Shown here: positions 1 to 64,000 of the stretch, piece after piece | Position numbering within the stretch: position 1 is the first letter of the stretch | Layout of the letters: each line of letters opens with the position of its first letter | Source of the DNA: a virus | Taxonomy: Duplodnaviria > Heunggongvirae > Uroviricota > Caudoviricetes | Direction: 5' to 3' (one strand) | IMG/VR virus record: IMGVR_UViG_3300046462_000479 | Length of the DNA: 64,000 nucleotides | The notes under the pieces: model-generated | Told to the model about the DNA's origin: nothing | Database searches by the model: none | Seen by the model: the letters and a program-made list of their open reading frames with translations, nothing else | Translations under genes and position numbers: made by a program

Positions 1-1
1 C

Positions 2-30
2 TTGACAGGGAATCGAACCAGGAGTAGTGT
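2..30 (+). promoter_or_regulatory. sigma-A/HrdB-like promoter TTGACA-N17-TAGTGT; the ATG at 38 lies ~7 nt after the -10, so the transcript is probably leaderless
   Basis: Hexamers read directly from the sequence; 17-nt spacing. Confidence 0.45.
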
Positions 31-37
31 TCTGGGC

Positions 38-142
38 ATGATCACTTACTTCCTCACCGCGCTGTTCATTGTCGCCGCCGTCCGCTACATCATCCGGTAC
101 GGCATCGGCAACGTCCGCCGCCCGCGGGGCTACCGTGCGTAG
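38..142 (+). CDS. 34-aa hydrophobic membrane peptide (MITYFLTALFIVAAVRYIIRYGIGN...)
   Basis: ATG immediately after the promoter; sequence predicts a transmembrane helix; not in the ORF track because it is under 60 aa. Confidence 0.3.
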   Translation: MITYFLTALFIVAAVRYIIRYGIGNVRRPRGYRA

Positions 143-275
143 CCCCGCGCGCATCATCCGCATCGAGTGGAAAGACGGATGGCAAATCGTCACCTTTGCC
201 GATGGCTACCAGATCGGCGGCCCTGTCACCAGTGTGACAAGTCACACTCGACCCCCTGAAGGGAGGAACCCATGA
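135..275 (+). CDS. hypothetical 46-aa protein (GTG start; same frame as track ORF 69..275)
   Basis: GTG start overlaps the upstream stop; the stop TGA overlaps the next ATG (ATGA coupling). Confidence 0.3.
   Translation: MRSPARIIRIEWKDGWQIVTFADGYQIGGPVTSVTSHTRPPEGRNP
232..247. repeat. 16-bp palindrome family, variant GTGTGACAAGTCACAC
   Basis: One mismatch to GTGTGACATGTCACAC; 24 nt upstream of the ATG at 272. Confidence 0.8.
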
Positions 276-349
276 TCCTCGCAATGTGGATATACGCGGC
301 GCTATGCGTCGCGGCCATAGTCTGGCTATGGTGGCGCTTCGCCCGCTAG
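272..349 (+). CDS. 25-aa membrane peptide (MILAMWIYAALCVAAIVWLWWRFAR)
   Basis: RBS GAAGGGAGGA then ATG; hydrophobic; followed by a terminator. Confidence 0.35.
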   Translation: MILAMWIYAALCVAAIVWLWWRFAR

Positions 350-371
350 ACAATCGAGACTTCGCCCACTA

Positions 372-401
372 AGAGCCCCGCCCACGCGGGGCTCTTTTTT
401 A
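372..401 (+). terminator. rho-independent terminator (10-bp GC stem AGAGCCCCGC/GCGGGGCTCT, loop CCAC, T6)
   Basis: Perfect inverted repeat followed by TTTTTT. Confidence 0.6.
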
Positions 402-411
402 TGCCCAAAAG

Positions 412-1104
412 TCAGACAGTGTGACATGTCACACTCAAAAGCTGATGGCCGAGGAGTTCCGTGTAGGCGGGCGGGATCGCTTCCTTCAACGCCTGCCAAT
501 CAGAGGACCAGTCGATCCCCAAAGCCTCGCGCGCCAGCTGGACTTTCTCCCGCCGGGAAAACTGGCCCTTCCCGACACCGTACTTACGGCGCGCATAAGC
601 CGGATGATGCCCGTAAATCCCGATCGTCTGCTCCCGCCAACACCCGGCACACACCGGCACGAACGGCATCCAGTTCGCCTCAAACAACCGATGCCTACGC
701 AACATATACCGGCCCGCCGGGGCTGAACACCCAGCGTAAGTGACGCCCAACCCGAACATGCTCCCACACAACAACACCGGATCATGGAGTGGAGCACCCT
801 CCACGTTCTCGATCACGAACGGCAAACCCGACGCGGTTAATTTCTCCCGGACCTGCTCGATCAGCCTCGGATGGAAACGATTCGCCCCCGGCAGAATCCT
901 CGTGGACGAGTACGCCTGACATGGAGGCGAAGCGTGCACCGCATCGAACCCGTCCAACGGGAAGGTGAGCGCGTCCGCACATATGAACTCGAACGGATAG
1001 TCCGGCTGCGGCACGATGTCCACGCCCACCACCTCGAAGCCTGCACGCGCATACCCGACGGCCGCGCCACCGAGCCCGCAAAACAGGTCAATTAACTTGA
1101 CCAA
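412..1104 (-). CDS. DNA (cytosine-5)-methyltransferase (Dcm-like), TTG start
   Basis: Motif I FCGLGG, catalytic PPCQ, ENV motif; 230 aa. Confidence 0.85.
   Translation of the reverse strand: MVKLIDLFCGLGGAAVGYARAGFEVVGVDIVPQPDYPFEFICADALTFPLDGFDAVHASPPCQAYSSTRILPGANRFHPRLIEQVREKLTASGLPFVIENVEGAPLHDPVLLCGSMFGLGVTYAGCSAPAGRYMLRRHRLFEANWMPFVPVCAGCWREQTIGIYGHHPAYARRKYGVGKGQFSRREKVQLAREALGIDWSSDWQALKEAIPPAYTELLGHQLLSVTCHTV
419..434. repeat. 16-bp palindrome GTGTGACATGTCACAC
   Basis: Perfect match. Confidence 0.9.
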
Positions 1105-1126
1105 GGGTACCCCCAGGGTGTATACT
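1097..1126 (+). promoter_or_regulatory. promoter TTGACC-N18-TATACT with TG upstream of the -10 and a C-rich spacer; divergent from the methyltransferase gene
   Basis: Consensus hexamers; SD GGAGG 10 nt downstream; one of a family of four. Confidence 0.55.
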
Positions 1127-1174
1127 TTAGTTAATGGAGGAGATGGATTCCTCCCCTAGCGAAAGGAGCGGGAC

Positions 1175-1372
1175 ATGCCGCTCGCAATCGTCCTGAAGTC
1201 CAAGCAGGGCTTCAGCGACTACATCCTCCCCCGCCGGTACGACACCCTCGGGGACGCGCTCGATGCGCGAGCAAAGAAGCGCGAGATGAACGGCGAGTCG
1301 ATGTTCCAGACGCGAGAGATCGCCGAGGTCATCGACACCAAGCGCACCACCAAGATCGTGCGCTTCCTCTAG
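1175..1372 (+). CDS. hypothetical protein (65 aa)
   Basis: ORF track; SD AAAGGAGCGGG upstream. Confidence 0.55.
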   Translation: MPLAIVLKSKQGFSDYILPRRYDTLGDALDARAKKREMNGESMFQTREIAEVIDTKRTTKIVRFL

Positions 1373-1384
1373 CAGACTGAGCCA

Positions 1385-1400
1385 GTGTGACATGTCACAC
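1385..1400. repeat. 16-bp palindrome
   Basis: Perfect match. Confidence 0.9.
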
Positions 1401-1436
1401 TGGCTCGATGTGCTAACGGGAAGGAGGAACAAGCAC

Positions 1437-1553
1437 ATGGCAGCATGGCACGAATACCCCAAGCACCAGCGGCGCAACAACCTGATGTGGACCCTGTTCC
1501 TCATCGGCGAAATCGTCGCCTTCCTCGTCATCCTCTACACCCAATCCCACTAA
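1437..1553 (+). CDS. 38-aa membrane peptide (MAAWHEYPKHQRRNNLMWTLFLIGEIVAFLVILYTQSH)
   Basis: RBS GGAAGGAGGA; transmembrane segment; not in the ORF track. Confidence 0.35.
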   Translation: MAAWHEYPKHQRRNNLMWTLFLIGEIVAFLVILYTQSH

Positions 1554-1567
1554 AGGAGTCCACCCAC

Positions 1568-1807
1568 ATGGACACCAGCTACCCGCTCACCAAGCTCGCG
1601 GGTGGGGCCGCAATCGTCGCCCACAAATGGAACGACCCCTGGGGCACCTGCCCCTGCGGACACCTCGTCTGGGTCGGCGACGACGACACCCACACCTGCG
1701 GCGGATGCGGCACCACGCGCCCCGTCATCCACATCGACGGTGCCCGCACCTACGGGCCGTTCCAAGACTTGACCCACAAGCTCCACGAACGCGCCGTCAC
1801 CGGCTAA
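1568..1807 (+). CDS. hypothetical Cys/His-rich (Zn-binding-like) protein, 79 aa
   Basis: Internal ATG of track ORF 1445..1807, preceded by SD AAGGAG; CPCGH...HTCGGCG. Confidence 0.5.
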   Translation: MDTSYPLTKLAGGAAIVAHKWNDPWGTCPCGHLVWVGDDDTHTCGGCGTTRPVIHIDGARTYGPFQDLTHKLHERAVTG

Positions 1808-1824
1808 CTCCCTTCCCAGAAGGT

Positions 1825-1840
1825 GTGTGACATGTCACAC
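1825..1840. repeat. 16-bp palindrome (20-bp extended GTGTGTGACATGTCACACAC)
   Basis: Perfect match. Confidence 0.9.
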
Positions 1841-1868
1841 ACCCTGGGGGAAAGGAGGTGGCACCCAT

Positions 1869-2123
1869 ATGGCCCGCTTCGCAATCGAAGACCCGCACGA
1901 TCACACGCCGATCGGCACCAGCGGCGACACCGAGTCGCCCTTCCGCGAACTCACGTTCACGGAACTCACCAGCCAGGACAACTTCGGCGACTACTTCCGC
2001 TTCAGCGTCACCGTGCGCCTGAAGCGCGACGAAGCGCTACTGCTCGCACGCAAGCTGGAGTTCTTCATCCAGGAGGCAACACAGCGCGACTGCCGCGTCT
2101 ACCTCGGCGTCAAGAACTTCTAG
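1869..2123 (+). CDS. hypothetical protein (84 aa)
   Basis: ATG after SD GGAAAGGAGGTGG; the track ORF starts inside the palindrome. Confidence 0.55.
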   Translation: MARFAIEDPHDHTPIGTSGDTESPFRELTFTELTSQDNFGDYFRFSVTVRLKRDEALLLARKLEFFIQEATQRDCRVYLGVKNF

Positions 2124-2141
2124 CCTTTCTGACTCCACCCA

Positions 2142-2157
2142 GTGTGACTTGTCACGC
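2142..2157. repeat. palindrome variant GTGTGACTTGTCACGC
   Basis: Two mismatches. Confidence 0.8.
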
Positions 2158-2191
2158 TGGAGTGGGGTGAGAAAGGAGGTGGCCCACCCAC

Positions 2192-2404
2192 ATGAGCTAT
2201 CCAACCACCCACGTAGAGCTGACCACGCTCGACCTGCTCAACCTGAAAAACCTGGTCCGGTACCGCATCACCAGGCTGCAACAGGACAAGCACGACCACC
2301 CGGACCTCGCGCACGTGTTCGAGGAACAGATCCAGGTGCACGAGCAGACGTTCGCACGGCTCGACCGCGCGCACATCGACATGTACCCCGCCCGCGCCGC
2401 CTAG
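2192..2404 (+). CDS. hypothetical protein (70 aa)
   Basis: ORF track; SD GAGAAAGGAGGTGG. Confidence 0.55.
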   Translation: MSYPTTHVELTTLDLLNLKNLVRYRITRLQQDKHDHPDLAHVFEEQIQVHEQTFARLDRAHIDMYPARAA

Positions 2405-2416
2405 CTGACCACACCA

Positions 2417-2432
2417 GCGTGACATGTCACAC
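2417..2432. repeat. palindrome variant GCGTGACATGTCACAC
   Basis: One mismatch. Confidence 0.85.
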
Positions 2433-2512
2433 GCTGGTGGGGTGAGAAAGGAGGTGAAATATCAAGACACAGACCGTGTTGCGATAATCACAACATGCAA
2501 GGAGAAGCAACC

Positions 2513-2788
2513 ATGGCAACGGCCGAGCCCACACTCGCCGACGACCAGATCCTGCTCAACGTGCCACGCACCTCAGCAGACCTGGTCCGCACCACCTGGG
2601 ACTACGAAGTCCGGGTCATCTACCTGCCCGACCTGTCCGCACCCGAATGCGCCTGGGTGTCCATCCTCGACCGCAAAGGCAACATGATCGGCGAACCGAT
2701 CACCCTCACGGTCGAGGACGGAATCGAAGCCTTCAAGAACCCGCGCAAGTTCAGCAACGAGCTGAACGACTTCCTCGCACGGCACTAA
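2513..2788 (+). CDS. hypothetical protein (91 aa)
   Basis: ATG after AAGGAGAAGCAACC; protein-like composition. Confidence 0.55.
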   Translation: MATAEPTLADDQILLNVPRTSADLVRTTWDYEVRVIYLPDLSAPECAWVSILDRKGNMIGEPITLTVEDGIEAFKNPRKFSNELNDFLARH

Positions 2789-2816
2789 CCAACCTCAGTT
2801 GTCAAAGACCAAGGGA

Positions 2817-2832
2817 GCGTGACATGTCACGC
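2817..2832. repeat. palindrome variant GCGTGACATGTCACGC (symmetric)
   Basis: Perfect dyad. Confidence 0.85.
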
Positions 2833-2863
2833 TCCCAAACCTCTACCCACGCAGAGGAGCACC

Positions 2864-3115
2864 ATGGAACGAAACGAACTGCTGCAAGAAATCGAGCGGC
2901 GCTCCACCACCCTCGAACTCGGTGTTCCGATCGCCAACGGCGACGGCACCTTCACCCGGTACAGCCTGCTCGGAGCGGTCGGCCAGAAACTCGCCGCCGC
3001 CGCCGAAAACGCGAAGGAAGAACCGGTCGTCTGTCCCCACTGTGGCGCGGTTAACCGCGCCACCGAGGACCAGGGACTCGTCTACTGCCTGGAGTGCAAC
3101 TACATCGTCGACTAG
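2864..3115 (+). CDS. Zn-ribbon protein (CPHCG...CLECN), 83 aa
   Basis: Two CxxC pairs. Confidence 0.55.
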   Translation: MERNELLQEIERRSTTLELGVPIANGDGTFTRYSLLGAVGQKLAAAAENAKEEPVVCPHCGAVNRATEDQGLVYCLECNYIVD

Positions 3116-3285
3116 CCCGCCCACACGTGCTTTACTATAGGACACGCAAGGGGTGACGCCGTAGCTGAAAATCGCTGCAAACAGGAGCAAATCATACCAC
3201 CCCCAGCCCCAAAAAACCAGTGCCTCTGGCCCCCGTTCCGCCTGAACGGGGGCGAAGCGCATGTCTGCGCCGAGAAGAAACCCCA

Positions 3286-3301
3286 GTGTGACATGTCACA
3301 C
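3286..3301. repeat. 16-bp palindrome
   Basis: Perfect match. Confidence 0.9.
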
Positions 3302-3318
3302 TCCCAAAAGAAGGAGAA

Positions 3319-3675
3319 ATGAGGACCATCTACGCCTACAGCAGCGAGAGAGAAGTCGAGCTGGGCCGCGACCCACACGCCGTCCGCATCATGATCAAAG
3401 ACAGCGACTACAACGCGTTCTCACGCCAACGCGTAGCCGAGAACCAGTACCTCGGCCGCTACCAGATCGGCGAATACATGACCGTCTACGACTACCGGCA
3501 CAAGCGCACCTACAAGCTCGCCAACGCACCCTGCGGACTCGGCTGCCGCTGCGCAGCCGTAGCCATCCAAGTCTGCAGCGAATGCGAACGCGAAGACGGA
3601 ATCATGACCGGAGAAGGATTCTGTGTCACCTGCTACTCCATCCTCAACGGCGAAACCGGAGAAGATCAGCAATGA
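3319..3675 (+). CDS. Cys-rich hypothetical protein (118 aa)
   Basis: ORF track; SD AGAAGGAGAAATG. Confidence 0.55.
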   Translation: MRTIYAYSSEREVELGRDPHAVRIMIKDSDYNAFSRQRVAENQYLGRYQIGEYMTVYDYRHKRTYKLANAPCGLGCRCAAVAIQVCSECEREDGIMTGEGFCVTCYSILNGETGEDQQ

Positions 3676-4007
3676 GCGACCTCACAACTCGCCTCATCGA
3701 ACTCGTCGACGGCGTCCACCTCGCCAGCGAATACGACGACGTAATCGCCAAAGAGCCTGGAACCGCGGCCCTGTTCATCCCTGGCAAAGCCGAAGGAGCA
3801 ATCCCGAACGGCACACGAATCGTCAAGTGCAACACCCAAACAAGCGACTCGTTCTTCGACGGAGACGCGGGAACCGTAAAGGCCAGCCATCTATCCGATG
3901 GGCTGCCAGGAATCCCGCCGTCACCATTCTTCTACTTCGTCGAGTTCGACAAGAAGCCAGGACTGCCTGTCGCGATCTTTGGTAACCGGATCACCACGGG
4001 CATCTGA
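3672..4007 (+). CDS. hypothetical protein (111 aa)
   Basis: ATGA overlap with the upstream stop; the upstream part of track ORF 3261..4007 has an Arg-rich artefactual composition. Confidence 0.5.
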   Translation: MSDLTTRLIELVDGVHLASEYDDVIAKEPGTAALFIPGKAEGAIPNGTRIVKCNTQTSDSFFDGDAGTVKASHLSDGLPGIPPSPFFYFVEFDKKPGLPVAIFGNRITTGI

Positions 4008-4008
4008 A

Positions 4009-4209
4009 ATGAAAGCTGAGCTGCTCACCAAACAAGGCGGCCACGTCGCCTCAATCGAAATGCCGTTCTTCATGACCCCACCCCAAGTGGTGGTATGGGG
4101 TGAACGCATCTTCGTCCACGACGACAGGCCGTTCGTCGAGTCAGAACACGGACACACCTACTACGAAGCATTCGCATGGGCCTACGCAGAACCGATCGGC
4201 GCAACATGA
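4009..4209 (+). CDS. hypothetical protein (66 aa)
   Basis: Internal ATG of the track ORF. Confidence 0.5.
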   Translation: MKAELLTKQGGHVASIEMPFFMTPPQVVVWGERIFVHDDRPFVESEHGHTYYEAFAWAYAEPIGAT

Positions 4210-4301
4210 GCCGCGAAATGAAAGGCATCGTCGCGATCGTCGCCTACGGCATCGTTTTGTGCACCGTGATGCTGTTAAACCACTACGGATATGGAGTGTG
4301 A
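4206..4301 (+). CDS. 31-aa membrane peptide (MSREMKGIVAIVAYGIVLCTVMLLNHYGYGV)
   Basis: ATGA overlap; hydrophobic. Confidence 0.3.
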   Translation: MSREMKGIVAIVAYGIVLCTVMLLNHYGYGV

Positions 4302-4551
4302 CATGTCACACACAGCAGTCGAAACAGTCGGAGAAAGGATCAGACGTCTCCGAACAGAACTCGGCATGAGCCAACGCGACCTCGCAGAACCCGAATACAC
4401 GTTCGCGTACATCAGCCATCTGGAAGCAGGCAACCGGACGGCCAGCCTCACCGCCCTCGTCAAATTCGCGGAAAAGCTCAACACCAGCGCCCTCTATCTC
4501 CTCACTGGCGACGAGCATCGCGACTGCCCATTCTGCGGACGGCACGAGTGA
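4291..4551 (+). CDS. XRE-family helix-turn-helix DNA-binding protein (Cro/CI-like); an alternative start is the ATG at 4303, at the palindrome centre
   Basis: RIRRLRTELGMSQRDLAE...ISHLEAGNR HTH signature. Confidence 0.8.
   Translation: MECDMSHTAVETVGERIRRLRTELGMSQRDLAEPEYTFAYISHLEAGNRTASLTALVKFAEKLNTSALYLLTGDEHRDCPFCGRHE
4296..4311. repeat. 16-bp palindrome; its central ATG is a candidate start codon
   Basis: Perfect match; GGAG 7 nt upstream. Confidence 0.9.
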
Positions 4552-4709
4552 TGCTAGTCGCAATCAGCAGCCTGCAAGCGCTCGTCCGCAACATGCACAA
4601 CCTCGAACGGCAAGGCATGAACGTCCCCGCCAGCATGTACGGGCGGGCACACACCCTCCTCAACGCGCTCAACCACCACATCGAAAGAGAAAGGAAATCC
4701 CATGAGTAA
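4551..4709 (+). CDS. hypothetical 52-aa protein
   Basis: TGATG overlap with the upstream stop; not in the track. Confidence 0.3.
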   Translation: MLVAISSLQALVRNMHNLERQGMNVPASMYGRAHTLLNALNHHIERERKSHE

Positions 4710-4846
4710 AAGAATGCTTGAACTCACGATCCATTACGCGACCGCGTACCGCTGGAACCATGCGTGACCCAGCACGCATCCCCTTGACCCGTGGTACTGG
4801 GAAGAGGACGAGTGGCTGCGACGCATCGACCTATTCAGGAGGGAAC

Positions 4847-5224
4847 ATGGAACTCAAAGTGGGCGACAAGATCACCCGGTACATGAGCGACGAACAGATA
4901 CCCATCCCAGCAGAAGTGTTTGCTGTCGACGACGACTACGTCTACCTCAGCAACGGGGTAATGACCCGCAAAGATCAATGCTGGAAGTTCGACAAAACCT
5001 GCGGGTATGAAGTCGACGAAGAGCTGGGGCTAGGACGGATGGAGGACGGCACCGTTCTGACCAGCAGCTACATCCCCGTCAAGGAATACGGGCCGCCAGA
5101 ACTACTCACTCGCGACCAGCTGATCGCGCTGAAACTCGCCGCCGTCGCCAAACGCGATGGCGTGTCGAAAGAAACGGCGCTCAGCCTCATTTTGGGCTTC
5201 ACAGATAGGCCGGAAGGAGTGTGA
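4847..5224 (+). CDS. hypothetical protein (125 aa)
   Basis: Internal ATG after AGGAGGGAAC; the upstream part of the track ORF is not protein-like. Confidence 0.5.
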   Translation: MELKVGDKITRYMSDEQIPIPAEVFAVDDDYVYLSNGVMTRKDQCWKFDKTCGYEVDEELGLGRMEDGTVLTSSYIPVKEYGPPELLTRDQLIALKLAAVAKRDGVSKETALSLILGFTDRPEGV

Positions 5225-5234
5225 CATGTCACGC
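5219..5234. repeat. palindrome variant GTGTGACATGTCACGC; its central ATG is the start of the next gene
   Basis: One mismatch. Confidence 0.85.
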
Positions 5235-5633
5235 CTAGCGCTTCCCTGCATCGCCTGCGGCCGCGAACTACACAACGTCGACGACATGGCTGGCAATCAG
5301 CCGTACAACGGCACCGCGTTCACGACGCATGGCCACTACGGGTCCACGATCTACGACCCGATGGACGGCCACTACCTCGAAATCAACGTATGTGACGCCT
5401 GCCTCGCACTCCATCCGGAACGGGCACTCGAAGGCCGCGACCGCAGACCCGTCATGGAAGACGGGGTCATCGTCCGATTCGAGGACGTGGAATGGCAGGA
5501 GATGCCGTGGATGCCAGATCCCGAGTCGATCGACTATGCGCTCAAGGTCACGCGCAAGGAGAGCGGCATCGACGACCTCAATCCTCTTCGCCAGATTCCA
5601 GTTCCGGAGTCTGATCCCCCAGCTGCAGCCTGA
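5226..5633 (+). CDS. Cys-rich (CIACG...CDAC) hypothetical protein, 135 aa
   Basis: ATG inside the palindrome; SD GGAAGGAG. Confidence 0.55.
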   Translation: MSRLALPCIACGRELHNVDDMAGNQPYNGTAFTTHGHYGSTIYDPMDGHYLEINVCDACLALHPERALEGRDRRPVMEDGVIVRFEDVEWQEMPWMPDPESIDYALKVTRKESGIDDLNPLRQIPVPESDPPAAA

Positions 5634-6045
5634 ACTTCACCGCGTCCGCGTTCTGGCCCGCGAACTCGATCCGGGTCGGGATGTGGTATTTCTCGGGATG
5701 GCGGCGTTCAAGCAGCCATTCCAGATGTTTGGTGTCGAACTCCTGGACCACGCCGACCAGCTGGCCGCGCTGAAAGATCGGCCGCTCGTTCGGTTCTAGC
5801 GCACGCCGGACGTTCTCGTATTCGAGAGCGTCGTCGATCATTTTTTGCGCGGCGTCGTACAAGGCCGAGAATCGTGGCGACGCTTTCCGTCGTGACTCGA
5901 CCGCGTTCGGGTGTACGCCAGCAGCCCTGGCTGCTTTGCCGATGATCGCGTACTCGTTCACGAGGGCCTCCAGGAAATCTTTCTCCCATGCTTCCGGAGG
6001 CCCTTCGTCCTCGAACAGATTTACTTCGTCTTCGGAGTGTGACAT
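5578..6045 (-). CDS. HTH protein resembling the terminase small subunit N-terminal HTH
   Basis: AIIGKAARAAGVHPNAVESRRK...ALYDAA motif; start ATG at the palindrome centre. Confidence 0.5.
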   Translation of the reverse strand: MSHSEDEVNLFEDEGPPEAWEKDFLEALVNEYAIIGKAARAAGVHPNAVESRRKASPRFSALYDAAQKMIDDALEYENVRRALEPNERPIFQRGQLVGVVQEFDTKHLEWLLERRHPEKYHIPTRIEFAGQNADAVKFRLQLGDQTPELESGEED

Positions 6046-6052
6046 GTCACAC
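6037..6052. repeat. 16-bp palindrome (supplies the ATG of the minus-strand gene)
   Basis: Perfect match. Confidence 0.9.
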
Positions 6053-6937
6053 TACTTCGGTGCGGTATCCGTTGCCGTCCCGGTAGAGGGCGTGCCGTTG
6101 TGTGCAGCGGCCGCAAACGATGTAGCCGAGCGGCCTTTCTGGTCCGTCAACGGGTACGACCTGGACCGGATATTCGCGGCCGAGCGTGTCGATCCTGGTT
6201 TCCGTGGAAGGCCTTTCCACGTCTCGTTCGATCTGGGCTCGGACAGCCTCGACTGTTTCGGGCGCAGGCTGGGCTGTTTCTTCTTGGCGCATCCTGTTCC
6301 GGATGGAGCCGACGGTCGGGTGCGACACTCCGCAAACCTCTGCGATGCGACGGTCCGAGCGCGACCAGTCGCGTTGTAGCTCTTTGCGTACGAGCGACTG
6401 TTTCTGCTCTTTGGTCAGTTGGCGTCGGTTCGCGTTCAGCGCGATCGACAGTTCGTATTCGCCTGCCTGGTCGAGGTCGGACACGAACACGACCGGGATC
6501 TCGGTCAAGCCCAACAGTTTGCTGGCCATCAGCCGGTGACGGCCGTCGATCAGCATGTGGCGGCCGATCACGATCGGCACCCTGACGCCTTCGTCCTCGA
6601 TGCTGTTGATCAGCGCCCGCTGTTCTTCTGCGCTTAGGTCAGGCAGCGGCCCCGATTGCAGCTCGATCTCGCTCCTCAGTTCCGCCAGGAGCGACGAGGC
6701 CGAGGATGGCGAGAGCCCTAGCTCGCTGGCGAGGGTAGTCAGGTTGTAGCCATCGCTCATCTCGTCCGCTAAGAGCAGTTTGATCGCCTGCGCCCTCGGG
6801 GACAACGCCTCCAAGTCCACCGTCCGGTAGTTCGTCGAAAACGTAGTCGGGGGTTCGGGAGCCGTTTCTTCCGAGAACTCGTCTGGGGCCGACGTCGACG
6901 GCTCGTTGGCTACATATCCATCGTCCGTACTGCTCAA
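6047..6937 (-). CDS. ParB-like nuclease-domain protein with C-terminal HTH (TTG start)
   Basis: PIVIGRHMLIDGRHRLMASKLLG ParB/Srx core; HTH VSHPTVGSIRNR. Confidence 0.7.
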   Translation of the reverse strand: MSSTDDGYVANEPSTSAPDEFSEETAPEPPTTFSTNYRTVDLEALSPRAQAIKLLLADEMSDGYNLTTLASELGLSPSSASSLLAELRSEIELQSGPLPDLSAEEQRALINSIEDEGVRVPIVIGRHMLIDGRHRLMASKLLGLTEIPVVFVSDLDQAGEYELSIALNANRRQLTKEQKQSLVRKELQRDWSRSDRRIAEVCGVSHPTVGSIRNRMRQEETAQPAPETVEAVRAQIERDVERPSTETRIDTLGREYPVQVVPVDGPERPLGYIVCGRCTQRHALYRDGNGYRTEVV

Positions 6938-7184
6938 AAGTGGCCATCCTTTCCGGGTTGTAGCGGGCCTCGCATCGGTGCAGGATGATGATTAATTCTT
7001 GGAGCGAGTCGTCGTAGAAGCTGGGGCGTAGGAACATGCCCCAGCCGTCGAAGGCGTCGTCGAGGTACTTGCGGCAGAACACTTCTGCGTCCTCGACTGG
7101 TCCTGGATGCCAGCGGGTCGGCCTGCGGTTGAGGTCGTAGGCTGACGCACCGATTTTCAGGGGCTCGGGTAGGAGACGTTTCAC
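6938..7184 (-). CDS. hypothetical protein (~80 aa; 3' end uncertain, its frame runs on into the ParB gene)
   Basis: N-terminal 80 aa of track ORF 6639..7184 are protein-like; the rest overlaps the ParB gene out of frame. Confidence 0.35.
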
Positions 7185-7222
7185 GCTCGTCCGCGAGTGT
7201 AGTACAGGCGACCGGACAGACC

Positions 7223-7252
7223 TTGATCTACCCCACCCCAGTCATGTATACT
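7223..7252 (+). promoter_or_regulatory. promoter TTGATC-N18-TATACT (TG-extended, C-rich spacer)
   Basis: Same family as 1097, 20082 and 21533. Confidence 0.5.
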
Positions 7253-7329
7253 AATGTAATGGAGGGGAGGTACGGGCTGTCGGTCAGCGGCCCGGAGAGC
7301 GGCTGCAACCCGCAACTCCCCTCCTCACA

Positions 7330-7345
7330 GTGTGACTTGTCACAC
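7330..7345. repeat. palindrome variant GTGTGACTTGTCACAC (centre TT); lies in the 5' leader, ~+75 from the promoter
   Basis: 33-bp block identical to 11411-11444. Confidence 0.85.
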
Positions 7346-7364
7346 TCCTAGCGGAAGGAACCTG

Positions 7365-7571
7365 ATGCTTGCACCAGCAGAAGCGATCGGCGTCGAGCAG
7401 ATCATCCCCTCGACCGGACCGCACGAGCAGATCCTGGTCGGCCACGAGCAGGTGGTGGCACTGCACTTCTTCGAGGCGATCGACTATGACCCGGAGTACG
7501 GTCCGGGCGCGAAGGTGTACCGGCCGGTAGGGCTGGCGGACGCAGCCACGATCAGAGGATGGTTGGCGTGA
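7365..7571 (+). CDS. hypothetical protein (68 aa)
   Basis: ATG after GGAAGGAACC. Confidence 0.5.
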   Translation: MLAPAEAIGVEQIIPSTGPHEQILVGHEQVVALHFFEAIDYDPEYGPGAKVYRPVGLADAATIRGWLA

Positions 7572-7846
7572 TGGGAGAGTTCAAGGAGCTACGTAACGAG
7601 ATTTCTGACAACCCGGCCGGGTTCGATCAGATGAAGGCGCAAGCGCTCGAACTGCTGCGCGACACGGGCGCCTACCTGTTGATGGCGAAGCAGGACAACG
7701 GGTTGCATTGTTTGGCTGCGGTCGAGCCGGGCGTGAACTCGGACGAGTTCATGCTCGGGATAATGCAGGGGATGACAGAAATCCTTGAACGAATGGAGGA
7801 TCTGAGCGAGGAAGCAAGGAGGCTTGACGATGGCCAAGAAGCCTGA
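7571..7846 (+). CDS. hypothetical protein (91 aa)
   Basis: ORF track (GTG/ATG). Confidence 0.5.
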   Translation: MGEFKELRNEISDNPAGFDQMKAQALELLRDTGAYLLMAKQDNGLHCLAAVEPGVNSDEFMLGIMQGMTEILERMEDLSEEARRLDDGQEA

Positions 7847-8036
7847 GCCGGTGCAGGGTTTCATGTTCGAGACTGTCGGGGAAGCTGACGGCCGTAACGA
7901 GACGGTCTGCAAGATCATTGAGCGGGCCACTACCGACAACTCGTTCGAGAACGGATGCGCGTTTCTTGTCGAGTTCGGGGACGGCCACCAGATGGAGGCT
8001 TTCGCGTCTGAGCTGCGACCCTGGTATCCGCTCTAA
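7830..8036 (+). CDS. hypothetical protein (68 aa)
   Basis: ORF track. Confidence 0.45.
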   Translation: MAKKPEPVQGFMFETVGEADGRNETVCKIIERATTDNSFENGCAFLVEFGDGHQMEAFASELRPWYPL

Positions 8037-8038
8037 CA

Positions 8039-8054
8039 GTGTGACATGTCACGC
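8039..8054. repeat. palindrome variant ...CACGC; its central ATG is the start of the next gene
   Basis: One mismatch. Confidence 0.85.
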
Positions 8055-8870
8055 CAATGGGGCATAAGAGAACCGGGCGACCATAAGGTCGTCTGCAAGG
8101 GTTGCGGCACCTTGTTTTACACGCGTGACGGCAAGAAGGCGTATCACTCTCCCGAATGTTCGCAAAACGACCAGAATCGGAAAAAGTCTGCGTCCAATAA
8201 AGGCAAGGCGTTCGAGTTGCGTCGCATGTCTCGCCAGTCGCGGATGCGTGGTTCGACGAGCTTGTTTGATTGGGACCTTGATCCTGACGTGACACGAGCA
8301 GATGATCCGTATGCGCGAGTGTACGATCAGCTGGTGGGGGCTGGGGATGGGACCGCGGACGTTTTGCGGCTTCTTTCCAGGGGGATCGTCTGGGGCAAGC
8401 ACGCCGAGTGTGACATGCCGGAACGGTTCGAAGACCGTCTGATGATCCGGCTGCGGTCGATGGTCGCGAAGCATTGCGGTGTTTCTGAGGTCGATTATCT
8501 GGGGAGGTCCAAGATGGAGCCAAGGCTGCCTGGCATTCAGGTGATCAAGGTCGAGGACGGGTTCGCGGAATCGGTCACTCCGCCCGTCTGCGATTTCTGC
8601 GGGGACATAGGACCCGAGTGGGAGTACGGGTGCGAAGATTTCTACATCGAGGAGATACCGTCCCCGTTCGGGGGGCGGTGTTGGGCGTCCACGGGAGAGT
8701 TCCTGGCCTGCAATGAGTGCTCGGGTCTGATCGACCGGAAGTCAAAGGCGAGCCTGCTGGTTCGGGCCGCTTTCGTTCTGCATTCCGACGAGAAGATGTT
8801 GGAGCAGTCCTCGCGGATCATGCAGGGATTCTTCGACCATATGACCGGAGAAAAGAGGCCGTTTGGCTGA
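8046..8870 (+). CDS. Zn-finger/Cys-rich hypothetical protein (274 aa)
   Basis: CKGCG...HSPEC; C-terminal CDFCGD...CNECS. Confidence 0.6.
   Translation: MSRQWGIREPGDHKVVCKGCGTLFYTRDGKKAYHSPECSQNDQNRKKSASNKGKAFELRRMSRQSRMRGSTSLFDWDLDPDVTRADDPYARVYDQLVGAGDGTADVLRLLSRGIVWGKHAECDMPERFEDRLMIRLRSMVAKHCGVSEVDYLGRSKMEPRLPGIQVIKVEDGFAESVTPPVCDFCGDIGPEWEYGCEDFYIEEIPSPFGGRCWASTGEFLACNECSGLIDRKSKASLLVRAAFVLHSDEKMLEQSSRIMQGFFDHMTGEKRPFG
8408..8417. repeat. isolated half-site GTGTGACATG inside a CDS
   Basis: Half of the palindrome only. Confidence 0.3.
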
Positions 8871-9039
8871 GCGTCAGTCACCATCTCGTGGATTAACGAA
8901 CCATCACTCAATTCGTCTCACAAAAGGCGACGAGGCATTCGTCGAGCTGATTAGGGCAGAGTTGGGTGCGGGGAAAGGAGAGGCTATCAGGACAGCCATC
9001 CGCGTGTACGCGGGCATCCTGATGCAAAAGAAAAAGTAG
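8863..9039 (+). CDS. putative ribbon-helix-helix (CopG/Arc-like) protein, ~58 aa, TTG start (unannotated)
   Basis: IRLTKGDEAFVELIRAELGAGKGEAIRTAIRVYAGIL. Confidence 0.35.
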   Translation: MAERQSPSRGLTNHHSIRLTKGDEAFVELIRAELGAGKGEAIRTAIRVYAGILMQKKK

Positions 9040-9040
9040 A

Positions 9041-9056
9041 GTGTGACATGTCACAC
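9041..9056. repeat. 16-bp palindrome
   Basis: Perfect match; the Ku GTG start is 14 nt downstream. Confidence 0.9.
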
Positions 9057-9912
9057 AGGGAGGTTCGCTGTGAAGACGATAATCAACGCGACGGTGCAGT
9101 TCGGGATGGCTGCCATCCCGGTGGCCGTTGCGTCAGCTCTGAACACGACGAACGATCCGTCGTTCAAGCTGTTGCATGAGCCGTGCCATCAGCCGGTGTC
9201 GAGGTCTGGTGGGGGCGGCTCGAACGGTGGCGGCTACTACTGCCATCACTGTGACACGTCTGCGGACGTGACGGTGCACGGTTTCGAGTACGCAAAGGGC
9301 GAGTTCGTCTGGTTCACGGACGCGGAGATGGCGAACGTGAAGCCGGACCGGGAGCCGGTGATCGTGCTGAAGAAGTTCGTGAAGGCGACGTCGATCAAGC
9401 CGGTGATGGTCGACAAGCACTACTTCTTGAAGCCGTCCGAGATGGCAGCGCTGGCTGACCCCTACGGGCAGCTGTACTCGGCGCTGGCGAAGCTGAAGGT
9501 GGCTGGTGTGGGCACGCAGACGCTGTGGGGGAAGGAGCATCCCTGTGCGATCGTGGCCAACCAGGACTACGCCTCAGGTGGGGTGCTGATGATGCTGACG
9601 CTGATGCTGGCAGAGGATCTGGTTGATCCAGACTTTGCTGCTCCGGTGCCGTCGGCGGCCCTGCGTGCGTCTGCGCAGACGGCGGTGGCCGGTCTGATCG
9701 ACGAGTTGAGGCCGGAAGATGACTTGGTGTCGGAGTCGCGTGACCGGACGAAGGACGCGATCACGGCCAAGGTCGAGGGCCGCGAGATCGCTGTCGTGAG
9801 GCCGCAGGAGACGCTGGAACCGGTGATGGATATCGGGCAGGCGTTGCAGCAGGAGATCGCGGCCCGCAAGAAGGCGTCGAAGCCGAAGCCGAAAGCGAGG
9901 GCGAAGGCATGA
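9043..9912 (+). CDS. ku: Ku-like DNA end-binding protein (the likely real start is the GTG at ~9070)
   Basis: FGMAAIPVAV...SFKLLHEPC...YFLKPSE...MLTLMLAEDLVDPDF align with the bacterial Ku core. Confidence 0.85.
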   Translation: MTCHTGRFAVKTIINATVQFGMAAIPVAVASALNTTNDPSFKLLHEPCHQPVSRSGGGGSNGGGYYCHHCDTSADVTVHGFEYAKGEFVWFTDAEMANVKPDREPVIVLKKFVKATSIKPVMVDKHYFLKPSEMAALADPYGQLYSALAKLKVAGVGTQTLWGKEHPCAIVANQDYASGGVLMMLTLMLAEDLVDPDFAAPVPSAALRASAQTAVAGLIDELRPEDDLVSESRDRTKDAITAKVEGREIAVVRPQETLEPVMDIGQALQQEIAARKKASKPKPKARAKA

Positions 9913-10262
9913 GTATCTCTTCGGGCGACATTGGTCGCCTGTCCGTCGAGCTGCAGGCCCGCTTCCCGGAAGAGGACAACGCGTCCCGTCTGGACGGCTG
10001 GCTGGCGTCAGCTGATATCGACGAGGAGGCGTTCGAGACGCTGATCCAGTCGGCAATCACCGGGTTTTTGCAGCTGTTGCAGGAACGCATCCAGAAAGGG
10101 GGTGACGAGAGGATCGAAGCAGAGGACGCCGACGGTCGCCGGATCGAGATGTTCGGGCTGGACGTCGGCAGCCTGGTCGGCAGCATCGCTTGCAACATGT
10201 TCATTCTCGGTTTCGAAACAGCGACCGAGTACGGCAAGCGTGACATGTCACACGTCGAGTAA
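9909..10262 (+). CDS. hypothetical protein (117 aa)
   Basis: ATGA overlap with ku. Confidence 0.5.
   Translation: MSISSGDIGRLSVELQARFPEEDNASRLDGWLASADIDEEAFETLIQSAITGFLQLLQERIQKGGDERIEAEDADGRRIEMFGLDVGSLVGSIACNMFILGFETATEYGKRDMSHVE
10238..10253. repeat. palindrome variant GCGTGACATGTCACAC
   Basis: One mismatch. Confidence 0.85.
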
Positions 10263-10271
10263 AGGAGAACA

Positions 10272-10607
10272 ATGGACGGTTTGATCCGTCAGGGCGACAT
10301 CATGCTCGTCCCGGTCACAGACAAGTACACGATCGGCATGGTGCGCAAGTCGGTCAAGCAGCGGAAGCGGACCGGGGAAGGTCTGATCGTTGCCGAGGGT
10401 GAGGCGACCGGACATCATCATCGGGTGCGCACCAAGGGTGTGCGGCTGGTCGAGGTCGGCGGCACCTTGTATCTGCAGGGGCCGGAGTCGAAGCTGGAGC
10501 ATGAGGAGCATGAGACGCTGACGGTCCCGAAGGGGACGCACCGGATCGTGCAGCAGCGCGAGCACGCTCCTTCTGTGCCGACCCGGCAGACGTACGTCAG
10601 GGACTAG
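10272..10607 (+). CDS. hypothetical protein (111 aa)
   Basis: SD AAAGGAGAACAATG. Confidence 0.55.
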   Translation: MDGLIRQGDIMLVPVTDKYTIGMVRKSVKQRKRTGEGLIVAEGEATGHHHRVRTKGVRLVEVGGTLYLQGPESKLEHEEHETLTVPKGTHRIVQQREHAPSVPTRQTYVRD

Positions 10608-10609
10608 CA

Positions 10610-11410
10610 GTGACGGGAAGAAGCGGGGCGGGGAAGCCTAGCTCTTCTCCGCCTCTTCCCGACAAGACGCTCGGCCGCATGATCAAGCGGCTGCGCTCGC
10701 AGTACAAGTGGCGTAACTACTGGCGTAACCCGAATGTCCGCACGTTCACGGACAGGGAGATCATGCAGGCGTTGGGGCTGGACCGGAAACGGTTCAACGC
10801 CTGTGTGCGTGCGGCGCCAGCCCATTCGGGGCGTCCATGGAACAAGGAGTCGTGTCTGGCCGCGTTCGAGAAGTTCGTGGACAAGGAGAAGCGGTGGCCA
10901 CACAAGAAGGACTTCCGGAACTGGCGGCAGACGGGGCTTCCGTACCCAGAAACGACCGACAACTGGTGCAGGGACTGGGGCAACAACGTCCGCGGATCGG
11001 TGTGGGTTGTTGACGAGTACTGCCGGAAGTATCCGCACCGGGTGACGACGATGATGGCTATGTCGATCCCGAACCTGACGACCCGCCGCAACGTGCTGCA
11101 ACGGTTGGGCGCGAAGAAGCTGTTGAAAGAAGGAGGTGGCAAAGTTGTGCAGCAGGACGATTTCGGGAAACTGTGGCGGATCGACGCGACCGACGGCGTC
11201 GACAACCGCATCCAGTTCGTCGAGGTCGTCAACAAGAGCCCACGCATAAACGAGGACACAGGCAGGGTGGTGGTCGACCGGAAAGGCAACCTGGTGTTCG
11301 ACCACTATTTCCTGCGTGTTCCTCCGGACATCCGTTCCGCGAAGGATGCCGTGGCTTGGACGGTAAGCGTTCCGGCCGAACGGTTCGTGGGTTTCGCGGC
11401 CGAATCATAA
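10610..11410 (+). CDS. hypothetical Trp-rich protein (266 aa)
   Basis: ORF track. Confidence 0.55.
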   Translation: MTGRSGAGKPSSSPPLPDKTLGRMIKRLRSQYKWRNYWRNPNVRTFTDREIMQALGLDRKRFNACVRAAPAHSGRPWNKESCLAAFEKFVDKEKRWPHKKDFRNWRQTGLPYPETTDNWCRDWGNNVRGSVWVVDEYCRKYPHRVTTMMAMSIPNLTTRRNVLQRLGAKKLLKEGGGKVVQQDDFGKLWRIDATDGVDNRIQFVEVVNKSPRINEDTGRVVVDRKGNLVFDHYFLRVPPDIRSAKDAVAWTVSVPAERFVGFAAES

Positions 11411-11413
11411 CCA

Positions 11414-11429
11414 GTGTGACTTGTCACAC
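11414..11429. repeat. palindrome variant (centre TT), with the same 33-bp block as at 7327
   Basis: Identical flank CCTAGCGGAAGGAA. Confidence 0.85.
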
Positions 11430-11450
11430 TCCTAGCGGAAGGAAACAACT

Positions 11451-11846
11451 GTGAGTGACGACACAAAGCAGACGCTGACGTTCAAGACGACGGACGTCGT
11501 CAAGTCGTTGGAGACGGAGCTGCAGACCCGCGCGGACAAGCGGGCGGCAGCCAAGGAGAAGCAGGACGCCGAGAACAAGAAGAAGTTCGACCAGCTGGTC
11601 GGCCTGATGGGCGACGTGCCGGAGTTCCTCGTCTGGATAGTGAAGGAGGTCAACACCTGCTGGGGTCACGGCAACGTCGGCTCGGAGCAGTTCGACGAGC
11701 ATATCCGCAACACCTACAAGGCGCAGACGGACGGGTCCACGTCCGGCCCGGACACGGATCTGAAGCGGCTGATCCGCGTCTACCAGCTGACGACAGACGA
11801 GACGGTGGTGCTGGCACCGCAGGACGAACCGTACTACTACCTCTAG
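11451..11846 (+). CDS. hypothetical protein (131 aa), GTG start
   Basis: ORF track. Confidence 0.55.
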   Translation: MSDDTKQTLTFKTTDVVKSLETELQTRADKRAAAKEKQDAENKKKFDQLVGLMGDVPEFLVWIVKEVNTCWGHGNVGSEQFDEHIRNTYKAQTDGSTSGPDTDLKRLIRVYQLTTDETVVLAPQDEPYYYL

Positions 11847-11861
11847 ACCGAAGGAGCAGGA

Positions 11862-13400
11862 GTGGCCAAAGCTAACAGCCTGGTCGCTGAGCGTTGGGCT
11901 CACGGCCTGGTCAGTAAGGGCGTGGCCGCGCACCTGTGGGGGGGCACCGTTGTCATCGACGACAGCGGTGTCCTCCACTATCACCGTAAAGGCGGTGATC
12001 GCAGGTATGCGTGGGGGCCTGTCGTGTTGGGCCGGTATCTACCTAAGTCCCGGACGGTGCTGCTGAACGGGGACGGGTTCACGGACCGGCACGCGACCGA
12101 CTGGCAGACGAATCTACGAAACGAGGTGCGCAGACAAGTTCACGCCAATCCGGACAGCAAGTATGTCCGCAATGTGGCCATCGTGCCGTTCGCTGCTTTG
12201 GAGGCGGCCGGGGTCACGGTCGACACGTTCCGTCCCATCCATGTTGTCCAGGACGAAAACGAGCAGGTGTTCCGCCGTCTTCCGCACGTCACCAAGTCGG
12301 AACTGGAGCCGATCGGCGTCCACCAGGAGAAAGACGCTAGGTGGTTGTGGCAGGGGTCGGTGGAAGGACGGCAGTACCAGTACACCGAGTTCGGCGTGTA
12401 CGGATACGTAAACACGAGGACGGGCGAGAAAACAAATGACCGTGACGTCTATGGCGGCTGGCCTCGTTCTGAGTTGAAGTGGCAGGTCGTCGCCCACAGG
12501 GAAACGAATCAGTCGTGGACGGCACGCCAGGCGGTCGGAGGGTGGGCGTGGGTGCGTTCGCTTCCCACCCAGGAGGCGTTTGCCGCGTTAGTACAGGAGC
12601 GTGTCACTGCCAATATCTCCTCGTTGCGGACGGGAAGGCCTTTGAATGTTGGTCCTCTCCCGGAAGAGCCGGGCATGTACATGATCGAGGATATCCACCA
12701 CCTCGGCGCCTGCCTGTTTTCGGCTGAGAGCGTGGATGGCGGCCGCCACAAGTTCTTGTCGGCGTTCGACGAGGCCGAGCCGCAGCAGATGTATTTCCTC
12801 GCTCAGCTTCCGGACGGGTCGGGTGCGAAAACGTATGGGGAGGCGCTGTTGGCGTTGGCTCCTCCGATCGTGCATCAGGCAAGGCTGGAGGGAAGGAACG
12901 TGTTCCGGCAGGGCGACGTGTTCGCCATCGAAACGACTATGAGCGACGGGGAGGTGTATGCGCTAGCGAAAACACGGGTCCGGCGGAACGTCGTCATGTA
13001 TGCCGACACCGTCCACCAGATGGTCGCGGTGATAAACGGGACCGGGACAGAGCCGACGGTACGAGCTGGCGAACTCAGAGAGAAGGTGGAGTGTCCGTGT
13101 AAGTGCGGGCATAAGCGGTGGATCGGCTGGGGGCCGAAAGCGAAGCGGGCCCTGTCGATCTACCGGACCGGACATACGGCCGACGAGGTGGTGGTGTCCG
13201 CGAAAGGCACCACCTACGTCAGGGGACAGATGTACCACGATCCCGGTTTGGAAGATCCGGGGCGGCGGGAGGAGCATCAGTCTGTCGTTCTCGGCAGCGG
13301 GAAGTGGTGTATCGCTGTCCGTAATACGGTTCCGCGCCAGTCGGCGCGGCGGGCCCGGCAGCAGGCCGAGGCAACTACGAGAGAGGAGACACCGGTATGA
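11862..13400 (+). CDS. large hypothetical early protein (512 aa)
   Basis: Long ORF with good composition; C-terminal CPCKCGH; no motif recognised. Confidence 0.65.
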   Translation: MAKANSLVAERWAHGLVSKGVAAHLWGGTVVIDDSGVLHYHRKGGDRRYAWGPVVLGRYLPKSRTVLLNGDGFTDRHATDWQTNLRNEVRRQVHANPDSKYVRNVAIVPFAALEAAGVTVDTFRPIHVVQDENEQVFRRLPHVTKSELEPIGVHQEKDARWLWQGSVEGRQYQYTEFGVYGYVNTRTGEKTNDRDVYGGWPRSELKWQVVAHRETNQSWTARQAVGGWAWVRSLPTQEAFAALVQERVTANISSLRTGRPLNVGPLPEEPGMYMIEDIHHLGACLFSAESVDGGRHKFLSAFDEAEPQQMYFLAQLPDGSGAKTYGEALLALAPPIVHQARLEGRNVFRQGDVFAIETTMSDGEVYALAKTRVRRNVVMYADTVHQMVAVINGTGTEPTVRAGELREKVECPCKCGHKRWIGWGPKAKRALSIYRTGHTADEVVVSAKGTTYVRGQMYHDPGLEDPGRREEHQSVVLGSGKWCIAVRNTVPRQSARRARQQAEATTREETPV

Positions 13401-13585
13401 ATCCGGAGTTCGAGTGTGAGTGTTGCGGTAAGCCGTTGAACGAGAACGGCCATTGCATCAACATCGATTGCAAGGTCGCGCAGGACCAGGCTGCGCAGGG
13501 TGCGGCCAGGTCGACCAGGAAGGCGACAACGTTGGCTGCGGCGAACAACCCGCGGGCGTTTACGTCGTCGGGACGTGTCGACTAG
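13397..13585 (+). CDS. small Cys-rich protein (62 aa)
   Basis: CECCGK...HCINIDC. Confidence 0.45.
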   Translation: MNPEFECECCGKPLNENGHCINIDCKVAQDQAAQGAARSTRKATTLAAANNPRAFTSSGRVD

Positions 13586-13639
13586 CGTCATGCTGTAAGA
13601 CCGGGGGACCTCCTTGCGGTGGGGTCCCTTGGTGTTGCA

Positions 13640-13655
13640 GTGTGACAAGTGTCAT
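13640..13655. repeat. degenerate palindrome (half-site GTGTGACA + AGTGTCAT), followed by an unusually AT-rich 30 nt
   Basis: Half-site only. Confidence 0.3.
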
Positions 13656-13677
13656 TAAGAAATGATTTCAAATTTTG

Positions 13678-13770
13678 TGAGTACAACCGATTGGCAAAAC
13701 TGGCTGGTGGCCGCTTCGGCTCTGGTGGTTGTGGTCATCGTGGGAGTAGTGATGTGGCGTGGACATTAAG
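13678..13770 (+). CDS. 30-aa membrane peptide (GTG start)
   Basis: VSTTDWQNWLVAASALVVVVIVGVVMWRGH. Confidence 0.3.
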
Positions 13771-14301
13771 GTGATTTCTGGCGGTCAGATCGGCGCGGAC
13801 ATTGCGGGTTTGCGGGCCGCGCATAAGGTTGGTTTGGAGACGGGCGGATGGATGCCGTACGGGTACCGGACGCTGTTGGAGCCGTTGCCTGTCGATCTGG
13901 TGGAGCGGTACGGGTTGTCTCAGACGACAACGACGGACTATCCGACGCGGACGCAGATGAACGTGGTTGGGTCGGATGCGACGATCCGGTTTGCGCATCA
14001 TTGGTATACGGCGGGGGAGCGGCTGACCCAGAACCTGCTGGTGAAGAACATGCGTCCCCGTTGGGATGTTGAGTTGCGGCAGGTTCCGGTGGAGGGGAAG
14101 CTGCGGCAGATGCGGTGGACGGTGTTCGGGTTCCCGGATCTGCAGGTTGAGGAGTTCGCTGCGGTGACGGCGGAGTGGGTGCGGGACACGTTGCCTGCGG
14201 AGGGCGGCGTGTTGAACGTGGCCGGGAACGCCGACCTGTCGATCGAGACTGTAGTGGAGGAGTTCCTAGTGTTGGTGTTCGAGCGGCTAAAGACAGTGTG
14301 A
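13759..14301 (+). CDS. SLOG-family / putative molybdenum-cofactor-carrier-like (YpsA-like) protein
   Basis: VISGGQIGADIAGLRAAHKVGLETGGWMP...DATIRF. Confidence 0.65.
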   Translation: MDIKVISGGQIGADIAGLRAAHKVGLETGGWMPYGYRTLLEPLPVDLVERYGLSQTTTTDYPTRTQMNVVGSDATIRFAHHWYTAGERLTQNLLVKNMRPRWDVELRQVPVEGKLRQMRWTVFGFPDLQVEEFAAVTAEWVRDTLPAEGGVLNVAGNADLSIETVVEEFLVLVFERLKTV

Positions 14302-14311
14302 CATGTCACAC
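14296..14311. repeat. 16-bp palindrome
   Basis: Perfect match. Confidence 0.9.
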
Positions 14312-14323
14312 AGGAGGTGACTG

Positions 14324-14713
14324 GTGTTTGCGTCAATGGGTGCGTGGGACATAGCTCAGACCGCAGAGATCTTTCTTGGTTTGTGCATGATCGGCACCGT
14401 GATCGGGGCGATCATCTGGGTGCTCGTCAGGGAGGATAAGGGTCGTCCGATTTTGCCGTGGGGTGAGCGGATGCGCGTCGAGAAGGCGCACGCTCATACC
14501 GAGGTGTTGAAATCGCAGCTGGAACAGGACGGGCTGGAGGTTAAGCGGATCGGGTTGGACCATCACCGCAATTTGGTGATGAGGGCGTTGGAGCAGGGGG
14601 ACGATGAGATGGTGGCACATCTGACCTTGGGGAAGCCGAAACCGAAGCTGGAGAGGGGCGACGAGGAGGTTGTCGGCCAGGTCGTCAACGACGTGTGGGA
14701 GAACCGGTCGTGA
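14324..14713 (+). CDS. membrane protein (129 aa)
   Basis: N-terminal transmembrane segment; GTG after CAGGAGGTGACTG. Confidence 0.55.
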   Translation: MFASMGAWDIAQTAEIFLGLCMIGTVIGAIIWVLVREDKGRPILPWGERMRVEKAHAHTEVLKSQLEQDGLEVKRIGLDHHRNLVMRALEQGDDEMVAHLTLGKPKPKLERGDEEVVGQVVNDVWENRS

Positions 14714-15093
14714 GGGTCCGCTGGTTCGGCGAGTCGTGGCGTGCCCCGATCTGCGAGCCGGAGTATCAAGTCATCGTTCCGGTCGGGACGAAGTGTTTGG
14801 AGTGCACGAAGCCGATCAAAGCGTCGAGCCAGGGGCTTATCACGTCCTGCAGTCCGAGCATCTGGGGGTCGTGGATGATGCAGGTCGACGACGTTGACGT
14901 GACGGTGTGTTCCTACCATCTGCATTGTTGGTTGAAAGAGGTTGTGGGTGGGGAGATGAGCGCGAAGATTCTGGCTCGGATGGACTACCGGGTCACCGAC
15001 GACGAGATCGTGCCGGTCCAGTCTCCTGGGGCGGAAACAGTGGAACCTGGAAGGGGGTGGGGTCGTGAACGAGACGACGGAGACGATTCCTGA
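14695..15093 (+). CDS. Cys-rich hypothetical protein (132 aa)
   Basis: ORF track. Confidence 0.5.
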   Translation: MGEPVVRVRWFGESWRAPICEPEYQVIVPVGTKCLECTKPIKASSQGLITSCSPSIWGSWMMQVDDVDVTVCSYHLHCWLKEVVGGEMSAKILARMDYRVTDDEIVPVQSPGAETVEPGRGWGRERDDGDDS

Positions 15094-15304
15094 TTCGTAT
15101 CAGGCGTATGTTGAGGCTCGTCGGAAGGCTGCGGCGGAGAACCCGGAGCCTGACCCGTTTGTGACTGTGCGGTTGATGCGCGGCGACGTGAACATGTTGT
15201 TGGATCTGATGGCGGCACATGTGCGTGCGTATGGTCCGAAGACGCAGGAGGCGGGTGTGCGTTGCGCGAACGCGCTGGTTGCGTCTCTTCGTGTTGAGCC
15301 GTGA
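15065..15304 (+). CDS. hypothetical protein (79 aa)
   Basis: ORF track. Confidence 0.45.
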   Translation: MNETTETIPDSYQAYVEARRKAAAENPEPDPFVTVRLMRGDVNMLLDLMAAHVRAYGPKTQEAGVRCANALVASLRVEP

Positions 15305-15489
15305 GGTTTGTGGAGGACGGTGCGGTGATCGTTGTCGCCGTCTGGTGCATGTTCGGGTTCTTTTGGTTCCGTTACAGGAAGAGGAGGCAGCATCCTGACG
15401 CTTTAGAGCACATCCACGAGCTGGAAGAGCAGAACGTGGAGATCGACGAGTTCATCCACAAGATTCAAGACCGGGAGGTTCGGAAATGA
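15301..15489 (+). CDS. small membrane/coiled-coil protein (62 aa), translationally coupled to the SPFH gene
   Basis: Transmembrane segment then an acidic helix. Confidence 0.5.
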   Translation: MRFVEDGAVIVVAVWCMFGFFWFRYRKRRQHPDALEHIHELEEQNVEIDEFIHKIQDREVRK

Positions 15490-16412
15490 CTTGGATAATC
15501 CTGACGATCTTGTTTGCGATCGTCGGCGGCATCTCGTTGCTGGTGTGGTTGTTCGGAGACAAAGCTCCGGAGGGGTCGGATGAGATCAGTCCGAAGGCGT
15601 GGGGTGGGATCGCGACCGTCACCATCGGCGTGATCTGGCTGGTGATGACACTGTTTATGTCGGCGACACAGATCAGCGCCGGTCATGTCGGCGTGAAGTA
15701 TCAGTTCGGGAAGATCGTGGGGACGGTCCCTTCGGGCCTTCATGTTGTGGCACCGTGGATCAACGTGGTGTCGGCAAACACGCAGGTCCAGTCGCATACG
15801 TTCGACAACCTGACGTCGTTCTCGAAGGAGACGCAGGACGTGAACGTGACCGCGACCCTGAACTACAGCGTGAACCCGTCCGACGTGAAGAACTTGTACA
15901 CGACTGTCGGGTCGGACTGGTTCGACAAGCTGGTCGCTACCAGGGTGAACCAGTTCTTCAAGGACGAGACGGTTAAGTTTACTGCCGTAGAAATTGCTCC
16001 ACACCGCGACCAGATCCGCAAGGATGTGCGTTCTGTTCTGCGGTCTGCGTTGGCGCCGTACTCGGTGAACGTGGAGGATCTGCTGATCGACAACATTTCG
16101 TTTAGTCCTGCGTTCACGAACGCGATCCAGGACAAGCAGATCGCGACCCAGCAGGCGTTGGCTGCCCAGAACAGGGTGGCGACGGCGAAGTATAAGGCGC
16201 AGCAGATCATCGAGCAGGCGCAGGGACAGGCGAAGGCGAACCTGTTGAAGCGTCAGACGTTGACGCCGTTGCTAGTGGAGCAGAACGCGATCGACAAGCT
16301 GAACCCGAACGTGAGCGTGATCGTGGTCCCGTCGGGCGCGAACTTCATCCTGCCTGGCCTTGCTGCTGCTGCTGCAGCGTCGACGCCGACGGCTCCGACG
16401 AAGAAGCCGTAG
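15486..16412 (+). CDS. SPFH/band-7 (prohibitin/HflC-like) membrane protein
   Basis: N-terminal transmembrane segment; AGHVGVKYQFGKIVG...GLHVVAPWINVV core; C-terminal coiled coil. Confidence 0.8.
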   Translation: MTWIILTILFAIVGGISLLVWLFGDKAPEGSDEISPKAWGGIATVTIGVIWLVMTLFMSATQISAGHVGVKYQFGKIVGTVPSGLHVVAPWINVVSANTQVQSHTFDNLTSFSKETQDVNVTATLNYSVNPSDVKNLYTTVGSDWFDKLVATRVNQFFKDETVKFTAVEIAPHRDQIRKDVRSVLRSALAPYSVNVEDLLIDNISFSPAFTNAIQDKQIATQQALAAQNRVATAKYKAQQIIEQAQGQAKANLLKRQTLTPLLVEQNAIDKLNPNVSVIVVPSGANFILPGLAAAAAASTPTAPTKKP

Positions 16413-16417
16413 TCAAC

Positions 16418-16570
16418 ATGAGCGGGACAGTAGTTAAGCCGTGTACGTGTGCGTCGACACAGCAAGACAAGCTGTACGGACGCGGGCTGCGTCTTCACAA
16501 CCGAATGGTGAAGGATCGCCAAGAGAAGGGATCCCGCTGCACGGTCTGCGGTAAGGAGAAAACTCCCTAG
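16418..16570 (+). CDS. Zn-ribbon peptide (~50 aa; CTC...CTVCG), unannotated
   Basis: ATG after the stop of the SPFH gene. Confidence 0.4.
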   Translation: MSGTVVKPCTCASTQQDKLYGRGLRLHNRMVKDRQEKGSRCTVCGKEKTP

Positions 16571-16616
16571 TGGGACGTGTTCTTCTACGGGCCCAAGCTA
16601 TTCGAGAGGAGGACGC

Positions 16617-16814
16617 GTGATCAGCCGTCTGGTTGAGCGGGTGTTGAGTAGGTTCAATAACGAGGACCGTGAGCTGATCCTGCGCTGGCGGATCTGGAAG
16701 ATGCACTGGCTCCCGTACCGGACGGCCGAATGGATCAAGAACGATCAAGACGAGATGGTTCTCGGCCCGTGGAAATGGCATCTGCCGGACAAGATCACGA
16801 AGAAGTGGCCGTGA
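16617..16814 (+). CDS. hypothetical Trp-rich protein (65 aa)
   Basis: ORF track. Confidence 0.45.
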   Translation: MISRLVERVLSRFNNEDRELILRWRIWKMHWLPYRTAEWIKNDQDEMVLGPWKWHLPDKITKKWP

Positions 16815-17014
16815 ACGCGTGGCTGTGGAACGTGTGGTTGTACGTGTCCCCGTTCGTGTTTGTCGCGTTCGGTTTGCGAGCGGGCCGCTACTGGTGGCAG
16901 GAGGGTTGGCGGCTTAACCGGCCGATGTGTTTCGTGTACGCGTTCGATGCGATCGCGTTCACTACGATGGGCCTGGTTCTCGTGGTGTTGTTGGCTGCAG
17001 GCCAGTTTCCGTAG
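16811..17014 (+). CDS. membrane protein (67 aa), GTG start
   Basis: Two transmembrane segments. Confidence 0.5.
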   Translation: MNAWLWNVWLYVSPFVFVAFGLRAGRYWWQEGWRLNRPMCFVYAFDAIAFTTMGLVLVVLLAAGQFP

Positions 17015-17354
17015 GACTGAGCGGACGGGACGGTCTTCCGGTTTTCTTTTTTTTTAGAGCAGACGCAACACATGCGGACGAAAGATCGGAAGAGCCGAGC
17101 CCCACCCCCCTACCCCCCTCCCCAAACGGGGAGAAGAGATCGGAGGGTGGGGCCATGCGTCCGATGAGTCGGAGTCGCGTCGCCCAGCCGGTTCCCACGC
17201 GGCTCTAGCACCAAACTGAAGGTCGATCGACCGGCACCCTCTAACGGTCGGCACCGGGATCTGCTCACTACCAGAGGGCGATTAACCTGCTCGCTGTGGT
17301 AGTGTTCTCCCTGCTCTGCGTGACGGCGAGCAATGTACCACACAACTGACTGAG

Positions 17355-17385
17355 GGGCCCCTCGCCGGAGGGGCCCTTTCTTTTG
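17355..17385 (+). terminator. rho-independent terminator (9-bp stem GGGCCCCTC/GAGGGGCCC, loop GCCG, then TTTCTTTT)
   Basis: Perfect hairpin plus U-tract. Confidence 0.6.
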
Positions 17386-17401
17386 GTGTGACATGTCACA
17401 C
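17386..17401. repeat. 16-bp palindrome
   Basis: Perfect match. Confidence 0.9.
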
Positions 17402-17405
17402 TGGC

Positions 17406-17433
17406 TTGACTTCTCTCGGCAGAGGTGTAGGCT
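17406..17433 (+). promoter_or_regulatory. promoter TTGACT-N16-TAGGCT (actinobacterial TANNNT -10)
   Basis: Hexamers. Confidence 0.45.
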
Positions 17434-17483
17434 CCGATTATTAACCGCGCGCAGGCGCGGGATCCTTCCCGAGAGGAGCCGAG

Positions 17484-18116
17484 TTGATCCTGGACGTCGA
17501 GATTAAGGGCGTCACCTTCCGTGACGTCACAAAAAAGGCGGACGGCAAGCAGATCCGCATCTTCGAGGTCGAAGACCAGAACGGCATCAAGTGGACGACC
17601 AGCCGCCAGGACATCGCGAACGAGGCGTTCCGTCGGGTCGGCCAGATGGCACAGATCCAAGGCCGTGAGGAACAGAACGGCGCCTACCTGAACCGCTACC
17701 TGGACATGGTGTCTGAGCCGGGCGTCCTGACTCCGCCTCCGTCGCAGGAGTTCCCCATCCCCGGCGTGGTGCAGAGCGCCCTCGATGCATCGCTCCCGCG
17801 CGCTCCAATGGCTCCTACGCCTCCGCCCGCGCCCATTCCTCCTTCGGCACCAGCGCAGCCGACGATCCAGCCGAGCGGGCCGACAGAACACGACTGGCAG
17901 ATCTGGCGGCAGGTCGCAGCCAAGGTGTCCGCCACCGTGTCAACCACTGCCCCCGAGTTCTGGAGCAACCTCGACGACCTGGTCCGCTACTTCGCCTACG
18001 GCACCAAGCCCTCCTACGTTCCCGGAGACGCTCCCCGCTTCATCCCGGAGGGTGCGATCCAGGAGAGCAACGCCGAGGGACCGCCGCCGTACACGGACGA
18101 TGATATTCCGTTCTAA
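17484..18116 (+). CDS. SSB-like protein: noncanonical N-terminal domain, Pro-rich linker, C-terminal DDDIPF acidic tip (TTG start)
   Basis: Terminal DDDIPF is the SSB C-terminal tail signature. Confidence 0.6.
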   Translation: MILDVEIKGVTFRDVTKKADGKQIRIFEVEDQNGIKWTTSRQDIANEAFRRVGQMAQIQGREEQNGAYLNRYLDMVSEPGVLTPPPSQEFPIPGVVQSALDASLPRAPMAPTPPPAPIPPSAPAQPTIQPSGPTEHDWQIWRQVAAKVSATVSTTAPEFWSNLDDLVRYFAYGTKPSYVPGDAPRFIPEGAIQESNAEGPPPYTDDDIPF

Positions 18117-18461
18117 GTGGAGGGGATGGATCAGCTAAGTCTCTTGCCCGATCCAAGTCGGCCAATTAAGGGACGTCACCATACACATGCTAGGGACACA
18201 GAAGAATCTGCGGCTCAAGCTGCTGCACCGAGAGCCGGGACGGCCCGAGCGCGAGTTTTGGAACATCTTCGGCAAGCGGGTTCGTACGGAGCAACTGACT
18301 TCGAGTTGAACGAGATGTTGCTACCAGGGCGTCGCTCGGTGAGTGCGGGAACCAGACGAGCGGAGTTGATTCGCGACGGATGGCCAATCATCGACTCAAA
18401 GCGGCGTCGAGAAACTGATACCGGTACGGCTGCGATCGTATGGGTGCTCAGTGCGCCTTAG
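18117..18461 (+). CDS. hypothetical protein (114 aa)
   Basis: ORF track. Confidence 0.45.
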   Translation: MEGMDQLSLLPDPSRPIKGRHHTHARDTEESAAQAAAPRAGTARARVLEHLRQAGSYGATDFELNEMLLPGRRSVSAGTRRAELIRDGWPIIDSKRRRETDTGTAAIVWVLSAP

Positions 18462-19290
18462 CGGATGGCATGTTCCGATCGAGCATCTGTCCGCGAGTGC
18501 GATCGGGATGCTGGTCCAGTGTCCTGAGCAGTTCAGGCTCAGAAGGGTGTTGAAGATCCCGGAGTCGATGGGCGTGGACAGGTTCGTCGGCATCGTCGAC
18601 CACGGCACGCACGCGGAGAACTTCAGGCAGAAGATCGCGACCGACCAGGACCTGCAGCAGCAGACGATGTGGGAGATCTTCGACAACACCTGGGACCAGA
18701 CGATCCTGCAAGAAGGCGAGCCGGAGTGGAGCAGTCCGGTCGAGCAGACGAAGACGCTGGGTCAGCTGATGGTGGACACCTACCACGCTCAGGTGTCGCC
18801 GACGGTGCATCCGATCAAGGTGGAGGAACGGTTCGAGCAGACCTTCAAGAACATGCCGATCCCGATCGTCGGCTACCCGGACGTCGAGACTCGGTCGCAG
18901 ATCATCGAACGGAAAACGTCGGCGTCGAAGCTATCGAAGCCGAAGTCGAAGTGGGTGGTGCAGGGCCGGATCTACAGCATGGTGTACGCGAAGCCGGTCG
19001 AGTACCACATCATCACGAAACAGAAGACTCCGCAGGTCGTGACGGCAGAGACAGCACCTGCAATGTGTTTACACCCTGAGCACGCAGACTCGACGTTGCA
19101 GGTGATCGAGCAGGCGTTGTTCAGCCTGAACGACTACTGGACACGCTACGGTCCCGACCATCCCTGGCCGACCACCGGCCTCTACCACGACTGGCTGTGC
19201 AACTACTGCTTTGCCGGTCCCAGCTACGGCGGCTTCTGTGTCGCCTGGAAAGGACAGACGAATGAGCAAGATCGCAAGCACGAAGTGTGA
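18451..19290 (+). CDS. Cas4/RecB-family PD-(D/E)xK exonuclease with a 4-Cys cluster
   Basis: GYPDVE...IERK; N-terminal QCPEQF plus C-terminal CNYCFAGPSYGGFC. Confidence 0.65.
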   Translation: MRLSGWHVPIEHLSASAIGMLVQCPEQFRLRRVLKIPESMGVDRFVGIVDHGTHAENFRQKIATDQDLQQQTMWEIFDNTWDQTILQEGEPEWSSPVEQTKTLGQLMVDTYHAQVSPTVHPIKVEERFEQTFKNMPIPIVGYPDVETRSQIIERKTSASKLSKPKSKWVVQGRIYSMVYAKPVEYHIITKQKTPQVVTAETAPAMCLHPEHADSTLQVIEQALFSLNDYWTRYGPDHPWPTTGLYHDWLCNYCFAGPSYGGFCVAWKGQTNEQDRKHEV

Positions 19291-19462
19291 CAAGTGCGGC
19301 AACCTGATCGAGGACGGCACCGGAGGTGAGCTGGTCTTCACTACCAAGACGAACCGGCAGACAGCCGACCTGCACCAGACCTGTGCTGACGGGCTCGGTG
19401 TCGACTTCAAGACGCAGAAGAAGCGCGGCCGCAAGCCGAAGGAACCAGTGACAGTGGTGTGA
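19262..19462 (+). CDS. Zn-ribbon + AT-hook-like small protein (66 aa)
   Basis: CDKCG...; KKRGRKPKEP. Confidence 0.45.
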   Translation: MSKIASTKCDKCGNLIEDGTGGELVFTTKTNRQTADLHQTCADGLGVDFKTQKKRGRKPKEPVTVV

Positions 19463-20085
19463 CCAAGTTCCCCACTGAAAGCAGGGACGTTCAGGGCCTA
19501 GAAGGGGACGAGTACCCGGACTTCAAAGTCGGGCCCGTCTGTGCCGTGCCTGGCTGCAGGCGGCTGACCGACCACGCACACCACCTGTTCAGTAGGGGAA
19601 TGATGGGCGGCGCTTTCAACTGGGTGCTGGTCCCTGACGGCACCGAGATCGGCAACAAGGCCCCGCTCTGCTACCGCCACCACGAACAGGTCACGAACAA
19701 CGAGATCGGCATCACCTACCAAGGGGGCCGCTTCTTCTGGGAGGGCGAGCCACTGTCATGGCAACCACCCAAGAAGGGCGGCCCCGAGGAGGTGTCAGTA
19801 ACAGAGCAGGAGGAACGCCCGGTCTGTCCCGGCTGTGGCCGCAGGATGCCAAAGCCTCGGATCGACACACCCGTTGAGGAGAAGAAGCGCCGCAAAACGT
19901 GGGCGGTGTCTGTCCCGGCAACAGTGGAAGAGGACGGGGCGGACGTGCTGGACGCCCTGTTGGAGTCCGCCCGCGAGAAGATGGACGCGGCTGGACTCGA
20001 CTGGGGTGAGGGCCAGAAGTACTTCGTGTTGTCTACCGCGCTCGGACTGTTCGTGATGCACGCGGAACAAGTCCTCAGCAATTGA
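19459..20085 (+). CDS. HNH endonuclease
   Basis: CAVPGCRRLTDHAHHL...LCYRHH. Confidence 0.75.
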   Translation: MTKFPTESRDVQGLEGDEYPDFKVGPVCAVPGCRRLTDHAHHLFSRGMMGGAFNWVLVPDGTEIGNKAPLCYRHHEQVTNNEIGITYQGGRFFWEGEPLSWQPPKKGGPEEVSVTEQEERPVCPGCGRRMPKPRIDTPVEEKKRRKTWAVSVPATVEEDGADVLDALLESAREKMDAAGLDWGEGQKYFVLSTALGLFVMHAEQVLSN

Positions 20086-20111
20086 ACACCCCCACTGTAC
20101 TGTGGTATAAT
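20082..20111 (+). promoter_or_regulatory. promoter TTGAAC-N18-TATAAT with extended-10 TGgTATAAT
   Basis: Near-perfect consensus. Confidence 0.6.
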
Positions 20112-20132
20112 AGGTTAACCGAGGGGAGGGGC

Positions 20133-20324
20133 ATGGCATCGCGCATACGTTGTGAACGATGCGGCTTCATTGTTGAGAGAAAGGAGCGGATACGGTCAAA
20201 ACACACGAACGCCTACTACTGCAAAGACCTCCACCGATGCGACAGACGCAGACGAGGCGACGTCGGCCTCGAAGACATCTTCTCGCTGACCGAGCAATTA
20301 AGGAGCGACGTTGGAAAACTCTGA
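20133..20324 (+). CDS. Zn-binding small protein (63 aa)
   Basis: CERCG...YYCKDLHRC. Confidence 0.5.
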   Translation: MASRIRCERCGFIVERKERIRSKHTNAYYCKDLHRCDRRRRGDVGLEDIFSLTEQLRSDVGKL

Positions 20325-20592
20325 AGAAAAGCAACGCAAGGCTATCGCCGAGATCCAGCTCCTGTACGAGAAGATCAGCCGCGTCCAGTACGAACTGACC
20401 TGGTTCCCGTTCAAGGTCGGACAGCTAGGAGCGATCGGTCAGCTAGGCCCGCCAGAGACAGCCCGTGCGATGATCGAGTCGATGAGAGCCGACATTAATG
20501 ACCTCATGGACGCGACCGAGGCCTGCGCTCTGCAAATGGGACAGCTGTTAGCCAACGTCGAACAAGCACTAGACCGACAAGAAGAAGTGTGA
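20311..20592 (+). CDS. hypothetical coiled-coil protein (93 aa)
   Basis: ORF track. Confidence 0.5.
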   Translation: MENSEEKQRKAIAEIQLLYEKISRVQYELTWFPFKVGQLGAIGQLGPPETARAMIESMRADINDLMDATEACALQMGQLLANVEQALDRQEEV

Positions 20593-20602
20593 CATGTCAC
20601 AC
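20587..20602. repeat. 16-bp palindrome; its central ATG is the start of the next gene
   Basis: Perfect match. Confidence 0.9.
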
Positions 20603-20911
20603 TCTCCGCGCATCTATATCAGTGGGCCGATCAAAGACAACATCGACTACGAAGAAGACTTCGAACAAGCCAAGGCCACCCTAATAATGCAGGGATGGCA
20701 TCCAGTTAGTCCTGCTGATCTACGTTCAGATCATTGGAGCTACGGCGACTACATGCGAGCAGATATTTTGCTTTTGCTTACATGCGAGTCGATCTACATG
20801 CTCAGTGGTTGGAAGAATTCCAATGGTGCCCGTCTCGAATACGAGATAGCAAAGATGTGCGAGATGACGATAGTGTATGAAGCACTAACCGATTACGAGG
20901 AGGAAACATGA
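20594..20911 (+). CDS. DUF4406-like / nucleoside 2-deoxyribosyltransferase-like protein
   Basis: YISGPI...CESIYMLSGWKNSNGARLEYEIA. Confidence 0.6.
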   Translation: MSHSPRIYISGPIKDNIDYEEDFEQAKATLIMQGWHPVSPADLRSDHWSYGDYMRADILLLLTCESIYMLSGWKNSNGARLEYEIAKMCEMTIVYEALTDYEEET

Positions 20912-21111
20912 AGCTGTACGAAATTGCTGTGCTGAAGAACGAGAAGACGGACAAGGACGGCGAAGTAGTCGACGCGGCCGACATTGTCGTTCCGATCACG
21001 CCGGTACTGGCACGAGACGACGCACAAGCGCAGCTGCTCGCAGCACGTGCCATCCCGGCAGACGAGATCGACAACCTGGACAGACTCGTTGTCGTGGTGC
21101 GCCCTTTCTGA
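20908..21111 (+). CDS. hypothetical protein (67 aa)
   Basis: ATGA overlap. Confidence 0.5.
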   Translation: MKLYEIAVLKNEKTDKDGEVVDAADIVVPITPVLARDDAQAQLLAARAIPADEIDNLDRLVVVVRPF

Positions 21112-21321
21112 CCCAGGATTGGACAGAAGAGCTAGAGGACGTCCACGAACATCAGGAGCATCTCGATCTAGTCGGTCGCGGTGGCGCTAGGTGGTTCGGC
21201 ACCCATCCCGCCAGCTACACGACGACGGGCGGAAACGTGCTTGCTGCCGGTACGACCGGGAACGTGTTGTGGTCGCAGGTGCCTACGACAGCTACGTATA
21301 CGTCGGCCAGCACGGTTCTGA

Positions 21322-21537
21322 ATGGCTGACGAGATCAAGTACACGAAGCGGAAGACCGTGAGGGTGAGCGGTGCTCTCAGTCGCGAGCTGGGAGAGATCC
21401 AGGTGTACGAGGGGGACGCCAAGTTGCTGGAATGGATCGCCGAATTCCTTGGCTGTAGCAAGGCCGAGGCTGTACGTTCTGCTATCCGCTCAATGGCTGC
21501 CCAGTTGACAATGATTGACAAGCGCTCGCCCCCTTGA
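21322..21537 (+). CDS. ribbon-helix-helix-like small regulator (71 aa)
   Basis: KRKTVRVSGALSREL...SKAEAVRSAIRSMAAQL. Confidence 0.5.
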   Translation: MADEIKYTKRKTVRVSGALSRELGEIQVYEGDAKLLEWIAEFLGCSKAEAVRSAIRSMAAQLTMIDKRSPP

Positions 21538-21562
21538 CCCACCCACGTGTACAATGGTATAC
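21533..21562 (+). promoter_or_regulatory. promoter TTGACC-N18-TATACT (TGg-extended), preceded by two further TTGACA hexamers at ~21504 and ~21514
   Basis: Consensus hexamers. Confidence 0.55.
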
Positions 21563-21573
21563 TATAGTAATGG

Positions 21574-21864
21574 ATGGAGGTTCGTGTGCGGTTACGTTTT
21601 CGCAAGAAACCCGTCCTAGATCGGCGGCCGCCGGTAACGGAACGAGAGCTGCAGATCGCTCGCCTCATCGTAAGCGGGATCAGCCGCCAGGAGATCGCTT
21701 CCCGGCTCGGCATCTCAGTCAGCGCGGTTAGCCAAACCAACCGTGCCATCGACGCAAAGCTAGGTCTCCCGTACCGCCCACACGGTCGGCCCACAAAGGC
21801 TGACCGTTTGGCGTACCTAAACGCCCTAGCACAAGCCGTTAGCCAGTGTGACATGTCACACTGA
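21574..21864 (+). CDS. LuxR/GerE-family HTH transcriptional regulator
   Basis: ELQIARLIVSGISRQEIASRLGISVSAVSQTNRAIDAKLG. Confidence 0.8.
   Translation: MEVRVRLRFRKKPVLDRRPPVTERELQIARLIVSGISRQEIASRLGISVSAVSQTNRAIDAKLGLPYRPHGRPTKADRLAYLNALAQAVSQCDMSH
21846..21861. repeat. 16-bp palindrome
   Basis: Perfect match. Confidence 0.9.
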
Positions 21865-21874
21865 AAGGAGGGAG

Positions 21875-22246
21875 ATGACAGCAAAGAAAACTCCGTTCGA
21901 ACGCATCGAGGTGAAAGCAGCCCGAGGCGACTACACGCTGGTAGAGCCGCTCGATCTGATCATCCTCGAATCGCTGCCGAACGAAGGAACGCTGTTCGTC
22001 GGCCTGTACCCGCTCGGCGAGACAGCCGGGAACATCAGCAAGGCGAAGCTGGAAGGAAAGATCCCGGTCAGCGTCGTCGCCCGCAGGCTAGGAACGCTGC
22101 GGCAGCAGGGGCTGGTCGTGAAGAAGCAGGCGATCGGCCAGGGCGCCAACGAGAAGAACGTGGTGTGGCAGCGCACTCCCGCTGCTGTCGCACTCCTAGC
22201 CTCCAAGGAGGGAAAGAATGGCAGCAGCAACAAGAAGTCTGGTTGA
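21875..22246 (+). CDS. putative winged-helix DNA-binding protein (123 aa)
   Basis: ATG after GAAAGGAGGGAG. Confidence 0.45.
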   Translation: MTAKKTPFERIEVKAARGDYTLVEPLDLIILESLPNEGTLFVGLYPLGETAGNISKAKLEGKIPVSVVARRLGTLRQQGLVVKKQAIGQGANEKNVVWQRTPAAVALLASKEGKNGSSNKKSG

Positions 22247-23105
22247 CGAGTTGCACGCCAACTCGGAAATCAAGGAGGTCCAGCTGAGCCAGTTGCAGTC
22301 GGACTTCTCCTACCAGCGCGACACAAACGAGGCGCTGGTCGACGCGATCGCGAACGACTGGGACACCGTCGCATCGGAACTGATCCTTGTCTCCAACCGC
22401 GGGGTCCGCTCCAAGGACGGAGAGATCAAGGGCGGACTGTTCATCGTCAACGGCCAGCATCGCACCAAGGCCGCGCAGAAGCGGAGCATGACCACCATCT
22501 GGGCTCGCGTCATCGACCTGCGCAAGGTCAAGGACCCGGGAGCGATGGAGGCCGGGTTCCGGCTGAAGACGAACAAGCGGATCAGCGACCGCCCACTGGA
22601 ACGGTTCAAGGCGCAGGTGCGTTCCGGTGACGAGGACTCGCTGGCGATCGTGAAGCTGCTCGCCGGATTCGACACGGAGATCAACGCGTCGCCGAGCAGC
22701 GAGGTCGGCATCAACTGCGTATCCACCGTCGAGGGCCTGTACGCGCTCGACAACGGCTCGCTGCTGAGCGACACGCTGGAAGTGGTCCGAGACACGTGGC
22801 GGCACGTCGGCGGCGACTTCACCAAGGCGTCCCTGTTGAAGGGCGTCTGCTGGTTCATCGAGAAGCACGCCGAGGAGTCCGACCGGACCCGGCTCGTGTC
22901 CAAGCTGCAGGGAGTCGGCATCACCGCCCTGGAATCTCGGGCCCGCACCATCGGCCTGACCATGGGCGGCAGCATGTGGATGAACTACTACCGGGCCATC
23001 GTCGATCTGTACAACGAGCAGCTGCGCGAGAAGAACCGGCTGCAGTGGATGCTGCGCGGCAGCCAGCGCGTCGACCGTGGCGGCGGCCAGCAGCGGGCCG
23101 CCTAG
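22218..23105 (+). CDS. ParB-like / DGQHR-domain (DndB/DpdB-like) protein
   Basis: LILVSNRG...GGLFIVNGQHRTKAAQK. Confidence 0.65.
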   Translation: MAAATRSLVDELHANSEIKEVQLSQLQSDFSYQRDTNEALVDAIANDWDTVASELILVSNRGVRSKDGEIKGGLFIVNGQHRTKAAQKRSMTTIWARVIDLRKVKDPGAMEAGFRLKTNKRISDRPLERFKAQVRSGDEDSLAIVKLLAGFDTEINASPSSEVGINCVSTVEGLYALDNGSLLSDTLEVVRDTWRHVGGDFTKASLLKGVCWFIEKHAEESDRTRLVSKLQGVGITALESRARTIGLTMGGSMWMNYYRAIVDLYNEQLREKNRLQWMLRGSQRVDRGGGQQRAA

Positions 23106-23209
23106 TCCGATACCGAACGTCAACAAAAAAGGAGGTACGCCAGACGGACCCAGTTCCGACCAGCCGACGCGTGAGGTTCCGCGTCGGGGAAGCCTGACCT
23201 GGAGGAGAG

Positions 23210-23620
23210 TTGCGCTTACGTATCTGGACAGCGGCCCTGTCCGCGGCGTTCTTCGCTGGGACACCCGCAGCAGCACAACTGTTACCGGCAGCACCACCAG
23301 CACATCATCACCGGCACCACCAGCAACTCTGGCACGCGCCGAAGTGGTGGCTACCTGAAGCCACCTGCATCCACGACCACGAGGGAGCGTGGACCGACTC
23401 CGGCTACTACGGAGGAGGACTGCAGTTCCTCGTTTCCACGTGGAACCGGGCCGCAGCATGGCACCGCACGAAACACGACGAGATCCCGTTCGTCTCATCG
23501 ACGGCAGAAATAGGACGGCTGCCCCCACGCATCCAGCTGCACGCGGCTATCCGCATCTGGCTGCAAGACCATCGCAGCTGGCATGAGTGGGGGACAGCCG
23601 GTATGTGCGGGCTGGGTTAG
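23210..23620 (+). CDS. secreted Rpf-like (resuscitation-promoting-factor / transglycosylase-like) protein, TTG start
   Basis: Signal peptide; EGAWTDSGYYGGGLQFLVSTWNRAA...WGTAGMCGL. Confidence 0.65.
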   Translation: MRLRIWTAALSAAFFAGTPAAAQLLPAAPPAHHHRHHQQLWHAPKWWLPEATCIHDHEGAWTDSGYYGGGLQFLVSTWNRAAAWHRTKHDEIPFVSSTAEIGRLPPRIQLHAAIRIWLQDHRSWHEWGTAGMCGLG

Positions 23621-23635
23621 CGTGACATGTCACAC
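23620..23635. repeat. palindrome variant GCGTGACATGTCACAC
   Basis: One mismatch. Confidence 0.85.
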
Positions 23636-23652
23636 TCACTGAAGGGAGAGCA

Positions 23653-23883
23653 ATGGAAACCATAATCGTCCCCGAGAGACCGCACCGGCTCACGGATGGG
23701 CTCCATCATCTGGTGCCGGTCCGCCGCAAGCAGAAGACGATCGTGATCGAGGCGGACCCGGTAGAGGAGGCCCTTAGCAAGATGGTCGAAGAGGCCAGAC
23801 AGGGGCACGTGATCGCGGGCTCGTTCCATGCGGGCTCGAATCTCCACTGCACGCTCGGCCTGATCGAGCACGTAACCAGCTAA
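23653..23883 (+). CDS. hypothetical protein (76 aa)
   Basis: SD GAAGGGAGAGCAATG. Confidence 0.5.
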   Translation: METIIVPERPHRLTDGLHHLVPVRRKQKTIVIEADPVEEALSKMVEEARQGHVIAGSFHAGSNLHCTLGLIEHVTS

Positions 23884-23888
23884 GTCTG

Positions 23889-24272
23889 ATGCTGGGCTAC
23901 GTTCAGCCCTTCCTCATCCAACGCCACTCGGACGCCATGCCGCTCTGGCCGTGGATCTGGATGGCCTTCTGCTTAATGCTCGTCGCCGTCGTGTCGGTCG
24001 GCCTACTAGCGGCCATGTTGGAGACGAGGAGCGCCAGGAAGAAGTTGAAGAACAGATTCAATTGGCGGAGTTCGGACAGGTGGACTCCGGTCCAGAAGGA
24101 GCTGGTCGAGCGGCTGTACGCCGCAATGCCTCCGCAGTTCCAATTTGTAGCGTCCGGGGCGCTGGCGGAGAAGGCGGCAGTAATCATGAATTACAACGAC
24201 GCGTACGGGCAGTGTGAGGCCGTTGACTGGTATGAGCGCGCACTTGTGGGAGTGCGAACCAAACAAGACTAG
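23889..24272 (+). CDS. membrane protein (127 aa)
   Basis: Transmembrane segment WPWIWMAFCLMLVAVVSVGLLAAML. Confidence 0.5.
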   Translation: MLGYVQPFLIQRHSDAMPLWPWIWMAFCLMLVAVVSVGLLAAMLETRSARKKLKNRFNWRSSDRWTPVQKELVERLYAAMPPQFQFVASGALAEKAAVIMNYNDAYGQCEAVDWYERALVGVRTKQD

Positions 24273-24287
24273 TGTGACATGTCACGC
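24272..24287. repeat. palindrome variant ...CACGC
   Basis: One mismatch. Confidence 0.85.
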
Positions 24288-24343
24288 TGGTATTCCTAGC
24301 GGTCAGGGCCATTCCTAGCCGCCAACCAACAGAAAGGACGGCG

Positions 24344-25834
24344 ATGGCAGCCGTAGCACAATCGGAACAAAGCAAGATCGAGGAGCGTCTCCGCGAATCG
24401 TTGCGGATGCTCGGCGGCGCAGCGTTCAAGGACGAGGACGTGATCAGCCGCGGCAAGCAGATGATCATCCCGGAACGGATGAGCTACCAGGACGCAGTCG
24501 ACTTCCTGGAGAAGCGGATCGCGGAAGAGGAACAGAAGACCTACTACGAGCGGACGTTCCCGTACCGGCCGATGGACGGCGCCTACTGCACCTGGGTGGC
24601 GTTGAAGGAACACTTCGGCTCGGTGTCGCACCGCTCGCAGACGGTGCAGACGATGTTCGGGCCGAAGAAGGCACCCCCGGCCATGATCGACATTCCCGTC
24701 GGACCGGACCGGATCGAGCAGGTGCCGTGGGGCAACTTCGAGATCCCGTTCCTGCCCGGAGTGGTGCTGGAACTCGGCTCGAAGTTCGACCCGGAGTTCG
24801 GACAGCTGTTCCACATCCAGGGGCAGGGCCCGAAGAAGTACCGCAACGAGGTCGAGGGCATCTTCAAGCTCGTCGCCCGGCAGCTGGCAACCTCGTCGAT
24901 CTACCGCGGCCAGGCGATCACCGGCAAGGAGACGCCCGACTTCCTCGACCTGTCCGGCATCGACCCGAAGAAGGTCACCTACAGCGAGGAGGTTCTCGCG
25001 CAGCTGGGCGCGAACGTGTGGAGCCTGATCCGCTACTCGGACGCGTTCCGTCTGGAAGGGCTGCCGTTGAAGCGGGCCGTCCTTCTCCACGGCCCGTACG
25101 GGACCGGCAAGACGCTGGCAGCGATGCTGACCGCACAGGAGTGCGTCCGCCACGAGTGGACGTTCCTGTACGCACGGCCGGGACGTGACGATCTCAACTT
25201 CGTCATGCAGACCGCCCGCCTGTACCAGCCCGCCTGCGTGTTCTTCGAGGACATGGACGTGGTTGCCGACCCCGGCACCGCGGAAGGCGACGACATCACC
25301 CGGCTGCTCGACCTGTTCGACGGCCTCACCGCCAAGAGCACCGAGATCCAGGTGATCCTGACCACCAACCACGTCGAGAAGATCCACAAGGGCATGACCC
25401 GGCCCGGCCGGTTGGACGCGATCATCGAGATCGGCAGCCTGGATGGGGCCGGAATCGAGAAGCTGATCAAGGCGGTCGTTCCGCACGACCAGCTGTCCGA
25501 CAACATCGACTGGGACAAGGTCGTCGCAGCCATGTCGGACAGCGACGGCGTGCCGGACTTCGTGCCCGCCTTCGTCAAGGAGGCGGCAGACCGGACACGT
25601 CGCTACGCGATCGCCCGCACCGGAGGCGACACCAGCGACCTGGAACTGACCACCGACGACTTCGTGCACGCAGCCACCGGCCTCCGGCCGCACCTGGACC
25701 TGATGCACGGAGCGAAGGACATGGTCGAGCGTGACCCGCTGTCGGTCGTGGTCAAGCGCGACGTCGGCCAGGAGATGGAGGTCAAGCTCCGCGAGCTGAT
25801 CCATCCCAAGTTCCTCGTCGAGGACGAAGCCTAA
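24344..25834 (+). CDS. AAA+ ATPase with a ~250-aa N-terminal domain
   Basis: Walker A GPYGTGKT, Walker B VFFEDMD, TTNHVEK...RPGRLD. Confidence 0.85.
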   Translation: MAAVAQSEQSKIEERLRESLRMLGGAAFKDEDVISRGKQMIIPERMSYQDAVDFLEKRIAEEEQKTYYERTFPYRPMDGAYCTWVALKEHFGSVSHRSQTVQTMFGPKKAPPAMIDIPVGPDRIEQVPWGNFEIPFLPGVVLELGSKFDPEFGQLFHIQGQGPKKYRNEVEGIFKLVARQLATSSIYRGQAITGKETPDFLDLSGIDPKKVTYSEEVLAQLGANVWSLIRYSDAFRLEGLPLKRAVLLHGPYGTGKTLAAMLTAQECVRHEWTFLYARPGRDDLNFVMQTARLYQPACVFFEDMDVVADPGTAEGDDITRLLDLFDGLTAKSTEIQVILTTNHVEKIHKGMTRPGRLDAIIEIGSLDGAGIEKLIKAVVPHDQLSDNIDWDKVVAAMSDSDGVPDFVPAFVKEAADRTRRYAIARTGGDTSDLELTTDDFVHAATGLRPHLDLMHGAKDMVERDPLSVVVKRDVGQEMEVKLRELIHPKFLVEDEA

Positions 25835-25839
25835 AGGAC

Positions 25840-25913
25840 GCAGCAGCCGTGAGCTAGGCGCGGCTGCTGCTCTGGGGGCTGGGTGTGACCGAACCTCCCA
25901 CGCCCAGCCCCCA
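25840..25913 (+). terminator. two tandem 10-bp GC hairpins (GCAGCAGCCG...CGGCTGCTGC; GGGGGCTGGG...CCCAGCCCCC) with no clear U-tract
   Basis: Inverted repeats seen directly. Confidence 0.35.
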
Positions 25914-25924
25914 GCCCGCACACC

Positions 25925-26617
25925 ATGAACTACTACGCGATCAAACTCAGGGTGTTCCCCGCCACGCAAGACATGGTGGAGTGGCTGGCCACTCCACCAG
26001 AACAGCTCCGCTTCCCGGCGGGAGAACGCAGCAAAACCGAGTATGTCCGTCTCATCCACGACCCGGAACGGATGCGAGACGGCTTCAGCATCAAACTCCT
26101 AGTCGAAACCGAGGACGACAACCCGCACGAATGGTCGTGGGATGAGGTGTTTGAAGTAGAAGCGGACAGGGTCGAGTTCATCCGCGCCGAACCGATCAGC
26201 GAACCGGACGGCCTCCTCTACTACGACGAAGACGAGCCAGACCGCGGCGAAGAAGCTCCGGAAGAGGAATGCTGCTACCACTGCGGCGGCTACCACAACG
26301 GCAAGCGCTGGTGGCGCGACGAGGACGGCGACGCCTACTGCTCCTCGCACTGCCTGATGGAAGTCCAAGGCGACGATGCCGTCCAGGTGTCGCCGGACGG
26401 CATCAGCTTCCACCGCAACGATGACCCGTGGCGGAAAGCCGTCGTCGGAGACCTGATCCAGCTGACCGGAGAAGGCATCATCGCCCCAGGCTGGGCCGGA
26501 CAAGTCATCCGGGTCACCAACCGGACAGACCAGAAGGTCAACTACAACGGCAAAAACCAGTGGGTTTACAACCAGGAGAACCGGTTCGCGATCGTCACCC
26601 CTAGCGAGGAGGAATAG
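25925..26617 (+). CDS. acidic hypothetical protein with a C-terminal Cys cluster (230 aa)
   Basis: CCYHCGG...WWRDEDGDAYCSSHC. Confidence 0.55.
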   Translation: MNYYAIKLRVFPATQDMVEWLATPPEQLRFPAGERSKTEYVRLIHDPERMRDGFSIKLLVETEDDNPHEWSWDEVFEVEADRVEFIRAEPISEPDGLLYYDEDEPDRGEEAPEEECCYHCGGYHNGKRWWRDEDGDAYCSSHCLMEVQGDDAVQVSPDGISFHRNDDPWRKAVVGDLIQLTGEGIIAPGWAGQVIRVTNRTDQKVNYNGKNQWVYNQENRFAIVTPSEEE

Positions 26618-27426
26618 TGGCCAAGACAACAATCACCTACCAGCCGCAGTGGTACCAGTCAGACGAGTCCCGTATCACCGCCTGGGCCGTCACCCCCGAA
26701 GAACACCTCTGGATCACGTCCATGCCGCAGATGGAGTCTCAGTCGGAGGCGCTCGACTACTGCAGGTCGTGGGACGTGGAGGGCAGCTACCGGGCCAGCC
26801 GCATCGTCGAATACACAGACGGCCTCCCGACGTCGGTCGTGTGGATGAGCGTCTGGGAGTCACCGCTCACCACCACCACCACGGAGGAGGCGGGAGCAGG
26901 ATCCGGCCTGCCAGGCGAAACGATCAAGCTGCTCGTCTGGATGGACCGCGACCAGCCGCTCGACCACTGGAACTTCCAGAACAAACTGAAAGGGCTGAGA
27001 AGCAACAACAACTGGGACCTCGTCTACGCGCGGCCGATCGACACCAAAGGACGGATGGTCCAGTACAGCGTCCGTCTCAACCTGTGGCCGGTCGGCAAGA
27101 AACCCGTCGACGAGTGGAACTGGTGGACCATCTTCGACAAGGACCCGGAAACTCAGGCCGACGAGGTCGAGGTCGTCCGCTCCAACCCGATCCCGCCGAG
27201 AGAGTTCCCGTCCGGCGTCGACACCGTCGACTGCACCAACTGCGGCAAGACTGTCGAGGCGGCCAAGCAATGGCGAGGCTGGGACGACGAACAAGACATG
27301 ATGGTGCCGTTCTGCAGCTGCCGCTGCATCGACGAGATGCACGACACCGATCGGTACCGGCAAGACCCAGACGGAGACGAACACGAGGACCCCGGCTGCG
27401 TCTGCCTGGTGACATCAGCCGCCTAA
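26617..27426 (+). CDS. hypothetical protein with a C-terminal Cys cluster paralogous to the preceding gene (269 aa)
   Basis: CTNCGK...WRGWDDEQD...CSCRC. Confidence 0.55.
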   Translation: MAKTTITYQPQWYQSDESRITAWAVTPEEHLWITSMPQMESQSEALDYCRSWDVEGSYRASRIVEYTDGLPTSVVWMSVWESPLTTTTTEEAGAGSGLPGETIKLLVWMDRDQPLDHWNFQNKLKGLRSNNNWDLVYARPIDTKGRMVQYSVRLNLWPVGKKPVDEWNWWTIFDKDPETQADEVEVVRSNPIPPREFPSGVDTVDCTNCGKTVEAAKQWRGWDDEQDMMVPFCSCRCIDEMHDTDRYRQDPDGDEHEDPGCVCLVTSAA

Positions 27427-27429
27427 CCA

Positions 27430-27445
27430 GTGTGACATGTCACAC
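27430..27445. repeat. 16-bp palindrome
   Basis: Perfect match. Confidence 0.9.
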
Positions 27446-27562
27446 TGAAAGATGCTGGGGGTGCCAGCAGGGGCGCCGGACGGTCGAAGGTAAACTTCCT
27501 CCGGCGCCCCACCTTCCAAAGGAGGTGTCCATGCCAAGCACAGTCTGAGCCTAAGGAGGCAC

Positions 27563-27826
27563 ATGCGACGCTGGCATGAAGAACAGCCGCTGATGTTTCG
27601 GCGGTGGAAGCAGGAGATGGACAAGCACGAGTACGACTGGCGGTGTCCGCCCACCGACCCGAGCGCGTGTCACTGCACGGCGGGTGTGGGGTCGATGCGG
27701 AAGCGGACGCCGCTCGGTTGCGGCAACCCTCGTTGCGGCATCTGCCACTGGTCGAAGTTCTGGGAGCCGAAACGGCGGGCCAACACGAAGCGGCGGGAGA
27801 TCGAGTTCGAGCTGAAGGTTTCATAG
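27563..27826 (+). CDS. Cys-rich hypothetical protein (87 aa)
   Basis: SD CTAAGGAGGCACATG. Confidence 0.45.
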   Translation: MRRWHEEQPLMFRRWKQEMDKHEYDWRCPPTDPSACHCTAGVGSMRKRTPLGCGNPRCGICHWSKFWEPKRRANTKRREIEFELKVS

Positions 27827-27892
27827 CCTGGGACGTCTGGCTCCCTGAACTCCAGGAGAGACAGGGCCGCAGAGCTGGACGTCCCAGAGAAA

Positions 27893-27930
27893 CAGAAAAG
27901 CCCCGAGCCTGAAGCCGGGGCTTTTCTGTG
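27893..27930. terminator. bidirectional terminator-like hairpin (AAAAGCCCCG...CGGGGCTTTTCTGTG)
   Basis: GC stem flanked by an A-run and a T-run. Confidence 0.45.
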
Positions 27931-27993
27931 AGAGGAGACGGCAGCAGGACGTCTCACCCGTGACCTTACAATGAGGGAGGCGATATTACAACC

Positions 27994-28653
27994 ATGGTCG
28001 ATCTGATCGGCAAGAGACTGAAGCTGCAGCAGCTGATGGTGGCAACGATCGCGGACCGGCAACACTGGTTCTACGACGAGGTGCGGCCGATGCCTGTCCC
28101 GGCCGCTTGGGCGAAGGGCCAGCACGTGAAGGGCGACTGTTCCAAGGGCGTCCAGTATCTGTGCCGGTGGGCGAACGCGCCCGACCCGATGCAGAACAAC
28201 TGGTCCCCTTACGGCAACTCGTCCACGATCTGGCTGGCGCTCCACCACGCGCTCGCCGCCTCCGTCCTACAGGTAGGAGACATCGTCACCTTCGGCAACA
28301 ACGGCAACGACCATGCGGCCATGGTCCTGGAAGCAGGCTCTGACCCGCTGCTGTGGAGCTTCGGACACCAGGGCGCACCCGACAGCTACCGGCTGTCCGC
28401 AGACACGCGCCCACATCAGCTGTGCGTGCTCCCCATCGTCGCTCCTCCCCCGACCATGCAAGACAAGCTGCGTGCCGCGACCGGCTACTACGCCTGGGTT
28501 GCTTGGAGGCTCGGAGAGGGCCCCTGGAAGCCGTGGGGGCCAGCCAACAAGTCGGTACGACCGAACGTGCCGAAGCTGATCCCTATGTCCTGGTGGAGGG
28601 ACTACGTGGCCTTCCTGGCAGCCAGAAAGAAAGGCAACACGGCTAGCATCTGA
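27994..28653 (+). CDS. NlpC/P60-family cysteine peptidase (candidate endolysin)
   Basis: GDCSKGVQYLC ... NDHAAMV Cys/His pair. Confidence 0.55.
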   Translation: MVDLIGKRLKLQQLMVATIADRQHWFYDEVRPMPVPAAWAKGQHVKGDCSKGVQYLCRWANAPDPMQNNWSPYGNSSTIWLALHHALAASVLQVGDIVTFGNNGNDHAAMVLEAGSDPLLWSFGHQGAPDSYRLSADTRPHQLCVLPIVAPPPTMQDKLRAATGYYAWVAWRLGEGPWKPWGPANKSVRPNVPKLIPMSWWRDYVAFLAARKKGNTASI

Positions 28654-29148
28654 TCAGGGGGAAGAAGTCGTCGAAGCCGGGACGGTGATCGTCACTATCT
28701 GCGCTGGCGGCGTGGTCACGCGTGGCCGCTCGTAGTAGAGGATGATCGCCGTGATGAACGACACCGCCAGTGCCACCAGCGAGTAGAGGATGGCGCTGAA
28801 CGCGTTCACGCCCTCACGGTGCCCTATCTGCGAGGCCATGTAATCGTTGATCGGCTTCATCGCCACTGCCGTTTTCGCGTCCAAGGCTTCCAGCCGGTCG
28901 TTAGACACGTAGGTACGGCGGATCTCGTCGATCTTGTTGGCGAGATCGTCGTGCTTATCCAGCGTGACGTAGTTGCCGCGCTCACGCTCGATCTGCTGCC
29001 GGAACTGGTTCATTGACTCCAGCCGGTACTCCAACGCGTCCTCCGCCTTATCCAACGCGTCCTTAGTGTCGTCGAAGCGCTGCTCGACGTACTGTTTAAG
29101 GGCGCGTAGCGTCCACCCCTCCCCATCTATTTCCGGTTCGCGAGCCAC
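28654..29148 (-). CDS. coiled-coil protein with a C-terminal transmembrane anchor (164 aa)
   Basis: C-terminal ILYSLVALAVSFITAIILYY. Confidence 0.55.
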   Translation of the reverse strand: MAREPEIDGEGWTLRALKQYVEQRFDDTKDALDKAEDALEYRLESMNQFRQQIERERGNYVTLDKHDDLANKIDEIRRTYVSNDRLEALDAKTAVAMKPINDYMASQIGHREGVNAFSAILYSLVALAVSFITAIILYYERPRVTTPPAQIVTITVPASTTSSP

Positions 29149-29152
29149 CCCA

Positions 29153-29761
29153 TTACACGCCAGGCGGGGTGGCTTTTAGTATGCCTCCTTGCGCCACTAC
29201 TACCTGATGCTCATGCACAAGCTCATCCTTGAACGACAGCATCGAGCGCGGGTCCGTGAACACAAGCAGCGTGTTGTTCTGCGCCTTTCTGGTCCCCGTG
29301 ACCGGGATCGTGCCTTCGCCTGACGCAGACCAGTTCGTCGACCCTTCGAAGCCGACGACGCCGTCCAGGACGCCGCCCTTGGTGTGGCTGATCTGATGGG
29401 TCTCGCTTTGGCCGATGGCGAAGTGGGCCTGGTATGCGGCAGGGTCCTGAGCCGCGTCAGAAGCAAGGATCGCTTTCTCATGCACGCCGCCCGCCTGGCT
29501 CTTATCCAACGTGATCACCGTCAACACGTTCGCGTTCTCGACGGAGTCCATGATCAACCTGTTCAGCGCGTCGTCGTCGTAGCCGAACATGTTCAAGTAG
29601 ATCGACTGTGTCACCATCCCGAACAGATACATGAGAATCCCATGAACATCATCCCGGCCCACGTAGAACAGCCGGTGGTCATCGGACGCGTCGGGAGGGA
29701 ACGCCTTCTCCAGCGTGTACGGTGCCAGATCGCCCAGAGTGAAGCTCTGTAGGCTAGTCAT
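29153..29761 (-). CDS. PLD-family (single HKD motif, Nuc-like) protein
   Basis: HTKGGVLDGVVGFEGSTN = HxK(x4)D(x6)GSxN. Confidence 0.75.
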   Translation of the reverse strand: MTSLQSFTLGDLAPYTLEKAFPPDASDDHRLFYVGRDDVHGILMYLFGMVTQSIYLNMFGYDDDALNRLIMDSVENANVLTVITLDKSQAGGVHEKAILASDAAQDPAAYQAHFAIGQSETHQISHTKGGVLDGVVGFEGSTNWSASGEGTIPVTGTRKAQNNTLLVFTDPRSMLSFKDELVHEHQVVVAQGGILKATPPGV

Positions 29762-29783
29762 CGTCCCCTCCCTTCCGCGCGTG

Positions 29784-30047
29784 TTACGGGGCCGGAGGAG
29801 TGATGCTTGCCAGCTCCGTTGCCACGGCCGCCGCAGCAGTCTGGACCGACTGGTCCTCAGCGGTCAGGTCCGCGGCGGGCTTCGCCGCAATTGCCGCGTT
29901 CACAGCGTCGATCAGCGTGTTGATAGCCGCGACGAGCGCAGCAAGATCGGTGTCGAACGTAGCCTGGTCAATCGCCATCTTGTCTAGCCTCCCTATGATC
30001 TGGTCGAGTTTGTCTTTGATCTGGTCGAATGGGTCCCATCTGCTCAT
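29784..30047 (-). CDS. Ala-rich hypothetical protein (87 aa)
   Basis: ORF track. Confidence 0.45.
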   Translation of the reverse strand: MSRWDPFDQIKDKLDQIIGRLDKMAIDQATFDTDLAALVAAINTLIDAVNAAIAAKPAADLTAEDQSVQTAAAAVATELASITPPAP

Positions 30048-30244
30048 TTGGTAGGTGGGACCTCACGGTTAAGAATCGGTGCCAGCCAGCCGCCAAAAGC
30101 CGAAATGACGCCGACAAGCGCGGCCGCTTCCGGCAACGTCACATGCACATGCATGAGCGACAGCAGCCAGACGGCGACCCCGGCACCAGTGCTGCCGAGC
30201 GCGCCGCCTACAACCTTGGGATGGAAGTCGGTGAAGCTGTTCAT
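30044..30244 (-). CDS. holin-like small membrane protein (two transmembrane segments, 66 aa)
   Basis: GGALGSTGAGVAVWLLSL...LVGVISAFGGWLAPIL. Confidence 0.45.
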   Translation of the reverse strand: MNSFTDFHPKVVGGALGSTGAGVAVWLLSLMHVHVTLPEAAALVGVISAFGGWLAPILNREVPPTK

Positions 30245-30268
30245 TGTTACCTCCTGTTGACTATCGGC

Positions 30269-30814
30269 TCAGAGGTTGGTGTGTGGGGCGTTGTCGATTA
30301 GCCAGATGTACAAGGACGGCTGGAACTGGACCGAGTTCGCATCATAGGTTGTCAGGTACATCGTCCCGCCTGATGGGACTAGCCCTGCTGTGAGGTAGCC
30401 GATCTCGAAGAACCCGGACTGGTTCGCGTACGGGGTCGCGACGTACTTGTAGTCGGGGCTGCCGATCTGCATGAATCCCGGCACGGTCGAGTTGTCCCAG
30501 TAGAGCGTGTACCGGGACCCCGCCGTCCCCGATGCGTAGAAAGAGGCGAGGGCAGCCCAATAGGTTCCCGGCTTGTGGATGATGATGGTGTGCTGTCCCC
30601 CACCACCAAACGTTGTGACCCCGTATGTGAAGATGTCGGGTGCATTGGTCGCAAATTTCGTGCTGGGGAAATCGTATCTCTGGGTGTGGGCTGCCCCTCC
30701 GGTGTTAGTGGTGTAGCTCGTCCCAGAGATGTACGCCCACGAGGTCGTGGCTACAGGATCCGACCCGAAAGGCAGATGCGTTACTGCGTGAAGTCCGATC
30801 GGCTGCCTGGTCAT
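30269..30814 (-). CDS. minor tail / fibre-like protein (181 aa)
   Basis: Position after the Dit-like gene; Gly/Thr/Tyr-rich. Confidence 0.5.
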   Translation of the reverse strand: MTRQPIGLHAVTHLPFGSDPVATTSWAYISGTSYTTNTGGAAHTQRYDFPSTKFATNAPDIFTYGVTTFGGGGQHTIIIHKPGTYWAALASFYASGTAGSRYTLYWDNSTVPGFMQIGSPDYKYVATPYANQSGFFEIGYLTAGLVPSGGTMYLTTYDANSVQFQPSLYIWLIDNAPHTNL

Positions 30815-32826
30815 GGCGTGAAGTAGGTGACGCCGTCAAACTTCGAGTACCAGGAGCGAGGCGACAGGTCCAGGTTCATCGTCCACTGCGGCACGTTCGC
30901 GTAGCCGACACTGACCTGGTTGTGGATGCCCTCGACGAAGAACTGTGTTGCTTTGAAGCCGCCGCCGCCAGGGTTCGTTTCCGTCACGATCACAATGTCT
31001 CCTATCTCGACTCCGGTCACGAACTTCCACCAGGCCGGACCCAGGCTGTCGTTCGGTGGGATCGTCTGGAAGGTGATCTTCGAGATCATCTCGACCGGGT
31101 TCTTGTAGTTGTCCACGAAATACTGGCCGAAGATCGCTGTCTCGTTCACGCCCGACCCGTTCGAGTCTGATGCGGGCTTGTTCACTCCGTCACCTCCCGG
31201 CTGTGTGGCCGGGAACGGAGAGCCGACAGGGCCGACGATGCTGGACGTGATCAGCAGATCGGGGATGGACAGAACACGAGTCCCGTACTGATTAATCGAC
31301 GTCGGATCGGTCTTCAGGTTTGCTGAAATCAGATTCTGCACGATGTTGTACGGCATACACAAGCAGGCGTTGATCACGTTCTTCAGGTCCAACGTCCACT
31401 CGATGTCGCTGATCGGCGCATACCCGAACGTCTGTGCGGCGTTCCTGTCTCCCACGTTCCAGACGATGATCTGTTTCGATCCCGGCTGCGGATTCGCGTT
31501 CACGTCACGCGTCTCGTAGTTGGCCGGGTTCAGTCGTGACCAGCGTCCACGGAACGCGACCTGTCCCCACCTGTCCATGAATACGTTTGCGACGTTCGGG
31601 AACTCGGCGTCCGCAGCGTCCTGCATGACCGCAAGCGTCGATGTCTGCGGGTTATAGACCGTCTGTTGCATGTCCACGTTGCCGGTGAAGATGTTCCTCC
31701 ACGAGGCGGGCCATCCTGCATCGTTCAGGACCGCATTAATGCGATCGTCGACTTGTTGGGCGACATAGGTGGTGGTACCAGTCGAATCCGGGACAACCTC
31801 GGCACGGGAGAGAAGCTCGAACCCGTCAGTCAGGTTGACGACGGGAAGCATCAGCCGTGCCGCCTGGTCGGCGAACGTCCAGTCCCACGACTCCACAAAC
31901 CCGGTGAACATGTCATGGTAGGAGCCGTCGACGGGGTTCTGGACAGTGATTTTTGCCTGGGCCAGCGGGCCGATGTTTCCGAAGAATGGACCGCTCTTAT
32001 TGGTCGGGTCGAACACGCCGGTCGGGTCTTCTAGTGTGATCGTGGCCGTCCCGGCCTGCGTCTTGTCCAGCTCGTACTGGCGTCCTCGATCGGACGTCCA
32101 GGCCGTCACCACGTTCTGGTTGTTCGGAAACGACGCGTTCGGATACGAGGGATCGTCGAGACGAACCCAGACAGGAGACGTCTCATACGTGCTGCTCGTA
32201 AAAGCGATACGGATACCTTCACCGGCCGACGCACCGCTCGCACCAGAAATGCCGCTAAAACCTATACCAGCAGACCCGTTAGAAAACAGTCTCGCCTTGA
32301 AAGCTAGACTTGTATTTGCGCTCGGGTAAAGGATCGCTGACGTCGTCGGGTTGGAACCGAAACTAAGATCGCTGATCGTCAGCGTCTTGGTTCCTCCGTC
32401 ACCGACAACCGTCGGCAGGGTGCCGGACACGTCGGCGGAGAACTTGTAGGTGATGCCGTTGACGCTCGGGAACTGGACGCTCACCACTCCCGTCCCCCCG
32501 GACCCGCCGTCATAGTTCCAGACGACACCCACATATCCCTGATCTACATTGCCGGAAGTAGTCCCGTACTTAAACACGATGATGGAAATAAAGAGGAGAG
32601 GAGCTGCTGTCCTTTGCACATCCGAGAAGAACGTCTGCCCTGACGTCAGCCCGCCTACCGTAGTGATATGCAACGTCAGGTTCCCGGCACCATCAGACGT
32701 CCCGGAAACAGTTGCAGAGTTCGGGTCGCCCGAAAACAAATTATATGACGTTGTTGCCGCCAGACCAGTACACGTAGCGATGATGTCCGTGGAGCCGTTA
32801 TAGCTCCAAGAAACAGCGGCGGCCAT
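30811..32826 (-). CDS. minor tail protein (distal tail / Dit-like, 671 aa)
   Basis: Immediately downstream of the tape measure gene. Confidence 0.6.
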   Translation of the reverse strand: MAAAVSWSYNGSTDIIATCTGLAATTSYNLFSGDPNSATVSGTSDGAGNLTLHITTVGGLTSGQTFFSDVQRTAAPLLFISIIVFKYGTTSGNVDQGYVGVVWNYDGGSGGTGVVSVQFPSVNGITYKFSADVSGTLPTVVGDGGTKTLTISDLSFGSNPTTSAILYPSANTSLAFKARLFSNGSAGIGFSGISGASGASAGEGIRIAFTSSTYETSPVWVRLDDPSYPNASFPNNQNVVTAWTSDRGRQYELDKTQAGTATITLEDPTGVFDPTNKSGPFFGNIGPLAQAKITVQNPVDGSYHDMFTGFVESWDWTFADQAARLMLPVVNLTDGFELLSRAEVVPDSTGTTTYVAQQVDDRINAVLNDAGWPASWRNIFTGNVDMQQTVYNPQTSTLAVMQDAADAEFPNVANVFMDRWGQVAFRGRWSRLNPANYETRDVNANPQPGSKQIIVWNVGDRNAAQTFGYAPISDIEWTLDLKNVINACLCMPYNIVQNLISANLKTDPTSINQYGTRVLSIPDLLITSSIVGPVGSPFPATQPGGDGVNKPASDSNGSGVNETAIFGQYFVDNYKNPVEMISKITFQTIPPNDSLGPAWWKFVTGVEIGDIVIVTETNPGGGGFKATQFFVEGIHNQVSVGYANVPQWTMNLDLSPRSWYSKFDGVTYFTP

Positions 32827-35800
32827 TAGTTCAGCCCGACACTACGTCCGGCGTTAGGGCCGCGTGTTTGTGTCGCGTTTCGGCGAGAGTTACGGATCAG
32901 TTTCGCGCGCAGCTCTCGGGCCAGCTGGTCGGCGTTCACGCTGCTGCTGTTGATCACGATGTCGCCGTGAACGTGGATGCCGCCGCTGTCATACGACTGA
33001 GGATGACGAACGTTCGGATGCTTGTGTGTCGGCACCGGGTGCGGCAAACCCGTGATCGCCCCGATGTTCGAGTGCGGACCCACCCCGGACGGCAGCGCGA
33101 TCCCGGCAGCAGCACCGCCAGTCGGAACCCGGAAATGGTGGGCCTGCGCCTGAGACAGGTTCGCTTCCAACAGCTTCTTCTGCGCATACGACAGACCAGG
33201 AATACGGTTGACCAGGCTCTCGATCGACACCGGCCGGTAGTTCGTCCCCATCCCCGACTGGCCCTTCAGGGTGTTGTTGATGTTCTGCAGCCACGACGTA
33301 ATCTTGTCCTTCTGCGCCGTCGACAACGTGATGTTTTCCTTGCGGGCGAGCGCCAGCACCTCGTGGATCTTCCGCAGCTCCTTCAACGTCGTCGAGTCGA
33401 ACCGGAACCCGGTACCGGTGATCTGCTTCATCAGCTTCGCCAGCGACTCGTTCGCCAGCTGGGACCTGGTGATGCCGAGCGCGGCAGCGGTCACACCAAT
33501 GTCGTGCTTGCGGCCGCCAAGGAGATGCTCCAAGAAGTCGAGCATGATCTTCCGCTCGCGGCCTGCGATCGTCAGCTGCGCGGCCACCGACTTCCCGCTG
33601 CCGATGCCGAGGATCTTGTCGATCGCCAACGAACCAGGAGACCCGGCGCCACCGTGGATCCGTTTCTGTGTCGCCTCGATCTGCTTCGCCAACGCCAGCT
33701 CTTCCCGCTTCTGCGCGAGCAGCTGCTTCCCGGTATACGTCTGCGCCTTCAGCCAATTAAGCGCCTTCTCCTGCTGCGCCAGCAGCGCCTTGTTCGCAGC
33801 CAGCTGCTGTGCCGCAGTACCCGACCCGCCCGCCAACGCGGCCCGCTGACCGGCATTCGACAACGCCGCCTGCATACCAGCAGGAAGCAGACCCAGCCCG
33901 CCACCGCCGCCGGTCGTGGGGACACTGCCAGCCTTAGGAATGTTCCCGGCACCAGCGTTGTTGTTGAGCGTTTTGTACGTGTTTATCTGATCAATGATCG
34001 ACGCCTTCTGCGACGACGTCAGGCCAGGCATTCTGAGCAGGTTGTTGTAGTAGGCGATCGCTCGTTTGTTGGCCCGCACATCGTCAGCCGTGTTTGGGCT
34101 TCCTTGCGCTCGCGAGACAGCCAACTGAATGCTCCCTGGCAGAGTGAGCATCCCCATCGTGAACCGGTCCACAGCGGGCTGGTCCCCTGTTCCGCGTCCC
34201 GGTCCGCCGGGAGCGCCTCCTCCACCACGCGTCGGATGCGTTGCCGCCCCTGAAAGGGTGGTCGGCGTAACGGCTCCGCTCTGACTGACTGTCACATACC
34301 CGGTGTTCTTGCTCCAGTAGACGCCGTTCCCGACAGACTTAAGACCAAGATCTTTGATCGACTGCTTCGCTGATGCCGACGGTTCCGTGAACGCCATCGC
34401 CGCACCCAAGGCACCGGCACCAATAAGTCCAAGCATCGGACCAAACCTTGTCGCTAGAGCCGTAAGAGCCGGGAACAACGTCCCGGTGATCGTTGCCGCC
34501 AGCCCGGTAGTGGCACCAGCGGCAGTCGTTTCCGCGCCCGCCATCCCGTAGAACAGTCCGGTCGTTGCTGTCGTGGCTCGGCCGACCCCGAGGATGCTTC
34601 CGAGCAGCCCAGCACCAGAGTTGAGGCCCATCATTACCGTCACAGACCGGAGCGCGCTCCGCATCAGGTAGAGCGCAAACACCCAGCCCAACAGCGTCTT
34701 CGCCAACGGAATCCGCAGGATCTGATTGATCATCCACACGAACACTCTCAGGGCGCCAGCAACAACCTGGGAGACGGCCGCCTCGACCTTAATGAACGCC
34801 AGCGCAGTCTGTTCCAGTACAGGCAGCAGGACATTGAGGAGACCGAAAAGCGCCTTGATTTGCGCAAGATGCGCCTCGAACAGGCTGTGGAGTGCGGCCT
34901 GGGTTGTGGTCAGGTTAAGCCATGTTCTGATTTTCCCGATGATGTCGGCCAACATGCCGATGAACTGTGTCCCGAAGCCGACGGCAGGCTTAAACACCGC
35001 GAAGAGGGCGCCGCCGATCTGTTTGAACAGGTTCAGCCACACGTCGAACATGTGGATCAGCGACTCGACGACATGGTGGACCTGCCCCCAGTTCTGTGGA
35101 GAGTTCCACTTCGTGAAGAAATGGTCGAGGCCCTTGATCAGGCCGCCGGTGTGCTGGGCTGCAGCGTCGAGCACTTTCATGAACAACTCGAACGCCTGCG
35201 TCAGCATGTGGATCGACTGCGGCAGCCGCTTCTGGAAGATCTTCTCCAAGTCCGTGAAGATGCCCAGACCACCCTGCGGACCCGCTTGCTGCAGCCAAGA
35301 GAACAACGGCTGCAGGCCCTTCTGGATGATCTTCGTGTTCTCGGCGGCGAACTTCCCGATCGTCGGCAAGAACTTCTCGCCGACCAACATGATCTGCCGG
35401 ATAATGTCCGCACCCGTTTTCGCGGCCGGGGCCGTCAGCTTGTGGAACATGTCTCCGAACGCGACCGACGTCTGCGCCGCAGCCATATACGCTTTCCGTA
35501 CCCGCGGATCGAACTCGGCCATCGCCGCGTTAAGCTGCTTCTGCGCAGTAACAGCCTGCCTGCTGTTCTTCCCGTAGGTCGCGATCGCAACGTCAAGCTT
35601 GTCCATCGCCTGCGCGGTCGTCGTAATGCCATGCAACGCCTGGCCCGTACCAGCAAGATCGGTACCCATCCCCACCGCCGTGGTAGCCAAAGCGCCACCA
35701 GCAAGAAGTCCGCCGCCGAGCAGAGCACCGACACCCGACCCAGCAATGCCGAGCGTGCTAGTCAGCGCCCGCTCCGCACCGAACCCGGCCAGGCCTCCCA

Positions 35801-36740
35801 GCGACCCGAACCGTGCCATGCCAGGGAACAGCCGTCGGCCTCTGCCACCGAAGCCACCGCGTCCGAATCCGAACATCCACGGGACAGGGATACCGCCGCC
35901 GCCACCCCAGCCCATGGCCTGCAAGAAGCCGGGCTGGTTATCTCCGCCGCGGCCGCCGATCAACCCGAGAAGGCCGCCCATGAAGTTGTGCGAAGGATCG
36001 TTCGGGTCGATGCCGCGCGACCTGAGATACCGCACTGCGCCAGCAACATCACCGCCGCCCACCTGGCTCATACGCAGGATCGGGTTCGGAGGCAAAGGAC
36101 CTTTGCCGAACGAGCCTACGTCCCGACGGATCCGTTCCGCATACTGCGCGTCCTGCGCGAAGATCCTGTTCTGTAGCAGCAGGTTGGCCGGGTTATAAGG
36201 AACCATCTCCCGACCGGGAGGCACTCCGCCACCGGCAGGCGCTCCGCCTGCCGTGAAGATCCTGTTCGGACGTGTCACCTGCTGCCATGCCGACCCGTTC
36301 CAGATCAGGTCCTGTGACGTGGGGGGCAGGAACGTGCCCAGCGACGACCGGGCACGCCCGACACCCATCGGCATCCCCGAACCACCGTATTCTCCTCTGG
36401 CCCGCCCAACGAGATCGAGCGCTACTTTCGCCTCGACGGCTGCGTTGCGGATGTCATTGATTTGGTCGACTTCCTGCCTGGACGCAAGCGCGTTCTGCGC
36501 GACAGCCGATTGAGGAACGTACAAGTCGGACATCTTGGAACGGACATCGCTGACCGTGTCCATGGTGGACACGAGGGCGCTGTCGATGATCTTCAGGTTG
36601 CCTTTGACCTGAGCGACAGCCCGCTCGGGAAGCTCCATATCTCTCAGGTCGGTATTCAGCCCAGCCATGGCTCGCCGGGCGTCGTCGATTGCCTTCTCGG
36701 TTGCGGCAAGCTGCGTGTCGGCAGCCTTCATCCCTGCCAT
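32826..36740 (-). CDS. tape measure protein (1304 aa)
   Basis: Size; coiled-coil N-terminus; Gly-rich segments; follows G/GT. Confidence 0.85.
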   Translation of the reverse strand: MAGMKAADTQLAATEKAIDDARRAMAGLNTDLRDMELPERAVAQVKGNLKIIDSALVSTMDTVSDVRSKMSDLYVPQSAVAQNALASRQEVDQINDIRNAAVEAKVALDLVGRARGEYGGSGMPMGVGRARSSLGTFLPPTSQDLIWNGSAWQQVTRPNRIFTAGGAPAGGGVPPGREMVPYNPANLLLQNRIFAQDAQYAERIRRDVGSFGKGPLPPNPILRMSQVGGGDVAGAVRYLRSRGIDPNDPSHNFMGGLLGLIGGRGGDNQPGFLQAMGWGGGGGIPVPWMFGFGRGGFGGRGRRLFPGMARFGSLGGLAGFGAERALTSTLGIAGSGVGALLGGGLLAGGALATTAVGMGTDLAGTGQALHGITTTAQAMDKLDVAIATYGKNSRQAVTAQKQLNAAMAEFDPRVRKAYMAAAQTSVAFGDMFHKLTAPAAKTGADIIRQIMLVGEKFLPTIGKFAAENTKIIQKGLQPLFSWLQQAGPQGGLGIFTDLEKIFQKRLPQSIHMLTQAFELFMKVLDAAAQHTGGLIKGLDHFFTKWNSPQNWGQVHHVVESLIHMFDVWLNLFKQIGGALFAVFKPAVGFGTQFIGMLADIIGKIRTWLNLTTTQAALHSLFEAHLAQIKALFGLLNVLLPVLEQTALAFIKVEAAVSQVVAGALRVFVWMINQILRIPLAKTLLGWVFALYLMRSALRSVTVMMGLNSGAGLLGSILGVGRATTATTGLFYGMAGAETTAAGATTGLAATITGTLFPALTALATRFGPMLGLIGAGALGAAMAFTEPSASAKQSIKDLGLKSVGNGVYWSKNTGYVTVSQSGAVTPTTLSGAATHPTRGGGGAPGGPGRGTGDQPAVDRFTMGMLTLPGSIQLAVSRAQGSPNTADDVRANKRAIAYYNNLLRMPGLTSSQKASIIDQINTYKTLNNNAGAGNIPKAGSVPTTGGGGGLGLLPAGMQAALSNAGQRAALAGGSGTAAQQLAANKALLAQQEKALNWLKAQTYTGKQLLAQKREELALAKQIEATQKRIHGGAGSPGSLAIDKILGIGSGKSVAAQLTIAGRERKIMLDFLEHLLGGRKHDIGVTAAALGITRSQLANESLAKLMKQITGTGFRFDSTTLKELRKIHEVLALARKENITLSTAQKDKITSWLQNINNTLKGQSGMGTNYRPVSIESLVNRIPGLSYAQKKLLEANLSQAQAHHFRVPTGGAAAGIALPSGVGPHSNIGAITGLPHPVPTHKHPNVRHPQSYDSGGIHVHGDIVINSSSVNADQLARELRAKLIRNSRRNATQTRGPNAGRSVGLN

Positions 36741-36781
36741 GAACCCGGCAACCTGTGCTTCCAGCTTCGCGGTGAGGACTG

Positions 36782-37401
36782 CTACCTCGATTTGAGCTTC
36801 GCCTCCCGTTCAGCCTGTTCGTACGCCCATTTCTCGTCGGCGGGACGCAACTCGTTCAGCTCGACCATCCACTCGGCCAGCTCCGACGATCCGATCCGTT
36901 GCAGCATCTCGGCCACTGTGCACCCAATCTTTTCCGCGATCAGGAAGTAGAGGCGCCGTTCTGGGTGCTGTCGAAGTTTCCCTCGGCCGCTCCGGCGTAG
37001 GCTCCGAGGGCGGACAGCTTCTCGATCTCATCGACGACGTCGGCGATCTTCGAGCCGCCGATCTTCATGACGCGGTCCATGTCGCCGGGCCGGAACATCG
37101 GCTTCCGGTCACCAGGAGGAGTGGAAGGGTCGACGACACCGGCCTGGATCAGCTGCCGCTGATACATCTTCGCGTCGATCTTCTTCTGGTCTGCGAGCAG
37201 GCCGACCGACTGCCAGCCGACGATCTCGGCTCGCGCTTCGCCGGTGATCTCGGACAGGACGAGCAGGCCGAGGCCGTCGATCTCGACCTCTTTCTCTTTG
37301 AGGACGCCGACGTTGTTCAGCCAGTCTTCGCGGGACGCGAACTTCTTCGTGGCCGGGGCCGTAACCTCGATCGTCGTCTCAGTTGGATTAGCGGGGCTCA
37401 T
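36782..37401 (-). CDS. tail assembly chaperone GT (-1 programmed frameshift product; slippery GGGAAAC at ~36976-36982)
   Basis: The -1 frame after G encodes ...HPERRLYFLIAEKIGCTVAEMLQRIGSSELAEWMVEL. Confidence 0.6.
36940..37401 (-). CDS. tail assembly chaperone G
   Basis: 153 aa, directly upstream of the tape measure gene. Confidence 0.7.
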   Translation of the reverse strand: MSPANPTETTIEVTAPATKKFASREDWLNNVGVLKEKEVEIDGLGLLVLSEITGEARAEIVGWQSVGLLADQKKIDAKMYQRQLIQAGVVDPSTPPGDRKPMFRPGDMDRVMKIGGSKIADVVDEIEKLSALGAYAGAAEGNFDSTQNGASTS

Positions 37402-37912
37402 AGCTCACTCCTTCATCGTTGAAATTAACTTGGATTTGTGCGGATCCGCAGCGCGCGTCCCCGACTCCTACAAACACTCCTGGCCCGAACTCCAGCCAGG
37501 CCAGCACCTGCTCTGTCGGCTCTACTGTGACGTCGACGACGGCCGACATGCCGATGATCTTCGTGGCTGTCTGTGTTGCTTCACCTCCTCCTAGCGTCGG
37601 TCTGTCCTGGGTGACGGCGTCTATGTCGAGCCTCCACCCTCCCTCGCCGATCAGGCTGACCGGATAGCACGTCCCGCTGGCCCTAACACTGGTGAGGCAG
37701 CGGTTGAACCCGACCCGGCCGGAGCGGTGTATCTCAACCGCCCTGACCGGGTCCTCGACGTCGAAGCTGAGAGTTTCCGGCAGCCAACACTGGAGCCCTT
37801 CCGGTGCCCGCCAATCCCAACCTGTCCCGCAATCCTGTAGCCATACGTCCTCGAACTGGTACGGCTCTCCGACGGCGTACACCTTGCCGCCCTTGCCTGT
37901 GAAGTAGCGCAT
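37388..37912 (-). CDS. second major-tail-like protein (174 aa; paralogous N-terminus MRYFTGKGGKVYAVGEP)
   Basis: Internal ATG of track ORF 37388..38242; the N-terminal motif is shared with the adjacent major tail gene. Confidence 0.55.
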   Translation of the reverse strand: MRYFTGKGGKVYAVGEPYQFEDVWLQDCGTGWDWRAPEGLQCWLPETLSFDVEDPVRAVEIHRSGRVGFNRCLTSVRASGTCYPVSLIGEGGWRLDIDAVTQDRPTLGGGEATQTATKIIGMSAVVDVTVEPTEQVLAWLEFGPGVFVGVGDARCGSAQIQVNFNDEGVSYEPR

Positions 37913-37914
37913 GT

Positions 37915-38325
37915 TTACGGCTGGTGCTGCAGAGATCCCGTCCCGACGAAGGTGAAGTCGATCGTGATCAGACCGTCGACCGGGTCGCTGATCGCGAACT
38001 GGGTGATGTTCGCGGTGCCTTCGTAGAAGCCGCCCAGCTGCGCTGACACCTGCAGCTGCAACACAACCGAGCTGGACGTGAGCAGGGCGGTGGAGAGCAG
38101 GAACTGGCCTGTGGTGTCGTTGATCAGGTTCCAGTATCCGTTGATGGCGCCGTTCCAGCCGCGCAGGCCAGGAACGAAGTGGCGCCACGAGTCGCCGAGC
38201 ACGGAGGCGTCGTAGTTGCCTGCGTCCACGGTCAGCGTCCACTGGTGGACGTCGGTGATCGGGGTCAGCGGCGTGCCTGGAATGTAGACGGTGCCGCCTT
38301 TACCCGCGAGAGCAGTCTCAGCCAT
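37915..38325 (-). CDS. major tail protein (136 aa)
   Basis: MAETALAGKGGTVYIPGTP; position upstream of G. Confidence 0.6.
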   Translation of the reverse strand: MAETALAGKGGTVYIPGTPLTPITDVHQWTLTVDAGNYDASVLGDSWRHFVPGLRGWNGAINGYWNLINDTTGQFLLSTALLTSSSVVLQLQVSAQLGGFYEGTANITQFAISDPVDGLITIDFTFVGTGSLQHQP

Positions 38326-38404
38326 ACCTTTCCTCCCTCAAAGAGTTGCCCTGTCTATCGCCCAAACTTGACCGAAATAGCGGCAGCAGCGTAGTCTTTA
38401 ACCC

Positions 38405-38587
38405 ATGGCACACAAACACATAGAGGACCAACGGTCCTACCATAAGGCCTACTACTGGGCGCACAGAGACAAGCGGCTAGCAGAAGCGGCCGCCTACTAC
38501 TGCGAACACAAGAACGACCCTGCCTTCAAAGATCGAAGAAGGCTGTACGCGCAGCGCTACCGGCTACGGAAGAAGTTCGGCCGCTAA
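38405..38587 (+). CDS. dubious basic 60-aa ORF, antisense to the leader of the major tail gene
   Basis: Weak RBS; lies inside the 266-nt leader. Confidence 0.2.
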   Translation: MAHKHIEDQRSYHKAYYWAHRDKRLAEAAAYYCEHKNDPAFKDRRRLYAQRYRLRKKFGR

Positions 38588-38590
38588 CCA

Positions 38591-38606
38591 GTGTGACATG
38601 TCACAC
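38591..38606. repeat. 16-bp palindrome 266 nt upstream of the major tail protein start
   Basis: Perfect match. Confidence 0.9.
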
Positions 38607-38791
38607 TACTGACCTCTGACCCAGGGGGAGGATGGACCGTAGCCGACGAGCAGGGTGGCAAGCACCCAGGCGGACAGCCCGAACGCGATCAGGTCAAGTT
38701 CTGGTTGGCCGAACACGGTCTGGTTGAACCCTGCGAGCAGGAACAGAAAGAACGCGAGAGCACGCAAAACTAGGCTGACCATAACTTCTCC

Positions 38792-39235
38792 CTACCGTTG
38801 GTCGTTTTCCCACATGATGAAGTAGTTCTGGGACCATTCGTGCCGTTGCTTGTCGTCTCTGCCCAGGTAGATGGGCGACTGTTGGGCGCGGATCAGATGG
38901 AAGATCGCTCCACCGGGGTTGAGGGTGGTCTCCACGACGCCTTGCAGCGCCTTGAAGATCCCCTCAACCATGGTGTTTCCAGCCAGGTAGCCCTGCATCC
39001 CGGAGCGGGCGCGCACTTGGATGACAGGCTGGTCGAGCTTTGATTCTGGTCCCCCTCCTCCGGTCAGCACCATGATCGGCGGTAGCCCTCCCCGTTCAAT
39101 GATGGCTGCCGCGAAGTCGGGGGAGTCTGGAAGCAGAGACGAGAACAGGTTGATCGTCCCTGCCTGGTTGAAGTTCAGGCTCAGCCCTTGCCCTTGCAGG
39201 TAGGTGCAGATTTCGTCGCCGAGCGACAGACTCAT
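38792..39235 (-). CDS. tail terminator-like neck protein (147 aa)
   Basis: Internal ATG; 4-nt overlap with the upstream gene. Confidence 0.5.
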   Translation of the reverse strand: MSLSLGDEICTYLQGQGLSLNFNQAGTINLFSSLLPDSPDFAAAIIERGGLPPIMVLTGGGGPESKLDQPVIQVRARSGMQGYLAGNTMVEGIFKALQGVVETTLNPGGAIFHLIRAQQSPIYLGRDDKQRHEWSQNYFIMWENDQR

Positions 39236-39804
39236 TCGGGGCTGGCCGTGTCGAAGATGAGCGGCACACCAGAAACGATGTCCATGAACGGGATGAAGCC
39301 CTTGCCGCTGCCGAGCAGCATCGCTTTGATCTTGTTGGCCATCACCGGCTGCAGCCGCCACGCGTGTTCCAGCACCGGGTCTTCGAGGAACTTCGCTTTG
39401 GTGGGCGGCTCGTGTTCGTGTTCCATGATTTCGTGGACTGGGACGACGTAGCCGGAGGCGGGCAGTTTCCGTACCGGGTTGATCTCGTCGCCGAACCCGT
39501 AGCCCATGACGATCTCGACTTCGCCTTCGACTGTTTCTGACATGACGAACCGGGCAGACCGTTTGGCTGTGCCGGTGTCGACGGGTATCTCCATCAGGGA
39601 CTGGTCCATGATGTCTTGGGCTACGGCTGCGAGCCCGTCGATCATGCCGATCTCCATGCGCATCCCGGCGTTCTCGAACGGACCGAACTTCTGTTCTGTT
39701 CGGCCGAAGCGGACGCCGCCGGACGGCCTCCGCACCATCGGCTGCCCTGCGTTTACGTAGCGGACAACAGGGTCAGCCATCAGGTGGCCACCACGATCAG
39801 CCAC
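39232..39804 (-). CDS. HK97 gp10-like head-tail joining protein
   Basis: PVDTGTAKRSARF motif. Confidence 0.55.
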   Translation of the reverse strand: MADRGGHLMADPVVRYVNAGQPMVRRPSGGVRFGRTEQKFGPFENAGMRMEIGMIDGLAAVAQDIMDQSLMEIPVDTGTAKRSARFVMSETVEGEVEIVMGYGFGDEINPVRKLPASGYVVPVHEIMEHEHEPPTKAKFLEDPVLEHAWRLQPVMANKIKAMLLGSGKGFIPFMDIVSGVPLIFDTASPE

Positions 39805-40163
39805 GGGTTGGCGTTATCGAACGGCGGTCCGATCAGCGTGTTGATGCTGGTCGGTTGTTCCGAGAACCCTTCGTCGCCGACGGCGTTGATCATCGTCAGC
39901 CGGTCCCACAAAGTGAACTGTTCGGCTTTGCAGTCGTCGCCGGAGAAGAACAGGTCGAAGTCAGGGTCGCCGGTTGTTTCGTCGGCCTTACGGATCGCCT
40001 CGACGCCGCCCTGCATCATGCCGTGCGCTTCCCGGTAGCAGCGGAGTATCTGGGCGGGAGCGTAGATCGGTTCGCCGTGGCCGTCGAACCCCTGCCATGA
40101 CTCCCACTTGACGCGGGCGGTCATCATCGCGGAAATCTCAGGAGGGCAGGAAGGGATCGGCAT
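39780..40163 (-). CDS. head closure-like protein (127 aa)
   Basis: Position and size. Confidence 0.45.
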   Translation of the reverse strand: MPIPSCPPEISAMMTARVKWESWQGFDGHGEPIYAPAQILRCYREAHGMMQGGVEAIRKADETTGDPDFDLFFSGDDCKAEQFTLWDRLTMINAVGDEGFSEQPTSINTLIGPPFDNANPWLIVVAT

Positions 40164-40648
40164 CAGAACACCTCTTCGTCAAGGACGAGGCTTTCCCCCT
40201 CGACGGTGTCGGGAAGCGTGTCGGTGGTGTAGCCGCCCACCCACGGGTTCTCCATCATGTTCTTCGTGAACATCGGCGCGATCAGGCCGGAGTCCTGGCC
40301 GATCGTCATCTTGTCGGCCGCGGTCATGCCGCCGATGTAGGGGACGACAGTGCCCATCGCCTTGCTGCGCAGCATCCTGGCCATGGTGAACCAGCCTTGC
40401 GCCATCTTGGTGTACTGCACCTGCATCGACCTGCCCAGCCGGACGTCGGCTTTGCGCAGGACGCGGCGGCCGATCATTTCGGCGCAGCGGGCGCATCCAG
40501 CCCAGAAGTTCCGTTCCTGGGTGAGCGCGTAGGCGATCTCTTCGTCTTGGAGCTGCTGGTCTCTAGGGTCGGTGTCTTGCAGTTCGGCCCGGACCTGGTA
40601 GACCTCGTTGGTGGCCAGCTCGCTGGGGTTGTAGCTCCACGGCATCAT
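40163..40648 (-). CDS. head-tail connector (gp6-like) protein
   Basis: N-terminal SELATNEVYQVRAELQDTDPRDQQLQDEEIAYALTQ. Confidence 0.5.
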   Translation of the reverse strand: MMPWSYNPSELATNEVYQVRAELQDTDPRDQQLQDEEIAYALTQERNFWAGCARCAEMIGRRVLRKADVRLGRSMQVQYTKMAQGWFTMARMLRSKAMGTVVPYIGGMTAADKMTIGQDSGLIAPMFTKNMMENPWVGGYTTDTLPDTVEGESLVLDEEVF

Positions 40649-40956
40649 GTCACCTCTAGGACACCGGATAGCAGCACCGGGATTTCCGGGCTGTCTGTGA
40701 CTTTCACGTACACATCATAGAATCCGGCTGGGAGGACGACGGCTCCGCCGGGGCCGACCAGGCAGCGGGCGTAGTAGATGCCGTTCAGGGTGCTCCACGA
40801 TCCCGCGTAGAACGCGGTCGGTTCGGCTGCGGGGTCGGGGAACGCGAACGTGACTGTGTCTCCGGTCGGGTCGCCTCCGGTTGCTTCCGAGATGGGAACC
40901 CTCACGTATTGCAGCGAGGCGCTGTTGATCTGTAGGTCGGCGAGGCTGGCTGTCAT
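40645..40956 (-). CDS. hypothetical Ig-like protein (103 aa)
   Basis: Internal ATG; 4-nt overlap with the upstream gene. Confidence 0.5.
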   Translation of the reverse strand: MTASLADLQINSASLQYVRVPISEATGGDPTGDTVTFAFPDPAAEPTAFYAGSWSTLNGIYYARCLVGPGGAVVLPAGFYDVYVKVTDSPEIPVLLSGVLEVT

Positions 40957-43900
40957 AGCGGCTTTCCTGCGCTCCAATCTTGGTCTGTGTCGTCTGTCTG
41001 AATATCGACGCTCATTCTTCCGGTAGCCCATCCTGATTCTGGCGGGCAGACGGTGTAGTCGGCACCGACGCAGGTCAGTCTTCCGGTCGCCCAGCCGGAC
41101 TCCGGCAGGCCCGCCTTGAAGTACAGGTTCTGGGCTCTGACCGCGGTCGGCGGAACGATCCGGTACTTGGGCTGGCGTCGGTTGCGTCTGAGCGCGTCCT
41201 TGACCGCGACCAGCACGACGGTGAGGACAAGGATCGCGATCCTGCGTGCCGCCAACGTGGTCGGCGGGAAGATGCGGGTGTGCGGCCCGCGCCGTACCGC
41301 TTCCCGTTGGATGCGGCCGTTAAGGACAACCCTGATCGTCGACTGGCTGCGGTCGGGAAGTCGGTATGCGCCCTGGACGATCTTGCGGACGACAGTCGGC
41401 CGCGGCCTGATGCGGACCAGCCTGACCAGCGGACCGAAGAACACCTGCAGGACGGTCGGCTCTCCGAGAACCTTACTGGTCGGCCTAGGCCGTATACGGG
41501 CCAGCGTGACCCGGATCGTCTGCTCGGCCTGCTCGACGGACGGCACCCTGACCTTGGTCGGAATCCGGAGGAATCGGCTGGTCGGACGCGGCCTGGTGGC
41601 GACGGTATGGACGGACGGTCCAGCGAAGACCCGCAATGTCTGCGGCTCGCCGAGCGTCTTGCTGGTCGGCTTGGGCCTGGCGTGGGTGAGCGTGACCGCG
41701 ACAACGGTCTCGACCGGAGGAGTGGAGACGACGGTCGGCTCTCCGAGAACGTGGATGGTGGGTCTCGGCCTGGTGCGGACGAGACTGATGGCAAGCGTGC
41801 GCAGCTTCTGTTCGACCGACGGGACACGAACAACCTGCGGCTCTCCGAGTGTCTTGACGGTCGGACGCGGCCGAGTGTGGGTGAGCCACACAAACGGCCC
41901 GTAGAACGCCGCCTTAGCGACAACAGCCGGTTCAGCCAGGAACGAGCGCGGAGCCCGTCTCTGAGCTTCCAGGCGCGTCCTGAACGCCCTGGTGACGCTG
42001 ATGCTGCTCGTCTGCGGGTAGAAGATGAGCGGACCGAGCGTGCGCCTCGTCGGCCTCGGCCTGATCCTGGCCAGAGCGACCTGGATCGTCTGCATCCGCT
42101 GGGTCGGCAGCGGGATGACAACCGTCGGCGGCCGCAGGACAGAATGGGCTGGCCTGGTGACCCGCCTGACGGTGGCAACCTTGACCGGCGCCTGTGGCGG
42201 TGCGGCAACAATCGTGGGCGGCTGCAGCCTGCGGACGGTCGGCCTGGGCCTAGTCCGAACCAGGTCGACTCTGATCGTCTGTTCCTGCTGCTCGACAGAC
42301 GGAACACGGACAACCTGTGGCGGGCGCAGGAATGAATGGGCGGGCCGCCGCTTGTCTTCCAGCGGTATCCGTACCGCGACCTCGGTTTCTACCGGGCCGA
42401 AGAACTCCTGCAGTGTCGTCGGAGGCGGCAGGAACGCACGAGTCTTGCGTGGCCTTGTGTGAACGAGCGTGACAACGATCTCGCTGGTCTGCGAGTAGAA
42501 GACGGCAGCGAGACGGCGAACAGTCGGCCGCGGCCGGATCCGTGTCAGCGCGACAAGGATCCTGCTCGTCTGCGAGTAGACGGTGTAGCCGAGCTTGGTC
42601 CCGACTGTCGGCCTCGGCCTGATACGGGCCAGGTGGACGGCAGGGCCGTAGTAGATTTGGCCGACGGGGATGACGACTGCCGGTGGCGACAGTTTGGAAT
42701 GCGGCAGGCGACGGCGGTCCTCGACCGGGATACGTACAGCAACCTCTGCTTCGACCGGACCAGCAAAAACCTGTAGGGCCTGTGGCTGCCCGAGCGTTTT
42801 CGTGGTAGGCCGCGGCCGAGCCCGGACCAGATCGACCCTGATCGTCTGCTCCGCCTGCTCAACCGACGGGACACGAACAACCTGCGGCGGAGCGAGGAAG
42901 TAGCGGGTCTCACGCGGCCTGGTACGGACAGCCGCGACCACGACCTCGCTGGTTTGCGGGTAGACGGTGTAGCCGAGCCGGGTGCCGAGCGTATGCCGTG
43001 GCCGCGTGTGGACAAGATCGACGCGGATGGTGTCTTCGGCCAGCTCGATCGAGTACGGGGTGAGCGTCGCCGGAGGAGCAAGCAGCCAGACGGTGTGGCG
43101 CGGCCGGATACGGGCCAGCTCGGAGACGATCTCCAGCCGCCGGTCGGGAGCCCGCAGGTACGGCTCGACAACGGTGGTCTGGAAGAAACGCCGGGTGGGC
43201 CTCGGCCTGGTATGGACGAGCGGTGCGAGCGGCCCGTTGTAGACAGCACGGTTAATGACCTGCGGCTGGCCGAGATCCTTTGTGGTCGGCCGTGGCCGCG
43301 TGCGGACGAGCGTGACGCTGATCGTCTGCTCTCGGTGCTCAACACTGGGGACACGAACGGCCTGTGGTTCACCGAGAACATGGACGGTTGGCCGCGGCCG
43401 CGTGTGGGCCAGCCATGTTCTCGGACCCTGGAAGATCTGAAGTACGGTCGGCGGGCTAAGGAACGTTCTGGTCTTGCGCGGCCTAGCATGGGCCAGCCCG
43501 ACCAAGATCTCGCTGGTCTGCGCGTAGAAGAACGGCGGCCCGAGGTTCGACATCGGCGGCCGACGGTGCCTCCGGTTGAACCGGTCGATGGAGAGCAGGT
43601 TGACGGACGGCCCTTGGAACGTCTGCAGGACGGTCGGAGGACTGAGGAGCGAAGATGGGAAGTGGCGTCGCCCGAATCCGCGGAGCCGGTTGTCCTGGAG
43701 GTTGACGCTGATCAGCGGAGCAACGAACCCGGTTGCGGCGGGAACAAACCCGAACAGCGTGGCCGTCGTCCGGCGCGGCCGGGTGCGCGTCAGCTTCGTC
43801 TTGACGACGAGCTGGCCGGGCGTCGTGACGACCGCGAGCGGCCGGAGGTACAGGGCCGTCGTGAACGTCTTGGTGGTCGGCCTCGGCCGCGTCTTTACAA

Positions 43901-45494
43901 GGTCGACGCGAATCGGTGACGCGACGAACACGGCCGTCGTGATGACGGCGGGCGGAGCGAGCCGAGAGAACGTCCGGCGCGGCCGCGTCCTGGCGACGGC
44001 GACGGCGACATTCTCGGCGATCGGCGACGAGACGACCGTCGGCCCGTATAGGACGCTCATCGCGAGCCGCGCCGACGTGTTCCGGGACGCGCCGACAGCC
44101 CCCGTCGTCAGCCACGTCTGGACGGTTTCGATCCGCTGCGACGGCGGCGCGTTGAATACCTGCGGTGGCGCGATGCCCGCTACGGTGCGGCGACGGACCC
44201 GCGTGACACGCGACGAGGAGACGGCGACGGTAGTGACACTGACCGGCTCGGGGAGCGGCGGCGGCTGCGCGAGCGTCCCAACGGGGAACAGGAGCGACTT
44301 CGGGGCGCGCCGCTGCGCCTGCGCCCGGAGCATCACTGCGACGTCGAACGCGACCCCTTGGTTGATGGTCTGCTGTTGCTGCGAGATGGGAGCTGCCAGG
44401 ATCAGAGGTGGCTTCGGCCCGAGGAACGGCGACCGGTAAACAACCGATGTCTGCGGGATGGATCCTCCGCTGAAGTTGTCGAGGTTTGCGCCAGTCGCGA
44501 AAACGCTCGTCCGGATGTACGGGTAGTAGACGTCGGGCAGGAACGTGGAGTCACTGACTGAGATAGCGAGGAGCCAGTCGGTCGGGGTGGCGCCGTTCTT
44601 CTTCACCCAGACGGTGAGGCGTGTCCCTTCGCGCCTGAGACGGTACGAGTTACCCGCTGCGACCCCGGCGGCAGTAGACCCGGTACCTAGAGTGCTCCCG
44701 GATCCTTTGACGACCTTTATGAGCGTGATGGCTCCTCCGGACTGGGCGAATTGAACGTCGTAGCCGTTCTGGTCGCTGGCGTTCGGTCCAGCCGGTTGCG
44801 CGTTGAGTCCGAGGTTGAAAAAAGAGGCGACGGGCGCCGTGACGGAGTCGACGGCGACCTCGCAATACGGGCCGAATGGTTCTGCCCGGACAGCGATGGT
44901 CGAGCCAGATGTCGAACAGGCCACGTTCGACGTGATCGTGATAGAGCCAGCGAATCCGAATACCGGAGTCACCCAGTCCGGCCCGAGCGCCGCCCTGTTG
45001 AAGTCGTCGATCAGCCCGGATATCGCCGTCGGGACGTCCGTGTACGCCTGAACGTCGACCCATCCCGGGAGCGGGAACCGGCGCTTCTCCGAGATACGCC
45101 GCGACTGACTAGCGAGCGCGACCGTGATCGTCTGCTGCCGTTGGGTCGGAAGCGGCGTTACGAGTTGCGGAGGCTTCGGACCGAGGAGCGGACTGCGAAG
45201 CTGAACGATCTGCGTTCCGCCATCCGACAGCGACGTAGCTCTAGTGAGGCCGCCGTCCCAGCCCTGTAACGGGAACCGGCGTGTCCGGCCGTGGCCACGG
45301 TCGAGACGGTCGACGGCGAGGTTGACGTCTAGCGTCGTAACGACCGGCGGATTCGACGCGTTGGTGACCTCGGCGGGAGTGTGCGGGCCGATGTTGCTGC
45401 CGGAACCGGCGCCGTAGGAAGTGCCGTCTCCCTGGTCGGCGAGTGCAGGTGTTACGAACGCCTGCTGCTGTATGCCGCGGCCTATGCGCGGCAT
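40953..45494 (-). CDS. giant repeat protein (1513 aa): ~330-aa lectin-like N-terminal domain plus ~22 tandem 30-45-aa repeats ending in (T/I)RPR(P/K)T
   Basis: Uninterrupted 4.5-kb ORF; repeated VRVPSVEQxEQTIRVxLVRTRPRPT units. Confidence 0.7.
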   Translation of the reverse strand: MPRIGRGIQQQAFVTPALADQGDGTSYGAGSGSNIGPHTPAEVTNASNPPVVTTLDVNLAVDRLDRGHGRTRRFPLQGWDGGLTRATSLSDGGTQIVQLRSPLLGPKPPQLVTPLPTQRQQTITVALASQSRRISEKRRFPLPGWVDVQAYTDVPTAISGLIDDFNRAALGPDWVTPVFGFAGSITITSNVACSTSGSTIAVRAEPFGPYCEVAVDSVTAPVASFFNLGLNAQPAGPNASDQNGYDVQFAQSGGAITLIKVVKGSGSTLGTGSTAAGVAAGNSYRLRREGTRLTVWVKKNGATPTDWLLAISVSDSTFLPDVYYPYIRTSVFATGANLDNFSGGSIPQTSVVYRSPFLGPKPPLILAAPISQQQQTINQGVAFDVAVMLRAQAQRRAPKSLLFPVGTLAQPPPLPEPVSVTTVAVSSSRVTRVRRRTVAGIAPPQVFNAPPSQRIETVQTWLTTGAVGASRNTSARLAMSVLYGPTVVSSPIAENVAVAVARTRPRRTFSRLAPPAVITTAVFVASPIRVDLVKTRPRPTTKTFTTALYLRPLAVVTTPGQLVVKTKLTRTRPRRTTATLFGFVPAATGFVAPLISVNLQDNRLRGFGRRHFPSSLLSPPTVLQTFQGPSVNLLSIDRFNRRHRRPPMSNLGPPFFYAQTSEILVGLAHARPRKTRTFLSPPTVLQIFQGPRTWLAHTRPRPTVHVLGEPQAVRVPSVEHREQTISVTLVRTRPRPTTKDLGQPQVINRAVYNGPLAPLVHTRPRPTRRFFQTTVVEPYLRAPDRRLEIVSELARIRPRHTVWLLAPPATLTPYSIELAEDTIRVDLVHTRPRHTLGTRLGYTVYPQTSEVVVAAVRTRPRETRYFLAPPQVVRVPSVEQAEQTIRVDLVRARPRPTTKTLGQPQALQVFAGPVEAEVAVRIPVEDRRRLPHSKLSPPAVVIPVGQIYYGPAVHLARIRPRPTVGTKLGYTVYSQTSRILVALTRIRPRPTVRRLAAVFYSQTSEIVVTLVHTRPRKTRAFLPPPTTLQEFFGPVETEVAVRIPLEDKRRPAHSFLRPPQVVRVPSVEQQEQTIRVDLVRTRPRPTVRRLQPPTIVAAPPQAPVKVATVRRVTRPAHSVLRPPTVVIPLPTQRMQTIQVALARIRPRPTRRTLGPLIFYPQTSSISVTRAFRTRLEAQRRAPRSFLAEPAVVAKAAFYGPFVWLTHTRPRPTVKTLGEPQVVRVPSVEQKLRTLAISLVRTRPRPTIHVLGEPTVVSTPPVETVVAVTLTHARPKPTSKTLGEPQTLRVFAGPSVHTVATRPRPTSRFLRIPTKVRVPSVEQAEQTIRVTLARIRPRPTSKVLGEPTVLQVFFGPLVRLVRIRPRPTVVRKIVQGAYRLPDRSQSTIRVVLNGRIQREAVRRGPHTRIFPPTTLAARRIAILVLTVVLVAVKDALRRNRRQPKYRIVPPTAVRAQNLYFKAGLPESGWATGRLTCVGADYTVCPPESGWATGRMSVDIQTDDTDQDWSAGKPL
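41290..44060 (-). repeat. in-frame tandem DNA repeats (~100-130-bp units) inside the giant gene
   Basis: Recurrent GGCCTCGGCCTG...GATCGTCTGC nucleotide blocks. Confidence 0.6.
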
Positions 45495-45796
45495 CGCGAC
45501 CTACCTAGAGGCGGTTCCCCTGGTCGAGCGGGTCCGGCGCGGACAGCGCGACGGACGCGGCGGACGGTGACGCGGCGGCGGACGCGGGGCCTCCGCGCGA
45601 GCCGTCCAGCGATCAGGCGAACGGTCGTGAGGATCGGCCGGAACCACCTGACCGTGATTCGTTGGAGCGTCCGCGGCTGCCGGACGAGTGCGACTCTGAG
45701 CGTCCGCATTTCTATCGGTGGGAGTGCCATCGGCGCGATGACGGCGGGTGGGGGAAGGGCGCAGTTGGCTCGCACGGCTAGAGGATACTCCGCGGC

Positions 45797-46366
45797 CTAA
45801 AGCATTCCGTAGAGGGTGGCGACGCTTCCAGCAACGAAGTTCGCTCCGCCCGCGGCGACGAGTTGGAGGTCGTTGATGGCGGCGGTGTTCCGCCAGAGGC
45901 CGGTGAGGAGGCCGATGAAGCAGTCGGCCAGCGTCGATGAGAGGTAGCAGGTGTTCCCGAACACGTTCTTGAAGTTGCCGACGGTCGCGTAGCCGGGGAC
46001 GACAAGCTCGCCTGTCCCGAACCGGTTCGCGGGGGACGCGCCACCGCCTTCGAGGACAGCCCACGCGGCCGTCTGCGCTACGCCGCCCGCACCGGACACC
46101 GCGCTCGTCCCTCCGGCGATCATCTCTTCGCGGTCGTAGTTCGCGCCCGAGTCGCCGTTGAAACGGATCAGCGTCTCGGACGCATTCGTGCTACCCCCGT
46201 CGTCGCGGAGGTAGGTGACGCAGCGGAGCGCCCGGAACGTCTGCGGGATGTTCGCGAACTCGATAGTCGGGGTGGCGACACTGATGACGCGCGAGTCGAT
46301 CTCGGTGAGCCCGGACAGGACAGTTGCGCCTGCCGCCGACCCAGGAGTGATGAACACGCTTGACAT
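45797..46366 (-). CDS. hypothetical structural protein (189 aa)
   Basis: ORF track. Confidence 0.5.
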   Translation of the reverse strand: MSSVFITPGSAAGATVLSGLTEIDSRVISVATPTIEFANIPQTFRALRCVTYLRDDGGSTNASETLIRFNGDSGANYDREEMIAGGTSAVSGAGGVAQTAAWAVLEGGGASPANRFGTGELVVPGYATVGNFKNVFGNTCYLSSTLADCFIGLLTGLWRNTAAINDLQLVAAGGANFVAGSVATLYGML

Positions 46367-46391
46367 GCGGGGAGAGTATCGCTGCTTACGG

Positions 46392-47273
46392 CTAGTGGCC
46401 GGGAGGGAGTAGGACCTGCATCGAACTCCACGGCATGTTGTTCGACAAGACCAGGCCGTTCGCGTTGCCGGGGTCGAGGGTGATGCCGAGCGACGACCAG
46501 TCGGCGTCGTTGACGGCTCCGCCAGCCCGGTCTGACCCGTGGATGGTCATGTTGCTGCCGCCGTCGCGGCAGAGCATCCCGTAGTTCTGGAGGGCACGGC
46601 AGACCATCTTCTCAAACAAGTTCAGGGTGAGCGTGTCAGGGTTGACGTTCGGGTTGAGGCGCATCCATGCGCCGAACGTGAGGCCGGTCCCTGCTCCTCC
46701 GAATGATGTGTTGGCCGGGTACGGGCATGGGGCCGGGCCGACGTTCGCCATGTTGAATACGAGGGCGTGGTTGATCTGGCCGGAGGCGACGTCGACGGCG
46801 CTGATGATGGCGCGGCCGAGCGGGAACCGGGCGGCGTTCGCGTTCCCGGGTTGCGGCTCCTGGTCGGCTCCGAGCGGGAACGAGACGCCGAACGCGCAGC
46901 CGGTGATCCGTTGCGTCCCGGAATCGTAGGTGACGCCGCTCATGTCGTGTTCGCGGCTGTGGATCGGGTCCTTGACGGTGAGGTGATGGTCGGTGGAGAC
47001 GCCGGGCTGGGTGCCGAGCGGGATGTAGAGGGTCGCGTCGAGGAACGCGCTTCCGGGGACGGCGTAGCCGGGCGAGTCGGATTGGGTGACGGCGGTCGCG
47101 ACGTCGGCCGCGAACGTAGCCTGGTTAGCGCCGACGCCTGCGGTGGCGACCCACGTGGAGACGAGCGACACGGTGTTGGGGTCGAGGGTGGCTCCTCGGG
47201 CGGACCAGGCCCATGGTCCGAACTGCGGCCCGGGCTGGAGCGCTGGCGGCGTGGGGAAGTGCGGTTGCCGCAT
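46392..47273 (-). CDS. structural-module protein, paralog of 48990..50024 (293 aa)
   Basis: Shared GPWAW...YIPLGTQPG..DHHLTV.DP.HSR...NANAARFPL blocks. Confidence 0.55.
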   Translation of the reverse strand: MRQPHFPTPPALQPGPQFGPWAWSARGATLDPNTVSLVSTWVATAGVGANQATFAADVATAVTQSDSPGYAVPGSAFLDATLYIPLGTQPGVSTDHHLTVKDPIHSREHDMSGVTYDSGTQRITGCAFGVSFPLGADQEPQPGNANAARFPLGRAIISAVDVASGQINHALVFNMANVGPAPCPYPANTSFGGAGTGLTFGAWMRLNPNVNPDTLTLNLFEKMVCRALQNYGMLCRDGGSNMTIHGSDRAGGAVNDADWSSLGITLDPGNANGLVLSNNMPWSSMQVLLPPGH

Positions 47274-48631
47274 CAGGTGAACGTCGGGACGAGGATGTCG
47301 TGGCGGGGAACCCAGAGCCGCCCCTTGCGCGCCCACTTGTCGCCCAGACAGTAGACGGAGGCCCGGTTCACGGCCTGGCCGATCACCTGGAGCGAGAACG
47401 GATCACTCCGATCTTGCGCCTCTTGCCCTTGGAACACGCCGGGGGCGTAGTCGACGTAGATCCCGATCGCGCAGCACATCGCGATACGCGTCGACGAAGT
47501 GACTTGGGTGATCCGGCAGACGGGCGCAGTCCCCTTCACCACTGATGGGAACTGCTGCCTCGCGCCGAACGAACACTTCCAGCCTGCGCCGTAGGTGCCT
47601 GCCGTGAAACCACTCCAAAATGCTCCCGACGTTCCGGTCGCGTTCAATGAAACGTTGGCGACGGTCGGGTTAGACACGATCCCGAACGTGCCCGCCTTCG
47701 CGCTCGTTGTGACGGGGGCTCCAGTGATAACGAACTCCCAGAGCGCCACGATGCCGTCCAGTGCTGCAATACCCGCGGCAGCGTAGGTAGTCATTGTTGC
47801 GTTGTAGTTGACGTTCGCGTTCGAGGTCGCATTACGGATCTGATGGAGACCGTTGCCGCCGGTCGTGTCCGCGATACCAGCAGGCGGCGCGTTATCGACC
47901 GCGTTGAACAATCCGGTCGCTCCTGCGTTGTCGCGCGTCCAGCCTGTCCCGACCGCACTGTCCGCGGTCGGGACGAGCAGCACAACTTTTCCTGGACCAC
48001 ACCAGCCTGTGTTAGCTGTCCCGGTCGAGTCGTTCAGGGCGATGTCGTCGATGTTGATGGTTTTGCTCGCGCCCGGGGCCTCCCACCAGCCCCACTGAAT
48101 GTTCGACGTTCTGGCTACGCTTCCGCTCCAGGTCGCCACGGTGATGCCGTCCAGGAGAAGCGTGGCGGACGTCCAGTTGCTGGTTGCCGTTGCTACGGCT
48201 TGTATCTCGACGCGGTGCCAGGTGCCGTCGTTCATAACTGCCGACGGTGAACCTTGCGCTGCCCCGCTGACGACCAGTTCTAAAGCGCCGTCGGTGCGGA
48301 GACGGGCTGCCGGATTGTTTCCCGCATTCGTCCCGAATCCGAACACCCTGGCCGCAGAGGACGGGGTCGCCGAGGTGAGCAGGTAGGCGCGGATAGAGTA
48401 GGTGACCCCATCGACGCCGAGGGTGTAGCCAGCCTGGCTGGGAAGGTTGTACCCGGTAGGGTTGTTGCCGACACCCGAGTCGGATTTGTATGAGGCGGCA
48501 CCGCTGCGGAACACCACAGTGTCTCGCGTCGCGCCGATTCCACTGTTTCCGTCAGGGCTGGCGTCGGCGAGTGGGCCTCCAGCGGGTACCGCGCCGTCAA
48601 CTTCGGCTCCTGCGTGCCAGAGTCGCGCCAA
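47273..48631 (-). CDS. lectin/ConA-like structural protein (452 aa)
   Basis: ORF track; beta-rich composition. Confidence 0.55.
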   Translation of the reverse strand: MARLWHAGAEVDGAVPAGGPLADASPDGNSGIGATRDTVVFRSGAASYKSDSGVGNNPTGYNLPSQAGYTLGVDGVTYSIRAYLLTSATPSSAARVFGFGTNAGNNPAARLRTDGALELVVSGAAQGSPSAVMNDGTWHRVEIQAVATATSNWTSATLLLDGITVATWSGSVARTSNIQWGWWEAPGASKTINIDDIALNDSTGTANTGWCGPGKVVLLVPTADSAVGTGWTRDNAGATGLFNAVDNAPPAGIADTTGGNGLHQIRNATSNANVNYNATMTTYAAAGIAALDGIVALWEFVITGAPVTTSAKAGTFGIVSNPTVANVSLNATGTSGAFWSGFTAGTYGAGWKCSFGARQQFPSVVKGTAPVCRITQVTSSTRIAMCCAIGIYVDYAPGVFQGQEAQDRSDPFSLQVIGQAVNRASVYCLGDKWARKGRLWVPRHDILVPTFT

Positions 48632-48635
48632 GGGT

Positions 48636-48980
48636 CTAGGTCGCCTGTTCTGTGGTTTCGATGATCAGTGGACCTTCGTAGCCTTGCGCCTGGTAGTCGT
48701 ACTTGTAGACCTCGACCGTGTAGGTGCCCGCTACGGGCGCGGACGCGGTGATCGTCCCGCACGTGTGAACACCCGCAACTGTCCATCTCTGCTCGGTCAG
48801 GTCGGGCGCAACAACGACAACGTCAAGGTAACGGCCTCCAAAGTTGCAGAGGGTGATGTCGAACGTTCCCCCGGCCACGGTCGGGTTGGGGCTAGTGGTG
48901 ACGGTCGCGTTCGTCGCGTCCGCGGACGCGACGACCACCGCGGCAACTAAAGCCGCGCAGATGAGCAGAAGCTTCTTCAC
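48636..48980 (-). CDS. small secreted Ig-like protein (signal peptide; 114 aa)
   Basis: MKKLLLICAALVAAVVVASA signal peptide. Confidence 0.55.
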   Translation of the reverse strand: MKKLLLICAALVAAVVVASADATNATVTTSPNPTVAGGTFDITLCNFGGRYLDVVVVAPDLTEQRWTVAGVHTCGTITASAPVAGTYTVEVYKYDYQAQGYEGPLIIETTEQAT

Positions 48981-48989
48981 GGTTCCTCC

Positions 48990-50024
48990 TTACGGGGACG
49001 GTGGCGTGAGGACCTGCATCCTCGACCAGGGGATCGGCCCGAGCTGACGCGCGTACGGGTAGGCGGGACTGTAGGCCGGGTTTGTGATCGGCAGCGTGAC
49101 GCCGACCGCTCCCCAGGAGGTCGCCTGGCCGCCCTGGTTGACGGCGTCGAGCGCGTAGATGGCGACGTTTGAGCCGAGGTCGCGGAGGAACATTCCGTAC
49201 TGCTGGAGCGCGTAACACATCAGCTTCTCGAGGGTCGGCAGGATGAGCGCGTCGACGTTGACGGTCGGGTCGAGGCGGAGCCAGGTTCCGAGGCCGAGGC
49301 CGGTGCCGCCGGGCGCCTGCCCGTTTGCTGGATACCGGGTCGGGCTTCCGACGTTCGCCATCGAGAACACGAGCGGATGCAGGATCGCGCCGCCCGCGAT
49401 GTCGGCGGGCGTGATCAGCCCCTCGATGAGCGGGAACCGGGCCGCGTTCGAGTTGCCGGGCGCGGGCTCCTGTACGGCTCCGGGAGCGAACGACGTGCCG
49501 CCCTGGCACGACCAGACCGATCCGTTGAAGCTGGCCTCCCAGAGGTCGGACTGGCGGCTGTGGACAGGGTCCTGGACGGTGAGGTGGTGGTCGCTGTTGT
49601 GGCCCGGCTGGGTGCCGACGGGGATGTAGACGGACGCGTCGAACGGGCCGCCGCCCGAGATGGCGTAGGCGGGCGAGCCGCCATCGGTGTCGGCGCGGGC
49701 GACGGACGCCTCGAAGTAGTAGCCGCCGCCGTTGGTGGCGAGCCATGTTGAGATCATCGCCGCCGAGTTCGGGTCTATGGCTGCCTGGGTCGCGTCCCAC
49801 GCCCACGGGCCGCTAGACGGCGGGGGCGGGACAGGCGCAGGTGCTGTCGGTGCAACCAGTTGACCGGCTTCGGCGCGTGCGGCGGCGATCAGCGTGAGCG
49901 CGTTCGCCCAATTCGTTCCCGGAGGAGGCGTCGTCCATTTCCGGTTGATGTAGCCGACCGTCGTCTGCTTCAAGGCTGCAACAGCCTGGTCGAGTTTTGC
50001 TTGAACGTCCTGCGGGGATGCCAT
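48990..50024 (-). CDS. structural-module protein, paralog of 46392..47273 (344 aa)
   Basis: See the paralog. Confidence 0.55.
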   Translation of the reverse strand: MASPQDVQAKLDQAVAALKQTTVGYINRKWTTPPPGTNWANALTLIAAARAEAGQLVAPTAPAPVPPPPSSGPWAWDATQAAIDPNSAAMISTWLATNGGGYYFEASVARADTDGGSPAYAISGGGPFDASVYIPVGTQPGHNSDHHLTVQDPVHSRQSDLWEASFNGSVWSCQGGTSFAPGAVQEPAPGNSNAARFPLIEGLITPADIAGGAILHPLVFSMANVGSPTRYPANGQAPGGTGLGLGTWLRLDPTVNVDALILPTLEKLMCYALQQYGMFLRDLGSNVAIYALDAVNQGGQATSWGAVGVTLPITNPAYSPAYPYARQLGPIPWSRMQVLTPPSP

Positions 50025-50767
50025 TACTCCTCATCTTCAGGTATCTCTGCTGTTTCTATCGCCACCTGGAAGCCGTCGGCGATCGTGAGCCCAGTCATCC
50101 ACCGGTCCTCCTTCTCCGACCAGGACGGCCACACTGTCGTGCCGACAAGATGGCCTAGCCGTGCTGCCGTGTCGACATGGATCTTGAAGCCAGCTTCGGT
50201 GGCGCGGATGCAGAAGTTGACGTCCTCGCTGATTCTTCGTCCTTGGCTGTCGCGTCCGAGTTCGAACCAGGGAGGGTCGATGGTCTCGATTACTGATCTG
50301 CGGATCAGCATCCCGGACGAGCCCGAGAACTGGACCTCGACCAGCTCGTCGGGACCGTACAGGCTGAGGTCCATGAAGTTGTCGTCGACGGTCGGGACGG
50401 GAAGGAACGGCTGCTGGCGGCGGAGGCAGAGCGGGGCAGCAATGTCGACATTGCGGGTGAGGAGCTGCACGAGTATGTCGGGCCGGAACGAGTGGTCATC
50501 GTCGATGAACCAGATCCATTCGCCGTGGATCTCCGCACATGCCTGATTGCGCAGCTCGGAGATGTCGGAACCGATCTTCGGCTTGACAACCGACCCGGCG
50601 GGGATCTGGAGTCCCATCAGGTTTAGCCAGAAGAGGGTGTAGCGGGCCGCCTCGTTGGCGAGCATGACGACGGTTCCAGGCTGGTTCTCCGGCTGGTTCA
50701 TCAGCACAGCCATCTCTTCCAATTGGTCGATCCTCATCAGCGTCCTTTCATGCGTGCATGTCGGCAA
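50024..50767 (-). CDS. putative GT-A-fold glycosyltransferase (DxD: WIWFIDDDH)
   Basis: DxD motif and EDVNFCI; paralogous to 50748..51440. Confidence 0.55.
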   Translation of the reverse strand: MPTCTHERTLMRIDQLEEMAVLMNQPENQPGTVVMLANEAARYTLFWLNLMGLQIPAGSVVKPKIGSDISELRNQACAEIHGEWIWFIDDDHSFRPDILVQLLTRNVDIAAPLCLRRQQPFLPVPTVDDNFMDLSLYGPDELVEVQFSGSSGMLIRRSVIETIDPPWFELGRDSQGRRISEDVNFCIRATEAGFKIHVDTAARLGHLVGTTVWPSWSEKEDRWMTGLTIADGFQVAIETAEIPEDEE

Positions 50768-51440
50768 AAACCCAGCCTGACTTGGGAGGAATCGTGAGCT
50801 GGTAGCCGCCCATCATCGAGAACCCGTAGGTCCAGCCGTCAGGCTCACGGACAGGCCAGACGCAGGACGTGCAGGAATGTCCGAGATACGCGTCCAGGTC
50901 ACACCAGATCCGGAGCCCGGCTTCGCGCGCCTTGATGCAGAAGTTCACGTCCTCTCCTACCCGGTTAGTGATGCCGGTCCCCGTCTCGAACCATGGTTCC
51001 GGAATGTCGTCCAGAACGCTCAGACGGATCAGCAGACCGGCGGCACCGGAAGCGGCCAGCTCGACCAGGCCTCCGTCCGGGTAGTCGTCCAGGTTCAGGC
51101 GGGCCGTCTCGCCGTCTCCTATGTCGATCCAGTTGACGGGACGGTAGGGCGGGTTCCGCATCAGACAGAGCGGGATAACGATGTCGAGGTCGTGGGCGAG
51201 CAGCTTCCGCAGCAGATCAGGAGACCAGACATGGTCGTCTCCCATCAGCCACACCCATTCCTTGCCTCTGTCCAGCGCCTCCTGCAGGAGCGCGTTCTGG
51301 CCGTCAGCGAGGTCCCAGCCGTACCTGAACTTCGTCTCCCACCCGTCCGGCATGTCCGTCTCCGCAAGCGACCCGGCAAAGGTGCTGAAGCGTGCGGACT
51401 CTTGCGCGATCACTCCGATCAGGCCGCCTGCAGGATGCAC
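50748..51440 (-). CDS. putative GT-A-fold glycosyltransferase (WVWLMGDDH)
   Basis: Paralog of the preceding gene. Confidence 0.55.
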   Translation of the reverse strand: MHPAGGLIGVIAQESARFSTFAGSLAETDMPDGWETKFRYGWDLADGQNALLQEALDRGKEWVWLMGDDHVWSPDLLRKLLAHDLDIVIPLCLMRNPPYRPVNWIDIGDGETARLNLDDYPDGGLVELAASGAAGLLIRLSVLDDIPEPWFETGTGITNRVGEDVNFCIKAREAGLRIWCDLDAYLGHSCTSCVWPVREPDGWTYGFSMMGGYQLTIPPKSGWVFADMHA

Positions 51441-51916
51441 GTCAGCCCCCCTTCGCTCAGGTCTCCGTGGACTCGTTCCATCCGCTCGGGGATATCGCTG
51501 TCAAAGAACTCGTAGCCGTAGTCGTGGATGACGGCGAGGCTGCCAACGTCGAGATACGGAGCAAACGTCGCAATCTCCCTAGGCTTATCGGGACCGTCGC
51601 AATGAAGAATTACGGGCGACAGATCAAAATCTCTAACGACATAGGGGATATTCTTCCAAATATCCATCTGGTTAAAGTATCCAGCAAGCCAATCTATCTC
51701 CGGGTCGGCAATGTCGTAGGTCTGAAAGATCATGTTTCTATGCCACGCCTGATCGGAAAGATAGAGAGCGAAGCCGCCGATTCCAGTCCCGAGTTCGATG
51801 ATCTGTTCGACCTCGGGGTGGAGGTTGAGGAGTTTCTCCCAGACGAGGTAGTCGTGCCACCACTGGTGCGCCTCAACGCCGCAGTAGCTGGTGGTCATCT
51901 CCTGGACGGAGATCAC
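51419..51916 (-). CDS. class I SAM-dependent methyltransferase-like (TylF/CmcI-like) protein
   Basis: IIELGTGIGGFALYL motif I; VILHCDG. Confidence 0.5.
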   Translation of the reverse strand: MISVQEMTTSYCGVEAHQWWHDYLVWEKLLNLHPEVEQIIELGTGIGGFALYLSDQAWHRNMIFQTYDIADPEIDWLAGYFNQMDIWKNIPYVVRDFDLSPVILHCDGPDKPREIATFAPYLDVGSLAVIHDYGYEFFDSDIPERMERVHGDLSEGGLTCILQAA

Positions 51917-52152
51917 TTGATCTGTTGCAGCAAGAGCGGGTACGGACCCCTGGCTTTAAGCCTGCCGTCGATCACATACTCGACCTCGTCTAGCGTGCCC
52001 CCGACACCGTTCGCTGTTGGGGGGTCCCACCAGTCCAGCAGCTTGCCTTCCGGGAGAGTGGCCGCAGCCACAATGGGGCTTCCTCCCAGGCAGCGGATCA
52101 CATGCTCGTGGGAGACCTTCTTCGGTTTGCTTGTGCGTTGCCTTGCCATCAT
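51913..52152 (-). CDS. hypothetical protein (79 aa)
   Basis: Internal ATG; ATGA overlap. Confidence 0.4.
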   Translation of the reverse strand: MMARQRTSKPKKVSHEHVIRCLGGSPIVAAATLPEGKLLDWWDPPTANGVGGTLDEVEYVIDGRLKARGPYPLLLQQIK

Positions 52153-52481
52153 TTCTCCTTCGGGATAGGCGGTCCGCTGTAGTCCCACCACAGCCGTTCG
52201 CCTTGGTGGCTGACTTCGAACATCCAGTCGATCCCGTGCTGGTTGGCACGCCGGACGATGTCTGCCAGACAAGAGCCGTCCCGCTGTCGGCCCGGACAGT
52301 CCACAGGACAATCGCAACCAATCTGCATGGTCCTGATACAAGGAGACGGCATCGCCTTGGACTCAACAGGAATCTCGTATCCGTCTTCGTCGACTGGCAG
52401 CTCCACGTCCCGGACGATCTGGCGGCGGCCGGTAAGACCGGCACCCATGATTTCTGGTATCTCGCTCATGGACGGCAGCAT
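52149..52481 (-). CDS. Cys-rich hypothetical protein (110 aa)
   Basis: ORF track. Confidence 0.45.
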   Translation of the reverse strand: MLPSMSEIPEIMGAGLTGRRQIVRDVELPVDEDGYEIPVESKAMPSPCIRTMQIGCDCPVDCPGRQRDGSCLADIVRRANQHGIDWMFEVSHQGERLWWDYSGPPIPKEK

Positions 52482-52549
52482 ACGCCTCCTTAACGACAGA
52501 GGGCCCCCGAAGGGGCCCTCTGAGGTAGCCAGTTCAACCGAGATCTATC

Positions 52550-53074
52550 TTAGACCTCGACCGTGATACCGACGTAGCAGTTGACCGCAGCGCCCGCCGT
52601 GGTGCGATGGCGGAGGAACCCGGCCTGCACGATCTCCGGCTCGCGCCCGAGCGGATACTGGATGTAGATACCAGACGTGGGCGGAACGAAGTGCGTTGAC
52701 AGGTTGCGGACCGTGCCTGTCGGCGTAACCTCCGTCGCCCCGGTACCGAACCCGGAAGCGTTCGAGGCCAGCGAGAACATCGAGCCCGTCGACTGAGACG
52801 ACGCGTTCGGGTCGTTCGCCGGTGCGATGTCCGCGGACGCGTATGTCGTCAGCGTCGTCTGCGGCGCCGTGGTGTTGGCGATCAGCTCAACCGTGATCGG
52901 CGTCGCTGCCGCGGAGCCGTTGAACTCCGTCCACCATTCCACGACACGGTAGGTCCAGCCTGCCGTGGTGAGCAACTGCATCATCGTCTTGATCGCCGTG
53001 CCTGTCGTGATCGACACCGCTGCTGCCGCACCCGGCACCGCTCCGTTCATGATCGTGTAAGTCTTCGCAGCCAT
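52550..53074 (-). CDS. hypothetical virion protein (174 aa)
   Basis: ORF track. Confidence 0.5.
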   Translation of the reverse strand: MAAKTYTIMNGAVPGAAAAVSITTGTAIKTMMQLLTTAGWTYRVVEWWTEFNGSAAATPITVELIANTTAPQTTLTTYASADIAPANDPNASSQSTGSMFSLASNASGFGTGATEVTPTGTVRNLSTHFVPPTSGIYIQYPLGREPEIVQAGFLRHRTTAGAAVNCYVGITVEV

Positions 53075-53090
53075 TTCTCACTCCCTTCGC

Positions 53091-53309
53091 TTACTGCCGG
53101 GGCTGGTTCAGCAGAACCACGCCTTTTTCTTCTGAGTGGTACATGCGGTGATGTTGTTTCATCAGTAAACCCATCTGTCTGCGCGGGCCCATCGCGTGGT
53201 AGCCGCACAGTTCACAGTCGACAACCATGTCTCCGTCAGCGTCGAACGGGCTCCTATACGTCTCCTTGTTGAAGCTGGGAAGACGGGGAGCAACCACAAT
53301 CTGGCTCAT
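53091..53309 (-). CDS. C2H2-like Zn-finger small protein (72 aa)
   Basis: CELCGYH...HHRMYH. Confidence 0.4.
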   Translation of the reverse strand: MSQIVVAPRLPSFNKETYRSPFDADGDMVVDCELCGYHAMGPRRQMGLLMKQHHRMYHSEEKGVVLLNQPRQ

Positions 53310-53611
53310 CAGGATCCCGACGCCAGGAAGGAAACGTTTGATCCGGTCGATGCCACGATCCCGTAGATCGCCTCGTCCAGATGGAGCAGGATCTGCAAGG
53401 TCGTGGACGCAGCCATCGGATACCCGTTGGCCGTTGTCACGCCTTGCGGGCCGAGGAACACGGTCGCTCCTGAGCTGTTGGACAAGAAGATGCTCCTGTT
53501 CGGGTTCTGATACCCGCCCTGCGACTGGCCATAGGTCGGGTTCGGGGCTGGGACGATCTGTTTCCCTCCCACCGTGGTATCGACCGCAACCGTTCCGGAC
53601 GTGAGTGCCAC
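53309..53611 (-). CDS. hypothetical protein (100 aa)
   Basis: ORF track. Confidence 0.45.
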   Translation of the reverse strand: MALTSGTVAVDTTVGGKQIVPAPNPTYGQSQGGYQNPNRSIFLSNSSGATVFLGPQGVTTANGYPMAASTTLQILLHLDEAIYGIVASTGSNVSFLASGS

Positions 53612-53899
53612 TTATGCGCCACCCATTGCCGTCCACACCGCGTTACCGGCAGTACCGGCAGTCGTGCAACGGTAGAAATAGGTGGTCTCACCAGCAGCAT
53701 CCGTTTTGATGTACAGGTCGTTTACGTTGCCGCCGATCGTCGGCAGCCCCGCACCGGCGCTGAGCGTGCAGCCGTTCAGCCGGATCGGCGAAGAGAACGC
53801 GTTCGTGGTGCCGGTGTTCGCGTCCGTGTAGAAATCCATTCCCATCGCCTGGTTTGGGTACTGATCGCCAGGCGGTCCCTCGTCAGCGACATTGCTCAT
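53612..53899 (-). CDS. hypothetical protein (95 aa)
   Basis: SD GGAGGGTGACATG. Confidence 0.5.
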   Translation of the reverse strand: MSNVADEGPPGDQYPNQAMGMDFYTDANTGTTNAFSSPIRLNGCTLSAGAGLPTIGGNVNDLYIKTDAAGETTYFYRCTTAGTAGNAVWTAMGGA

Positions 53900-53900
53900 G

Positions 53901-54371
53901 TCACCCTCCTAACGCGGCCTCTGCCGCCGTTGCCGCGTCTTCGCCGCGTACCCGCGACCCGTCACTCAGCGTGTACCAGCCACCCCCTGTGTGTTCCGGG
54001 AAGGAGTGTGACATGTCACCCTGGTCTTCCTCTTCTTCGGCTTCTGGTTCGTCCTCGCTTACGGGCTGGACGGCATCCCGTTCCACTCCCTCGTAGTTCA
54101 GGTAGGAGTGGGTCGGGTCAGACAGGCCGTGCCCTGTTGGGGCAGCCGGATCAGGCAGCTGCCCCACGCTGGGCCAGTCTTCGCCGTCGTCTGGGACGTT
54201 GATGGCCATCATGGCGGCCTTCCCGAGTTCCACCAGATTGTCGGCCGCGCGTCCCCACTCGCCCGCAGGGATGACATCCCCAGGCTCGTAATCCACGATT
54301 AGACCAGAACCGATCGGATGTTCGGCCTTGATGGGCTTAACCGCGACGTAGGAGAAGACGATGTGAGGCAT
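53901..54371 (-). CDS. acidic hypothetical head-module protein (156 aa), containing an internal palindrome
   Basis: ORF track. Confidence 0.5.
   Translation of the reverse strand: MPHIVFSYVAVKPIKAEHPIGSGLIVDYEPGDVIPAGEWGRAADNLVELGKAAMMAINVPDDGEDWPSVGQLPDPAAPTGHGLSDPTHSYLNYEGVERDAVQPVSEDEPEAEEEEDQGDMSHSFPEHTGGGWYTLSDGSRVRGEDAATAAEAALGG
54006..54021. repeat. palindrome variant GTGTGACATGTCACCC inside a CDS; its central ATG is in frame
   Basis: Two mismatches. Confidence 0.8.
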
Positions 54372-55364
54372 TTACGCAGACACCGCCGTGTGGAAGTAGG
54401 CGCCGAGATCGGCGCCGACGATCTTGACAGCGAAGGCAAGCTCGCCCTCGATGCGGATCGTGCCGATGCCAAGCCACGGCATCGGGATCTGACTGATCCT
54501 GCTTCCGAACGCGCCCGCACCCAGAAGGCCTACCCAGGTGAAGATGTATCCGGCCGACGGAACCATGATCCCCGGCTGCGGCTCCGCGTAGAGCAGCAGC
54601 GCGTCCAGGGTCGGAGCGATGAACGCGAAGCTGTCAGCGCCACCCTGGTTGCCGTTGTTGATGATCGCGGCAGCAACGAGCACCTGGAAGTTGTCCACGC
54701 CAGGCGGAGCGATCAGCGACGCGAGCAGATCGGTCGTAACCACACCACGCTGGGTGTACTTGATGCGCTGCACGATCTCGTCGTGGTTCTTCAAGACCTC
54801 CCACACGCGCGGCCCCAACACGAACTTGTTCGGGAACTTGCCTGTGTTCTGCTTGATCGACCACACCTGCGCCTCGATGTCTTCCAGCGGCGTCGAGTTG
54901 GCCAGGTTCCACTGCGGCGACGGAACAATGTCCGCCCCGGTCGTGGAACCAGTCCACGTGGACACCGCCAGAATCGTTGCCTGAACCAGAACCTCTCTGG
55001 CCAGCAGCATCCGGTGCGTAATCCACAGCGTCGCGTCACGGTCGGCGTTCAGCGGCACATCGGAGTTGGCCCGGATCTGCGGGTCGACGTCCTTGTGGAA
55101 CGCGTAGAGCGGAGCGTAATACGACGGAGTGTTGTCCAGGTTGTATCCGCCACCGACCGACTCGGTCGACGGGGCACGGACCTGTGCTTCGTTCCGGAAC
55201 CAGTCGCCCTTCGTGTACACGAAGTACCTGTCGGACTGCTTCTGTACCGGCACGACAGGGAACACCTTGTCGGCGATGTAGTCCGAAGAGTCCTGCATGT
55301 ACGCCTGGCTGATGTTCGTCAGCGGGCGGTTAACGTGTACTTGGGCAAGATATGGCTCAGCCAT
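54372..55364 (-). CDS. major capsid protein (330 aa)
   Basis: Position after the scaffold; size; capsid-like composition. Confidence 0.6.
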   Translation of the reverse strand: MAEPYLAQVHVNRPLTNISQAYMQDSSDYIADKVFPVVPVQKQSDRYFVYTKGDWFRNEAQVRAPSTESVGGGYNLDNTPSYYAPLYAFHKDVDPQIRANSDVPLNADRDATLWITHRMLLAREVLVQATILAVSTWTGSTTGADIVPSPQWNLANSTPLEDIEAQVWSIKQNTGKFPNKFVLGPRVWEVLKNHDEIVQRIKYTQRGVVTTDLLASLIAPPGVDNFQVLVAAAIINNGNQGGADSFAFIAPTLDALLLYAEPQPGIMVPSAGYIFTWVGLLGAGAFGSRISQIPMPWLGIGTIRIEGELAFAVKIVGADLGAYFHTAVSA

Positions 55365-55385
55365 TTGCTGGTCTCACCCCTTCCC

Positions 55386-55820
55386 TTAGTCGCCCGCCGC
55401 AACCAGCCCGGAAGGCTGGAACAGCATCGAAGAAATGATTCCCGTGGACCCGGCTTCCATTGCCACGCCGAGGACCTGGGTTCCAGACACGGTGTACGGG
55501 GTACCCGTGAACACCGTTGCGCCTGTGTACTTGACTGCGCGGCCGGACGAGTCGGAGGAGAGCAGATCTCCTGCGTTGAACGATCCGCCGCACAGCACCT
55601 TGCTTGGCCCGCCAGTCCTGACCTGGCAGCCGATCGGGATCGCCGTCGTGCCGACCGGAGCGTCCTGCAGGACACCGAGTGCCCTCTGCCCGGTCGCGCA
55701 AGTGGCGATCATCCCGGTCGATGCCAGCTGGATGAACTTGAACTGGTTTGACGCCATCGTCGTGTTACACGTGAAGGTGAAATCCCAGCCTACGTTGGTG
55801 CCGAAAGCAGGTCCAGCCAC
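55386..55820 (-). CDS. putative head decoration protein (144 aa)
   Basis: Lies between the scaffold and the capsid gene. Confidence 0.4.
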   Translation of the reverse strand: MAGPAFGTNVGWDFTFTCNTTMASNQFKFIQLASTGMIATCATGQRALGVLQDAPVGTTAIPIGCQVRTGGPSKVLCGGSFNAGDLLSSDSSGRAVKYTGATVFTGTPYTVSGTQVLGVAMEAGSTGIISSMLFQPSGLVAAGD

Positions 55821-57008
55821 TTATGCCACCCCCCCGTTGCCAGCACCGTAGTGGTACTCCTCGGCCTGGTAACGCTCGTACAGGCGGGCACCCTCGGCGG
55901 TCTTAAGGACCCGGTCGAGCGCCTGCTCCTGCGACAGCTCGCCTGACTTCTCGACCAGGTCGGATGCCATCTTCTCGATCTGCGCCCACGGGCCTTCCTT
56001 GGTCTCGCCGTCGTTCAGTGACGCGCGTCCCATCTCCGTGAACAAGCCGCCCTTGGCGACTCTTTCCTCGGCACCGCTGAGAAGCGCTTCCAGCTTCTCG
56101 AACGTCTCCGGATCGAACTTCTCTGACGCCTCTTTCAGGATCGGAGCGAGGTCGTCGGTCGGAGCGACATGCGAGTAGGAGGCGGCCTTCTGGATCATGT
56201 CGCGGTGACGGAGATCGTCCTGCGACTTGGCCAGCTCCTCCCTCGTCTCTGCCAGCTCACTCTCTGTCTTGTCCGCCTTCGAGATGATCTCCTCGAAGAA
56301 CGGTCGGCTCTCAACAGGGACGCCAGAGAGGTCCCACGTCCCGTCTTCCTTGCGAACCGGCACCTGGACTTCCACTGTGCCCCCTTCGTTGGTTTCTACT
56401 TCGTTTGCCACATCGCCGCTATCGGAATCTGTCTCAGCTTTGCTGAACGGCTTCGCCTTGCGGCCGCCGAACGGCAGCTTCTTTTTCTTCTTGCCCTTAC
56501 TGTCGTCAGCGTCGTCGTCTGGCTCCGCGTCGTTCCCGTCGGAATCTTGGGCGACTTTCGGGGCGGACGCCGTTCCTTCCAGATCGGTGCCGGAACCGGA
56601 ACCGTCCTTGTCGGCCCCGGACGCGGACCCGTACGAGTCGTCCTCGTCGGCGTCTTCGTCGCCGAACAGCTCGGTGGGAGACTTCACCGACGTCGAGTTC
56701 AGCTTCGGGTTGTTACGGCCGTACAGTTCGGTGCCGAGCTTCTCTACCAGCTCGGGAGAAAACTCCCCCTCCACGCCTTTGAGTAGGCGTACGGCAGCGA
56801 CAACGGCCCGCTCGACGGTCTCGTCCATGATCCCGTCCTTGCGGATCTCATCAAGCAGGGCGCCTTCTCGCTCCCAGGGGACTTCGAGAATGTCGTCAAG
56901 CTCGCTGTCCAACTGGTCATCCCCTTTCAGCAGCAGAAAGCGCCGCTTATTCGCGGCGCGGCGGACGACAGAAACCTCGTCCCCATCTACTCCTCCGAGA
57001 AACCTCAC
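55821..57008 (-). CDS. scaffolding-like protein (acidic, coiled coil, 395 aa)
   Basis: Asp/Glu-rich low-complexity segments; position. Confidence 0.5.
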   Translation of the reverse strand: MRFLGGVDGDEVSVVRRAANKRRFLLLKGDDQLDSELDDILEVPWEREGALLDEIRKDGIMDETVERAVVAAVRLLKGVEGEFSPELVEKLGTELYGRNNPKLNSTSVKSPTELFGDEDADEDDSYGSASGADKDGSGSGTDLEGTASAPKVAQDSDGNDAEPDDDADDSKGKKKKKLPFGGRKAKPFSKAETDSDSGDVANEVETNEGGTVEVQVPVRKEDGTWDLSGVPVESRPFFEEIISKADKTESELAETREELAKSQDDLRHRDMIQKAASYSHVAPTDDLAPILKEASEKFDPETFEKLEALLSGAEERVAKGGLFTEMGRASLNDGETKEGPWAQIEKMASDLVEKSGELSQEQALDRVLKTAEGARLYERYQAEEYHYGAGNGGVA

Positions 57009-57026
57009 GTGCAGCGGTATCGGAAG

Positions 57027-59231
57027 CTACCGGCCGACCATCCAATCCTGCGGCTCCTGCCGCATATATCCGGTTTCGGATTGGGGGATCTGCATGTCGC
57101 GGCGGATGCCGGTGCCGCCGATGGACAGGCCCGTGTATTTGCCGTCCAGGACGTCCTGCCACACGGCCGGGTCTTCGCAGTGCAACACCATCACCCAGGT
57201 GCCCTTCTTCACCATCTCTGTGCCGTCGTAGGTGAAATCGGTGGGGGCAATGAACGACTCGACCGGGACTAGGCTTGGCTTGTTCGTTTTGAAGAATCCG
57301 GGGCGTGCGTGCTGCAGCTTCGACACCGACGCTTTCCCCTTGGCCACGTTCTTCATGTACTTGTGGGCGGCCGACTCGACCTCCTGCGGGATCATCCAGT
57401 CGTCCTGGCTGTCCAGGGCGTTTGGTTCCAGTACGACGCCGTAGATCAGCTGCCGGTGCTTGTCCGCCTTCTGTACCTGGTATTTCAGGCGCCGGTTGGC
57501 GTACATGATCGAGATGTTCTTCAGGGGGACATTGACGTGAACGTCTGAGATGGTGGGGCCGGAAACGGCTGCCATCGCGCCAGCCTCGCCCTGCCCTTCC
57601 AGTCCGGCGGCAGCGTCGCCTACGTCGTTGGAGGGGGGAGCGTCTCCGGCCGGACCTTCGGCGAAGTCTTTGCCGAGCATATCTCCGCCGATGATGTCCA
57701 GCACCTCGTTCCACGAATGGGGCGGCATTTCGGTGTAGTGGCTGACCACGTTCGGGTTGGTCCACTGCACGTTCCGGTTGGCGTCCTGCATGAAGTCGTT
57801 GGCCTGCACTTTCAGGCATTCTCCTTTGCGGGCCCGATGCTTGGTCGGGTTGGTGCGGCCGATGTAGTGGCCGTCGCGGGTGATCATCCGGTAGCTGTAG
57901 CCGCCGTCGGGTGTGCGGCTCATCCCGTGCACACGCAGGTTCAGTGTGGCCGGACGTGCCTGCGCTTTCTTCACCTCGAACGCCTTCTTCGCTTTCAGCT
58001 TGCCGCCTTTGAAGTCGATCTCTAGGATGGTGCCGGGACCGATCTCGTCGGCCTGGATCGCTCTGGTGTCGACTTTGCTGCGGTAGCCGTGGCCACCCAG
58101 CCAGCCTTCGGCCAGCTCGATGTTGCGGCTGTGGGTGATCAGCGCGACCGTGTGGCCTTGGTCGACCATCTTCAACAGCTTCTCCAACGCTGGGATGAAC
58201 CGCTTCTGGTAGGCGTTGAAGGATTCGCCGCCGTCGACGGGCTTGTCGGGATGGTCGTCCATGAACGGCTTCAGTTTCGGGATCACGTCCGCGGACGAGT
58301 GGCCTGCGAACGAGCCGAGGTTCCAGGGCCGGTAGGCGTTGTCTGACTTGACCGGGGCCCCGCAGATACGGCTGGCGATCTTCGAGGTCTGCTCGGCCCG
58401 TGTCAGCGTCGAGCTGTAGATCGTCTCCACTCCCGCGTTCTTCAAGAACTTGCCGAGGTTGCGGGCCTGTACGCGGCCTTGCGCGTCCAGCGGGATGTCG
58501 CGCCAGCCTTGCACGATGTCGTGCGGCGCTCCCGGCTTGTTGTAGCGGGTCTTCGCGTGCGAGACCAGGAACAGTTTCCCTGGCGTCGTTTTCATGGTCG
58601 GCTCGATCGCTTCCCCGAACTCGCGCAGCTTGTCACGCAGCCGGGCGGGAGGGTCTTCGGAGTGGCGTTCCTCCTGCACGTACAACGGGTCATGCTTGTC
58701 GATCCGTCCTTCCCAGCGGTCACAGACGTAGCCTTGGTCGACCTGGACGTTGTCGAACATTTCGCAGCGTCCGGCCGTGAAGAAGTCGCAGTTGCCGCAA
58801 TCTTCGTCTGCGTCGTCTGAGGGACGGTAGTGCGCCCAGCCGGGGATGCCGCTCTTCTTCACGGACTCGGCCAGCTCCTGCTTCTCCCATTCCTTTACGT
58901 CGCGGAGCGTCATCACGCCGCCGTTCGCTTCCACTTTCTCCCGGATGTTGGCGTGTTCCGGCTCAGCCAGACCGTCCAGCCAGTAGGACAGCTCCTGGTC
59001 GACAGGGTCGTGGCCGTACTTGTCGTTGCATTCGGACCGCAGGTCGGGATGGGCGGCCCAGAAGCGGCGTAGCTCCTGTTTGGCGTCCTCTTCGATGGCG
59101 CTGACGTTGGCGCAGTCTTTGTCGACGGTGTGGGGAAGCTTGCCTTTGTTGTCGAAATGATGGCGCTTCACCCAGTCGTGTCCAAAGCGGGCGTTCAGGT
59201 ACTCGCGCTGTTGTTGGCTACGGGCAGGCAT
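57027..59231 (-). CDS. prohead protease (HK97/S78-like C-terminal domain) fused to a degenerate histidine-phosphatase (PGAM/SixA-like) domain and a Cys-rich N-terminus (734 aa)
   Basis: C-terminus DSQDDWMIPQEV...LQHA...GLSIGG (His and Ser); middle QGWRDIPLDAQGRVQARNLGKFL...TIYSSTLTRAEQT...ALITHS. Confidence 0.7.
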   Translation of the reverse strand: MPARSQQQREYLNARFGHDWVKRHHFDNKGKLPHTVDKDCANVSAIEEDAKQELRRFWAAHPDLRSECNDKYGHDPVDQELSYWLDGLAEPEHANIREKVEANGGVMTLRDVKEWEKQELAESVKKSGIPGWAHYRPSDDADEDCGNCDFFTAGRCEMFDNVQVDQGYVCDRWEGRIDKHDPLYVQEERHSEDPPARLRDKLREFGEAIEPTMKTTPGKLFLVSHAKTRYNKPGAPHDIVQGWRDIPLDAQGRVQARNLGKFLKNAGVETIYSSTLTRAEQTSKIASRICGAPVKSDNAYRPWNLGSFAGHSSADVIPKLKPFMDDHPDKPVDGGESFNAYQKRFIPALEKLLKMVDQGHTVALITHSRNIELAEGWLGGHGYRSKVDTRAIQADEIGPGTILEIDFKGGKLKAKKAFEVKKAQARPATLNLRVHGMSRTPDGGYSYRMITRDGHYIGRTNPTKHRARKGECLKVQANDFMQDANRNVQWTNPNVVSHYTEMPPHSWNEVLDIIGGDMLGKDFAEGPAGDAPPSNDVGDAAAGLEGQGEAGAMAAVSGPTISDVHVNVPLKNISIMYANRRLKYQVQKADKHRQLIYGVVLEPNALDSQDDWMIPQEVESAAHKYMKNVAKGKASVSKLQHARPGFFKTNKPSLVPVESFIAPTDFTYDGTEMVKKGTWVMVLHCEDPAVWQDVLDGKYTGLSIGGTGIRRDMQIPQSETGYMRQEPQDWMVGR

Positions 59232-59239
59232 CAGAAGGA

Positions 59240-59255
59240 GTGTGACATGTCACAC
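59240..59255. repeat. 16-bp palindrome 9 nt upstream of the protease-fusion start
   Basis: Perfect match. Confidence 0.9.
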
Positions 59256-60697
59256 TAGGATTGTTCGCTTTTCGCTCCGGAAGGCTGCGCGTCCGAGCCG
59301 GGAGGACCGGCCCCGCTCAGCTGCCGCTGGTCGAAGTCGTATTTCTCTGGGTCGTTGATGGCTGGTGCGCCCATCTGTTCGTTGATCCACGGAAGCGTCG
59401 TTTCCCAGTCGATCGGGGCGCCGGTGCGGCCGATCCGGTTGATGAAGTTGCCCAGCGTGTCCAGGTCGATCGTTTCCACCGAGCTATGACACAGCTTCGG
59501 CATCTCGTCGGTGCGGCCGTTCAGCTTCCACAGGATAGGGATGCACTGCGTGTTAAAGACGCTGCTGATGATGTCAAGGTAGGCGCCCAAAGAGGCTGCA
59601 AACAGGTCCTTTTTCGTGACCGACAGCGCGTACGAGCCGACCTTGTCTTGGCCCATCATCACCAGGTCGGCCAACACCGAGGTGGCCATACGGTTCTCGT
59701 AGCGGCCGATGATCTGGCTGGTGTCGAACTGCCGTGATCCGGCTGACGCCATCAGCTGCAGCTCCCACCCGAACGGCAGCACCACGCCTTCCTGTTCGTC
59801 GCGGCGGATCGACGACACCACCGTTTTCGCCATCTGCAACATGTTGGCCATGCTGGTGTCGGACGCATCCCAAATGTCGGTGCCTTCCGGCGGGATCAGC
59901 ACAGGCAGACCGGCCAGGTCGCGCTCGATCCCGATCGCCTCGATCTGCTGGATGTTCTTAATGAACCACCAGGAGCGGTAGGCGTTGCGGAGGATGCTGC
60001 GGCCTTCCGGGTTGTCCTTGAAGATGGTGGTGCGGAAATGGAGCGCCTTGTTGCGCGGAATGAAGCGGAGCAGATAGTCGGGCGGCGGGTTCTGGATCAT
60101 GCCGTCGATCTCTCCGAAGTCGTTGAACACCCATTTCCACAGGCTGTCCTGGGAACGCAACGGGATCTTGGCCAGCCCGATCTGCCCGTCGTTGTACAGG
60201 CTGGACATGGTCGGACTCTGGTCCCAGCCTTTCCGGACCTTGAACACCATCTCGTGGTAGCTGTAGCCGTACTGGAGGAAGCTGATGATCTCGCTGATCG
60301 AGTCGGCCCAGCTGAACGCCATGTCTTCGCGGACCTCGTCGAACCATTTGGCTCCGGGACTGTCTTTCGGTTCGCTCCACCAGGTGACGCGACGCATGAG
60401 CATGGTGATGGCGTAGAGGACGGCCCCGATGATCGGGTCCTGGTCGCCCATCTCCCGGTATACCTCTGCGGCTCGGCGGCCCTGCTGCAGCTGGGTCAGC
60501 CATTCCTCGAAGACGAAGCCGCCCCAGTGTCTGAGACCGGATCGGCCGAACTCTTCTGTCAGGTCGCTACCGCCGTAGCCGAGGTTGTATTTCGTTTGTG
60601 GGCTGGCGGCTTTGCCCAGCATTGTGCGCGGGCCGAAGTCGCCGACGATGCGGCGGCCCTCGTTGGGGTGGTGTCCGTTGGTTCCGGCGAGAATCAC
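59255..60697 (-). CDS. portal protein (480 aa)
   Basis: Size and position upstream of the protease. Confidence 0.6.
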   Translation of the reverse strand: MILAGTNGHHPNEGRRIVGDFGPRTMLGKAASPQTKYNLGYGGSDLTEEFGRSGLRHWGGFVFEEWLTQLQQGRRAAEVYREMGDQDPIIGAVLYAITMLMRRVTWWSEPKDSPGAKWFDEVREDMAFSWADSISEIISFLQYGYSYHEMVFKVRKGWDQSPTMSSLYNDGQIGLAKIPLRSQDSLWKWVFNDFGEIDGMIQNPPPDYLLRFIPRNKALHFRTTIFKDNPEGRSILRNAYRSWWFIKNIQQIEAIGIERDLAGLPVLIPPEGTDIWDASDTSMANMLQMAKTVVSSIRRDEQEGVVLPFGWELQLMASAGSRQFDTSQIIGRYENRMATSVLADLVMMGQDKVGSYALSVTKKDLFAASLGAYLDIISSVFNTQCIPILWKLNGRTDEMPKLCHSSVETIDLDTLGNFINRIGRTGAPIDWETTLPWINEQMGAPAINDPEKYDFDQRQLSGAGPPGSDAQPSGAKSEQS

Positions 60698-61023
60698 GCG
60701 CTGTGAGTATCGCCCTCCGGGCGGATGCTGGTGATCACGCGGACCAGTCCCCCGTGTTTATCGACCAGATACATGCGTTTCAGGTCGGCCGTCCAGACGA
60801 ATCTCATCGTCCGGTCGCGTTCGTTGCCGTTGCGGCGGCCGCGAACACGGTTGCGGCTGGATACCGCCCAGGACGGCTGCCGGGTCGAGTAGCGGCCCGA
60901 GTCGAGCGCCTCGTTTACTTCCTGGGCAACAAGCAGACGCAGGTAGCTGCCGGACGCCATCTCTTCCGGGAACCGCTCCCGAAACTGGTCGACGGCATGG
61001 TGGGTTACCTCAACCGGCCTCAT
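60694..61023 (-). CDS. hypothetical protein (109 aa)
   Basis: ORF track. Confidence 0.45.
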   Translation of the reverse strand: MRPVEVTHHAVDQFRERFPEEMASGSYLRLLVAQEVNEALDSGRYSTRQPSWAVSSRNRVRGRRNGNERDRTMRFVWTADLKRMYLVDKHGGLVRVITSIRPEGDTHSA

Positions 61024-62014
61024 CGAGCACGCTTTTCGCCCTCGACTGTGCCGTGCGGGCCTCCCGCACGAACGCTTCCAGCTCTTCCGGGTCTGACGTT
61101 TCTAGCGCCTGTTTGGCCCGCTCGCTCACTGTCCGCAGTTCTGCTTTCGTCATCGTTTCCAGTGGCGGCATGATCGTGAAGCACTCAATGAGCGCCTGGT
61201 TGGTCTGGGCGATGATGTCCAGGTATTCGCCCGCACGGTCGCCGACCTCGACCAGACCGTCGAATCCGTCCACGACACCGGCGAGAACGTCGAGCAGGTC
61301 GCGCAGTTCTTCTTGCGGGTCGGGCGGAACAGGCAGACATGAGGTCAGAAACGATTCCGTCTGCATGAACTTGTGAATGTCGTCGGCGTACAGTGTTTCG
61401 CTTTGGCCTTTGTCGATCACCCAGACGGACGCTTTGGTGAAGTGGTGGTCGAAGTCGTACCGGTAGAGGTCGCCGTATTGGCGGGCGACACGGATCATCT
61501 CTCTGACGCTGTAGGTGTGGTGGATGAACTCGCCTACCTGTTCGATTGTCTGGCCTTCCCAGGAGGGACGGATGAACCAGCTGACCACAACGAATTCGCG
61601 TGCCGCCCGACACAGGTTGTGGAGCGCCCTTTCTCCGTCTTCGACGTGTTCGAGCAGATGGCGGACGTAGACGATGTCGGCTGTCTCTAGTTCGTCCATG
61701 TCGAACAGGTCGACGACGTCGAAGGTCAGGTCCGGGTACTGCTCTTTGCAGTAGTTGACGAACCGAGGCGTGAAGTCGTAGCCGGTGTAGCCGATCCTGA
61801 CCGCTTCTCCCGGTTCGAAGCCTTTGATTTCGATGCCGGTGCCGCATCCAACTTCGAGGAAGCTGGACGGGCGGGCGCGGCTGACGATCAGCCGGAGGAT
61901 GCGCCTGTCGGGCGCGTCGGGTCCCTGTCCTATCCCCCAGCGGCCAAGTTCTGTTTCATCGGGCTGGCTGAGGAACGTTTCTGCGTCGAGTTTCGACCAG
62001 GGCGTGTTAGGCAT
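61010..62014 (-). CDS. class I SAM-dependent methyltransferase
   Basis: FLEVGCGTGIE motif I; DIVYVRHLLEHV. Confidence 0.7.
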   Translation of the reverse strand: MPNTPWSKLDAETFLSQPDETELGRWGIGQGPDAPDRRILRLIVSRARPSSFLEVGCGTGIEIKGFEPGEAVRIGYTGYDFTPRFVNYCKEQYPDLTFDVVDLFDMDELETADIVYVRHLLEHVEDGERALHNLCRAAREFVVVSWFIRPSWEGQTIEQVGEFIHHTYSVREMIRVARQYGDLYRYDFDHHFTKASVWVIDKGQSETLYADDIHKFMQTESFLTSCLPVPPDPQEELRDLLDVLAGVVDGFDGLVEVGDRAGEYLDIIAQTNQALIECFTIMPPLETMTKAELRTVSERAKQALETSDPEELEAFVREARTAQSRAKSVLDEAG

Positions 62015-62783
62015 GGTGTCTCCGCATCTCTGCTACCAGCTGGCCGCGGTTGGATTCGGCACGGGCGAGCATCCCTTCCGGGTTAGTGGAGTAGTGGAAC
62101 AGGACCTCGTTGACGGCGGCGAAGCGGGTGCCGCGCCGCATCAGGTCGATCCACAGGTCCCAGTCTTCGTAGCCGCCGTGGACGCCAGGCCAGCCTGCCA
62201 TGGCGGGATGGTATCCGCCGCAGTCTCTGAGGATCTGGGTGCGGAACAGGCTGCAGTAGAAGTAGCGGTTGTAGCCCCAGAGGACCTCTTCGTCGACTTC
62301 GTTGTAGGGGCGGTCGTAGCCGGGCATGTAGGTGCCGTTGCGGGTGGGCCCATGTTCTTGTAGGCCGGTGAGGACAACGTCGGCGTCTTGCAACAGGGGC
62401 AGCGTCTTCTCGATGTAGGTCTCTTCGAGCCAGTCGTCTGCGTCTAGGGGCAGGAAGGCGAGGCTGCGGGTGTTCATCAGGCCGGTGTTGCGGGCCGAGG
62501 GGAGGCCGCGGTTGTTGGTGCGGACGATCTTGACGGGCGTGATCGTGCTGAGACAGTTGACCGGTTCGAGGCTGCCGTCGTCGACGAGGATCACTTCGAC
62601 CGGCATCACGGTCTGTCTGAGCGCCGAGTCTAGGGCCCGTTGCAGCTGGCCGAGTTCGACGTTGTAGCAGGGGATGCAGACTGTCACCCCTTCTTCTAGC
62701 CGATGCAGTTTGTCCAGCGCCTGGTCGCGTTCCACGATCGTCTGGTACTGGTCGGTGCTCATAAACGCCTGGGTGATGCTCAT
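62007..62783 (-). CDS. family-2 glycosyltransferase (258 aa from the internal ATG)
   Basis: VCIPCYNVELGQLQRALDSALRQT...VILVDDGS. Confidence 0.7.
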   Translation of the reverse strand: MSITQAFMSTDQYQTIVERDQALDKLHRLEEGVTVCIPCYNVELGQLQRALDSALRQTVMPVEVILVDDGSLEPVNCLSTITPVKIVRTNNRGLPSARNTGLMNTRSLAFLPLDADDWLEETYIEKTLPLLQDADVVLTGLQEHGPTRNGTYMPGYDRPYNEVDEEVLWGYNRYFYCSLFRTQILRDCGGYHPAMAGWPGVHGGYEDWDLWIDLMRRGTRFAAVNEVLFHYSTNPEGMLARAESNRGQLVAEMRRHHA

Positions 62784-63742
62784 GTCCAACCCAGAGAGGA
62801 GAAGTTGTTGTTGTAGATCATTTCCTTCCAGTCCGGCTCGTGTACCCAGTAGTGGGTGGCGTTGAGCGGGATTGCTTTGTGCAGCCATTGCACAGATTCC
62901 ATGTGTTTGTCCTCTCCGCCGAGGCCCATCTGGTAGCCCCAGCTGACGATGAACGAGTTGATGCACAGGTCGTTGTTTTCGTTGGTGGGTGCCGCCAGCA
63001 GGGTCTGGAACGCTTGTTCTCTGTCGTCTTGGAAGTTGATCCAGAAGTCAGCCATCCATGTTCTTCCCCAGCTGCCGATGCCGGGCTGTCTGACGATGTA
63101 GATGCTGTTTTCCTCGGTCGGGTTAAAGATGTTGGAGTACCAGTCCAGGTGCATGGCGTCGAATGGGGGGCCGCAGCGTATGGTGTTCATCTGCAGCCTG
63201 CGATGTTCTGGTCCGGCCGGGAAGACATGGAAGGTGGTGTCGATCGGCCAGTGGCCGTAGGGGATCGTTCCCAGCCATTCCATCGTGTTTTTGTACAGGA
63301 GCCGGGTTTGGGTGGCGAGCACCATGCTGCGTAGCGGGTAGCCGTAGGGGATCTTGTCGTTGACGCGGGTGTGGGGCCCGACAGCACAACCGGTTTTCTT
63401 GGCTACGGCCATGTAGGCGGCAAAGGCGCGGCTGCTGGCGCCTTCGAAGCAGATGTCGGCGTCTGTGACCGCATACCAGTTGTGCGAGTCTCGGTATTGG
63501 TCTTTGAGAGCGATGTTGTAGTTGTCGGTGAGGGCGGGCATGGAGTCGACTTTTCCCAGCTGGTACACCTTTTTCACTTCTGGGAGCTGTTCGACTTTGT
63601 CGAGTAGACGCAGACAGTCGGGATGGTCGGTTCCGTTGTCGACGATGACCAGCTGGTAGAGCATCTTCATGTGCCGGAACGAGTTGATTGTCCGGGCGAG
63701 CGTGTCCAGCCGGTTGTAGGTGCCGAGGAAGACGGTCAGCAT
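62780..63742 (-). CDS. family-2 glycosyltransferase (320 aa)
   Basis: VFLGTYNRLDTLARTINS...LVIVDNGT. Confidence 0.7.
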   Translation of the reverse strand: MLTVFLGTYNRLDTLARTINSFRHMKMLYQLVIVDNGTDHPDCLRLLDKVEQLPEVKKVYQLGKVDSMPALTDNYNIALKDQYRDSHNWYAVTDADICFEGASSRAFAAYMAVAKKTGCAVGPHTRVNDKIPYGYPLRSMVLATQTRLLYKNTMEWLGTIPYGHWPIDTTFHVFPAGPEHRRLQMNTIRCGPPFDAMHLDWYSNIFNPTEENSIYIVRQPGIGSWGRTWMADFWINFQDDREQAFQTLLAAPTNENNDLCINSFIVSWGYQMGLGGEDKHMESVQWLHKAIPLNATHYWVHEPDWKEMIYNNNFSSLGWT

Positions 63743-63960
63743 TAGAGCGTGTCTAGCATCCTCGATAGCAGCATGTCGCGGCCGTCCTGGTCTGGAACGT
63801 CTTTCCAGTGGCTGGCGTTGGTGAAGTGGATCCAGTCGCCCAGCTTTTCGATCCCCCAGGATTGGAGGCCGTGTTCGTCGGGTTCGCGGACGGGCATGTA
63901 GCCGTGCTCGACCGTCCAGAGCAGCTGCCAGTCTTCTTCGCTGAACAGCGGCCAGTTCAT
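63742..63960 (-). CDS. hypothetical protein (72 aa or longer; the frame stays open to the window edge)
   Basis: ORF track. Confidence 0.4.
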   Translation of the reverse strand: MNWPLFSEEDWQLLWTVEHGYMPVREPDEHGLQSWGIEKLGDWIHFTNASHWKDVPDQDGRDMLLSRMLDTL

Positions 63961-64000
63961 GCTGCCGCAGTCTCCGTCGTCGCGTTTGTGTTCGCCGCGG

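Follow-up and report, generated by a model that had tools for sequence, protein, structure and literature searches.

A diverged bacterial-type Ku gene in an uncultured tailed soil phage and its relatives

The DNA analyzed here, referred to as the window, is a stretch of 64 kb from the 77,418-bp genome of an uncultured tailed phage known from soil metagenomes. An open reading frame of 289 codons is located on its plus strand at 9043-9912. The Ku gene contained in it is the fifth predicted gene of a plus-strand run (7332-28653), and a sigma-70-like promoter match is found at the head of this run. The features of the locus are listed below, with residues in the numbering of the 280-aa product.

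5578-6937, minus strand: 155-aa gene and ParB_N/HTH gene, divergent from the Ku operon and kept beside it in related phage contigs
7223-7252, plus strand: sigma-70-like promoter TTGATC-18-TATACT, a match to the consensus only
7328-7360, plus strand: left copy of a perfect 33-bp direct repeat, containing a palindrome and a ribosome-binding site
8863-9039, plus strand: gene for a basic 58-aa protein (pI 10.3), directly 5' of Ku, with weak homologs in L001
9041-9056: perfect 16-bp palindrome GTGTGACATGTCACAC, directly 5' of the Ku ribosome-binding site, one of 35 copies in the genome
9058-9063, plus strand: ribosome-binding site GGGAGG, 6 nt 5' of GTG 9070
9070-9912, plus strand: Ku gene, 280 aa, placed by profiles, fold, ribosome-binding site and independent gene calls
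Up to about residue 195 of Ku: core beta-barrel
9175-9252, plus strand: candidate zinc-ribbon (bridge) region of Ku with H36, C39, C58 and C61
About residues 196-265 of Ku: conserved minimal C-terminus
9865-9909, plus strand: Lys/Arg-rich tail of Ku, RKKASKPKPKARAKA, residues 266-280
9909-10262, plus strand: gene for an acidic 117-aa protein (pI 4.3), its ATG overlapping the Ku stop codon (ATGA)
11412-11444, plus strand: right copy of the perfect 33-bp direct repeat
11862-13400, plus strand: conserved 512-aa gene that accompanies Ku in relatives
18451-19290, plus strand: PD-(D/E)XK nuclease gene in the same early run, conserved in relatives

The initial annotation assigned the whole of 9043-9912 to the gene. 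The open reading frame is present as described, but its start is not: judged by the ribosome-binding site and the gene calls, translation probably begins at GTG 9070 instead of GTG 9043, which gives 280 aa. This 280-aa product was called independently in the Logan and JGI assemblies, and it carries the JGI label 'DNA end-binding protein Ku'. The 27 bases from 9043 to 9070 are a regulatory-looking palindrome and not coding sequence, and the palindrome at 9041-9056 is a candidate operator or regulatory site.

The gene had been named a Ku homolog, and this name is borne out by significant similarity in every type of profile search. Pfam PF02735 Ku (Ku70/Ku80 beta-barrel) matched residues 20-194 of the 289-aa open reading frame with E=1.3e-23 and 84.3 bits against a cut-off of 25. 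It was the only family returned by the Pfam scan, in which Phage_Mu_Gam (PF07352) had no match even at E<=1. PHROG 4873, 'Ku-like DNA end binding', covered nearly the whole protein with E=6e-22. The NCBIfam model TIGR02772 Ku_bact was aligned over positions 2-258 of 259 with E=2e-35. Its score of 122.4 bits is below the 150-bit equivalog cut-off, and the window Ku is therefore regarded as a diverged Ku and is not filed as a cellular equivalog. In the PDB sequence search, the sole matches were the bacterial Ku chains 8v53, 9i91 and 9vnq, with E values from 4e-16 (8v53) to 8e-11. When a family profile of 89 homologs was used, PDB bacterial Ku was matched at E of about 1e-81 (best 2e-81).

The structure prediction agrees with the profiles. 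The AlphaFold2 monomer model of the window Ku (pLDDT 86, pTM 0.74) has the Ku fold, a beta-barrel with a bridge. The best Foldseek hits of this model were M. tuberculosis Ku (9ig8 and 9i91), the bacterial Ku homodimer 8v53 and B. subtilis Ku 9vnq, with target-normalized TM-scores of 0.75-0.85, and eukaryotic Ku70/80 came next. By profile, fold, motifs and C-terminal layout, the gene product is a single-domain bacterial-type Ku, and it is almost certainly a functional one. From homology, two copies of it should form a ring that slides onto the ends of double-stranded DNA.

The motifs quoted in the initial annotation (FG..IPV, YFL.P and ML.LM..DL.DPDF) are present approximately, as QFGMAAIPV, HYFLKP and MMLTLMLAEDLVDPDF. 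The N-terminal FG...IPV strand and the core motifs were also found when the protein was aligned with the Ku proteins of M. tuberculosis, Corndog, Omega and other bacteria. The C-terminal motifs DLVS..R.R...LI.AK.E and DL..AL..S match the bacterial consensus and are conserved in the clade of the window Ku, and 17 of 18 clade members have a tail rich in Lys and Arg. The protein has both the bacterial-specific minimal C-terminus and a variable, basic extended C-terminus. Ligation by LigD is stimulated mainly by the minimal C-terminus in M. tuberculosis Ku, whose basic extended C-terminus helps LigD binding and regulates DNA binding (PMC9638933). As judged from its sequence, the window Ku looks complete and LigD-competent.

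Within the bridge region, residues H36, C39, C58 and C61 are candidate metal-chelating residues of a zinc ribbon. H36 and C58 do not vary among 16 diverse Ku proteins; within the clade, C39 and C61 hardly vary either. We take this His/Cys region to be the atypical Ku zinc ribbon of Krishna & Aravind 2010. The two zinc half-sites are separated by a Gly/Ser-rich insertion, SRSGGGGSNGGGYY, which is clade-specific and variable across the phage clade. Model confidence is lower at the zinc-ribbon region (pLDDT 64-77).

The ATGA overlap suggests that Ku and the acidic 117-aa gene are translationally coupled. A homolog of the 117-aa gene comes after Ku in L001, and an overlapping gene of about equal size is located 3' of Ku in L012 and L103. 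In the sister subclade, the Ku-coupled gene is a calcineurin-like metallophosphoesterase, which replaces the acidic 117-aa gene. Neither the 117-aa gene nor the 58-aa gene 5' of Ku had a family match. The 512-aa protein was modeled with a pLDDT of 90; its model had no recognizable fold in the PDB, and the protein was neither a ligase nor an AEP by any test run. The PD-(D/E)XK nuclease has a possible function in recombination or end processing. The perfect 33-bp repeats flank a 4.1-kb segment that bears Ku.

A further observation concerns the repeats of this genome. An 18-bp palindrome, AGTGTGACATGTCACACT, occurs in 35 copies, almost all of them intergenic and several placed 15-65 nt 5' of a start codon. 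A related phage contig uses the variant palindrome GCGTTACATGTAACGC.

That the gene is phage-encoded, as first proposed, is confirmed by its surroundings. On the minus strand, at about 30.3-64 kb, the window contains genes for the portal, a protease fused to a histidine-phosphatase domain, the major head protein, large tail proteins and a 1513-aa tape-measure candidate. Several glycosyltransferase and methyltransferase genes are interspersed among these structural genes. The large terminase (TerL) is located just outside the window in the rebuilt part of the genome (PHROG_2, E=4e-32). The plus strand from 7.3 to 28.7 kb consists mostly of small early genes, which include Ku, the PD-(D/E)XK nuclease, an AAA ATPase, ParB-like proteins, a Band_7 protein and a cpYpsA SLOG protein. 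No tRNAs were found in the window, no lysis gene was recognized, and an Rfam scan of the window and L008 gave no match. The Band_7 homologs gave no useful clue to the host, almost all of them being unnamed metagenomic proteins.

The open reading frames of the window and the rebuilt 13.4 kb, many of them small and without any family match, were scanned for genes of DNA joining and synthesis. No integrase, ligase, LigD-type polymerase or phosphoesterase, AEP or DNA polymerase was found among them. The combination of a phage Ku with no phage ligase, which characterizes Corndog and Omega, is thus found in the open reading frames scanned. Because the scan of the phage genome shows no ligase or LigD-like gene, any joining promoted by this Ku must use a host ligase.

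The genome was completed from independent assemblies. One Logan contig carries both window edges, and together with a second contig it allowed the missing 13,418 bp to be rebuilt, giving a circle of 77,418 bp. A JGI contig of 77,466 bp, from a separate assembly, reads across the junction at window position 1 and confirms the order. Circular closure was obtained in both the Logan and the JGI assemblies. In Logan, the Ku region is a separate contig of 4,111 bp, which is 100% identical to window 7331-11441. This region was split off because of the perfect 33-bp repeat at 7328-7360 and 11412-11444. Logan assemblies presumably use a k-mer of 31, and the 33-bp repeat is longer than this. The JGI assembly reads through both 33-bp copies. 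The break of the JGI contig is at window 48,882, and that of a 31-kb Logan contig is at 48,931. A perfect 20-bp palindrome inside a tail-region gene (48,913-48,932) either contains the break or is no more than about 30 bp away from it in both cases. Every assembly break is on or near a repeat or palindrome, and none marks a defined terminus. The circle is equally compatible with cos ends (as joined intracellular DNA), headful packaging and direct terminal repeats. A non-coding stretch at L008 8857-9794, some 4-6 kb 5' of TerL, is a candidate region for the ends.

Two other sources of information on the genome ends were considered and rejected. In each of the six long related contigs examined, the distance between the Ku gene and a contig end is 2-12 kb. 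These contig ends were not accepted as physical termini, since the four contigs compared with the window genome end at non-homologous positions; direct inspection of four contig ends placed at least two of them at local repeats or palindromes. Similarly, TerL was uninformative for the packaging or end type. It is at most 29% identical to the TerLs of isolate phages, with best matches in Tunturiibacter, Thermus and haloarchaeal viruses, and it is unrelated to the Corndog TerL (E=0.33).

The relationship of the window Ku to other Ku proteins was further analyzed. Its identity is 24% to Corndog Ku, 22% to Omega Ku and 26% to M. tuberculosis Ku. In a neighbor-joining tree (computed without support values), it is placed in a clade apart from the Corndog and Omega Ku proteins. 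The clear alignment to bacterial Ku that was first described is correct, but no kinship with the Corndog and Omega proteins goes with it. The window Ku is an ortholog of neither Corndog gp87 nor Omega gp206, and for this reason function is not simply transferable from these two phages. Omega-type Ku is about 50% and Corndog-type Ku about 34% identical to M. tuberculosis Ku. When the genomes of 185,579 species, one for each, were scanned for Ku, the maximum identity was 31%, with hits in mixed phyla, and neither a prophage copy nor a recent cellular Ku donor was visible among them.

The statement that only a few phages carry Ku needs an update. Among 50,697 phage records, Corndog gp87 found 87, of which 86 are Mycobacterium phages, and M. 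tuberculosis Ku found 88, of which 87 are Mycobacterium phages including Omegavirus WXIN. Both Corndog-like (about 70 kb) and Omega-like (about 110 kb) genomes are included. A Ku of Streptomyces phage BillNye is also present in OrthoDB (PMC11936186). A tblastn search of the phage collection with the window Ku at E<=1e-5 returned WXIN and one fecal fragment only, with no isolate relative, and the collection contained no near-identical DNA. Nothing was matched in IMG/VR with the Ku protein, the clade alignment or an exact 36-mer of the window edge. An exact 40-mer of the Ku gene had no match among JGI metagenome contigs, but JGI contigs that encode the same protein were found by a different route.

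Relatives were found in metagenomes. An exhaustive search of 1.84 billion metagenomic cluster representatives gave 24 matches at E<=1e-30 and 398 at E<=1e-10, and the clade of the window Ku comprises about 24 clusters at 50% identity. The closer relatives are 36-69% identical and are located on metagenomic contigs of 33-74 kb with small phage-like genes. All six relatives examined are on syntenic or phage-like contigs, and the four contigs compared with the window genome are syntenic with window positions of about 5.6-22 kb. The relatives keep part or the whole of a gene set that consists of the 155-aa gene, the ParB-like gene, Ku itself, the 512-aa gene and the PD-(D/E)XK nuclease, and they also carry RusA. 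In the six related contigs, the gene calls over 6-10 kb around Ku, or as far as the contig end, include no ligase. The retention of Ku at 36-69% identity across a diverse syntenic phage family implies selection. The separate clade, the low identity to cellular Ku and the phage-like contexts of the relatives together indicate an independent, phage-maintained Ku lineage.

The best-supported reading of its function is the Corndog and Omega model, in which the phage Ku bridges the genome ends and a host ligase joins them; we consider this about an even call. That circularization of the genome through the host ligase is the main role is held with slightly less confidence, just short of even. The model is favored by the LigD-competent appearance of the protein, the lack of a ligase among the open reading frames scanned, the retention of Ku in a diverse phage family and the Corndog and Omega precedent. 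The unrelated TerL, the separate Ku clade, the TIGR02772 score below the equivalog cut-off and the action of host NHEJ against phages in mycobacteria count against it. The phage Ku, made early or carried in the virion, would load onto both ends of the linear genome after injection. It would shield the ends from host exonucleases and bridge them. The minimal C-terminus and the basic tail would then recruit and stimulate the host ligase, most likely LigD, and the sealed ends would yield a circle prior to replication. The cos overhangs of about 4 nt and the dependence on host LigD that the initial annotation predicted are an analogy from two mycobacteriophage lineages, which the present data neither support nor refute. 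The assemblies also fit headful or terminally redundant DNA that circularizes by recombination, as well as cos ends. The metallophosphoesterase of the sister subclade and the PD-(D/E)XK nuclease hint at end processing or recombination over simple cos sealing.

Several other functions were weighed against circularization. Mu Gam is a Ku relative that a phage uses for end protection, and the window Ku might similarly act in this way only, capping injected or replicating linear DNA against exonucleases of the RecBCD, AddAB or AdnAB type. We regard this as unlikely. The circular assembly without defined ends is compatible with headful packaging, where circularization by Ku would be superfluous, and the PD-(D/E)XK nuclease together with the RusA of the relatives resembles a recombination module with an end protector. 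However, the similarity of the protein is to Ku rather than to Gam, and no annealase was recognized, the 208-aa neighbor having no match. The minimal C-terminus and basic tail, which act on LigD in M. tuberculosis Ku, are retained (PMC9638933), and these parts would not obviously be needed for plain end-capping. A further, improbable reading is that the phage-specific Ku has no part in circularization at cos ends. The phage would then have permuted or redundant ends, and Ku would sense DNA ends for an end-processing module that works independently of the host. The coupled gene, which encodes the acidic 117-aa protein here and the metallophosphoesterase in the sister subclade, would supply the partner of Ku, and the expanded zinc-ribbon loop would be adapted to this partner and not to LigD.

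Repair of breaks as a counter-defense is also rather improbable. Here, Ku with host LigD or LigA would reseal restriction or CRISPR cuts, with illegitimate recombination and mosaicism as by-products. Mu Gam promotes NHEJ with the E. coli ligase according to Bhattacharyya 2018, as cited in PMC8136500, and phages with recent gene transfers include a disproportionately high share of Ku carriers (PMC8136500). Mycobacteriophages can use host NHEJ and homologous recombination for genome repair (PMC12848934), and the DNA methyltransferase-like genes of the phage make restriction pressure plausible. On the other hand, the repair of restriction cuts by end joining is prone to errors and, for a compact genome, usually costly, and the persistence of Ku in the clade fits a core step of the life cycle at least equally well. 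Host NHEJ can itself act against phages in mycobacteria: in M. smegmatis, phage SWU1 is restricted by the Ku and LigD of the host, which apparently act at the cos site (PMC12848934). A phage Ku could therefore be imagined to compete with host Ku or to sequester LigD, preventing error-prone joining at the phage ends. The window Ku is highly diverged from all bacterial Ku found (<=31% identity), as would suit such interference, but the LigD-stimulating C-terminal motifs are kept, which argues for cooperation and not blockade. This speculative reading is very unlikely.

Annotation pipelines already name this gene Ku; what is new is the lineage. The concept of a phage Ku dates from 2006. To our knowledge, phage-encoded Ku has been studied in two mycobacteriophage lineages only, where it explains how genomes with 4-nt ends are circularized with host LigD. 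The present data show that a Ku without a close cellular relative has also been acquired and retained by soil phages of about 70-80 kb, which form an unrelated, uncultured family outside the Mycobacterium phages. If the ends of these genomes are 4-nt cos ends, very short cohesive ends can be predicted as a rule from the presence of Ku in a genome, and the phage use of host NHEJ reaches beyond Mycobacterium. If the ends are permuted, a second role for phage Ku is indicated, such as end protection or repair. The main value of the finding is that existing read sets could show whether the rule that Ku implies 4-nt cos ends generalizes.

The window Ku was compared with the known systems. It resembles phage Mu Gam as a phage-encoded protein of the Ku superfamily that is expected to bind DNA ends. 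Gam is much shorter than the window Ku and lacks the bacterial Ku C-terminal region, and the window Ku has no match to the Gam Pfam family. According to work cited in PMC8136500, Mu Gam protects ends and can promote joining with the host ligase.

Corndog gp87 (Cluster O) and Omega gp206 (Cluster J) are similar to the window Ku in being single-domain Ku proteins of long-tailed, ligase-less phages. As in the window phage, their Ku is placed among small early genes, in a long run opposite in direction to the structural genes. In Corndog and Omega, Ku belongs to an operon that heads inward from the right genome end, and the layout of the window phage is similar. Both of these Ku-bearing mycobacteriophage lineages have 4-nt 3' overhangs (PMC4351075, PMC3706429), and both phages infect M. 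smegmatis, whereas the window phage is known from assemblies alone. Corndog and Omega circularize at cos via host LigD, as reported by Pitcher 2006 in the citation of PMC12848934. Corndog is also similar in that genes for glycosyltransferases and methyltransferases are located next to its portal gene, and its genome contains genes of the ParB-like and AAA-ATPase types and a dyad-symmetric repeat at dispersed sites (PMC4351075). The repeats differ in sequence, with AGTGTGACATGTCACACT in the window phage and TGTTCGGNNNCCGAACA in Corndog, and the 17-bp dyad repeats of Cluster O are unrelated to the window palindrome. The common architecture had suggested a distant relative of Cluster O, but this was rejected, since Ku is the only credible Corndog match. 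Essentially no genes besides Ku are common to Corndog and the window phage, and their TerLs are unrelated. Cluster J Ku differs by its Lsr2-like C-terminus (PMC3706429), which is absent from the window Ku.

The bacterial NHEJ Ku proteins, such as M. tuberculosis Rv0937c and B. subtilis YkoV (9i91, 9ig8, 9vnq), are like the window Ku in fold, length class and motifs. The three-part layout of core, minimal C-terminus and basic tail is also the same. The window gene differs from them in that it is encoded by a phage with no adjacent ligD, and its zinc-ribbon loop is expanded and rich in Gly and Ser.

A dispersed palindrome with the core GTGACATGTCAC and the consensus AGTGTGACATGTCACACT was found in 26 copies in the window, versus 0.24 expected by chance, and in 35 copies in the rebuilt 77.4-kb genome. 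Examples are listed by window position.
421, 1387, 1827, 2419, 2819, 8041: palindrome sites
9043, 10240, 14298, 21848, 23622, 59242: further palindrome sites

Almost all copies are intergenic, and several precede a start codon by 15-65 nt, the RBS lying between palindrome and start. The same core is present in three copies in L001, a contig of a related phage with its own Ku, and a variant form, GCGTTACATGTAACGC, is present in another such contig, L103. A dimeric regulator probably uses the dispersed palindrome as an operator-like site.

The palindrome and an RBS also make up a perfect 33-bp direct repeat on both sides of Ku.
7328-7360 and 11412-11444: perfect 33-bp direct repeat

The 4.1-kb segment between the two repeats holds Ku and six neighbouring genes. 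Because of this repeat, the Logan assemblies are split into 4.1-kb and 73.4-kb contigs. The repeat pair is a ready recombination substrate for deletion of the Ku segment. Other contig ends lie on or near a different palindrome within a tail-region gene; one Logan contig terminates on it, at 48,931, and one JGI contig terminates at 48,882, about 30 bp away.
48913-48932: perfect 20-bp palindrome GTCGCGTCCGCGGACGCGAC

The genes that follow Ku in this phage and in a sister subclade (contigs L011 and L102), and two further genes of the early run, are as follows.
9909-10262 (+): acidic 117-aa protein (pI 4.3), ATGA overlap with Ku
L011 8973-9638 and L102 6816-7484: calcineurin-like metallophosphoesterase (PF00149), sister subclade
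13759-14301 (+): circularly permuted YpsA SLOG-family protein
15486-16412 (+): Band_7/SPFH (HflC-like) protein

The 117-aa gene is predicted from the ATGA overlap to be translationally coupled to Ku, and a homolog is located after Ku in L001. No family match was obtained for this protein; it may be a partner of Ku or a regulator. The metallophosphoesterase gene of the sister subclade is directly 3' of Ku, overlapping the Ku stop in L102, and its product might serve as a partner in end processing. Metagenomic homologs of the Band_7 protein are numerous (45-69% identity), and several are carried by contigs of 80-370 kb.

One candidate for an origin or a packaging region lies some 4-5 kb upstream of the large terminase gene TerL, in the sequence that was rebuilt beyond the window.
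L008 8857-9794: non-coding stretch of about 940 bp

In this stretch, a C/A-rich arm with roughly 10-bp CACACGGCC repeats precedes a G/T-rich arm in which TGGTATCTTGTGGTG repeats occur; the GC skew changes sign, from -0.4 to +0.5, and inverted segments are present in the arms. A lone 314-aa gene separates it from a second non-coding stretch of about 960 bp, which carries four palindrome copies.

Glycosyltransferase genes are unusually numerous in the structural module (at least five, of families 2 and 6). Together with methyltransferase genes, they are sited upstream of the portal and also among the head and tail genes. A fusion protein adjoining the portal combines two domains, a His_Phos_1 histidine phosphatase (E=7e-28) and a prohead serine protease of the XkdF type (E=6e-25).
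50024-51440, 61010-63742 and L007 8075-10001: glycosyltransferase and methyltransferase genes
57027-59231 (-): 734-aa fusion protein

The glycosyltransferase and methyltransferase gene set suggests virion glycosylation or methylation, as likewise proposed for the Ku-encoding mycobacteriophage Corndog. The 17-bp repeat of Cluster O, to which Corndog belongs, is analogous to the dispersed palindrome of the present phage, although the two are unrelated in sequence.

Follow-up and report, generated by a model that had tools for sequence, protein, structure and literature searches.

A divergent stand-alone Rpf-like protein with a predicted signal peptide, encoded in the non-structural gene block of a tailed phage

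The DNA analysed (here called the window) is a stretch of 64,000 nucleotides from a virus of the class Caudoviricetes (IMG/VR record IMGVR_UViG_3300046462_000479). The gene under study (23210–23620, + strand; stop codon TAG at 23618–23620), delimited from the ORF list and from its homologues, codes an Rpf-like/transglycosylase-like protein of 136 amino acids including a putative signal peptide. Its start codon is TTG, and no other in-frame start precedes the conserved domain; a Shine-Dalgarno-like sequence, GGAGGAG, can be read 2 nt ahead of the TTG (23201–23207, + strand). A copy of the palindrome GTGACATGTCAC (23622–23633, no strand assigned) begins 2 nt past the stop codon. This palindrome occurs 26 times in the window (expected number 0.24) and marks the gene boundary downstream of the Rpf-like gene; the segment between the upstream neighbour and the Rpf-like ORF has no copy of it. 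A scan for sigma-70 promoters and terminators over 21.5–24.5 kb found none adjoining the gene. The leader carries an inverted repeat of 8 bp at 23164–23187, but a regulatory hairpin at this site was rejected because folding of the leader is not more favourable than that of shuffled sequence (z = 0.57).

The Rpf-like gene lies within a + strand block of non-structural genes (~1.1–28.6 kb) that is convergent with a − strand structural block. The initial annotation assigned it to the “early region”: the location in the non-structural block stands, while “early” is deduced from that position only. The upstream neighbour codes a DUF6551 protein of 295 amino acids (22218–23105, + strand; Pfam PF20188, 4e-13) that is found at the same position, with 62% amino acid identity, in the viral contigs L015 and L016. 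The downstream syntenic partner is an AAA-type ATPase of 496 amino acids (24344–25834, + strand; Pfam AAA), 50% identical to its counterparts in the same two contigs and ~40% identical to proteins of Mycobacteroides prophages and Gordonia phages. The order DUF6551, Rpf-like gene, AAA ATPase is kept in related viral contigs at 50–62% amino acid identity. In other phage contigs the neighbours are RecT, SbcCD, methylase, primase and integrase genes, and structural genes never surrounded the clade gene in those examined. The phage is highly divergent, most of its proteins having no database match, and a search for tRNA genes as a hint to the host found none. Its nearest relatives are uncultivated viral contigs and the best cultured matches, those at ~40% identity, concern the one ATPase only; the mycobacteriophage context in which the gene had been placed is therefore an assumption.

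Taken singly, the window protein scored E = 0.042 against Pfam PF06737 (15 bits for a gathering score of 27) and had zero matches among the PHROGs and NCBIfam profiles. Nothing was retrieved from 50,697 phage genomes, either by tblastn with the protein or by megablast with 3 kb of window DNA. Thirteen homologues were found in metagenomes, the nearest at 9e-37, and 11 of them carry PF06737; the family HMM recognizes the window protein at 1.4e-44. At family level the Rpf/transglycosylase similarity claimed from the sequence was recovered in profile searches: the family profile matched the RpfB, RpfE and RpfC structures of the PDB at 2.7e-10 to 1.9e-9, and hhalign of the family with canonical Rpf gave a probability of 99.4% (E 2.8e-21). 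Judged by these comparisons the similarity is far beyond chance, and membership of the Rpf/PF06737 superfamily is strongly borne out at family level. The homologues also matched the NCBIfam models for Rpf (NF046106) and RpfC (NF046107) at 1e-9 to 1e-13, their 17–50 bits staying beneath the equivalog cut-offs of 180–200 bits, and the window protein gave no match to either model. On sequence grounds it is a superfamily relative of Rpf and not an RpfA–E orthologue.

At least 203 clusters at 50% identity have in common the motif C-[IV]-H-x-x-E-G-x-W ... W-x-E-W-G-T-A-x-x-C-G-L. In the window protein the string EGAWTDSGYYGGGLQFLVSTW...W...CGL was found as annotated (E58–W78, W127 and C133-G134-L135), and the conserved residues C53, E58, W61, Y67, G69, G70, Q72, T77, W78, Q109, W127 and C133 are all kept. 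The three positions of greatest functional interest are nearly or fully invariant in the family: the putative catalytic acid Glu58 (codon at 23381–23383, + strand) is E in 133 of 135 sequences, Cys53 (23366–23368, + strand) is C in all 131 ungapped sequences, and Cys133 (23606–23608, + strand), its proposed disulfide partner, is C in 135 of 135. By its sequence the gene belongs to a distinct, little-studied and mostly viral branch of Rpf-like genes. That the branch might be exclusively viral was rejected, since two homologues of uncultured Actinomycetota (L011 and L010) have cellular neighbours: EF-G, sigma-70 and an MFS transporter.

The catalytic domain was modelled by AlphaFold2 from 135 sequences (amino acids 40–136; pLDDT 95.1, pTM 0.87). 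This domain-only model superseded an earlier one made from 14 sequences with the disordered N-terminus included (pLDDT 74.5, TM 0.35), which had weak fold matches. The model, searched with Foldseek, predicts a lysozyme-like Rpf-fold domain spanning amino acids 44–136 (23339–23617, + strand), compact and alpha-helical as in the RpfB catalytic domain. The top seven PDB matches are all RpfB or RpfE, followed by Slt70 and the phi6 lysin; relative to RpfB/RpfE the probability reaches 1.00 and the TM-score 0.77 (target-normalised) or 0.66 (query-normalised), although the E-values are weak (0.15–0.6) despite this high probability and TM-score. In BFVD the model matched the tape measure protein of Barnyard as well as viral “Transglycosylase-like” proteins. 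Helix 1 is modelled as terminating at Glu58, which may be the counterpart of RpfB E292. Its catalytic equivalence is argued from conservation and helix position, since the profile alignments do not pair the two residues: the hhalign profile–profile alignment with canonical Rpf omits the helix bearing the Glu and the Cys, and the gapless HMMER alignment pairs RpfB E292 with variable position 56. D56, the catalytic residue that the latter alignment would imply, was rejected because position 56 is highly variable while E58 is near-invariant.

The catalytic domains of Mycobacterium tuberculosis RpfB, RpfE and RpfC (PDB 1XSF, 3EO5, 4EMN, 4CGE, 4OW1; PF06737) are the best profile and fold matches. 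The window protein shares with them the core W-x-x-(N)TGNGY-x-GG-x-QF-x-x-(S/G)TW, the (E)Q-x-x-x-A helix, the late invariant Trp, a Glu that ends helix 1 in the model (its equivalence being proposed), two cysteines placed in helix 1 and in the C-terminal tail (their disulfide being a proposal in the window protein) and secretion, here predicted. The active-site helix differs. Where canonical Rpf has C-E-x-G-G-N-W, with the Cys one residue ahead of the Glu, the window protein has C-I-H-x-x-E-G-x-W, with the Cys five residues ahead: it is shifted by four residues, or one helical turn, towards the N-terminus, and there are two residues fewer between Glu and Trp. The near-invariant His55 of the clade is without Rpf counterpart. 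The C-terminal Cys lies six residues past the invariant Trp127 (W-G-T-A-G-M-C) instead of three (W-P-V-C), hence three residues further out. The window protein also has a shorter TGNG loop and an insertion of ~10 residues past STW, and unlike RpfB/E/C none of the accessory DUF348, G5 or LysM domains was found in its 136 amino acids. The difference in the active-site helix had not been part of the initial annotation.

The domain is preceded by an N-terminus that resembles a signal peptide and by a His-rich linker. Residues 1–22 (23210–23275, + strand), MRLR followed by IWTAALSAAFFAG and TPAAA, show on inspection the n/h/c arrangement typical of Sec signal peptides, with a predicted cleavage site at AAA before Q23. 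Hydrophobicity of this segment is weak (mean Kyte-Doolittle value of 1.5 for the best 13-residue window). Among the 121 family members with at least 30 N-terminal residues, 88 have a hydrophobic N-terminal stretch, and extension of the ORF of homologue L001 upstream to a TTG yields a clear signal peptide. The linker HHHRHH (amino acids 32–37; 23303–23320, + strand) would lie in the mature N-terminus, and the close homologues P0001 and P0004 carry similar HHHK(P)H stretches. Exactly two cysteines, Cys53 and Cys133, are present in the protein. Proteins of the Rpf superfamily are secreted or membrane-anchored (PMC1084345). Taken together, the heuristic n/h/c pattern, the AAA site and the N-termini of the family indicate that the window protein is probably secreted. 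The proposal of a stand-alone Rpf/transglycosylase-like protein was accordingly borne out for ORF, motif and homology, the signal peptide being a heuristic reading.

The stand-alone state itself, regarded as unusual in the initial annotation, is not so among actinophages. Rhodococcus phage Peregrin gp44, Streptomyces phage BRock gp43 (annotated “transglycosylase”) and Rhodococcus phage REQ1 Orf63 are free-standing proteins with a signal peptide and an Rpf domain coded outside the tape measure gene, as is predicted for the window protein. Those of REQ1 and Peregrin are found among non-structural genes (DNA polymerase/primase, ThyX, methyltransferase), as is the window gene. In contrast to the window protein, the three have the canonical motif C-E-S-G-G-N-W and are 57–65% identical to RpfB; none of them was recovered by tblastn with the window protein. 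Stretches read by eye as LysM-like are present at the C-terminus of BRock gp43 and of REQ1 Orf63, the latter with an M23-like stretch in addition. Small stand-alone proteins are also among the BFVD entries: the best viral fold matches (probability 0.9–1.0) are “Transglycosylase-like” proteins of uncultured Caudovirales, such as A0A6J7WTY5 and A0A6J7X893, and the “hydrolase” of Streptomyces phage Gilson, a group of 109–157 amino acids, similar in size to the window protein and 18–24% identical to it in structural alignment. To our knowledge no member of these small viral “Transglycosylase-like” proteins has been characterised. The window gene is, by sequence, a divergent version of a known domain family and is only moderately new, since stand-alone versions are present in phages already sequenced.

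Phage Rpf motifs usually reside in tape measure proteins, as had been stated for mycobacteriophages: most of the canonical Rpf domains in the phage collection occur there, in Mycobacterium and Gordonia phages. Motif 1, the Rpf-like motif of mycobacteriophage tape measure proteins, is reportedly treated by Pedulla 2003 and by Piuri and Hatfull 2006. It is embedded in Barnyard gp33 and in those of many cluster members (PMC1796659). It belongs to the same superfamily as the window protein and is likewise actinophage-borne, but it is carried by the virion, lacks a signal peptide and presumably acts when DNA is injected, whereas the window codes a separate, predicted-exported protein of 136 amino acids. 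The putative tape measure protein of the window (1304 amino acids; 32826–36740, − strand), assigned by its size and its position downstream of a tail terminator, had no match in Pfam, PHROGs or phage tblastn. As noted before, it has no Rpf-like or other peptidoglycan-hydrolase motif detectable with the family HMM, RpfB, Pfam or PHROGs, and a six-frame scan of the window with the family HMM and the RpfB domain found no second Rpf-like domain.

We consider it probable that the ORF codes a Sec-exported, disulfide-stabilised muralytic enzyme of the Rpf/lysozyme-like transglycosylase superfamily belonging to the non-structural block of the phage. Translation would start from the TTG behind the strong Shine-Dalgarno sequence, and the signal peptide would direct export of the protein through the membrane of the actinobacterial host, be it infected or lysogenic. 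Once cleaved after AAA22, the product would measure ~114 amino acids and consist of a His-rich tail and a 90-amino-acid lysozyme-like domain. Outside the cytoplasm a disulfide may link Cys53 of helix 1 to Cys133 of the C-terminal tail. The general acid cleaving the MurNAc-GlcNAc bonds of peptidoglycan would be Glu58, where helix 1 ends. Rpf-type enzymes are weak lysins and the protein has no wall-binding module; local wall remodelling from outside the membrane is therefore expected rather than bulk lysis. Such remodelling might either prime the wall ahead of holin-triggered lysis or keep the host wall growing and non-dormant, favouring phage replication. Links between phage infection and host Rpf have been described: host rpf genes are up-regulated during infection by Rhodococcus phage WC1 (PMC10986025), and mycobacteriophage infectivity is reportedly modulated by host Rpfs (PMC12908700).

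The surroundings of the gene in other phages lend some weight to a different role, in which the protein would be lysogenic-conversion cargo. Its gene would be expressed weakly or in the prophage, and the secreted protein would make the lysogen, or dormant neighbouring hosts, grow or resuscitate, providing more metabolically active cells able to support phage. A tyrosine integrase is found within 1–2 genes of the Rpf-like gene in 8 of 16 distinct other contexts (L003, L004, L009, L017, L021, L023, L032 and L033), the Rpf-like gene being usually just downstream of the integrase and co-oriented with it, which is the classic site of morons expressed in lysogeny. Gaps of 100–400 bp often precede the clade gene in other contexts, the GC3 of the window ORF (0.69) is below that of its neighbours (0.76–0.90), and the cellular homologues of uncultured Actinomycetota mentioned above offer a possible source of capture. 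PMC1796659, citing Mukamolova 2006, presents the muralytic activity of Rpf as the driver of resuscitation. Against a cargo role, the 64-kb window has no recognisable integrase or repressor, and the gene sits, as its neighbours do, within a long co-oriented block punctuated by the repeated palindrome. Its position is moreover vertically conserved with genes of DNA-metabolism type in L015 and L016, which makes a recent insertion look unlikely. We regard this role as unlikely for the window gene. Somewhat less likely still is a broader reading for the whole C-x-H-x-x-E clade, namely a phage-adapted “anti-dormancy” factor that temperate actinophages code beside the integrase and that lysogens or infected cells secrete. 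It would resuscitate dormancy-prone soil Actinomycetota, or keep them awake, and so turn non-permissive dormant cells into productive hosts; if so, the shift of the disulfide and the conservation of the His would point to an enzyme with another specificity or regulation than host Rpfs.

The lysis functions of the phage bear on a last alternative. The search for muralytic and lysis genes covered 60 window ORFs with Pfam, 20 with PHROGs, six with PDB sequence search and three with tblastn. No amidase, peptidase, GH19, GH25 or lysin B was detected among the larger ORFs and the neighbours of the holin candidate; over the 64 kb, no peptidoglycan-cleaving domain other than the Rpf-like one is recognisable. 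The initial annotation placed the gene far from the lysis genes, but no endolysin is recognisable in the window and the sole lysis-like signal is a weak holin candidate, a hydrophobic membrane protein of 66 amino acids (30044–30244, − strand; phrog_9284 holin, E = 0.0022) in which one TM-like segment (amino acids 40–58) passes the threshold of the hydrophobicity scan. That the Rpf-like protein is the actual endolysin, of signal-peptide or SAR type, accumulating outside the membrane and unleashed when this holin collapses the membrane potential, would fit its being the only such domain and its Ala/Gly/Ser-rich, weakly hydrophobic, SAR-like N-terminus, but is improbable: 6.5 kb separate the gene from the holin candidate, which the other strand codes, its AxA motif is typical of cleaved signal peptides, Rpf domains lyse weakly, and BRock has an annotated endolysin besides its canonical stand-alone Rpf protein. 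Lysis cassettes often flank the terminase, and the terminase is absent from the window, which is therefore an incomplete genome with a part unseen. A conventional lysin could also easily escape recognition because the divergence of the phage leaves most of its proteins without matches.

In Actinomycetota, M. tuberculosis among them, the end of dormancy is under the control of Rpf proteins, and phages generally cannot replicate in dormant cells. The occurrence of at least 203 clusters of predicted-exported Rpf-like enzymes in non-structural or integrase-proximal modules of phages suggests that phages manipulate wall remodelling of their hosts, and possibly dormancy, from outside the virion. This would differ from the known use of the Rpf domain in tape measure proteins. 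The shifted Cys/Glu/His active-site helix provides a natural experiment on what activity of the Rpf fold needs and, if active, these small secreted enzymes may be of use as reagents for resuscitation and culturing or as adjuvants in phage therapy.

The ORF at 23210–23620 (+ strand, 136 aa) is present as described in the initial annotation, and the motif string quoted there is found in its product. Its only in-frame start upstream of the conserved domain is the TTG at 23210, which is preceded by a Shine-Dalgarno-like GGAGGAG (23201–23207, +). The encoded protein, MRLRIWTAALSAAFFAGTPAAA|QLLPAAPPAHHHRHHQQLWHAPKWWLPEATCIHDHEGAWTDSGYYGGGLQFLVSTWNR...SWHEWGTAGMCGLG, is organized as two arginines, a 13-residue Ala-rich hydrophobic core, the AxA-type site, a His-rich stretch and the domain. 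The GC3 of the ORF (0.69) is lower than that of its neighbors (0.76–0.90) but its homologues show that it is a genuine gene. In 88 of the 121 family members with 30 or more residues ahead of the domain, the N-terminus has a hydrophobic stretch that starts with positive charge and usually includes an AxA motif. Some “short” database entries of the family are start-codon miscalls; the ORF of L001 (a viral contig carrying an Rpf-like gene) can be extended upstream to a TTG, its N-terminus then reading MRRGSKATVALAFLALLTPIAASA|Q. A short hydrophobic leader is also found at the start of the syntenic relative in L015, a contig related to the window phage. The window protein has two cysteines in total, which would be compatible with an extracytoplasmic, disulfide-bonded domain. 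Rpf-like proteins are described as secreted or membrane-associated (PMC1084345).

The Pfam domain PF06737 (Transglycosylase-like, the Rpf superfamily domain) matches the single window protein with E = 0.042 and 15 bits, below the cut-off of 27; the low score is explained by its shorter TGNG loop and by about 10 residues inserted after STW. No match was found in scans of this protein against PHROGs (phage protein families) and NCBIfam or by tblastn against 50,697 phage genomes. A search of 5.8 billion proteins identified 13 metagenomic homologues (E from 9e-37 to 2e-8), 11 of them already bearing PF06737. The profile built from the alignment of these homologues (A1) matches domains of known structure from RpfB, RpfE and RpfC (E from 2.7e-10 to 1.9e-9), a lysozyme (E = 0.61) being the sole further match. 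When 1.84 billion cluster representatives were searched exhaustively with a profile, 203 proteins came out at E < 1e-10, most of them 75–250 aa long with the domain at the C-terminus. When a 135-sequence alignment of the family (A2) was compared by hhalign to a small alignment of canonical Rpf domains (A3), the probability was 99.4% and E was 2.8e-21. Profile searches therefore do recover the Rpf or lytic-transglycosylase similarity whose absence would have spoken against the initial annotation; the similarity of the window protein to Rpf is real, and it is clear at the family level. The AlphaFold2 model of residues 40–136 obtained with A2 is confident, with a pLDDT of 95.1 and a pTM of 0.87. 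In the PDB, RpfB or RpfE structures take the first seven places among its matches (probability up to 1.00; TM up to 0.66 query-normalised and 0.77 target-normalised), and Slt70-type lytic transglycosylases, the phi6 lysin and lysozyme come next. A viral structure library yields as best matches a “hydrolase” of a Streptomyces phage, several small uncultured-phage proteins named “Transglycosylase-like”, and the Rpf domain of the Barnyard tape measure protein.

Column statistics over the 135 sequences define the clade hallmark C53-[IV]-H55-x-x-E58-G-x-W61 ... Y67-x-G69-G70-x-Q72-F73-x-x-S-T77-W78 ... Q109 ... W127-x-T129-A-x-x-C133-G-L. E58 is conserved in 133 of 135 sequences, C53 in all 131 that are ungapped at this position, C133 in 135/135 and H55 in 116/132, while position 56 is variable. 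All near-invariant residues are retained in the window protein. Relative to the canonical Rpf motif (C-E-x-G-G-N-W ... W-P-V-C), the helix-1 cysteine is found four residues (one helical turn) earlier, the Glu-Trp spacing is two residues shorter and the C-terminal cysteine lies three residues later. Such a coordinated shift of both cysteines would be expected if the disulfide had moved one turn along helix 1. The catalytic glutamate of lysozyme-like folds (c-type lysozyme, Slt70, Rpf) is positioned at the end of helix 1, and E58 is the exact end of helix 1 in the AlphaFold2 model. In the gapless HMMER alignment RpfB E292 is opposite to the variable position 56, and the hhalign alignment of A2 with A3 begins only at G59, without E58 and C53; E58 is therefore a putative catalytic residue and C53–C133 a putative disulfide.

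The window, a highly divergent fragment of an actinophage-like genome, has a GC content of 59–67% in most 2-kb windows; a search for tRNAs in it gave none. No terminase is found in the window and the genome therefore extends past it. The + strand block (~1.1–28.6 kb) carries non-structural genes coding for Ku (9043–9912, +; 1e-23), a PD-(D/E)XK nuclease, the circularly permuted YpsA SLOG protein cpYpsA (13759–14301, +; 2e-20), a membrane SPFH/Band-7 protein (15486–16412, +; 3e-30), DUF6745, DUF6551 and an AAA ATPase. Non-structural genes for a C5 methylase (412–1104, −) and a ParB-N/HTH protein (6047–6937, −) are embedded near the left end. The order homologue of the 21848 gene, DUF6551, Rpf-like gene, AAA ATPase is kept in L015 and L016, two IMG/VR contigs from relatives of the window phage (amino acid identity of 62% for DUF6551, 49% for the Rpf-like protein and 50% for the AAA ATPase). 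In this lineage the Rpf-like gene is therefore stably kept in the non-structural block and vertically inherited. Two small ORFs located between it and the AAA ATPase gene in the window (23653–23883, + and 23889–24272, +) are missing from L015/L016 and have no family match; one of them (127 aa) features a strong N-terminal transmembrane helix.

A 12-bp perfect palindrome, GTGACATGTCAC, has 26 copies in the window (22 exact and four with one mismatch, against 0.24 expected) that span 234–59253 (e.g., 1387–1398, 2819–2830, 21848–21859, 23622–23633 and 24274–24285), with the 18-bp conserved core AG[T/C]GTGACATGTCAC[A/G]C[T]. The left 27.4 kb, the non-structural gene region, contains 23 of the copies. 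Most are near an ORF boundary, often right after the stop codon and before the next Shine-Dalgarno and start, and in several the variable flanks are still complementary, yielding perfect palindromes of up to 28 bp (dG ~−21 kcal/mol). The palindrome was found in none of the 38 fetched loci, L015/L016 included. Possible functions are a stoperator-like operator bound by a dimeric regulator, or a hairpin that serves between genes in RNA processing or termination.

The − strand block (28.6–64 kb) carries structural genes: portal, a His-phosphatase/S78 protease fusion, a capsid-like protein, the tail terminator, several glycosyltransferases and methyltransferases, and ORFs of 1513 and 1304 aa. The fusion (734 aa; 57027–59231, −), encoded just downstream of portal, combines His_Phos_1 (7e-28) with an XkdF-type S78 prohead protease (6e-25), an unusual arrangement among capsid maturation proteases. 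Five glycosyltransferase-like and two methyltransferase-like genes scattered at 50024–51916 (−) and 61010–63742 (−) are reminiscent of virion glycosylation cassettes; a comparable group is found immediately ahead of the terminase in L003, another locus with an Rpf-like gene. The 1513-aa ORF, between the head genes and the tail terminator (40953–45494 (−)/45797–50024 (−) region), has no match in Pfam or PHROG. GC is raised around it (0.65–0.67 versus ~0.61) and it adjoins ORFs of 452, 344 and 314 aa with unassigned function and a 114-aa ORF (48636–48980) with a clear signal peptide.

A tblastn search with the RpfB domain against the phage collection gave 237 records, most matches falling within the tape measure proteins that Mycobacterium and Gordonia phages encode, the usual location given in the initial annotation and reported for mycobacteriophages (Pedulla 2003; PMC1796659). 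Only its size and position make the 1304-aa ORF a tape measure candidate; it has no Pfam, PHROG or phage tblastn match and, as had been noticed from the sequence, no Rpf-like segment. Free-standing Rpf genes were retrieved by the same RpfB search: Rhodococcus phage Peregrin gp44 (188 aa), Streptomyces phage BRock gp43 (a “transglycosylase” of 188 aa encoded near an endolysin, with a C-terminal LysM-like stretch by eye) and Rhodococcus phage REQ1 Orf63 (358 aa, after DNA polymerase/primase, with extra M23-like and LysM-like stretches by eye). All have a signal peptide followed by a canonical C-E-S-G-G-N-W Rpf domain. Secreted phage Rpf proteins encoded as separate genes thus have precedents, and the window protein is a divergent form of this already known type. 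We found no paper characterising any free-standing phage Rpf.

The clade is present on at least 24 IMG/VR contigs. Its neighbors in the readable contexts are always recombination, replication or modification genes (RecT or ERF, SbcCD, DNA methylases, primase, HNH), and none of its members lies beside structural genes in these contexts. A tyrosine integrase is encoded within one or two genes of the Rpf-like gene in eight of 16 distinct contexts (L003, L004, L009, L017, L021, L023, L032, L033), usually directly upstream and co-oriented; these are Phage_integrase proteins, mostly with a SAM-like N-terminal domain. Such proximity suggests a cargo or lysogeny-associated position. A gene for a double-zinc-ribbon (DZR) protein, weak or faint by Pfam marks, lies immediately downstream in two unrelated viral contigs (L001, 10336–10827; L005, 5079–5666) and may be a recurrent partner; none is found in the window.

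We propose that the window protein is probably a Sec-exported, disulfide-stabilised peptidoglycan glycosidase of the Rpf type, produced from the non-structural block and acting on the wall from outside the membrane. The enzyme would either prime the wall for lysis or keep wall growth active, two purposes that the evidence does not separate. A factor expressed in lysogeny, or a “wake-up” factor, is unlikely: in its favor are the integrases that lie nearby in half of the contexts outside the window, gaps upstream of the gene and its atypical GC3, whereas no integrase is recognisable in the window and the synteny of the gene is conserved. It is very improbable that the protein is the real, exported endolysin of the phage, a reading whose sole support is that no other lysin is recognised in the window. 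Neither endolysin nor lysin B was recognised anywhere in the 64 kb, where lysis is hinted at only by a 66-aa hydrophobic ORF (30044–30244) with a weak holin PHROG match (E 0.002); the Rpf-like protein carries the only recognisable muralytic domain, which counts for little in a phage most of whose proteins match nothing. For the Rpf-like protein, a role in infection is made plausible by two reports. During the whole course of infection by Rhodococcus phage WC1, four of the six rpf genes of the host show up-regulation, which the authors read as possibly phage-driven dormancy prevention (PMC10986025), and mycobacterial RpfA and RpfB are reported to modulate phage infectivity (2025 meeting report, PMC12908700). 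The observation of the initial annotation is confirmed, and its interpretation is supported in part.

The clade with its shifted Cys/Glu helix and conserved histidine is new, as are its size and largely viral distribution and its recurrent integrase-proximal position. Members were also found in apparently cellular surroundings on two contigs from metagenome-assembled genome bins of uncultured Actinobacteria, next to EF-G, sigma-70, PEP mutase and a periplasmic binding protein (L011, 8001–8273) or to an MFS transporter and a DUF4143 ATPase (L010, 6103–6480). The clade therefore occurs also in uncultured Actinomycetota and not in viruses alone, and phages may have captured its gene from these bacteria.

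Follow-up and report, generated by a model that had tools for sequence, protein, structure and literature searches.

What is a phospholipase D (PLD) superfamily protein doing among the lysis genes of a tailed phage? In the known scheme of phage lysis, a holin and an endolysin are followed by an outer-layer step that is carried out by spanins, by disruptin or, in mycolate-containing hosts, by LysB; to our knowledge, an enzyme that degrades the phospholipid membranes themselves lies outside this scheme. The locus that raises the question was found in a window of 64,000 nucleotides, the whole stretch of DNA that was analysed, from a soil virus of the Caudoviricetes (IMG/VR record IMGVR_UViG_3300046462_000479). 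A region around a strand switch, at positions 27994-30244, holds five genes that the first-pass annotation had described as a lysis region. All five are real: the open reading frames match that description, and gene calls made independently on identical metagenome contigs gave the same frames. The features of the region are as follows.

27994..28653, plus strand: 219-aa cysteine peptidase of the NlpC/P60 fold, convergent to the rest of the module
28654..29148, minus strand: 164-aa membrane protein (hydropathy scan), last gene of the late operon
29153..29761, minus strand: 202-aa single-HKD PLD superfamily protein, the subject of this analysis
29765..29776, minus strand: Shine-Dalgarno-like GGAAGGGAGGGG, 3-14 nt 5' of the PLD ATG, read from the sequence
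29784..30047, minus strand: 87-aa Ala-rich, acidic, helical protein (open reading frame and sequence)
30044..30244, minus strand: 66-aa holin-like protein (hydropathy scan) with a strong Shine-Dalgarno (AGGAGG) and a weak PHROG match

The genes are tightly packed. The TGA stop of the 219-aa gene (28651-28653) abuts the minus-strand stop of the 164-aa gene (28654-28656) with 0 intergenic bases, the start of the 87-aa gene overlaps the stop of the 66-aa gene (ATGA) and the PLD gene lies 22 nt in total from the upstream 87-aa gene, a gap from which co-transcription with the late operon follows. A scan of the surroundings of the PLD gene found no promoter-like and no convincing terminator-like site, and nothing else that was informative. 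The gap, the strong Shine-Dalgarno-like sequence and the absence of such sites place the PLD gene, as a predicted late gene, on one transcript with the tail and holin-like genes. The 6-kb region had no megablast match among phages.

The 202-aa protein contains the complete signature HxK(x)4D(x)6GSxN (H126-T-K128-GGVL-D133-GVVGFE-G140-S141-T-N143), and residues H126, K128, D133, G140, S141 and N143 are invariant among 37 homologues. A viral subgroup (18 of 49 loci) has the Asp replaced and a one-residue insertion, with the His, the Lys and GSxN kept. The AF2 model (pLDDT of 80, pTM of 0.79) was matched by Foldseek to FAM83A, NucT, Zucchini, Nuc, PLDs and phosphatidylserine synthase with a probability of 1.0, and the 27 PDB matches at E <= 1e-3 are all PLD superfamily folds or PLD-like domains. 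The earlier assignment as a single-HKD PLD/Nuc-like protein is thus borne out by both the full invariant signature and the fold. The score of the protein against PF13091 (PLDc_2) is 19.3 bits, under the cut-off of 27, while more distant relatives found with the family profile exceed this cut-off (32-41 bits); the family is therefore a divergent branch that PF13091 covers poorly. The protein is acidic (pI 4.85, net charge of about -12), as is the core of the family (median pI 4.9, net charge of -8 to -13). It has no GxSxG motif, and a hydropathy scan revealed no signal peptide and no transmembrane or other hydrophobic segment.

The convergent neighbour was claimed to be an NlpC/P60-like peptidase, an identification that holds despite the lack of any match by sequence in Pfam, PHROGs, NCBIfam or the PDB. 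The AF2 model of the 219-aa protein (pLDDT of 94) aligns best in Foldseek with the P60 domains of MAP1204, RipB, RipA and NlpC2, which are mycobacterial (E from 1e-4, probability of 1.0). Among 34 homologues, Cys49 and His107 never vary and His125 almost never does, so that the papain-like fold is accompanied by a conserved Cys-His-His/polar triad. Given that Pfam NLPC_P60 returns nothing at E <= 0.1, the protein is a divergent member of NlpC/P60. For the same reason, it was ruled out that the lone Pfam NLPC_P60 match among downstream neighbours is this protein. The 219-aa protein is the only match among the window genes to a set of lysin and lipase seed families (phmmer), and it is a candidate endolysin and the sole recognisable peptidoglycan hydrolase among these genes. 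It is homologous to the lysin of locus L161 (27% identity, E = 7e-9) and also to the c22 lysin, which is encoded 5' of the PLD gene in L010. The statement that no LysB-like esterase is recognisable stands insofar as the lipase seeds match nothing in the window; GxSxG motifs do occur there, only in proteins unmatched by these seeds, which contain no LysB or cutinase family.

The remaining three proteins are small. A single strong hydrophobic segment is present at the C-terminus of the 164-aa protein (residues 119-137 in the hydropathy scan), which supports the transmembrane part of the earlier description as a transmembrane/coiled-coil protein; the helical or coiled-coil character of its N-terminal part was read by eye from the sequence and is unscored. 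The protein is a near-orphan, with two matches among 5.8 billion proteins; it is a probable membrane component of the lysis module. L010 and L159 each encode a protein with this architecture (151 aa and 438 aa, respectively) beside the PLD gene; the sequence similarity to the 438-aa protein is marginal, and homology to these membrane proteins could not be established. The 87-aa protein, correctly noted as Ala-rich on the minus strand, shows no convincing transmembrane segment and no significant family match in Pfam, PHROGs or NCBIfam. The 66-aa protein had been called a two-transmembrane holin-like protein. Two hydrophobic stretches are present and there is a weak match to the PHROG holin phrog_9284 (E = 0.002), but only one of the stretches is over the threshold of the hydropathy scan. 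It is homologous to the 68-aa protein of L161 whose stop overlaps the PLD start (32% identity, E = 1e-6).

To place the PLD gene in a broader context, 49 non-redundant viral PLD loci were compared, with genes called there by a heuristic made for this analysis. A recognised lysin lies within six genes of the PLD gene in 21 of the 49 loci, and 17 of 24 lysin matches fall at offsets -1 to -4, with none further out. Small same-strand membrane proteins are likewise concentrated near the PLD gene (37 of 271 genes within three genes of it versus 20 of 476 further out; Fisher p = 5.6e-6). The neighbouring lysins belong to at least five types (GH19, GH24, GH25, Rv2525c-like and NlpC/P60). In L161, the closest relative on a long contig, the tail genes are followed in turn by an NlpC/P60 lysin gene, the holin-like gene, the PLD gene and the gene of a small membrane protein; the stop of the holin-like gene overlaps the start of the PLD gene (ATGA). 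The PLD start overlaps a small membrane-protein (holin-like) gene in the same way in L159 and L010, the other two of the three phages examined, and in L018 the PLD gene has a GH24 lysin gene on one side and, on the other, genes for a lipoprotein, a patatin and a membrane protein with two hydrophobic segments. A PLD domain of the family is fused to a papain-like cysteine peptidase in P0347, a single 3.5-kb contig, and a phage homologue of this peptidase adjoins an amidase. The PLD gene is therefore found beside holin and endolysin genes, co-transcribed with its module and in an arrangement conserved across unrelated phages. Membership of the lysis module, as proposed for it from the window alone, is well supported by the gene order and overlap in L161 and by the clustering of lysins and membrane proteins across the 49 viral loci.

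Two other readings of the neighbourhood were considered. Tail-fibre genes (DUF4376 and pectate-lyase-like) often lie upstream of the PLD gene; a role as a virion or tail enzyme was rejected as the main reading, as the protein has no tail-attachment domain and tail genes are expected upstream because lysis cassettes come after them. A recurrent 198-aa neighbour (cluster c1, motif RHAEK) was considered as a histidine phosphatase, which Pfam and PDB searches did not confirm, and no relationship to the His_Phos_1 domain of the 734-aa head protein of the window was detectable; this neighbour is therefore given no weight in the argument.

The substrate is suggested by the company that the family keeps. 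Patatin genes lie downstream of PLD genes, with a 4-nt overlap in L013. In genomes, Lipase_3 proteins, PF04185 phospholipase C-type phosphoesterases and Tle1-like phospholipases are encoded one to three genes from the PLD gene in about 7-9 of 67 loci, an enrichment relative to a background rate taken from general knowledge rather than measured. The gene of a relative, P0300, lies 20 nt 3' of gpsA. An attack on lipids is favoured, rather than shown, by the lipase, patatin and phospholipase C neighbours, by the adjacency to gpsA in this relative and by the acidic core, which would be odd for a non-specific nucleic-acid binder. Tentatively, and with a confidence that approaches an even chance, we read the 202-aa protein as an active single-HKD phosphodiesterase and component of the lysis module whose likeliest substrate is membrane glycerophospholipid. 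By analogy with Nuc, two copies would pair into one active site, in which His126 may attack the phosphodiester by way of a phospho-histidine intermediate. The protein would remain cytoplasmic up to the opening of the membrane by the holin, and would then cut head groups off the cytoplasmic membrane and, once the holin and endolysin have acted, off the outer membrane. Removal of the head groups could help the envelope to fall apart and the virions to be released, a step that might matter most where removal of the wall alone leaves stable spheroplasts. The enzyme would then be a membrane-directed functional counterpart of LysB, spanins or disruptin that is usable in many host phyla.

Two groups of known enzymes come close to this proposal. 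LysB, the mycolyl-arabinogalactan esterase of mycobacteriophages, is similarly soluble, has no export signal and is encoded in the lysis cassette beside the endolysin and holin; its presumed target once the wall has been breached is a lipid layer of the envelope, and it is the closest functional analogy. However, LysB is unrelated in fold and chemistry, being an alpha/beta hydrolase of the cutinase-like type whose GxSxG serine acts on an ester bond, and it is confined to phages of mycolate-containing hosts, whereas the PLD family occurs in many phyla. With its PLD fold and no GxSxG motif, the 202-aa protein can be an analogue of LysB only and is not a member of that group. The second comparison is with the type VI secretion system (T6SS) effectors Tle5/PldA-PldB, which use HKD chemistry, and the patatin-like CapV of CBASS, all of which kill or lyse by degrading membrane phospholipid; patatin genes directly adjoin genes of the PLD family, and Tle1-like genes lie nearby. 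Tle5 differs in being large, with two HKD motifs per chain, and in being delivered by a secretion system and having immunity partners. Neither T6SS nor CBASS genes were seen here, and PADLOC gave no match.

Some points weigh against a lipid substrate: before the holin acts, the inner leaflet could already be open to attack by a phospholipase in the cytoplasm, premature damage for which the proposal does not account, and the best fold matches of the same size are nucleases or pseudo-enzymes (NucT, Nuc, Zucchini and FAM83; 13-16% identity). Single-HKD proteins of known activity are mostly nucleases. The protein could be a late nuclease of the Nuc/NucT type that degrades nucleic acid of the host or set free on lysis, for example to recycle nucleotides or to make the viscous lysate thinner and let virions disperse, or that assists DNA processing beside the terminase. 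Like the PLD protein, the endonucleases Nuc (pKM101) and NucT (Helicobacter pylori) are chains of about 150-200 residues with a single HKD motif, and they have the same fold (Foldseek E = 4e-5 to 9e-6, target TM score of 0.64-0.65); the PLD protein is presumably, as they are, a dimer with a shared active site. Zucchini/MitoPLD (PLD6) is also a single-HKD dimer of similar size (structural match at E = 2e-5), although it is eukaryotic, with a mitochondrial outer membrane anchor and a basic nucleic-acid groove, and about 15% identical. Zucchini was first called a cardiolipin hydrolase and was later shown to be a single-strand RNA nuclease, a history from which it follows that specificity for lipid or nucleic acid is unreadable from the fold. 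A BFVD match to an Arthrobacter phage 'NucT-like nuclease' (E = 2.5e-3) and the Lys/Arg/Ala/Pro-rich C-terminal tails of some members, which could bind DNA, are consistent with a nuclease, as is the position of the PLD gene directly 5' of the large terminase gene in five viral loci; HK97-like phages have an HNH nuclease gene directly upstream of the large terminase gene. Nevertheless, no terminase or portal gene lies beside the PLD gene in the window, L003 or L161, and the genes that recur beside it encode lipases, patatin and phospholipase C-type enzymes, not proteins of DNA metabolism. Identity to Nuc and NucT is 13-15% and is not significant (phmmer against the PDB gave no match, and the family profile against NucT gave E = 0.57). 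The PLD protein further differs in having about 28 additional, conserved residues at its N-terminus, and most of its relatives in a longer loop after GSxN; its gene belongs to a phage lysis cassette and not to a plasmid or competence locus. The absence of an N-terminal hydrophobic segment separates it from the periplasmic Nuc, which is exported, and the pI, as a measure of the charge of the whole protein, gives no sign of the basic surface of that group; the core is strongly acidic in nearly all members. On balance, a nuclease seems unlikely.

A cargo ('moron') gene at the end of the late operon, acting as a toxin or in lysogenic conversion, host lipid remodelling, phosphate scavenging or counter-defence, also seems improbable. 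The end of the late operon and the junction of the lysis genes and the terminase are also sites of cargo genes in phages. The immediate neighbours of the PLD gene are extremely diverse (the largest cluster is present in ten of the 141 loci with the gene), and accessory genes nearby encode an ADP-ribosyltransferase toxin domain, an Acb2/Tad1-like domain, metallophosphoesterases and SRAP. Bacterial chromosomes contain many members of the family, and about two-thirds of these copies lie among ordinary, unrelated housekeeping genes with no lysis genes nearby; the family thus has a life outside phage lysis. Its identity of 55-65% across phages and genomes of Actinomycetota, Proteobacteria, Acidobacteriota and other phyla suggests a universal target rather than one type of envelope. 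The gene overlaps with holin-like genes in L161, L159 and L010, the position between lysin and holin-like and lipoprotein genes in L018 and the fusion to a lysis-type peptidase all argue against cargo, as do the absence of a PADLOC match, the lack of a promoter of its own in the window and the late expression, which fits counter-defence poorly. A further possibility is a lysis enzyme that cleaves a phosphodiester of an envelope polymer, such as the linkage between teichoic acid or arabinogalactan and peptidoglycan, lipoglycan anchors or undecaprenyl-linked precursors. All of the evidence for a lysis module applies equally to such an enzyme, and one relative is fused to a wall-directed peptidase at the place where actinophage endolysins have additional modules that act on the wall or bind it. 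A tight family that spans diderm and monoderm-type phyla has no such polymer in common, however, and the patatin, Lipase_3, phospholipase C-type and gpsA partners point to glycerolipids; this possibility is considered quite remote.

For the membrane-lipid reading, the distribution of the family widens the claim. Its clusters at 90% identity number more than 4,800, every one of them labelled hypothetical, and its conservation between host phyla is unusually high. It is present in Betaproteobacteria prophages and in phages with GH19 or GH24 endolysins as well as across many phyla, which indicates that it is not a device specific to mycolate envelopes. The suggestion that the protein attacks phospholipids or envelope lipids in place of LysB is hence favoured by the neighbours and the acidity in its first part and too narrow in its second. 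It is possible, if rather doubtful, that the family is a widespread unrecognised lysis effector, a holin-coupled phospholipase D that breaks down the membrane phospholipid of the host, sometimes together with a patatin phospholipase A, and that replaces or supplements spanins, disruptin and LysB in phages of many bacterial phyla. The presence of a PLD in a lysis cassette is indeed unusual, as had been remarked: searches of PHROGs and NCBIfam with the protein, like that of PADLOC, gave no match, tblastn gave none in INPHARED (50,697 sequenced phages) or PLSDB plasmids, a BFVD fold search with the model returned remote PLD folds only and a search of the full-text literature found no PLD-family protein in a phage lysis cassette. 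Current phage annotation thus passes over the family, which is absent from the annotation libraries queried and from the INPHARED isolates. If the protein is a lysis phospholipase, it would represent a new enzymatic route of envelope disruption and a candidate membrane-active antibacterial enzyme, and would explain a recurrent 'hypothetical protein' of soil viromes; should it instead be a nuclease or the product of a cargo gene, the tight coupling of PLD and holin genes still calls for an explanation.

Among cultured bacteria, PLD-bearing prophages are present in Silvimonas terrae DSM 18233 and in Pararobbsia alpina LMG 28138, and perhaps also in Nocardia panacis and Mycobacterium sp. OTB74.

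The 202-residue protein encoded at 29153-29761 on the minus strand had been described in the first-pass annotation as a single-HKD PLD-like protein, and this identity holds. Residues 126-143 (HTKGGVLDGVVGFEGSTN) carry the HxK(x)4D(x)6GSxN signature in full. When 37 homologues are aligned, no signature position varies, and neither do the segments FYVGRDD, NMFGYDD, TLDKSQ..HE and AQNNTL or an EH pair near the C-terminus. The AF2 model (pLDDT of 80; a monomer in which residues 147-160 form a low-confidence loop) matches solely PLD-superfamily folds, including FAM83A, NucT, Zucchini, Nuc, bacterial and human PLDs and phosphatidylserine synthase (probability of 1.0, 13-16% identity). By sequence the protein stands far from any described one. 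The PF13091 score of 19 bits lies under the cut-off of 27, and no match was obtained in PHROGs, NCBIfam or PADLOC, or in a sequence search of the PDB. The family profile has no significant match to NucT (E = 0.57), and membership of the Nuc/NucT nucleases cannot be demonstrated. The intact signature and the modelled fold place the protein in the PLD superfamily as a predicted enzyme, which probably works as a dimer. No hydrophobic segment was found in it. The protein is strongly acidic (pI of 4.85; median of 4.9 for the family core), and certain family members carry an extra basic tail of Lys, Arg, Ala and Pro residues.

The window reads as a tailed-phage genome of high GC content (~61%), with no DNA match among 50,697 phage records, and independent gene calling on identical metagenome contigs recovers its ORFs. 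Transcription of the left half is from the plus strand; a late operon on the minus strand extends from ~63.9 kb to 28.65 kb. The features that concern us here are as follows.

24344-25834, plus strand, AAA ATPase in the left half
27994-28653, plus strand, 219-residue NlpC/P60 protein
28654-29148, minus strand, 164-residue membrane protein
29153-29761, minus strand, 202-residue PLD-like protein
29784-30047, minus strand, 87-residue protein
30044-30244, minus strand, 66-residue holin-like protein
57027-59231, minus strand, head protease fusion near the start of the late operon
59255-60697, minus strand, Mu-type portal near the start of the late operon

The final genes of the late operon encode, in order, proteins of 1304 (tape-measure-sized), 671, 181, 66, 87, 202 (PLD-like) and 164 residues. 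The 671- and 181-residue products are read as putative tail proteins because of where they lie and because, in two other loci carrying the PLD gene (L161 and L159), homologues come ahead of the lysis genes. The 219-residue gene ends at 28653 and the stop of the 164-residue gene starts at 28654, such that the two stops abut with zero spacer (TGA followed directly by TCA, 28651-28656). No terminator-like hairpin was found at this junction, and without one the converging transcripts would run into one another. The 22 nt between the 87-residue gene and the PLD gene contain GGAAGGGAGGGG; no promoter-like or convincing terminator-like site was found around the PLD gene.

The 219-residue protein has no match in Pfam, PHROGs, NCBIfam or, by sequence search, the PDB, and its family of 253 members consists entirely of hypothetical proteins. 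C49 and H107 are invariant in this family and H125 is nearly so, and the AF2 model (pLDDT of 94) matches the P60 domains of MAP1204, RipB, RipA and NlpC2; the earlier NlpC/P60 assignment was therefore right. A scan of every window gene with the lysin seed families yielded no other candidate. Two hydrophobic stretches occur in the 66-residue protein, which also matches a PHROG holin family weakly, the 87-residue protein is an Ala-rich acidic helix and the 164-residue protein, nearly an orphan, has a single strong C-terminal transmembrane segment.

The PLD family is large and unannotated: among 5.8 billion proteins searched, matches fall into 4,834 clusters at 90% identity, and no cluster has a more informative name than 'hypothetical protein'. 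It is also tight and discrete. The best 120 of the 4,834 clusters are 61-100% identical to the query, clustering at 50% leaves only a few representatives of full length, together with fragments and a sparse outer set of distant relatives, and 487 matches at E <= 1e-3 were found among 1.8 billion representatives. Members occur on 67 viral contigs of IMG/VR and in at least 206 species-representative genomes; sequenced phage isolates and PLSDB plasmids have none. Hosts include Actinomycetota (Mycobacterium, Nocardia, Pseudonocardiaceae, Streptosporangiaceae, Conexibacter and Thermoleophilia), Beta- and Alphaproteobacteria (Burkholderia, Pararobbsia, Silvimonas, Aquitalea and Inhella), Acidobacteriota, Gemmatimonadota, Planctomycetota, Myxococcota and others, and across all of them identity remains at 51-65%. 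A viral subgroup (L044-L071; 18 of 49 non-redundant loci) reads HTKGGVL[V/T/L/S/A]GQG, with the Asp substituted and a one-residue insertion; the His, Lys and GSxN are retained. In L044, L047, L054, L066 and L070 of this subgroup the PLD gene lies immediately upstream of the large terminase gene.

Genes in 154 loci (L001-L154) were called with a simple GC3-based heuristic, which under-calls small membrane proteins (the window's own 66-residue gene was missed), and were then clustered. Taken one by one, the neighbouring families are very diverse; their kinds are not. A Pfam scan of three genes either side of the PLD gene in the 49 non-redundant viral loci (IMG/VR contigs, which include prophages and possibly mis-binned fragments) found GH25 (3), phage lysozyme GH24 (2), GH19 (2), Rv2525c-like (1), LysM (1) and tail-fibre domains upstream, and portal (8), large terminase (6), metallophosphoesterase (4), patatin (3), GH19 (2), Rv2525c-like, SLT, NlpC/P60 and Lipase_3 domains downstream. 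With seven lysin clusters as seeds, a lysin was detected within six genes of the PLD gene in 21 of these loci, counts that are lower bounds because only seven seed families were used. Offsets of -1 to -4 account for 17 of the 24 matches, and none lies beyond offset 6, though each offset up to 9 offered ~30 genes. Small proteins that are encoded on the same strand and contain a hydrophobic segment are enriched within three genes (37 of 271 genes, versus 20 of 476 farther away; Fisher p = 5.6e-6), and 25 of the 49 loci have one within two genes.

Among relatives on long contigs L161 is the closest, its PLD protein being 81% identical; the gene order there is tape measure, 675-residue protein, 208-residue tail protein, 246-residue NlpC/P60 lysin, 68-residue holin-like protein, PLD, 60-residue membrane protein and strand switch; the lysin and holin-like protein are homologous to the window's 219- and 66-residue proteins, and the PLD start overlaps the stop of the holin-like gene. 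In L159 a 79-residue membrane protein gene overlaps the PLD start, a coiled-coil, C-terminally anchored protein follows and an NlpC/P60 homologue lies four genes further on. One operon in L010 encodes an NlpC/P60 lysin, a 151-residue coiled-coil protein with a C-terminal transmembrane segment, a 75-residue two-segment protein and the PLD, the last two genes overlapping. L003 has an Rv2525c-like lysin, small proteins and the PLD before a strand switch. Gram-negative-type cassettes occur in L018 (membrane protein, GH24 lysin, PLD, 76-residue two-segment protein, 144-residue lipoprotein with an LAGC lipobox, patatin) and in the Silvimonas terrae prophage L089, which has the same membrane protein, GH24 lysin and PLD without the downstream genes. 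The PLD gene of L013 overlaps a patatin gene by 4 nt. In phages, members of the family are coupled, both by gene position and by translation, to genes for holins and endolysins of many types. Three features set the window apart from its relatives: a lysin on the converging strand, an extra 87-residue gene between the holin-like and PLD genes, and the anchored coiled-coil protein in last position.

At 8548-9426 in L161 the converging operon ends in a Band_7 (stomatin-like) gene and a 178-residue gene, where the window has its NlpC/P60 lysin; L161 and the window share the upstream genes, which encode an AAA ATPase of ~496 residues and a 269-residue protein. The lysin has therefore changed strands in the lineage of the window.

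Chromosomal copies have different surroundings. A recognised lysin is nearby in only two of 67 non-redundant genome loci, small membrane proteins are not enriched around these 67 copies and the neighbours are mostly unrelated housekeeping genes. Lipolytic or phospholipid-related genes nevertheless recur within one to three genes of the PLD: the PF04185 phospholipase C/acid phosphatase family in four loci (including Mycobacterium talmoniae), Lipase_3 in three, a Tle1-like phospholipase in two and patatin in one. By a rough estimate, with the background rate taken from general knowledge, this is well above the level for random genes. The gene for P0300, a distant relative, follows gpsA (glycerol-3-phosphate dehydrogenase, an enzyme of phospholipid synthesis) at a distance of 20 nt. 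A conserved protein of ~200 residues with an RHAEK motif (cluster c1), without a match in Pfam or the PDB, is encoded one or two genes from the PLD in Actinomycetota and Alphaproteobacteria genomes (L075, L087, L090, L092, L111, L115 and others), often with Lipase_3 or a PF04185 phosphoesterase, and may be a functional partner of the chromosomal copies.

Another distant relative, P0347 (461 residues), joins an N-terminal papain-like cysteine peptidase through a Pro-rich linker to a C-terminal PLD domain with the family motifs FYAPVDDVHG, SMFGFDD, LDRSQSRGVHE and GSTNLSASGE; it serves as supporting evidence only, because the fusion is known from a single 3.5-kb contig. The peptidase weakly resembles cathepsins and is similar to neighbour cluster c6, whose gene stands between a GH25 lysin gene and the PLD gene in five viral loci. 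It is also 32% identical (E = 2e-27) to a myovirus 'cysteine protease' encoded after an N-acetylmuramoyl-L-alanine amidase at the late-gene end.

We tentatively favour a lysis-associated phospholipase, at somewhat less than an even chance. The protein would act at lysis and its substrate would be membrane phospholipid. Four observations suggest this reading: patatin, lipase and phospholipase C genes as neighbours, the location of one relative beside gpsA, an acidic core, and hosts so varied that the substrate should be universal. The fold neighbours, and the general rule that characterized single-HKD proteins are nucleases, would instead suit a nuclease, which we consider unlikely; given the history of Zucchini/MitoPLD, the fold alone cannot separate these two. 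The chromosomal copies and nearby accessory genes could indicate a cargo gene without a lysis role, an improbable explanation that fits poorly with the overlaps between PLD and holin-like genes. A phosphodiesterase acting on an envelope polymer appears very unlikely.

In function, the protein would come closest to LysB, from which it differs in fold and chemistry and with which it is not to be equated, and to Tle5 and CapV, phospholipase effectors that degrade membranes. No description of a PLD-family gene in a phage lysis cassette was found in the literature searched; the proposed role and the context would both be new for this known enzyme superfamily.

Several further features were noted. 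By eye, the 438-residue product of the gene after the PLD in L159 (7840-9156) resembles a coiled-coil membrane protein with a C-terminal anchor, split by an intein-like insert that has Cys at its start, LAGLYDGEG (LAGLIDADG-like) inside and HN at its end; it would be surprising for a membrane protein of a lysis cassette to carry an intein. In L001 and L002 (metagenome contigs of 242 and 150 kb) the PLD gene is near a patatin gene and a T2SSE-type ATPase, and L002 has a second, different PLDc_2 gene (191 residues, 11439-12014). In the window, the 734-residue protein just downstream of the Mu-type portal (57027-59231, minus strand) combines His_Phos_1 (E = 7e-28, residues 220-374) with a C-terminal XkdF-like serine protease (Peptidase_S78_2, E = 6e-25), an unusual fusion of phosphatase and head-maturation protease that might be a packaged or ejected enzyme. 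Finally, a 1513-residue ORF without a Pfam match (40953-45494, minus strand) lies between 40 and 50 kb in a segment with a GC content of 65-67%, compared with 59-64% elsewhere in the window, and may encode a large protein of different origin with a role in structure or host interaction.
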